Virus record (IMG/VR): IMGVR_UViG_3300037467_000182
Span: 1-24,062 of that record
Length of the DNA stretch: 24,062 nt
Reading direction: 5' to 3' (one strand)
Source of the DNA: a virus
Lineage: Duplodnaviria; Caudoviricetes
Shown here: positions 1-24,062 of the stretch, piece after piece
Layout of the letters: every line of letters starts with the position of its first letter
Position numbering within the stretch: position 1 is the stretch's first letter
The notes under the pieces: model-generated
The model's input: the letters and a program-made list of their open reading frames with translations, nothing else
Told to the model about the DNA's origin: nothing
Database searches by the model: none
Made by a program: the position numbers and the translations under genes

Positions 1-255
1 CGCATTGACGACGTTAACTTCGTGGCCCCGTTCGAGGGGCCGGTAGCGGTTGACATCATTGTCCAAGCCGCCCGCCCGAAAACGACGAAGCTCCCCCACC
101 CCAAGCCGGATGTCGACAACTACGCCAAGGGGGTCCTCGACGCCCTGACGCAGGACGGTCGCTTCTGGCTCGACGACAGCCAAGTCCAGACCCTCACCGT
201 GACCAAACGGTGGGCCGAGACCGTCGGCATCGCCGTCCAGATCAAGGAATTGTGA
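1..255 (+). CDS. rusA: RusA-family Holliday junction resolvase (5' truncated by window edge)
   Basis: Frame open from base 1 (RIDDVNFVAPFEGPVAV...). Carries the RusA signature KPDVDNYAKGVLDAL...DDSQV. TGA at 253-255. Confidence 0.85.
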   Translation, partial: RIDDVNFVAPFEGPVAVDIIVQAARPKTTKLPHPKPDVDNYAKGVLDALTQDGRFWLDDSQVQTLTVTKRWAETVGIAVQIKEL

Positions 256-692
256 ACTACAAACCTATCGCTCGCGTCGACTTCCTAGTCGTTCACTGTT
301 CGGCCACCCGCGAGGGCCATGAGTTTAACGCCGCCGACATCGACCGGATGCACCGGCAACGCGGCTTCAAGAAAATCGGCTACCACTACGTCATCAAGCT
401 CGACGGGACCGTCGAGAAGGGACGCCCCGACAGTGAGCCTGGAGCGCACGTCGAGGGGTACAACTCTCGCTCGCTCGGCATCTGCTACATCGGCGGGCTT
501 GAAGACCGGAACGGGGACATCCCGAAGGACACCCGCACCCCGGCTCAGATCGAGGCGCTGACCAAGCTGCTGAAGCAGCTCACGGTCAAGTACCCGAAGG
601 CTGAAGTCCTCGGACATCGCGACATCCCCGGCGTCCGCAAGGCGTGTCCGTGTTTCGACGTCCGCCCGTGGTGGCTCACCGCCAAGAAGTAA
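252..692 (+). CDS. N-acetylmuramoyl-L-alanine amidase (T7 gp3.5 lysozyme-like endolysin)
   Basis: VVHCSAT, IGYHYVI, GAHVEGYNSRSLGICYIGG, GHRD and KACPCFDV match T7 lysozyme/Amidase_2 Zn motifs. Start moved to GTG 252 (GTGA overlap with rusA stop, AAGGA upstream). Confidence 0.93.
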   Translation: MNYKPIARVDFLVVHCSATREGHEFNAADIDRMHRQRGFKKIGYHYVIKLDGTVEKGRPDSEPGAHVEGYNSRSLGICYIGGLEDRNGDIPKDTRTPAQIEALTKLLKQLTVKYPKAEVLGHRDIPGVRKACPCFDVRPWWLTAKK

Positions 693-711
693 CCCCCACA
701 AGGAGACCCGC

Positions 712-879
712 ATGAACGACCAGCGCACCCCGCTGCTCCGTCGCACGACGGCCATGACTGACGCGATGGTGAGCGCCTTCGAGCGCGCCGGCATCGACAC
801 CTCGGGGGCCACGCTCCCGGTCAAGACTGAGCCGACGTGGCGGGTCTCCCGCAGGGACAACAAGAGAGGCCGCCGTTGA
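712..879 (+). CDS. small basic hypothetical protein (55 aa), not in ORF track
   Basis: Strong SD AAGGAGA ending at 706, ATG 712, MNDQRTPLLRRTTAMTDAMVSAFERAGIDTSG...RRDNKRGRR. Its TGA overlaps the primase TTG (TTGA). Confidence 0.7.
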   Translation: MNDQRTPLLRRTTAMTDAMVSAFERAGIDTSGATLPVKTEPTWRVSRRDNKRGRR

Positions 880-2537
880 GCGACAGCGAAAGCCAGCTCC
901 TCCACCACGGCGAGTGCGAGTTCTGTGGCAGCAAGGATAACCGAGCGTTCTACGACGACGGCCATTCTTTCTGCTTCTCGTGCGACGAAGACGTGGCGTG
1001 GCAGCGCGGCACCTATGAGGGCGACGCCCCCGAAAGCAAACAGAAGCTCGACGCGGAGTTCGTCCGCGGGAGCATCGAGGCGATCCCCAAGCGCAAGCTC
1101 GACGAGCGCACCTGCGAGAAGTTCAACTACCGCGTCGGTGAGTTCAACGGCCGCAAGTGCCATATCGCCCCCTACTATGACGACACCGGCAAGGTCGTGG
1201 CGCAGCAGCTACGGCTCCCCGGCAAAGACTTCCCGATCCTCGGGGACATCAAGAAGGCTCTCCCTCTGTGGGGCCAGCACCTCTGCCGTGACGGCGGGCG
1301 GCTGCTCGTCATCACCGAGGGGCAGCTCGACGCGATGTCCGTCACCCAGGCGATGGGCCTCAACTACCCCGCAGTGTCCCTGCCGAACGGCGCTAAGTCC
1401 GCCAAGAAGGCAATCACTCGGGCGCTCCCGTTCCTGTCGAGGTTCGAGAAAATCGTCTTGTGCTTCGATATGGATGACGACGGACGCGCTGCCCTAGAGG
1501 ACGCGCTTCCGCTGCTCCCGTTCGGCAAGGCATTCGTCGCAGAGCTTCCTCTCAAAGACGCGAACGACATGGCGAAGGCAGGCCGCTCGAAGGAGCTAGT
1601 CGACGCCATTTGGGGCGCCCGCCGTTGGGTGCCTGACTGCCTGAACGAACTCGACGACGACCTCATCGAGGAGGCCATCGCGGACCCCGAGTGGGGCCTG
1701 CCGTGGCCGTGGCGCACCATGACGCAGAAGACCTACGGCATCCGCCGCTCGGCCGTCTACACGTGGGGCGCAGGCACAGGGTCCGGCAAGACCACGCTGA
1801 TGAAGCAGCTCGCCATGACGGCGGTGCGGCCTGACCTCGGCGAGGATCACTCGGACTTCCTGACCATGCCAGCTCCGCGTCCTGTGGCGACGATCCTCTA
1901 TGAGGAGCCGGTCAAGCAGACGATCAAGACGATCGGCGGCATGATTATAGGCAAGCGCGTCCACGTTCCCGGCGTGGAGTTCGACCGAGACGAGCTGCGA
2001 GCAGCAGTCGGCACCTTCCGCCACCTTCTCAAGTCCGTGTCACTCAAGGGCGCTCGGAACTGGGAGACGGTCCAGTCGACCATTCGCTACCTCTGCCTCG
2101 GCGAAGGCGTCCGTGACTTCATCGTTGATCCGATGACGGCGCTGACTGCCGGCGACGAGAACGAGCGCGTCAGCCTCGACGGCATCATGTCGGAAATGGC
2201 CGAGCTGGCCGAGGAGCTGGATGTCACCATCCACCTCGTGTTCCACCTCGCGACCCCTGACGGCAAGTCCCACGAGGACGGCGGCCGTGTCCAAGAGAAG
2301 CACTTCCGCGGTTCCCGCGCGGTCGCCTTCTGGTCCCACTACTTGATGGGCCTGGAGCGCGACAAGCAGGACCCCGACTGCCCCACCATAATCCGCGGTC
2401 TGAAGGACCGCCTCACCGGCGATGCCGTCGGTCCGTTCATCGCCCTCGCATACGACCGGGAGACCGGCCTGATGGTTGAGGTCGACATGCCGGAAGGCGA
2501 CGGGCCGTTCAAATCCGAAACGCAGGACGAACTCTAA
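876..2537 (+). CDS. DNA primase/helicase (T7 gp4-like)
   Basis: N-terminal Cys4 Zn domain CEFC...CFSC, TOPRIM ITEGQLDAMSV and FDMDDDG, Walker A GAGTGSGKTT, SF4 motifs HEDGG..FRGS and LKDRLTG. Probable TTG start at 876 with GAGAGG SD. Confidence 0.95.
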   Translation: MSDSESQLLHHGECEFCGSKDNRAFYDDGHSFCFSCDEDVAWQRGTYEGDAPESKQKLDAEFVRGSIEAIPKRKLDERTCEKFNYRVGEFNGRKCHIAPYYDDTGKVVAQQLRLPGKDFPILGDIKKALPLWGQHLCRDGGRLLVITEGQLDAMSVTQAMGLNYPAVSLPNGAKSAKKAITRALPFLSRFEKIVLCFDMDDDGRAALEDALPLLPFGKAFVAELPLKDANDMAKAGRSKELVDAIWGARRWVPDCLNELDDDLIEEAIADPEWGLPWPWRTMTQKTYGIRRSAVYTWGAGTGSGKTTLMKQLAMTAVRPDLGEDHSDFLTMPAPRPVATILYEEPVKQTIKTIGGMIIGKRVHVPGVEFDRDELRAAVGTFRHLLKSVSLKGARNWETVQSTIRYLCLGEGVRDFIVDPMTALTAGDENERVSLDGIMSEMAELAEELDVTIHLVFHLATPDGKSHEDGGRVQEKHFRGSRAVAFWSHYLMGLERDKQDPDCPTIIRGLKDRLTGDAVGPFIALAYDRETGLMVEVDMPEGDGPFKSETQDEL

Positions 2538-3037
2538 TGGCTCACTACGACTGTAGCTGCTGCGGCGAGAGCATGGGTATCTCCCACGCTCACTGTCCTG
2601 AATGTCAGGCCGGACGCTGCCACCGAAACGCGGTCCCGGTCCCACCCCCGGCCCCCGAGGTCGAGGACGACGGCTTCGTGACCGTCCACGCCTCGCCTCC
2701 GATCATGCTCCCGCAGGGCGACGCGGAGCGCCTGGACTTCCCCATGTTCGACGGCCTGATGGCCTACTTCCCGAACGCTCTGGCGGAGGTCGCTCGCGTC
2801 TCGAAGCTCGGTAACGACCAGCACAATCCCGGCGAACCCATGCACTGGGCGCGGGACAAGTCGACCGACCATGAGAACAAGATCATGCGGCACCTCGCCG
2901 ACGTCGGAACCGTGGACCCGAAGGGGGTCCTCCACTCCGTCCGCCTCGCATGGCGGGCGCTCGCCCTCGCCCAAGAGGAAATCGAACGCCGCAACGGCCT
3001 CCCGCCGTCGCGCGCCTCCCGTAACCGCACCTTCTAG
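2537..3037 (+). CDS. putative dATP/dGTP diphosphohydrolase-domain (DUF5664-like) protein with Cys-rich N-terminus
   Basis: FPNALAEVARVSKLGNDQHNPGEPMHW...IMRHL...DPKGVLHSVRLAWRALA resembles this family pattern. N-terminal CSCC...CPEC. TAATG coupling to helicase. Confidence 0.65.
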   Translation: MAHYDCSCCGESMGISHAHCPECQAGRCHRNAVPVPPPAPEVEDDGFVTVHASPPIMLPQGDAERLDFPMFDGLMAYFPNALAEVARVSKLGNDQHNPGEPMHWARDKSTDHENKIMRHLADVGTVDPKGVLHSVRLAWRALALAQEEIERRNGLPPSRASRNRTF

Positions 3038-3047
3038 GAGCACCCGA

Positions 3048-3362
3048 ATGAACCTGAAGATCATCCGCCTGCGCGCCATGCAGGTCCTCGCCGACGTCCT
3101 CGGCTTCTTCGACCGTGGCGTCGACGGCGCCATCGATGCGTTCACCCGCGCTGACCGTCAGCTCGACGCCGTGAAGGCCAAGCTGGACGCTAAAATGTCC
3201 CGCGAGTTCGACTTGCAGGCAGCCAGCTACGATCGCCAGCAAGAGATCGCCGCCGCTGAGGAGGCTCGTCGCCTTGCGAGCTACGACCGCGTCACCTCGC
3301 TGTACGACAGCCGCCAGCGCGCCGCTTCCATCCAGCGCCGCATAGCGGAACTGCTGAAGTAA
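3048..3362 (+). CDS. hypothetical alpha-helical/coiled-coil protein (104 aa)
   Basis: SD AGGAG 3036-3040, ATG 3048 (MNLKIIRLRAMQ...). Ala/Arg/Gln-rich, helical-looking sequence. Confidence 0.75.
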   Translation: MNLKIIRLRAMQVLADVLGFFDRGVDGAIDAFTRADRQLDAVKAKLDAKMSREFDLQAASYDRQQEIAAAEEARRLASYDRVTSLYDSRQRAASIQRRIAELLK

Positions 3363-3544
3363 TGCTGGCCGTCCAGATTGGCGCCACCATGTGCGTGTTC
3401 GCCGCCACGGGCCACCTAGTGTGTTCGACGGTGGACAACGCCATCGGCGAGAGCACCCCGCTGACGTCGACCGTCGGTCTGTCGAGTGTTGCCATCGGCA
3501 TCCTCGGTATCGTGATCGCCGCTCTCGGCATCATCTGGAGCTAA
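3362..3544 (+). CDS. small membrane protein (60 aa)
   Basis: TAATG coupling. Hydrophobic N-terminus and C-terminal TM-like segment VGLSSVAIGILGIVIAALGIIW. Confidence 0.6.
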   Translation: MLAVQIGATMCVFAATGHLVCSTVDNAIGESTPLTSTVGLSSVAIGILGIVIAALGIIWS

Positions 3545-3558
3545 ACCAATCGTAGACC

Positions 3559-3715
3559 GGGGTGCGATCCGGCTGACCTGTGGAACGGGGCCACCCACAG
3601 TGAGAGTGACAAAACGCCCCTGACCTAATCATCCCCGCCGTGGCCCACAAACGAGCCGCGGATAACGGAGGGGAAAGCGCCCGTTCGGAGCGCCGGGTCC
3701 CTCCACCTTCCCGCG
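3559..3715 (+). promoter_or_regulatory. structured intergenic leader upstream of DNA polymerase
   Basis: Complementary segments GGGGTG/CGCCCC, CTGTGG/CCACAG, CGCGG/CCGCG and GGAGGGG/TCCCTCC, ending just before SD AGGAG. Confidence 0.45.
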
Positions 3716-3726
3716 CAGGAGCCTCA

Positions 3727-5715
3727 ATGAAAATCTTTGACGTGGAGACCGACGGTCTCCTCGACGAGCTGACGCGCGTCCACACGATGCACGTCCTCGA
3801 TAACGAGACCGGCGAGCGCCTGCGGTTCAACGATGGCAAGTTCGCCGACGGATCACCGGCGCCCCGCGACGGCTCGATCAGCGACGGCCTCATCATGCTC
3901 ATGGAGCAGGACGAGGTCTGCGGCCACAACATCATCAACTTCGACATCCCGGCCATCACGAAGGTCTACCCGTGGTTCCGCCTGAAGCTGAGCTGCGTCG
4001 CGCACGACACCATGCTCTACGCGCAGATGATTTGGCCGAACATCAAGCAGATCGACCAAGCTGCGGTTAAGACCCGGAAGCGTCCGGACGACTTCGGCAA
4101 GCGTGGCCTCATTGGTCGCCACTCGCTGGAGGCATGGGGCGTTCGCCTCGGTGTCCTGAAGCTCGACTACGACGGGCCGTGGGGCGCCTTCACCCAGGAG
4201 ATGGAGACCTACGCCGCACAAGACCCGGTCACGACGAAGGCCCTGTGGGACAAGTGCGTCGAGAAGAACTTCGGCGGCAACTCCGAAGAGAGCTTCCGAC
4301 TGGAGCACGACGTCGCCCGCATCATCGGCTTGCAGGAGAGGTTCGGCTTTGCCTTCAACCTCGCCGAGGCTGAGAAGCTGGAAGGCGTTCTCCGCGCCCG
4401 CCGCGCCGAGCTGTATGACAAGCTCACCGAGACCTTCGGGTGTTGGTACGAGCCGGAGCGAAAGTTCGGCAAGGCCGTCGAGTTCACGCCCAAGCGGAAC
4501 GATCGCAGCCGAGGCTACACTGCCGGCGACACCTTCACGAAGGTCAAGCTCGTCAGCTTCAACCCCGGCAGCCGCAAGCAAATCGCATCCCGACTGATTA
4601 AGCTCTACGGGTGGATACCCGTCGAGTTCACCGACAAGGGTGCGCCGAAGGTCGACGAAACCACGCTCGACCAGCTCGACCACATTCCCGCCGCGAAGCT
4701 GCTGATCGACTTCCTGACCGTTGAGAAGCGGCTCGGGCAGTTGGCCGATGGCGACAACGCATGGATCAAGAAGGTCCGCGCTGACGGCCGCATTCACGGC
4801 CGCGTCTCAACGCTAGGCGCCATCACCCGGCGCATGACGCACTGGGACCCGAACATGGCTCAGTGTCCCTCGCTTATCAACGCGAAGGGAGTGGTGCCTT
4901 ACGGCCGCGAGTGCCGGTCCCTGTTCATCGTCTCGAAGGGCAACCTCCTCTGCGGCTGCGACGCCGAAGGCTTAGAGCTGCGGATGCTCGCCCACTACAT
5001 GGCGAAGTTCGACAGCGGTTCCTACGGCGATACGGTCGTCAACGGGAAGAAGGAGGACGGCACCGACGTCCACACGGTCAATCAACACCTGATTGGCCTG
5101 AACTCCCGAAACTCCGCGAAGACGTGGATATACGCCTACCTCTACGGCGCTGGCCTGCTGAAGCTCGGCATGGTCATCTACGAGGACTTCGGCGGCAACC
5201 GGCGCGAAGCGTTCAACGCCAAGCACGAGGCCGGACCTGCCCGCGAGAAGGCAATCGCGCGCCTCGGCAAGAAGGCCAAGGAGAACGTCGAGGCGGGACT
5301 GCCCGCCCTCGGCAAGCTCCAAGAGCTGGTCAAGAAGCTGGCCGCACGAGGCTACCTGAAGACCCTCGACGGCGGACTGCTCAAGGTCCGCTCGGCGCAC
5401 TCGGCGCTCAACACGCTGCTGCAAGGCGGCGGCGCCATCGTGATGAAGAAGGCCCTAGTGATCCTGTTCGAGCGACTGCTCGCGGCAGGGTGGGAGCCTG
5501 ACCTTGTCACCGGCGAGCTGCGTCGCGGCAACGACGTGATCGGCTTCGTGGCGAACATCCACGACGAGTTCCAGATGGAGGTCCCTGAACACCTCGCCGA
5601 AGAGATCGGCGGGATGGGCAAGGATGCCATTCGGGATGCCGGCGTCGCCTTCAACCTACGCTGCCCTCTCGCAGGGTCCTTCGACAAGGGCCTGAACTGG
5701 GCTGACAGTCACTAG
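3727..5715 (+). CDS. DNA polymerase, family A (T7 gp5-like)
   Basis: ExoI FDVETDGL, ExoII GHNIINFDIPAI, ExoIII YAAQD, motif A DAEGLELR, motif B RNSAKTWIYAYLYGAG, motif C IHDEFQ. Start ATG 3727 with SD AGGAG 3717-3721. Confidence 0.97.
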   Translation: MKIFDVETDGLLDELTRVHTMHVLDNETGERLRFNDGKFADGSPAPRDGSISDGLIMLMEQDEVCGHNIINFDIPAITKVYPWFRLKLSCVAHDTMLYAQMIWPNIKQIDQAAVKTRKRPDDFGKRGLIGRHSLEAWGVRLGVLKLDYDGPWGAFTQEMETYAAQDPVTTKALWDKCVEKNFGGNSEESFRLEHDVARIIGLQERFGFAFNLAEAEKLEGVLRARRAELYDKLTETFGCWYEPERKFGKAVEFTPKRNDRSRGYTAGDTFTKVKLVSFNPGSRKQIASRLIKLYGWIPVEFTDKGAPKVDETTLDQLDHIPAAKLLIDFLTVEKRLGQLADGDNAWIKKVRADGRIHGRVSTLGAITRRMTHWDPNMAQCPSLINAKGVVPYGRECRSLFIVSKGNLLCGCDAEGLELRMLAHYMAKFDSGSYGDTVVNGKKEDGTDVHTVNQHLIGLNSRNSAKTWIYAYLYGAGLLKLGMVIYEDFGGNRREAFNAKHEAGPAREKAIARLGKKAKENVEAGLPALGKLQELVKKLAARGYLKTLDGGLLKVRSAHSALNTLLQGGGAIVMKKALVILFERLLAAGWEPDLVTGELRRGNDVIGFVANIHDEFQMEVPEHLAEEIGGMGKDAIRDAGVAFNLRCPLAGSFDKGLNWADSH

Positions 5716-5735
5716 TTCCACTTGGGAGAAATCCT

Positions 5736-6455
5736 ATCAACACGCCTAAACCCCGCATCCTGGTCCTCGACATCGAGACCAAGCCCACTCAAGCCTACGT
5801 GTGGCGGATGTTCGACGAGAACGTGGCGGCTGACCAGATTATCGCCCCCGGTGGTACTATCTGCGTCGGCGCGAAGTTCCTCGGAAAGCCTAAGGTCCAC
5901 ATGCTGTCCGACTGGAAGCATGGGCACGAGGGAATGCTTGAGGAGACCCACGCGCTCCTCTCGGAAGCCGACGCGGTCGTCACCTATAACGGCGACAAGT
6001 TCGACCTCCCGAACCTGCGCGGCGAGTTTGCCCTCGCAGGCATGTCGCTGCCCCCGCTGGTCCCGAGCATCGACGTCTACAAGACGGCTCGCGGCCTGCG
6101 CCTCGGCATTCACAAGCTCGGCTATGTCGGCACCCGTTTCGGGGTTGGCGCCAAGCTGACGCACGAGGGGTTCAACCTCTGGAAGTCCGTGATGAACGGC
6201 GACCCCAAGGCTCAGAAGCGCATGGAGCGCTACTGCGCTCAGGACGTCCGGCTGCTCGAAGGTCTCTACCTCCGGCTGCTTCCGTACATCCGCAATCACC
6301 CGCACCTGAACAACCAAGGCCGCGGCGCCTGCCCGAGCTGCGGCTCGATGCAGGTCCAGAGCAAGGGATCGCGCCGCACCCGCGCGTTCAAAATCCAGCG
6401 CCTCCACTGCCAGAACTGCGGCAGTTGGCACGACGGAACGAGGACCAAAATATGA
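5736..6455 (+). CDS. DEDD/RNase H-like 3'-5' exonuclease (YprB/RNase_H_2-like) with C-terminal Zn ribbon; probable ATC start
   Basis: In-frame upstream extension RILVLDIET (ExoI), VVTYNGDKFDLP (ExoII), YCAQDV (ExoIII), CPSCGS...CQNCG. SD GGGAGA 5724-5729. Confidence 0.85.
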   Translation: MNTPKPRILVLDIETKPTQAYVWRMFDENVAADQIIAPGGTICVGAKFLGKPKVHMLSDWKHGHEGMLEETHALLSEADAVVTYNGDKFDLPNLRGEFALAGMSLPPLVPSIDVYKTARGLRLGIHKLGYVGTRFGVGAKLTHEGFNLWKSVMNGDPKAQKRMERYCAQDVRLLEGLYLRLLPYIRNHPHLNNQGRGACPSCGSMQVQSKGSRRTRAFKIQRLHCQNCGSWHDGTRTKI

Positions 6456-6697
6456 GCCACTTCCTCGGCGACCTGTTCAAGGGCGTCGGCAACAAGGGAT
6501 GGGAACTCGCCCGCGTAAGCTGCGGGTGGGCCATTCTGTCCACCTCAGCCCTCGCCGGCTTCAAGCTGTTCCAAGGGCAGCCCCTCGCCATGAACGACTA
6601 CGCCGACGCGATGATGAAGGTCTTCGCCGGCAGTGCCCTGTTCATCGGAGCGAAGGACGTCGCGAAGGCCCACGCAGATAGCAAGGCTTCCACATGA
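6452..6697 (+). CDS. putative holin / small membrane protein
   Basis: ATGA overlap and AGGA SD. 81 aa with two moderately hydrophobic segments, directly upstream of the i-spanin. Function inferred mainly from position. Confidence 0.45.
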   Translation: MSHFLGDLFKGVGNKGWELARVSCGWAILSTSALAGFKLFQGQPLAMNDYADAMMKVFAGSALFIGAKDVAKAHADSKAST

Positions 6698-7113
6698 ACC
6701 TCCCGATCCTCCCACCGTGGGCCTCAGTGACCCTGAAGTTCGCCCCGTATGTCGCCATCGCGATCCTCGCCGGCCTCCTCTTCCTGTCACACGGGAAGGT
6801 GGAGAGCCTCGAAGCGAAGGTCTCGGCCCGCGACACGCAGGTCTCGGCACTGATCGAGGCGCGCGACTTCTTCAAGACGGCCGTCGACCAACGCGACACG
6901 CTCATCAACAGGCAGAACTCCAGCATCGACGCCCTGGCGCAAGCCTCGGTGGCCGACCGCACAGTCTACCTGAAGGGCCTCGAAGCGGCCCGCGTGGTCT
7001 CCGCCGACAACATGAAGGTGTCGACCAACCTGCTCGCGCTGAAGGCCCCCGACGGGGAGCTGGAGCAGTGTCGTGCAGCCCGTGACCTCTTGGAGCAGGA
7101 GCTTGTGAACTGA
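6694..7113 (+). CDS. putative i-spanin (Rz-like)
   Basis: Single N-terminal TM (YVAIAILAGLLFL), long heptad-like periplasmic region, C-terminal Cys. Confidence 0.65.
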   Translation: MNLPILPPWASVTLKFAPYVAIAILAGLLFLSHGKVESLEAKVSARDTQVSALIEARDFFKTAVDQRDTLINRQNSSIDALAQASVADRTVYLKGLEAARVVSADNMKVSTNLLALKAPDGELEQCRAARDLLEQELVN

Positions 7114-7217
7114 TGAAAGGCTGCGCTCTGATGCTGCTGTTCGCGGCTGTTGTCGTGGGAAGCATCGCCTACGAAGTCGTTAAGTTCGCCGCTTGGTGTC
7201 GAGTGGCGTTCGGATGA
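7113..7217 (+). CDS. 34-aa single-TM peptide, not in ORF track
   Basis: TGATG overlap upstream and ATGA overlap downstream. MKGCALMLLFAAVVVGSIAYEVVKFAAWCRVAFG. Confidence 0.6.
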   Translation: MKGCALMLLFAAVVVGSIAYEVVKFAAWCRVAFG

Positions 7218-7546
7218 CCCCCGCCCAAGCCATGCTCGCAGGGCGCCTCGCGATGCTCCGGAAGGACGTCGAAGAGGCCGCCCTGTCGCGGGCCACGGCC
7301 CGTATCATCTACCGCACCCCTCAAGGGGATCGCACCGTCTACCTCGACGCGCCCACCACCATTGCGGCGCTCGACGCAGCCCACCTGTCGCTCTCCGACC
7401 GGCTGCTCAAGCTAGGAGTTTCCGAACATGAGCATATCGCTCTCCCTGCGCCCGACCCCCGAGGCGCAGCTTCTCCTGATCGTTCTAGTGGTCGTGGCGT
7501 TCCTCGGCCTGACCGCCTGCCAAGGCCGCCCAAAGAGCCATCCTGA
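7214..7546 (+). CDS. hypothetical protein
   Basis: ATG 7214 coupled to the previous stop (MTPAQAMLAGRL...). The last ~40 codons overlap the o-spanin in another frame. Confidence 0.55.
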   Translation: MTPAQAMLAGRLAMLRKDVEEAALSRATARIIYRTPQGDRTVYLDAPTTIAALDAAHLSLSDRLLKLGVSEHEHIALPAPDPRGAASPDRSSGRGVPRPDRLPRPPKEPS

Positions 7547-7766
7547 GGTAGCCCCACCGGCGCCCGTTCAGGAGGTGAAGGTGGCCGTGCCGGTGCCCTG
7601 CAAGATCGAGCAGGTCGCGGAGAAGCCGCGGCCCTCTAAGCAGGCGCGGAAGGGTGACGACATCCACACGCTGACGAAGATCGCGCTGGCTGACCGCCGC
7701 GTCCTCCTAGCGGAGAACGGCGAGCTTAGGGCGGCGAACACCAGCCCCTGTCCGGGAGCGAAGTGA
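7428..7766 (+). CDS. putative o-spanin (Rz1-like outer-membrane lipoprotein)
   Basis: SD AGGAG, hydrophobic signal peptide, lipobox LTA-C, Pro-rich linker, EVKVAVPVPC motif and C-terminal helix with Cys. Confidence 0.8.
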   Translation: MSISLSLRPTPEAQLLLIVLVVVAFLGLTACQGRPKSHPEVAPPAPVQEVKVAVPVPCKIEQVAEKPRPSKQARKGDDIHTLTKIALADRRVLLAENGELRAANTSPCPGAK

Positions 7767-7975
7767 TGGCTAGGGCTTCCTATGTGTGGGTCCTGCGCGG
7801 CGCCTCGGGACGCCCGTTTGCGGCCTTCACGGTCAAGCACGAACTCCTGTCGGCAATCCAAAGATCGCACCCCGGCGACCGGAGAGACTGGACCGTGGTC
7901 CGTCTCTCGGACGGGAGCATCTCCTCCGTAGTCGATATCGGCTCGGCAGTTTCTTTCATGGAAGCGAACGCCTGA
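7766..7975 (+). CDS. hypothetical protein
   Basis: Coupled at both ends (GTGATG and TGATG), fills the gap in the gene chain. Start is 7763 or 7766. Confidence 0.65.
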   Translation: MARASYVWVLRGASGRPFAAFTVKHELLSAIQRSHPGDRRDWTVVRLSDGSISSVVDIGSAVSFMEANA

Positions 7976-8253
7976 TGCAGACCCGAACCGACAGCTTCAT
8001 GGAGGCTGCCACCAACACAGCCATCGGCCTAGCGGTGTCCACCGTTGCCAACGCGACGCTCACCCCGTGGGTCCTCGGACACCCGATCTCGGTCCACGAG
8101 AATGTGGTCCTGTCGGCGGGCTTCACGGTGATCTCGATTGGCCGGTCCTACCTCCTGCGCCGAGCATTCAACGGCAAGTCGGTGTGGCAGGCCATCAAGG
8201 GCACCCGCCTGACCTCGCTGGAGAGGGCACACCTTCGGAGACTAGCCCGATGA
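7975..8253 (+). CDS. conserved phage two-TM membrane protein (DUF7220-like)
   Basis: MQTRTDSFMEAATNTAIG...FTVISIGRSYLLRRAFN matches a recalled phage family pattern. ATG 7975 overlaps the previous stop. Confidence 0.65.
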   Translation: MQTRTDSFMEAATNTAIGLAVSTVANATLTPWVLGHPISVHENVVLSAGFTVISIGRSYLLRRAFNGKSVWQAIKGTRLTSLERAHLRRLAR

Positions 8254-8408
8254 GCCGCCTCGCCGCCTTCCTCGCCGGCTTCACGCTGGCGGCGGTGTCG
8301 CCTGTGGCAGCCGCCAAGGTCGAACTGCTGTGCCGCCCGGTCCTAAAGCCGGAGGTCAACTGCGTCCCGAACTACAACCCTAAGCCGCCGGAGTGCCATA
8401 TCGCATGA
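8250..8408 (+). CDS. small exported Cys/Pro-rich peptide (52 aa)
   Basis: ATGA overlaps at both ends. Signal-peptide-like MSRLAAFLAGFTLAAVSPVAAA followed by a 30-aa part with 3 Cys. Confidence 0.6.
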   Translation: MSRLAAFLAGFTLAAVSPVAAAKVELLCRPVLKPEVNCVPNYNPKPPECHIA

Positions 8409-9238
8409 GCCGCACTCTCCTCATCGACGCCGACCTGATTGCCTACCGAGCGACTGCTGCTCTCCAGCAGACGATCGACTGGAACGGGGACGGGTCGTGC
8501 GTCTCTGTGGACGGGCGCCTGGACGAGGCCAAGGCTGAAGCCAAGCGTGTCGTCGAGTGGTTCATGGACGACCTCAAGGCGGACGACCTCGTCATCTGTC
8601 TGTCGGACGACGTGCAGAACTTCCGCAAGCGGATCGACCCAACCTACAAGCAGCTCCGCACCGCGACAGAGCGCCCGGTCCATCTGTACGACCTGAAGGA
8701 GTGGATGGGCGAGAAGTGGTCTTCGCGGCTGATCGCGACCTTCGAGGCGGACGATGTCATGGGCATCATGTCCACCGAGCCGCACACCAGCGAGAGGGTC
8801 ATTGTCAGCAACGACAAGGATATGAAGACGATCCCCGGCCTCCTATGCCGGCCCGACTACGAACGCCGCAAGCTCAACGTGGTCGAGATCACGGAAGAGG
8901 CGGCCGATCGCTTCCATCTGTGGCAGACCCTCACCGGCGACACCTGCGACGGCTATGACGGGTGCCCCGGCGTGGGCGGTGAGCGAGCGGAGCCGATCCT
9001 CGACGGATACGGCTTCCAGCGATACGACCACACGATCACCAAAGGGAAGCGCAAGGGCGAGATCGACGTCCGCTGGCCGCGCTTCCAGTTCGACGGCCCT
9101 TGGCCGGCCATTGTGTCGGCCTACGAGAAGGCCGGACTGACCGAGGCAGACGCCATCCGGCAGGCCCGCTTGGCCTTCATCCTGCGGTCGTCCCACTATG
9201 TCGACGGAAGGCGCCTCGACTGGAACCCTCCGAAGTAA
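8405..9238 (+). CDS. 5'-3' exonuclease (T7 gp6-like)
   Basis: LLIDADLIAY, NFRKRIDPTYK, FEADDVMGI, SNDKDMKTIPG, GDTCDGYDGCPGVG, QARLAFILR. Confidence 0.95.
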   Translation: MSRTLLIDADLIAYRATAALQQTIDWNGDGSCVSVDGRLDEAKAEAKRVVEWFMDDLKADDLVICLSDDVQNFRKRIDPTYKQLRTATERPVHLYDLKEWMGEKWSSRLIATFEADDVMGIMSTEPHTSERVIVSNDKDMKTIPGLLCRPDYERRKLNVVEITEEAADRFHLWQTLTGDTCDGYDGCPGVGGERAEPILDGYGFQRYDHTITKGKRKGEIDVRWPRFQFDGPWPAIVSAYEKAGLTEADAIRQARLAFILRSSHYVDGRRLDWNPPK

Positions 9239-9273
9239 AACGGGAGTTTTCCGCCACTCTCCCTAAAAAGGCC

Positions 9274-9293
9274 AATTAGGGCCACCCCTTGGT
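9274..9293 (+). promoter_or_regulatory. candidate phage RNA polymerase promoter (AATTAGGGCCACCCCTT|GG, +1 about 9291)
   Basis: 17-nt element followed by GG at the replication/structural boundary. The first 9 nt equal the K11-type promoter start AATTAGGGC as recalled. It lacks the TATA melting box. Confidence 0.45.
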
Positions 9294-9380
9294 ACACCGA
9301 ACCTTTAGGTTCGGGACCAGTCTCCTTCGGTTGCTCCTTTGGGGCCGCTGCGAGCTTCGGCTCCGGCGGCCCTATTTTTT
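9291..9380 (+). ncRNA. candidate small RNA / attenuated leader with two anti-SD motifs
   Basis: 5' hairpin CCGAACC-TTTA-GGTTCGG, linker GTCTCCTTCGGTTGCTCCTTT, then a terminator hairpin. Confidence 0.4.
9342..9380 (+). terminator. intrinsic terminator
   Basis: GGGCCGCTG-C-GAGC-TTCG-GCTC-CGGCGGCCC followed by TATTTTTT. Confidence 0.85.
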
Positions 9381-9393
9381 CATGTGAGGCCCC

Positions 9394-9594
9394 GTGATCC
9401 TATTCCCCGACAGCGCCTCTGCGCTGGTCGACGAACTCGACCGAATGTTCCCGGAGCGGCCCGCAACGCCGAAGACCTCCCGCGAGGAAGACCTCGCCCA
9501 CGGCGCCAAGCGCGAGCTGATCGGCTTCCTCAAGCACTGGAGGGAGACCAGCCGCACGGCGTCCCCACCCACCGTGCGCCGCTCTCGGCGTTAG
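9394..9594 (+). CDS. small hypothetical protein preceding the virion genes
   Basis: SD GAGG and GTG start. LVDELDRMFPER...GAKRELIGFL resembles small proteins found before the portal in T7-like phages. Confidence 0.7.
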   Translation: MILFPDSASALVDELDRMFPERPATPKTSREEDLAHGAKRELIGFLKHWRETSRTASPPTVRRSRR

Positions 9595-9611
9595 CCTGAG
9601 GAGCCGCCACC

Positions 9612-9824
9612 TTGTGTGTGCCTAAGCCCCCGAAAATCCAGCCGACGGACCCGGAAGCGAAGCAGCCGGACCCGGCCATCATCCGCAACCCGTACCTCGA
9701 CGGAGCGAGCGACTTCGCGATCGCGCGGATGGGTCGGTCTCAGCTCCGCATCAATCCCGGCGCCGCGCGCGTCGCGCTGCCACCGTCCGCGCCGCGGGCA
9801 CCCGCCGCGCTACGGATCGGATAA
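9612..9824 (+). CDS. virion/assembly protein (T7 gp6.7-like)
   Basis: SD GAGGAG and TTG start. MCVPKPPKI N-terminus, GRSQLRI motif, position before the portal. Confidence 0.65.
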   Translation: MCVPKPPKIQPTDPEAKQPDPAIIRNPYLDGASDFAIARMGRSQLRINPGAARVALPPSAPRAPAALRIG

Positions 9825-9830
9825 CCCAAC

Positions 9831-11390
9831 ATGGCCTCTCCACCGCTCTCGGCTACGCCGATGGCGAAGGCGCGTTACACGCAGCTCACTGGTGCCCGTT
9901 CAACGGCCCTGACACGCGCCCGCCAGAACTCGTCGCTGACCATCCCCGGCCTAGTCCCTGAGGACGGCCAGGACGGCAACACCACATTCTCGCAGCCCTA
10001 CCAGAGCCTCGGCGCCCGCGCCGTGAACAACCTCGCGGCATGGCTGCTCGTCACCCTATTCCCGCCCGACCAATACTTCTTCCGCCTGAACATCGACGAA
10101 GATACAGCGGAAGAACTCGGCTCGGGCTTGGCGGACGCCAAGACTGCCTTGAACCGCATTTCCGGCAAGGCGCAGCTCGTTATCGAAACGAGCGCCTCGC
10201 GTCCCGTCTTCATGGAGACCCTTCGTCACCTCGCGGTGGCTGGCAACGCTCTCCTCTACTTCCCGCCCGACGGGACCCCGCCGCGTATGTACCGGCTCGA
10301 TCAGTATGTCGTTCTGCGGGACAACCGCGGGCAACTGCTCGAAGCGGTCATCCACGAGCAGGTGTACCCCTCGACGCTCGCGGAGGAAATCCGCACCGCC
10401 GTCGGCATTCAGCCCGACTCCGGCGGAGGCACTACGGAGAAGATGGTCGACCTGTACACGCACATTAAGCGCGTGGACGACAACGTCGAGCACTACCAAG
10501 AGATCAGCGGCAAGTTGGTCCCCGGCTCGGACGGCAAGTCGCCGGCTGATAAGTCAGGCTGGCTCGCGCTGCGTTGGCAGACGGTCCCCGGTTCGGACTA
10601 CGGCCGCGCTCACGTCTCCGAGTACCTTGGCGACCTTCTCTCCCTAGAGGACATATCGAAGGCGATCGTTCAGTTCGCCTACGCAGCCTCCCGCATCGTT
10701 CACCTTGTGAACCCGAACTCGATGACCGACGTCGACGCGCTAAACAGCGCTGAGACCGGCGACTTCATCAGCGGCCACACGGACGACGTGGGTACGCTTC
10801 AGCTCGAAAAGGGTCAGGACTTCTCGGTCGTTCGGCAGGTAGCCGAGACCATCGAGCTTCGCCTGAGCCACGCCTTCATGCTCCAGTCCGGCACCGTCCG
10901 CGACGCAGAGCGCGTCACCGCGGAGGAAATCCGCGCGATGGCGGAGGAGCTGGAGAACGTCCTCGGCGGCGTCTACACGGTCCTCTCGGCGGAGTTCCAG
11001 CTCCCGCTCGTCAACCGTCTCCTCTACATCCTCGAACGCGGCGGCAAAGCTCCCAAGCTTCCGGCGTCCGTTCAGCCGATGATTGTCACCGGCTTCGAGG
11101 CGATGGGGCGGAACCACAGTGCGAACAAGCTTCGCGCGTGGATGAGCGACATGAGCGGCATCTACGGGCCGCAAGTCCTACAGCAAATCACCGACCCCAA
11201 TGAGGTCGGCAAGCGTCTCGGCGATAGCTACGGCATCGAGGCGATGGACCAGCTCCTCAAGGCACCGGAAGTGCAACAGCAGGAGCAGCAGCAGGGCGCC
11301 ATGCAGCAAGCCGCAGTGTCGGCCGCGCCGCATATCGCGAAGGGTGTCATCGACGCCGCCGCGAAGAATGCCCAACAACCCACGGAGTAA
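9831..11390 (+). CDS. head-tail connector (portal, T7 gp8-like)
   Basis: PYQSLGARAVNNLA, LAVAGNALLY, DYGRAHVSEYLGDL, VRDAERVTAEEIR, LENVLGGVYTVLSAEFQLPLV. An alternative start lies at 9861. Confidence 0.97.
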   Translation: MASPPLSATPMAKARYTQLTGARSTALTRARQNSSLTIPGLVPEDGQDGNTTFSQPYQSLGARAVNNLAAWLLVTLFPPDQYFFRLNIDEDTAEELGSGLADAKTALNRISGKAQLVIETSASRPVFMETLRHLAVAGNALLYFPPDGTPPRMYRLDQYVVLRDNRGQLLEAVIHEQVYPSTLAEEIRTAVGIQPDSGGGTTEKMVDLYTHIKRVDDNVEHYQEISGKLVPGSDGKSPADKSGWLALRWQTVPGSDYGRAHVSEYLGDLLSLEDISKAIVQFAYAASRIVHLVNPNSMTDVDALNSAETGDFISGHTDDVGTLQLEKGQDFSVVRQVAETIELRLSHAFMLQSGTVRDAERVTAEEIRAMAEELENVLGGVYTVLSAEFQLPLVNRLLYILERGGKAPKLPASVQPMIVTGFEAMGRNHSANKLRAWMSDMSGIYGPQVLQQITDPNEVGKRLGDSYGIEAMDQLLKAPEVQQQEQQQGAMQQAAVSAAPHIAKGVIDAAAKNAQQPTE

Positions 11391-11393
11391 TCC

Positions 11394-11585
11394 TTGAGCA
11401 AGTCCAATAGCAACCCGGCCCCTGAGGCCACCGCAGAAGCCCCGGCCCCGACGCCGAGCGGCATCCAGATCGAGACCCGTTTCGAGATCGTCGACAACAC
11501 TGCCGCCGAAGTAGTCGCTCCCCGCGCTGCTGAGGAAAGCGAGCGCAAGCTCGACAACGGCATGACTGTGGTGGACTACGTCTAA
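11394..11585 (+). CDS. small acidic hypothetical protein between portal and scaffold
   Basis: SD GGAG and TTG start, TAATG coupling to the scaffold gene. Confidence 0.65.
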   Translation: MSKSNSNPAPEATAEAPAPTPSGIQIETRFEIVDNTAAEVVAPRAAEESERKLDNGMTVVDYV

Positions 11586-12484
11586 TGGCTGACGCAACCG
11601 AACAGCCAGCGGCGACAGAGACGCCGGCAGTTGAGCTGAATGCCCAAGAGCAGGCCGCCGTTGAGGTGGGCCAGCGCGGCTTCAGCGAGCCTACGAACGT
11701 CAACACGCCGGCCCCAAGCGGTCCGCAGCGCCCCGAAGGGGTGCCGGAGCAGTTCTGGAAGGACGGCAAGGTCGACGTCGAGGGTCTAGCCAAGAGCTAC
11801 GGCGAGCTGCGGTCCAAAATGGACAGCAAGTCGACCGAAGAGGCCCCGGCGAACAAGGAGGAAACTCCTCCCGTCGACGCTACCGGCAAGATCAAGCCTG
11901 AAGAGAAGAAGGAAGAGGTCGCCGAAGGCGAGCCAACTCCTCTCCAGACGGCGATGGAAGCCGCCCGCACCCAGTGGGCTGAGACGCAGGAAGTCTCCGA
12001 CGAGACAGTCGCGCAGCTTGAAGCTGCCGGCATCCCGAAGGACGTCTTCAGTCTCTACCTAGAAGGTCTCAAGGCGCAGACCGCACAGCTCGTCAGCTCG
12101 ATCCACGAGATCGCAGGTGGCAAGGAGCAGTACGAAGCGGCCACGGCCTGGGCAGCGAAGACGCTGAAGGCCGACGAGGTCGCCGCGTTCAACGACGCTC
12201 TCGACAACCCGACACTCCGCGAGACCGCCATCACGGGCCTTATGGCTCGCTACCAGAAGGCGATCCCGTCAGAAGGACGACAAGTGACCCCAACCGATAT
12301 GCCCGCCGCTGGCAGCGACGTGTTCGCTTCGCGTGACGAGTTAGTCGCCGCGCAGAAGGACCCGCGCTACGCCACCGACGCGAAGTATCGCGAAGAGGTC
12401 GCGCAGAAGCTGGCCCGCTCGCAGGCTGGAGGCTTCCAAGCCTTCGCCCGCCCGCAGTTCGGTCGGCAGATACTGTCCAGCTAA
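11585..12484 (+). CDS. capsid assembly scaffolding protein (T7 gp9-like)
   Basis: Acidic protein with RPEGVPEQFW..LAKSYGEL, AGGKEQY..WA and DPRYATDAKYREEVAQKL, located between portal and capsid. Confidence 0.92.
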   Translation: MADATEQPAATETPAVELNAQEQAAVEVGQRGFSEPTNVNTPAPSGPQRPEGVPEQFWKDGKVDVEGLAKSYGELRSKMDSKSTEEAPANKEETPPVDATGKIKPEEKKEEVAEGEPTPLQTAMEAARTQWAETQEVSDETVAQLEAAGIPKDVFSLYLEGLKAQTAQLVSSIHEIAGGKEQYEAATAWAAKTLKADEVAAFNDALDNPTLRETAITGLMARYQKAIPSEGRQVTPTDMPAAGSDVFASRDELVAAQKDPRYATDAKYREEVAQKLARSQAGGFQAFARPQFGRQILSS

Positions 12485-12489
12485 ATAGA

Positions 12490-12745
12490 ACCCCCTCGGC
12501 CTCTCAATGAAGCACACTGAGGGGGTCTTCTTTCCCCCGACGTGACGTCCGGTCGACGGACTTAGGCGTCACAATGGGAGCCTCCCGCATACCCGCCGAC
12601 GGGCGGCGCGGAAGGCACAGTGCCAAGGGTCGCTTTTACCCTTCTCCAGACGCTCTCAAAGACAACCCGACGAACGTCCTGCGGCCCCCGAGGGGACAAC
12701 CGCCGGCGTGGGCCTTCGATGATCGACTGATCGAAACCCCACACC
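12490..12745 (+). promoter_or_regulatory. multi-hairpin non-coding leader of the major capsid gene
   Basis: At least six consecutive inverted repeats in a 286-nt intergenic region. Confidence 0.55.
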
Positions 12746-12770
12746 AAAACCCAATCTGAAAGTTAGAGAA

Positions 12771-13760
12771 GTGGCAAATTCCACTCCGTCGCGTCCCGGC
12801 GCGAACCTGCTCGGCGCCGATCCGCGCGAGCTGATGCTCGACCTGTTTGGTGGCGAAGTCATCACGGCCTTCGAGACCGCGACGATCCTCCGCGACAAGC
12901 ACCAAACGAAGACGCTTGCCAAGGGCAAGTCGTTCAAGTTCCCGGCTATCTGGAAAGCCGGCGGCGGTTATCACACGCCGGGTCAGGAAATCCTTGGCCG
13001 CCAGATCACCCACACCGAGCTGACCGTCGATCCCGACGACAAGCTGGTGTCGGACGTATTCGTTGCGGACATCGACGAGCTGCTGAACCACTACGACGTG
13101 CGTCAGCCGTACACGAAGGAACTCGGTGAGTTCCTCGCGCGCCACTACGACGCGAACGTCCTCCGCACGATCCTCCTCGCCTCGCGCGGTCCTGCGCTGT
13201 TCACCGGCGACCAGGGCGGCTCGGCCGTTGTGGACGCTCTGTTCGCGACCGACGGTTCCAAGCTGCTCGACGGCATCAGCGCCTCGAAGCAGGTCATGGA
13301 CGAGAAGGACGTCCCGGTTAACTCCATGCCGGTCCACGCCCTGTTCAAGCCCGCTCAGTGGTATCTGATGGCGCGCTCGGACAAGAACCTGAACCGCGAT
13401 TACAACGGCGGTAGTGCCGATGTCCGCCGGCAGTCGCTCACGACTGTCGACGAAATCAATATCTACAAGTCGAATATCGCGGCCGAAGTCTTCGGCGTCG
13501 ACAACCGCGCGGCCCCGTACAACGACAGCTCGAACGAGAAGTTCATCCCGTCGGTGTACCGCGGCAGCTTCGGCACCTCGGTTGGTGCCATCTGGACCCC
13601 GATGGCGGCCTGCTCAGCAATCGTGCAGGACGTTGGCTTCCAGATCGTCGATCAGCCGGAGAAGCAGGGCACCCTCCTGCTCGCCCGTATGATGGTCGGC
13701 ACCCGTCAGCTCCGCACCAAGTGTGCAGTCGAGCTGCGGACTGGCGCCATCCCGGCGTAA
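12771..13760 (+). CDS. major capsid protein (T7 gp10-like)
   Basis: LMLDLFGGEVITAF, GKSFKFP, YHTPGQEI, DIDELLNHYDVRQPYTKELGEFLA. GTG start. Confidence 0.97.
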   Translation: MANSTPSRPGANLLGADPRELMLDLFGGEVITAFETATILRDKHQTKTLAKGKSFKFPAIWKAGGGYHTPGQEILGRQITHTELTVDPDDKLVSDVFVADIDELLNHYDVRQPYTKELGEFLARHYDANVLRTILLASRGPALFTGDQGGSAVVDALFATDGSKLLDGISASKQVMDEKDVPVNSMPVHALFKPAQWYLMARSDKNLNRDYNGGSADVRRQSLTTVDEINIYKSNIAAEVFGVDNRAAPYNDSSNEKFIPSVYRGSFGTSVGAIWTPMAACSAIVQDVGFQIVDQPEKQGTLLLARMMVGTRQLRTKCAVELRTGAIPA

Positions 13761-13770
13761 CCAGCCCTTT

Positions 13771-13811
13771 GAGGGGCCTCCCGTTTCTGACGGGGGGCCT
13801 CTCTATTTTTT
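13771..13811 (+). terminator. T-phi-like terminator after capsid gene
   Basis: GAGGGGCCTCCCGT-TTCTG-ACGGGGGGCCTCTC followed by TATTTTTT, same position as T7 T-phi. Confidence 0.88.
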
Positions 13812-13823
13812 CAAGGAGCCGCC

Positions 13824-14423
13824 ATGCGCGTTCTCGAACACACGACGCTCCTCGAAGCGGTCAACACCATCCTCTCCACTGTCGGCAACGCCCCGGTGTC
13901 GAGCGTGGATGGTGCAGGGATCGAGGACGCCGACATCGCTCTCCGGCTCGTCACTGAGCTTACCCGCCGAGTTTGCCTCGGCTCATTCGACTGGAACACG
14001 GACAGCGATTATCCGCTGGCCCCCGATCCGGACGGCTACATCAGCCTCCCCCTCGGTGCCCTTACAGTCGACCCGCAGGCGACCACTCAGAAGCTCGTCG
14101 TGCGCCGCAATCCGAACAACGAGAAACTCGGCCTGTGGGACAAGTCCAACCACACCTTCAAGTTCTCCGAGGCTGTCCCCTGCGAAGTCACGTGGGGCTT
14201 CCCGTTTGAGGACCTGCCGGAGATCGCGCGAGACTTCATCGTGCTGTCCGCAGGGCGGACCTTCCAGAAGCGCTTCGTTGGCTCTCAGGTGCTCGACCGC
14301 TATTCGGCCGAGGACGTCGCCAGCTCGTGGGCTTCGCTCCAGCGCACCGAGCTGAAGTCGCGCGACTACAACCTGTTCCGCGACAACCCCTCGATGGCCC
14401 GCGTCAACAACAGGAACTACTAA
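13824..14423 (+). CDS. tail tubular protein A (T7 gp11-like)
   Basis: LEAVNTILSTVGNAPVSS, FDWNT, FEDLPEIARDFI...GRTFQ. SD AAGGAG. Confidence 0.93.
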   Translation: MRVLEHTTLLEAVNTILSTVGNAPVSSVDGAGIEDADIALRLVTELTRRVCLGSFDWNTDSDYPLAPDPDGYISLPLGALTVDPQATTQKLVVRRNPNNEKLGLWDKSNHTFKFSEAVPCEVTWGFPFEDLPEIARDFIVLSAGRTFQKRFVGSQVLDRYSAEDVASSWASLQRTELKSRDYNLFRDNPSMARVNNRNY

Positions 14424-16615
14424 TGAGCGTCCTGTCGACGCGGACACTTCCGCAGCTATTCAATGGCGTATCGCGCCAGCCCCCGATCCTCCGCTCGCTC
14501 GACCAGACGGAAGACGAGCTGAACTCGTGGGCGGCGGTGTCTGCCGGCGTCGGCAAACGCCCGCCTACGGAACACATAACGAAGCTCGCCAGCTCGATCG
14601 GAGCGGACGCTTTCGTCCACACGATCAACCGCGACACGACTGAGCGCTACGTCGTCATCATTGACGGCGGCACCATTAAGGTAGTCGGGTTCGACGGCGT
14701 CGAGCGCACCGTGAACACACCAGGCGGGACGGACTACCTCTTCGGGGGCGAGTACACCGCAGTCACGGTGGCGGACTACACCTTCATCGTGAACCGCAGC
14801 CAGCCCGTAGGCATGAAGCAGTTGGTGGTTGGCGACCCTTCGCCCGACACCGTTGCCCCTCCGACCTACGTGAGGAAGATCACCCGCGACCCGCGCTACG
14901 CCGATGGCTACTCGATCGATACGCTGATCGAGGCTGGCGACGAAGACAGCTACGTTCCCAACACGAACTACGGCACGTCTTCGATCACCGGCCGCGTGGC
15001 ATCCGTGGAGAAGCTCCCCGAGACGGCCGCCGACGGCGCCATCTATGAAGTTCAGGGGTCAGACTATCTGCCCTCGACGAGCTTCTACGTGGTCCGCAAC
15101 GGAGCCGTGTGGGACGAGACGGTTCGCCCCGGCCTGACCAACGCGATCGACGAAGCGACGATGCCGTACTGCCTCATCCGTGAGGGCGACGGGACGTTCA
15201 CCTTCGCGCCCTTCTCATGGGCGCCGCGCCGCGTTGGCGACGAGAAGACCAACCCGCTGCCGACCTTCGTTGGCCGCACGGTGCGCGACGTGTTCTTCTA
15301 TCAGAACCGCCTCGCGTTCCTGGTCGACGAGAACGTCGTCCTCTCCTGCGCGGGCGACTTCGGAAACTTCTGGAGGAACACCGTTCTGGACGCCATCGAC
15401 AGCGATGTCGTGGACGTCGCGGTGACGACGACGCAGGTCTCGATCCTTCAACACGCGATCCTGTTCAACGACGGGGCGCTGTTGTTCGCGGACCAGACGC
15501 AGTTCTCCATGTCGAATGGCGAGAGCGGCGTCACGCCGGCCTCAATGTCCATTCAGCCGGTGACGCACTACACCGTCAATAAGGAAGCGAAGCCAGTCGC
15601 GCTCGGCACGGAAGTCTACTTCTGTGGCGAAGCCTCGGGCCGGTCCGTCTTCTACGAGTACAGCCGCCTTCAGGACGCCGAGAGCACTACCGCCGCGGAC
15701 ATCACGGCGCACGTGCCGGGGTTGATCCCCGGTGGCATCAAGAAGCTTTGTGGCGGGCCTCGCTCGCTGTTCACCTTCGACGGCACCACTGACGCCTTCT
15801 GCTACCAGCTCTACTGGAACGGCAACGAGAAGCTCATGTCCGCATGGCGCCCGTGGTCGTTCTTCGGGAACGTCCTTAGCGCCTCCGTGCTGGACGATCA
15901 TCTCTATCTGGTGATCGAGTACAGCGACGGGGCCTATCTCGAAAAGATGGACCTGAGCGACGGAGCGCACCCGGATAACCAGCCCAAGCAGGTCTATCTG
16001 GACCGCCGCGTGTCGCTGGTGGGAACCTACGACGCGGTCTCCGATCGGACGACCTTCGTCCTCCCCTACGAGGTCCCTGTGGACCAGCGGGGGCAGGTGG
16101 ACGTGGTGTGGGGCACTGGCTCAGCCACTCCACACCAGCGGACGAACCCTGAGCTGATCGCGTGGACGGACCTGAAGACCCTGTCGGTCCCCGGCAACTT
16201 GGCCGGAACGACGTCCATCGGGCTTCGCTACAGCTTCTTCATCGAGCTGTCTCAGCAGTTCCCTGCGGACTACCAAGGCCGCCCGCTCACGTCGGGCCGG
16301 CTCCAGCTCCGCACGATCTCCGTTCGCTATACGGAAAGCGGCTACTTCACGGTCGAGGTGTACCCCTACGGGAGAGCACCGTCGGCCGATCTAGAAGCCA
16401 CCTTCCCGAAGCGAGTGGTGGAGTTCCGTGGCAACGTCCTCGGCTCCAGCTCCGCGATCCTGGGCGCCCCGGCATACGCCAGCGGCAGCCACCGCGCGTC
16501 GCTCACGGGGGACAGCCGCAAGGTCGTCATCCGGCTCGCCAACGACAGCTACATGGCCTCGACCTTCTCCTCGGCGGAGTGGGAAGGTCTCTACAACTCA
16601 AGGGCTATGGCTTAA
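14423..16615 (+). CDS. tail tubular protein B (T7 gp12-like nozzle)
   Basis: LFNGVSRQP, KRPPT, TVADYTFIVNR, RRVGDEKTNPLPTFVG, FFYQNRL, DITAHVP, SAEWEG. Start ATG 14423 (TAATG). Confidence 0.95.
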   Translation: MSVLSTRTLPQLFNGVSRQPPILRSLDQTEDELNSWAAVSAGVGKRPPTEHITKLASSIGADAFVHTINRDTTERYVVIIDGGTIKVVGFDGVERTVNTPGGTDYLFGGEYTAVTVADYTFIVNRSQPVGMKQLVVGDPSPDTVAPPTYVRKITRDPRYADGYSIDTLIEAGDEDSYVPNTNYGTSSITGRVASVEKLPETAADGAIYEVQGSDYLPSTSFYVVRNGAVWDETVRPGLTNAIDEATMPYCLIREGDGTFTFAPFSWAPRRVGDEKTNPLPTFVGRTVRDVFFYQNRLAFLVDENVVLSCAGDFGNFWRNTVLDAIDSDVVDVAVTTTQVSILQHAILFNDGALLFADQTQFSMSNGESGVTPASMSIQPVTHYTVNKEAKPVALGTEVYFCGEASGRSVFYEYSRLQDAESTTAADITAHVPGLIPGGIKKLCGGPRSLFTFDGTTDAFCYQLYWNGNEKLMSAWRPWSFFGNVLSASVLDDHLYLVIEYSDGAYLEKMDLSDGAHPDNQPKQVYLDRRVSLVGTYDAVSDRTTFVLPYEVPVDQRGQVDVVWGTGSATPHQRTNPELIAWTDLKTLSVPGNLAGTTSIGLRYSFFIELSQQFPADYQGRPLTSGRLQLRTISVRYTESGYFTVEVYPYGRAPSADLEATFPKRVVEFRGNVLGSSSAILGAPAYASGSHRASLTGDSRKVVIRLANDSYMASTFSSAEWEGLYNSRAMA

Positions 16616-17094
16616 TGATCTCAGTTCACGACCTCCACCGTGTCCCTACCGATACGGTGGGGGCGTGGGCTAGACACGTTGCCCTCAACCTTCGCCAGCA
16701 AGATCGCGACGAGCTTGAGGCCGCCCACCAAGGCGACCCTCGGTCATCGATCGCACTCTCCATTATGATGTCCGCCCGAGCCTTCGCAGTGCTCGATCGG
16801 CAGGACGTCCCCGTGTGTCTCTTCGGAGCTGCCCCGCATCCGCTACCGGGTGTCGGCGTGGCATGGCTCCTCGGCACCGACGGCCTCTTCCGGGAGGCCC
16901 TCCCCATCGCTCGCGCGTCCAAGCAGAGGCTAGAGGAATTGCAGCAGCAGTTCCCGCTCCTCTGGAACTACGTCGACGAGCGCAACACCGTATCCATCAG
17001 GTGGCTCCGCTGGATGGGCTTTAAGGCCCACAGCGTGAAGGAGACAGTCTCCGGCCACCCCTTCCGCATATTCGCAAGGACCGCAAATGTGTGA
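16615..17094 (+). CDS. T7 gp13-like internal virion protein A (acetyltransferase-like fold)
   Basis: LRQQDRDELEA, GVAWLLGTD, LWNYVDERNTVSIRWLRWMGF. Start ATG 16615. Confidence 0.85.
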   Translation: MISVHDLHRVPTDTVGAWARHVALNLRQQDRDELEAAHQGDPRSSIALSIMMSARAFAVLDRQDVPVCLFGAAPHPLPGVGVAWLLGTDGLFREALPIARASKQRLEELQQQFPLLWNYVDERNTVSIRWLRWMGFKAHSVKETVSGHPFRIFARTANV

Positions 17095-17557
17095 TCCCAT
17101 AACGGCCTCGGTCATCGTCGGGGTGACGATGGTTGCCTCAACCGCGGCGGGTATCGTCACTCAGAACCACGCAGCAAAGGTTCAGGAGAAGGCGATCCGT
17201 CAGCAGACGAAGGTCGCCAACGACGAAGCCCGCGCTGAAGCTACCGGCGAATTGTTCGACAACATGCGGGCCGCTCGACGAGAGGCGGGACGAACCCGCG
17301 CGACTGCCGGCGAAGCTGGCCTGTCGCTCGATAGCGGCTCCGTCGAGACGCTCCTGCTGGACAGCGCAATGCAGTCCGAGCTGAAGAACGACCGGACCCT
17401 CGCCAACCTTGAGAGCCGGCACAACTCGAACGTCTCGGAAGCGAACTCGATGCTGTCGCGCATCCAGCACGATAACTGGCTCACTGGTGGGCTGAAGCTC
17501 GCCGCCGCAGGCGCCCAGGCAATGTCCGGCGTAAGCTCGGCAAAGGCAGGATCATAA
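17087..17557 (+). CDS. internal virion protein B (T7 gp14-like)
   Basis: MCDP N-terminus followed by a hydrophobic stretch, AGEAGLSLDSGSV, and gene position. Confidence 0.82.
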   Translation: MCDPITASVIVGVTMVASTAAGIVTQNHAAKVQEKAIRQQTKVANDEARAEATGELFDNMRAARREAGRTRATAGEAGLSLDSGSVETLLLDSAMQSELKNDRTLANLESRHNSNVSEANSMLSRIQHDNWLTGGLKLAAAGAQAMSGVSSAKAGS

Positions 17558-17560
17558 GCA

Positions 17561-20041
17561 ATGGCAGACCTTAGCCGGGTGCAGAACCGCGACGTCACGA
17601 TCGATCGCAAGACGCGCAACCGTGACAGCATCATACCCGATCGCCGTAACACGGACGCCCCGCAGCGCCGTGTCTTCGCGGACGTCCGCAATGGCGCCCG
17701 TGGGGACGGCGGAGCGCAGTCGCTCATGGAAGCGCTCGGCATGGTCCAGAAGGCCGCCGGCGCGTTCCAAGGCGCCAGCAACGATCGCTACGCGAAGCGT
17801 GAGCAGGAGCTAGGTTCTCAGGGTCTCCTTGACGAGGCCGCTGGCCGCGCTGACCCCGAGCTGGTTCGCAAGAGCGTCGCCTACCGCGGCTCAGTGATGA
17901 CGCAGCGGGCGCAGTCCGCATTCTACAAGAATGCCGAGACGCTGGACGACCAGATCAAAGGCATCATCAACAGTGATGATCCCGAGCTGCTCGACCCCGC
18001 CAAGCGGGCGTCGGCCGTTGAGGCGGCGATCGACCAGAACTTCAAAGAGTTCACGATCGACCCCGACACGAACAAGCTCCGCGACTGGGGCGCTCCCGCC
18101 GCTGCCAAGTGGCTCGGCCAGAACCTCGGCGCAGCTCGCGCTGAAGTTCGCGCCAAGGCTCTCCAGCAGCTTGAGGACCGCTCGAACGAGTTGAGCATCC
18201 AGCAGGCGGCCACCGTGTTCGGCGCCAGTGTCGACGCCGGGAAGCCGATGGGCTTCGAGGAAGCGATGTCGGGCATCCTGCCCACCGCCGACAAGCGGAA
18301 GGCGAAGGAGCAGTTGCTCCTCGTCGCCAAAGACAAAGCCGCGTCTCTGACGGAGAAGGCGGCCGAGCTTGACGAGACCGATCCTGAGCAGGCGCAGCAG
18401 CTCCGCGTTCAGGCACTCCAGCTCATCGACGGCATCCGCGGCTCCAAGCGCATCGCTCCAGCGAAGCAGGCTTCGGGATTGCTTGTTGCCGGTAACATCG
18501 ACCTGAACAACAGGCCGGTGGTGAAGAACGGCGACGGCTCAATCTCGACCGTCCGCTCGATCTCCATTGGTACTGACAAGGGCGAGGTTCTGATCCCCAC
18601 CGTCGTAGACGGCAAGGTGGTCAGCGACAAAGAGGCCGTTGCCCACTACCGCAAGACCGGCGAACACCTCGGCGTCTTCAAGGATGTAGCTTCGGCCAAC
18701 GCCTACGCGCAGGCTCTCCACGAGCAGCAGGCGCAGCAGTATGCTCCTGTGGTCCCGGCGGTTGCTTCAACCGGCGCCTCGCTTGAAAAGCACTACGCTG
18801 CCCTCGAACGCATCGAGAGCCGCGGGAACCAAGCGGCGGTGTCCCCCAAGGGCGCCGTCGGTGTCATGCAGGTCATGCCGGGAACCGGCCCTGAGGCTGC
18901 CAAAGCGGCGGGCCTCCCGTGGGACGCCAAGCGTCTCCGCACGGATGCCGACTACAACCGCAAGCTCGGGCAGGCTTACTACAAGAAGCAGCTCGTCGAG
19001 TTCGGCGACCCTGTGAAGGCGGCTGCCGCGTACAACGGTGGACCTGGCCGCGTTCGCGGACTGATCGCCAAGTATGGGGATAGCTGGCAGGATCACCTGC
19101 CCGCTGAGACCAAGTCGTACATCCAGCAGTTCTCCGAACGGCTCGGAGCTGAGGCCAGCAAGCCCTACAGCAGCGGCCCTGCCGTTCCTGAGGACGTGCT
19201 CAATCCCAAGACCCCCTCGGACATCGCGGCGGCTGACCCTACGGGCGCCAACAACCCGCTCTACTCGCTCAACCCGCAGGAGCGGGCGGAGCTTGGATCG
19301 TTCCGCAGGCAGCTCAAGTCGGACATCGACCGGGCGTCAGAGGCAGCGCTGAACAAGCGCCAATCGACGGCTGCGATGGACTTCATGGGCCGGCTCCACG
19401 GGATGGGCGCCTACCCGACTGCCGGCGAAATCCAGCAGGCGGCCCGCAAGGGCGACATCGGCGTGGCTCACGCGGTGCAGCTCTTGGGCGTCATCGAGCA
19501 GGACGAGAACCAGCGAGAAGGTGCGGCGCGGGAAGCGCGGGCGCAAGCTCGGGAAGACCGGGCAGAAGTCCGTGAGAACCGCGTGGAGCTTGTCGACAAC
19601 TACTCGAACCGCATCCTCGGCAATCTCGTGAGTGGCAAGTATTGGAACGGAGCGGCAGGCGCCGAGGCGGAGCTAAGAACTCTCCTCCCGTCGATCGCCG
19701 ACTCCGACGTTCGGCAGGCGGTCTTCTCCGCCGTCACGCAGGGCGTCAAAGCCCACACGGACCTCCAGAACGCCACCCCTGAGTATCGCACCGCCATGTC
19801 GCGGTTCGACGAATGGGAAGCCGTCTACGCGAGCCAGCTCAAGAAGGGCCGGCGCATCAATCCCGAAGACCGCGGCCGAGCCGAGGTCATGGTGAAGAAC
19901 TGGGTGAACTCCTACCGGGTTCGCCTTGGCGAATACGCAGCCCTTCCGCCCGACAAGGTGCAGTCCTTCATGGACCGCGCTGAGAAGGACCTGGACGGGA
20001 TGATCGATCGCCGGTTCCCGATCCGATCCTCACACCGATAA
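17561..20041 (+). CDS. internal virion protein (gp15 position) with lytic transglycosylase (SLT) domain
   Basis: [25 protein letters not shown]...[10 protein letters not shown]...LPAETKSYI are SLT motifs, flanked by helical regions. Confidence 0.85.
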
Positions 20042-20050
20042 GGAGGACAA

Positions 20051-23000
20051 GTGCCCTCACAAGACTTCATGCGTCGCTACAACGATGCAAGCCCTGATGA
20101 GGGCACTGCCTCCAAGGTCCGGAACGCCAAGAGCCGCATCCACGTGAATGCAGCAACGGCCGCCTTGGCCGGCTCCGCCGACACGATCACGTTCAGCTAT
20201 CTGGACGAGTTCTACGGAGCCGGCGACGCGGTCGGAAACTACATCGACAGCACACTAGGCATCGGTCCCGGCCACTTCGGGTCCGGCAAGAGTTACGAAG
20301 AAACGCGAGACCAAGTCCGCGCAGACCTAGAGCAGACCCAAGAGGATCATCCCTACGCCTATCTCGGCGGCCAGATAGCAGGTGGGTTCGTCCCCGTCTT
20401 CGGATGGGGCGGGCGCACAGTTAAAGGAGCCACGCTGGCGGGAGCCGGCTTCGGAGCACTCTACGGCACCGGCGCGTCCGATGGCGACATTGAAGACCGC
20501 CTGAAGAACGGCCTAGTGTACGGCGCAGTGGGTGGCCTCGGCGGCTACCTACTGTCCGGCGTCGTGATCCCCACGGCCAAGTGGGCAGGTGGCCGGATGG
20601 TCGCGGCCTTTGGGCGTGGCAAGAATGTACGCCTCAATGCAGCCGACCTGCCAGAGCGTCCCGGCCTGTTTCAGGAGATTAAGGACGCCCACCTCAGCGA
20701 AGACCTAACGGCACCCAAGGCGAAGCCCACGGCCGAGCCAGCTCCTGGCGCTCTCAACCCCGAGACCTCTCTCGGCGCGAAAGCAGCGGGAGAAGCCAAG
20801 CCTGCCCTCGACGACACGCTCGAAGACGGCGCGCTGCTGACTGTGAAGGACCTCCTCGGGGAGCCTGAGGCCGCCGCCAAGGCGGTCGCCAAGCGCCTCG
20901 GCAAGATGACCCCGCAGGAAGCTGAGGACCTTCTGAAGAATATCGCGAAGTCGGAAAGCGACGGCTCAGTCGTCACCAACCCGCACTTTCGCTCGCTCCT
21001 GAAGATCGACCTGACCGGCACCAAGCTCGAACAGGCGCAGGTCGTCAAGGCGGCCGAGATATTCGAGGACGCGATCGAGGCTCTGTCTGAGAAGGCGGGG
21101 CAGCGCGAGCGCACCGTTGCCGGCATGGACCAGCAGGTCCAGAACGAGCTGAAGAAGGGCCTGACCCTCGGCGAGCTGGAGGACAAGTACCAGCAGTCGC
21201 AGAACGGCTTCGTTGACACGCGCATCGCGCAGCACGTCCTACTCACCGCCACGGCCAAGGTCGTGAGGCTCCGCGAGGAGCTTCTCCCCCGGCTCATCAA
21301 GGGTGAGGAAGGCGTCCGCGAGCAGCTCGTCGACGAACTCACCGACGCAGCTCACCGCATGGTGTTCGCTAAGGGCATCCTGTCCAACGCCGGACGCGCC
21401 CTCGGCATCCTGTCGCACGGCGTGAACGCAACGGTCGTGGACGTCGCTGACGACGCCTACAAGCTCTCGGCCAACGAAATCCGCGCTCGCGTGGACAAGT
21501 CCCTGTCGACCCTAGGCGACGACAACCTCAAGGAACTCCTTGCGGGTGTACGGTCGATGGCCGATGCGGAGAACATCGAGCGCGTCCTGCTCAACGAAGG
21601 GGAGGCGGAAGCCTTCACCACGTGGAAGCGGGCAGTCGGTTCGGTGTCCCTGTGGTTGCGCTCGAACGCGCTCACCCCGGCTACCTTCGTGTTCAACGTC
21701 GCCGGCTTCGTAGGTCACGTGGCGCTCCGTCAGCACTTCGCGAAGCGGATCGCAGCGAACGCCTTGGAGAAGGCCGGCCGGCTTGAAGAGGCAGTGGCCC
21801 TTCGGCTTGAGGAAGACATCACCCGCAGCGTCCGCTGGCAGGCGACACAGGCAGGCTTCAAGGCCATGCTCAAGCGCATCCAGTGGGAGTTCTGGACGGA
21901 CGTCGAGAGCGTCGCCGCGGTTGGATGGGGAGACGGAACGGTCGCAGCAAAGGCTCGCCTGAAGCGCGGGACGATGCTGTCCGAAGGTTACACCCCGCCG
22001 ACCATGCGCGAGTTCGACGACAAGCCTCGCCTGAACGTCCGCGACGTGGGCGCCTTCAACGCCAAGATCGAAGCCGATCGGACGCAGGGCGGCGCATTCG
22101 CCAACCTCGTCTTCCACGCTCAGAAGGCCCGTGCAGTCGCAGCCAACGCGCTCGACGCGGCGGGTGGCCTGGGCATGAAGGTCTTCACGGCAATGCCGGA
22201 TGACATGGGCAAGGAGTACATGCGGATCACTGAAGGGTTCGCCCTCAGTGCCCGTGAGGCATTCCGAGAGGCCCGTGAAGCTGGCGTCCCACCGGCGCAG
22301 ATCGAGGACTACGTGAAGCGTCGCGCTCGCGAGCTGGCTGAGATGCCGACCGCGGACATGATGCAGAAGATCGAAGCGTCCCTCGTATCCACCGGCGAGC
22401 TGCAAGGCGAGACCAAGTTCCTAGCGAACCTCCACAAGATGATCGAGAACGAGGCGAACGAAGCCCTGTTCCTCGACGGTCCTCAGACCGAGCTAGGCAA
22501 GGTGTCGGCGAACTTCATCTCGAAGGTCGACCGCATCGGCCTCGTGCTGCCCTACGTCCGCACCCCGATCCGCCTCATGGAGCGCGGGTTGGTGGACTAC
22601 GGTCCGCTCGGGCATGTCGCCAAAGGCGTCCGCGAAGTGATCGCCAAGGGCGGTGTCGAGGGCGAGCTGGCGAAGGCCCGCCTCGAAGTCGGTATGCGCG
22701 TGTTCAACGCGGGCATGGTCCTCGGACTGGCTCAAGGGATCACCGTGACCAACGGCGGGTTCGACAACAGCGCGAACCTCGATGCAGGTCCACCCAACCG
22801 GCTCAACCTGCCGGGTGGTGGCTTCATCGAAATCGGCCGCCTCGATCCGTTCTCCTTCACCGTCGCTACGGGCGCCCTAGTTGGGCAAGCCTTCCGTGAC
22901 GGCTACAAAGACGGAACAGAGTACGACCAAGAGCAGGCCCTCAAGGCTGCGGCAGCGACCGCCGTCATGGGAGCCTACGACGCCATCCTCAGCAAGTCCT

Positions 23001-23743
23001 ACCTTCAGGGCCTCCAGCAGCTCCTCGACGCGATCCCCGGCAGCGGGGGCGATCAGGAGCAGTGGCTCGGCAATGTGGAGAAGATACTCCAGAACGCCAC
23101 CTCTCGCTTCGTCCCCTTGGGCGGCGTTGGGCGGCAGTTCAATGACACGTTCCGCAATAGCGCCATCGAGAGCGTCGGTTGGACGGACACCATCCTCCGC
23201 ACGATCCCCGGCGCCGGCTACGGCATGGCTCCTCGCATCGATCCCCTCGGGGACGAGGTGAAGGCGCGTACTGCCGGCATCAACTTCGGCAGCTCCGAGC
23301 TGACCGAAGGCCAACCGATCAGCGACGTTAAGCGCAAGCTGCGCGACCTCGGCATCGACATCACCTCGATCAGAAAGTCTGACCCTGACGGGTTCGACCT
23401 GACGAGCGAGGAGCTGTCTGAGATCCGCCGCATCCGAGCAAAGGAAGCCCTCAACTCTGAGGGCCTGAACATGACGGAGGCGCTGCAAGAGCTGTTCGAT
23501 GACCCGTGGTTCAAGTCACTGCCTACGAAGGACGCCAAGCGGACGGCCATCGTCGACGCCATGCGGGAGTTCAATAAGCCCGCGTATGAAATCCTGAGAG
23601 AGCGGAACGCCAAGTTCGCCTCGAAGGAGACCTACACGAAGTCCCTCGCCGACTACATCGCGGACGGACTGAACCGTCGACAGGCCGAGCGCTCAGCGCA
23701 GGCCGACGTCCAAGCTGAGGGGCTTCCAGCCCCCGACCAGTAA
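20051..23743 (+). CDS. large internal virion protein (T7 gp16 position)
   Basis: 1230 aa, SD AGGAGG with GTG start, Gly/Ala hydrophobic segments, LPYVRTPIRL motif, lies before the tail fiber. Confidence 0.8.
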   Translation: MPSQDFMRRYNDASPDEGTASKVRNAKSRIHVNAATAALAGSADTITFSYLDEFYGAGDAVGNYIDSTLGIGPGHFGSGKSYEETRDQVRADLEQTQEDHPYAYLGGQIAGGFVPVFGWGGRTVKGATLAGAGFGALYGTGASDGDIEDRLKNGLVYGAVGGLGGYLLSGVVIPTAKWAGGRMVAAFGRGKNVRLNAADLPERPGLFQEIKDAHLSEDLTAPKAKPTAEPAPGALNPETSLGAKAAGEAKPALDDTLEDGALLTVKDLLGEPEAAAKAVAKRLGKMTPQEAEDLLKNIAKSESDGSVVTNPHFRSLLKIDLTGTKLEQAQVVKAAEIFEDAIEALSEKAGQRERTVAGMDQQVQNELKKGLTLGELEDKYQQSQNGFVDTRIAQHVLLTATAKVVRLREELLPRLIKGEEGVREQLVDELTDAAHRMVFAKGILSNAGRALGILSHGVNATVVDVADDAYKLSANEIRARVDKSLSTLGDDNLKELLAGVRSMADAENIERVLLNEGEAEAFTTWKRAVGSVSLWLRSNALTPATFVFNVAGFVGHVALRQHFAKRIAANALEKAGRLEEAVALRLEEDITRSVRWQATQAGFKAMLKRIQWEFWTDVESVAAVGWGDGTVAAKARLKRGTMLSEGYTPPTMREFDDKPRLNVRDVGAFNAKIEADRTQGGAFANLVFHAQKARAVAANALDAAGGLGMKVFTAMPDDMGKEYMRITEGFALSAREAFREAREAGVPPAQIEDYVKRRARELAEMPTADMMQKIEASLVSTGELQGETKFLANLHKMIENEANEALFLDGPQTELGKVSANFISKVDRIGLVLPYVRTPIRLMERGLVDYGPLGHVAKGVREVIAKGGVEGELAKARLEVGMRVFNAGMVLGLAQGITVTNGGFDNSANLDAGPPNRLNLPGGGFIEIGRLDPFSFTVATGALVGQAFRDGYKDGTEYDQEQALKAAAATAVMGAYDAILSKSYLQGLQQLLDAIPGSGGDQEQWLGNVEKILQNATSRFVPLGGVGRQFNDTFRNSAIESVGWTDTILRTIPGAGYGMAPRIDPLGDEVKARTAGINFGSSELTEGQPISDVKRKLRDLGIDITSIRKSDPDGFDLTSEELSEIRRIRAKEALNSEGLNMTEALQELFDDPWFKSLPTKDAKRTAIVDAMREFNKPAYEILRERNAKFASKETYTKSLADYIADGLNRRQAERSAQADVQAEGLPAPDQ

Positions 23744-23745
23744 CA

Positions 23746-23765
23746 GGGACCCCTTCGGGGGTCCC
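23746..23765 (+). promoter_or_regulatory. stable cUUCGg hairpin without U-tract
   Basis: Perfect 8-bp stem GGGACCCC-TTCG-GGGGTCCC. Confidence 0.6.
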
Positions 23766-23789
23766 ACAAGACCCCCAAGGAAAATCTGA

Positions 23790-24062
23790 ATGTCAACCTC
23801 CTCGGCCTACGTGGGCGACGGTGCGACGACGGCGTTCAACATCACGTTCGACTACGTCGACACCGCTAGCGTTCGCGTCTCGGTGGATGAAGTCGATGTC
23901 GCGTTCACCTGGAACACCGCTACGCAAGTGATCGTGTCGCCGGCCCCGGCCGTGGGCACAGTCGTTCTCATTTACCGCAGCACCGACATCACGGACCCTG
24001 CCGTCGTCTTCCAGAACGCCGGGGTGCTGACCTCCGACCTCCTCAATGATGCGGTCGAGCAG
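23790..24062 (+). CDS. tail fiber protein N-terminal adapter (T7 gp17-like), 3' truncated
   Basis: SD AAGGA, ATG 23790, MSTSSAYVGDGATTAFNITFDYVD...PAPAVGTVVLIYRST...VFQNAGVLTSDLLN. Confidence 0.9.
   Translation, partial: MSTSSAYVGDGATTAFNITFDYVDTASVRVSVDEVDVAFTWNTATQVIVSPAPAVGTVVLIYRSTDITDPAVVFQNAGVLTSDLLNDAVEQ

Follow-up and report, generated by a model that had tools for sequence, protein, structure and literature searches.

A predicted late small RNA of T7-like phages with complementarity to the phages' own early and middle ribosome-binding sites

We found that the boundary between the replication and structural genes of a T7-like phage holds a compact RNA unit, made up of a late promoter, a 5' hairpin, a CU-rich anti-Shine-Dalgarno (anti-SD) linker and an intrinsic terminator, and that across related phages this linker matches the ribosome-binding sites (RBSs) of the same phage's early and middle genes better than those of other phages. 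Judged by sequence comparison, this is a real, conserved and uncatalogued phage RNA unit, and it probably encodes an antisense RNA that is made late, acts in trans and dampens the phage's own earlier genes.

The window, by which we mean the whole 24,062-nt stretch of DNA analysed (IMG/VR record IMGVR_UViG_3300037467_000182, positions 1-24,062), covers the middle and late regions of a T7-like (Autographiviridae) phage genome. Its genes run in the order RusA, amidase, primase/helicase, DNA polymerase, exonuclease, two small ORFs, portal, scaffold, capsid and tail genes; the RNA polymerase (RNAP) gene and the early region are absent from it, and no overlapping contig was found to extend the genome upstream. 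The last middle gene is a T7 gp6-like exonuclease (8405-9238, + strand; phrog_107, E 1.7e-56), and the first late ORF (9394-9594, + strand, 66 aa; phrog_4970, E 7e-4, family of 28 members) is presumably gp6.7-like, a label taken from its position. Within the replication module, a separate DNA polymerase exonuclease-like gene (phrog_403) lies at 5799-6455, and small membrane- or lipoprotein-like ORFs, possibly lysis genes, lie at 6694-7766. Among named phages, Caulobacter phage S2B and the record 'jiawei' came nearest; each encodes an integrase as well as an RNA polymerase. Close prophages were found in Novosphingobium, Sphingomonas, Chakrabartia, Caulobacter and Phenylobacterium records. Portal identity of 65-75% grouped the window with sphingomonad-type phages, and by this grouping its host is presumably sphingomonad-type. 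The record L006 (OR464703.1), titled 'Mycobacterium phage jiawei', shows synteny to S2B and has the Caulobacter-type element, and its host label may be wrong.

All motifs listed in the first-pass annotation of this DNA were found at their positions. A predicted promoter of the phage RNAP type (9274-9290, + strand, 17 nt) places +1 at G9291, and the predicted small RNA of ~90 nt extends from there to the U tract (9291-9380, + strand). This RNA folded at -46.4 kcal/mol (z -5.55), an energy equalled by 0 of 200 shuffles, and its structure comprised a 5' hairpin, then a CU-rich linker that is partly open, and lastly a terminator capped by UUCG. The 5' hairpin (9291-9318, + strand; loop UUUA) is likely a 5'-end stabiliser; its closing stem, annotated as TGGT/ACCA, does pair, but with +1 at G9291 the first T is untranscribed and the stem becomes GGU/ACC. 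Most relatives also have a 5' stem, of variable sequence. The linker carries seed 1 (GTCTCCTT, 9320-9327, + strand), an anti-SD plus anti-spacer motif, and seed 2 (GCTCCTTT, 9333-9340, + strand); it had been called unpaired, which is only partly so (P unpaired 0.59), and the family median for the seed core was 0.77. The terminator (9341-9380, + strand; -27.0 kcal/mol, 10 contiguous pairs) consists of a C-UUCG-G capped GC hairpin at 9341-9373 and six T at 9375-9380, and was not picked up by a simple terminator scan of the window. At the sequence level its own promoter and intrinsic terminator delimit a non-coding unit within the 50-300 nt of trans-acting sRNAs. Rfam covariance models gave no match over 9274-9380 at E up to 10 and 0 matches at 11 related loci at E up to 1, and no description of the element was found in the openly accessible literature.

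Relatives were gathered via exonuclease and portal anchors. Before counting we left out three pattern matches that had no exonuclease (L261, L264, L267), two that had neither exonuclease nor portal (L263, L265), and the duplicates L255 and L306. The promoter-hairpin-linker-terminator layout was present in 36 distinct T7-like phages and prophages of Caulobacter- and Sphingomonas-type bacteria, and searching 401 whole genomes from each of two host orders contributed one prophage. An automated survey for a promoter-like motif, terminator and anti-SD, whose strict rule skips variants visible by eye, recovered 14 of 15 loci at portal identity of at least 60%, 10 of 19 at 48-60% and 0 of 115 below 48%.

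T7 has a class III promoter after gene 6 and a terminator after the capsid gene. In all 36 relatives the 17-nt motif occupied the same position and was followed by a purine-rich start, with T at -14 in 36/36 and A at -16 in 35/36. Because the window lacks the RNAP region and holds one copy of the motif, the identity of the promoter rests on these relatives. In complete genomes (S2B, G004, G011, G020 and others), the motif of each phage recurred, exactly or nearly so, ahead of the RNAP gene and just behind it: copies matching at 17/17 positions were found in S2B, G004 and G020 and, in reverse orientation, in G011 and G016, and near copies in most complete genomes. Such a 17-nt motif, repeated round the RNAP gene and followed by a purine-rich start, is the arrangement of T7-like phage RNAP promoters, and it fits the phage-specific promoter pattern mapped in LUZ100 and LUZ19 as given in the accessible text of those studies (PMC10134795; PMC10914365). 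The element shares its place at the replication/structure boundary and its 17-bp geometry with the T7 post-gene-6 promoter and with LUZ100 phi6. Unlike the element clade, whose terminator lies ~60-130 nt after +1, LUZ100 is without such a unit by annotation: in the accessible description, an ORF follows phi6 within ~35 nt with no terminator annotated there, and a separate promoter serves the capsid region (PMC10134795), whereas no further forward promoter was found in the element clade. A scan of window positions 1-20000 for sigma-70 promoters returned 0 sites. Reverse-strand copies of the phage promoter near the right genome end of G006, G011, G014, G016 and G340, ~20-28 kb downstream of the element, resemble LUZ19 P001 as described in part of PMC10914365. 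A Novosphingobium prophage (L091:10817-10880) carries promoter and 5' hairpin in tandem duplicate, 47 nt apart.

When 17 genomes were scanned with a weight matrix, no credible forward promoter was seen downstream of the element; the three weak matches each agreed with the phage's own motif at no more than 8/12 positions. The element promoter, together with read-in from middle promoters, must therefore feed the whole structural module, and so the terminator must be passed part of the time. Being downstream of the terminator, the ORF at 9394-9594 also needs this read-through. The terminator itself was a constant feature: a GC hairpin of -18 to -49 kcal/mol was present in 36/36 relatives, at least five T occurred in the 8 nt after it in 29/36, and the predicted RNAs measured 79-144 nt (median 96). 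Its design resembled that of the post-capsid terminator of the same phages. In the window the latter lies at 13771-13810 and repeats the GC-stem plus TATTTTTT design of 9341-9380; from a single promoter, the tail genes must pass both. The stems kept their pairing with letters changed in the relatives, in keeping with what the first-pass annotation had expected of a structured RNA. MAFFT/RNAalifold, which copes poorly with the variable-length RNAs of this family, gave compensatory changes at 7 of 10 pairs in the sphingomonad set and 2 of 13 in the Caulobacter set; family pair-type counts were selected for pairing and do not amount to a covariation test.

Some variants depart from this plan. In five loci (L013, L010, L019, L179, L309) the linker anti-SD is absent or weak and a TTCCCT-type pyrimidine tract lies in the 3' hairpin loop; this subgroup stood outside the seed tests. 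In the distant proviruses G822 and G823 the same promoter position transcribes one or three tRNA genes, and the units end in a hairpin with a CU motif in its loop, an arrangement that fits a dedicated non-coding unit. At L352:15338-15740 and L354:15790-16420, distant proviruses hold tRNA-Asn, or tRNA-Pro/Asn/Met, between the late promoter and the CU-loop hairpin.

The CU-rich anti-SD motif proved to be conserved, as anticipated: CTCC or TCCT occurred in 30/36 linkers (absent in 6/36), and mean linker pairing to the SD 8-mer exceeded that of 1000/1000 shuffles. GGTTCT(C/T)TCC was nearly invariant in the 12 Caulobacter-type RNAs, with variable flanks, and sphingomonad-type seeds were variable. 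Long linker complements at gene starts of the same phage were first revealed by an exact-match scan. Each linker was then set against the -22..+5 windows of all phages, with row and column effects removed, using the 18 of the 36 phages that had enough genes on both sides; gene starts were called, with 32/45 annotated starts recovered in S2B and 39/44 in jiawei. At early/middle RBSs the longest perfect complement favoured the own phage (z -5.6/-5.8, p 2e-5, n=18), and so did duplex energy (p 0.001). Late RBSs (p 0.16-0.21) and coding windows (p 0.83-0.98) showed no own-versus-foreign effect. This result gives specific support, on the level of sequence, to the earlier suggestion that the RNA dampens middle genes.

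Because linker limits had been hand-set after the matches were seen, the test was rerun with a blind fixed 28-nt window, which gave the same own-phage result. Whole-RNA energies with accessibility gave p 0.018, 0.0016 and 0.0002 for the top 1, 3 and 5 (n=20). The signal persisted without the three strongest genomes (p 0.0017) and without the six strongest (p 0.035), and seven orientation and position controls reached at most one third of the effect, with borderline values for the reversed linker (p 0.014), the post-scaffold window (p 0.014-0.047) and the sense linker (p 0.054). When sister pairs were swapped, 7/10 were positive (p 0.012), with p 0.5 at late genes. The sphingomonad-type subgroup was significant by the perfect-match metric (p 0.001-0.005) and not by energy metrics (p 0.15-0.38). 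Four genomes (G005, G010, G012, G016) showed no own preference; G005 has a 10-nt own match at an RBS that the start calls missed. Among new genomes, own RBSs ranked 1 of 20 for G822 and G823, with one tie and with a window that included the loop seed and was chosen by eye, and 9 of 20 for G821, whose best match was on a late gene.

Counts of individual matches showed the same class restriction. Own matches of at least 8 nt were found at 30 of 452 early, RNAP and middle genes (8.8 expected) and at 3 of 315 late genes (4.4 expected); by class, they numbered 7/57 early (1.1 expected), 2/16 RNAP (0.5) and 21/379 middle (7.2), and 30 of the 33 cover an SD-like core. Start windows, which make up 2.9% of sequence, contained 13 of the 20 own 10-mer complements. 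S2B has an 11-nt perfect match on its RNAP start, and jiawei has perfect matches of 16, 14, 12 and 11 nt on four genes. Of 30 linkers, 12 carried an anti-start codon at the distance typical of an RBS (7.3 expected, p 0.037). No target family had more than three matches, which rules out one conserved ortholog as the target; the RNAP gene is likewise ruled out as a universal target, with its variable RBS and matches of at least 8 nt in 2/16 genomes.

Four RBSs in the window had been listed as targets, and all four were confirmed as complements. The best candidate is the RBS of ORF 712 (700-707, + strand; 55 aa, after the amidase), an 8-nt complement of seed 1 that is not significant alone. Seed 2 has 6-7-nt complements at the RBS of ORF 3048 (3036-3042, + strand; 7 nt, second-best energy), weakly at that of the DNA polymerase (start 3727; 3717-3722, + strand; 6 nt) and at that of tail tube A (13813-13819, + strand; 7 nt, best energy in the window). 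Tail tube A, one of the four, is a late gene, and its match goes against a strictly middle-gene rule. Window RBS complements measured 8, 7, 7, 7 and 6 nt; they are present, but do not go beyond the effect of the anti-SD core (flank-shuffle p 0.113). The accessible seed with beyond-chance target complementarity of a trans-acting sRNA is seen at family level. The window's own rank was 4-6 of 18.

These data bear on a simpler reading, that the unit is an ordinary late leader whose promoter drives the structural operon, whose terminator trims read-through from the host or middle genes (in the prophage state, for example) and sets dosage, and whose short RNA is a by-product with a CU-rich spacer as filler. 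The lambda 6S RNA originates from pR'-tR'. Pseudomonas phages make 5'UTR-derived short RNAs by premature termination, and short RNAs of this kind without known function are described as common in phages in the accessible text of PMC10914365; as in these cases, the late promoter of the element is followed by a terminator that would yield a short RNA plus a read-through mRNA. A leader role is required anyway, this being the only forward promoter found for the structural module, the terminator shares its design with the post-capsid one, and the window taken alone shows no specific pairing. However, the Pseudomonas and lambda RNAs are, in the sources as far as accessible, without assigned function or seed, whereas the phage element has a seed with matched targets. 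We consider the by-product reading unlikely, as it leaves unexplained both the confinement of own-phage complementarity to early/middle RBSs and the 11-16-nt perfect matches and anti-SD content above shuffles.

The linker could instead act in cis as an attenuator that sets late read-through by pairing either with the RNA's 5' end or with the terminator's G-rich 5' arm. In terminator-free folds the 5' arm does pair upstream in most RNAs, in the Caulobacter-type consensus GGAGCC pairs with GGUUCU, and the invariant GGTTCT can pair with the RNA's own 5' end. Yet terminator folds won by 13.9-25.1 kcal/mol in 36/36 RNAs, leaving no antiterminator fold that is competitive in energy; the 5'-end pairing contains invariant G-U pairs with no compensatory change, and the seed is kept in L011, L315 and L307 despite a 5' end paired elsewhere. 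Pairing of the linker with the first downstream late RBS was ruled out (own mean 4.0 vs 4.2, p 0.93). On this balance, cis attenuation is quite improbable.

The first-pass annotation had also named host mRNAs as possible targets, and a real anti-SD sRNA could mainly hit these, as a translational host shut-off, or serve as an Hfq sponge like VpdS. An anti-SD core can pair with many host RBSs, as accessible accounts of AbcR and SisA illustrate (PMC8844928, PMC12559287), and the Caulobacter-type seed is more constant than any single phage target. Host searches by exact pattern gave this claim no support: the 13-mer seed-plus-ATG site occurred once in 5 host genomes, within the prophage, and the 9-mer plus start occurred 10 times in 3 hosts, 3 of the 10 in the prophage; of the other 7 sites, 2 open long ORFs, with no shared gene evident. 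No conserved host target was evident by exact pattern, and own-phage specificity would go unexplained, which makes a mainly host-directed RNA quite improbable. As the searches covered exact patterns, broad, weak host targeting may occur, and it would be compatible with the explanation we favour, an antisense RNA against the phage's own earlier genes.

Two further readings concern the DNA strand and RNA processing. The linker could serve a small reverse-strand gene as its RBS, as the excess of anti-start codons at RBS spacing might suggest; reverse ORFs, however, spanned 3 to 91 codons, had no peptide in common and were absent in the window and many others, which ruled out a reverse-strand micro-ORF. 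Alternatively, the hairpins could form an RNase III processing site. T7 reportedly has one after the equivalent promoter, and in a few cases the 3' hairpin is long, reaching up to 92 nt; against this, a U-rich tail follows 29/36 hairpins. We regard this pair of readings as barely credible. None of the rival readings explains the own-phage, class-restricted match.

The nearest bacterial parallels are the alphaproteobacterial anti-SD sRNAs SisA-D/alpha-r8 (PMC12559287) and AbcR1/2 alpha-r15 with NfeR1 (PMC8844928). Going by the accessible parts of these papers, the element shares with them a weak or small 5' hairpin, a single-stranded CU-rich anti-SD seed, a Rho-independent terminator and a predicted repression of many mRNAs at the RBS, and with AbcR two seeds in tandem. 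Unlike them, it is phage-encoded, has a phage-RNAP promoter and lacks an Rfam match; and in contrast to their fixed 8-10-mer, the phage seed varies and tracks the phage's own RBS style, the predicted targets being its own genes. It is not a member of either family as there described: AbcR/alpha-r15 carries aSD1 CUCCUCCC in the 5' hairpin loop and aSD2 UUCCCCUC between stems, whereas the window RNA has the loop UUUA and different seeds, and the layout resembles SisA-D/alpha-r8 with the 10-mer UUUCCUCCCU absent from the window RNA. The cuckoo/RSs0680 RNAs also have a CU-rich anti-SD motif and an alphaproteobacterial setting, but the accessible description defines them by 2-4 adjacent hairpins, each with CCUCCUCCC in its loop (PMC4615179), a motif absent from the window RNA; unlike in cuckoo, the phage seed lies mostly between hairpins, and the seeds of the window RNA lie in the linker.

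Phage-made sRNAs offer a second comparison. PreS and VpdS are made by host RNAP. Like lambda OOP, aQ, P22 sar, PreS and VpdS, which tune phage development, the element would be a short phage-made RNA regulating translation during development (PMC12197685, as accessible). OOP, aQ and sar are cis-antisense to one gene, and PreS and VpdS act on host mRNAs or Hfq; in the accessible text of that review, none of the phage sRNAs is late, made by phage RNAP, acting in trans and aimed at a class of the phage's own RBSs.

We propose that phage RNAP would start at G9291, at a promoter identified from its repeats in the relatives and presumed active. Part of the transcripts would stop at 9380 and the rest would read on into the structural module, as suggested by the absence of a further forward promoter copy downstream in 17 genomes, with the terminator either leaky or antiterminated. 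An abundant ~90-nt RNA would likely be a product of this late unit. Its 5' hairpin and terminator are predicted to protect the RNA and to display the 15-35-nt CU-rich linker, and the U-tail makes help from Hfq plausible. At several early/middle genes the linker is complementary to the SD and the spacer, and in some cases to the start codon as well, and it may pair there; such targets would include ssb, the small genes that follow the amidase and, in S2B, the RNAP gene. Paired early/middle mRNAs would be translated less as the structural genes come on, and late messages, capsid above all, mostly have no matching site and would escape.

GGAG was found at 0/23 capsid starts, which were filtered for correct N-termini and are homologous and so not independent, vs 217/614 upstream genes. 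The scaffold-capsid gap (window 12485-12770; 286 nt, -110 kcal/mol) holds a structured leader conserved in nearly all relatives, with blocks GACAACC/GATAACC and CCTTGAGG followed by an A/C-rich run and a capsid start without GGAG; Rfam gave no match over this gap. Possibly the leader is an SD-independent translation element that lets the capsid escape the sRNA. L020 and L307 carry 4.6-4.8-kb insertions with large unrelated ORFs in this gap and keep the conserved capsid leader.

T7-like phages serve as the textbook example of gene timing by promoters and by lysozyme acting on the phage polymerase. To our knowledge, the question of what ends the translation of long-lived earlier mRNAs at late times has no settled answer, and we found nothing relevant in the literature on T7 class II shut-off. 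In T7-like phages, lysozyme inhibits the phage polymerase, according to the accessible text of PMC10134795. We see an even chance that this temperate T7-like clade times its middle-to-late switch by a class-specific antisense RNA made from a single late promoter and co-evolved with the phage's own early/middle RBSs, with negative feedback on RNAP in S2B and with late leaders escaping. As S2B is a cultured phage whose host is a laboratory Caulobacter strain, and has the 11-nt match on its RNAP start, the element is directly testable there. With a late RNA whose seed follows the RBSs of the phage's own earlier genes, this timing would gain a post-transcriptional layer; such an RNA would also give a rare case of sRNA-target co-evolution visible in sequence across genomes, and would offer an orthogonal promoter, seed and RBS module for Caulobacter/Sphingomonas engineering. 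If true, these phages would themselves encode a switch that turns off translation of an entire temporal class of genes.
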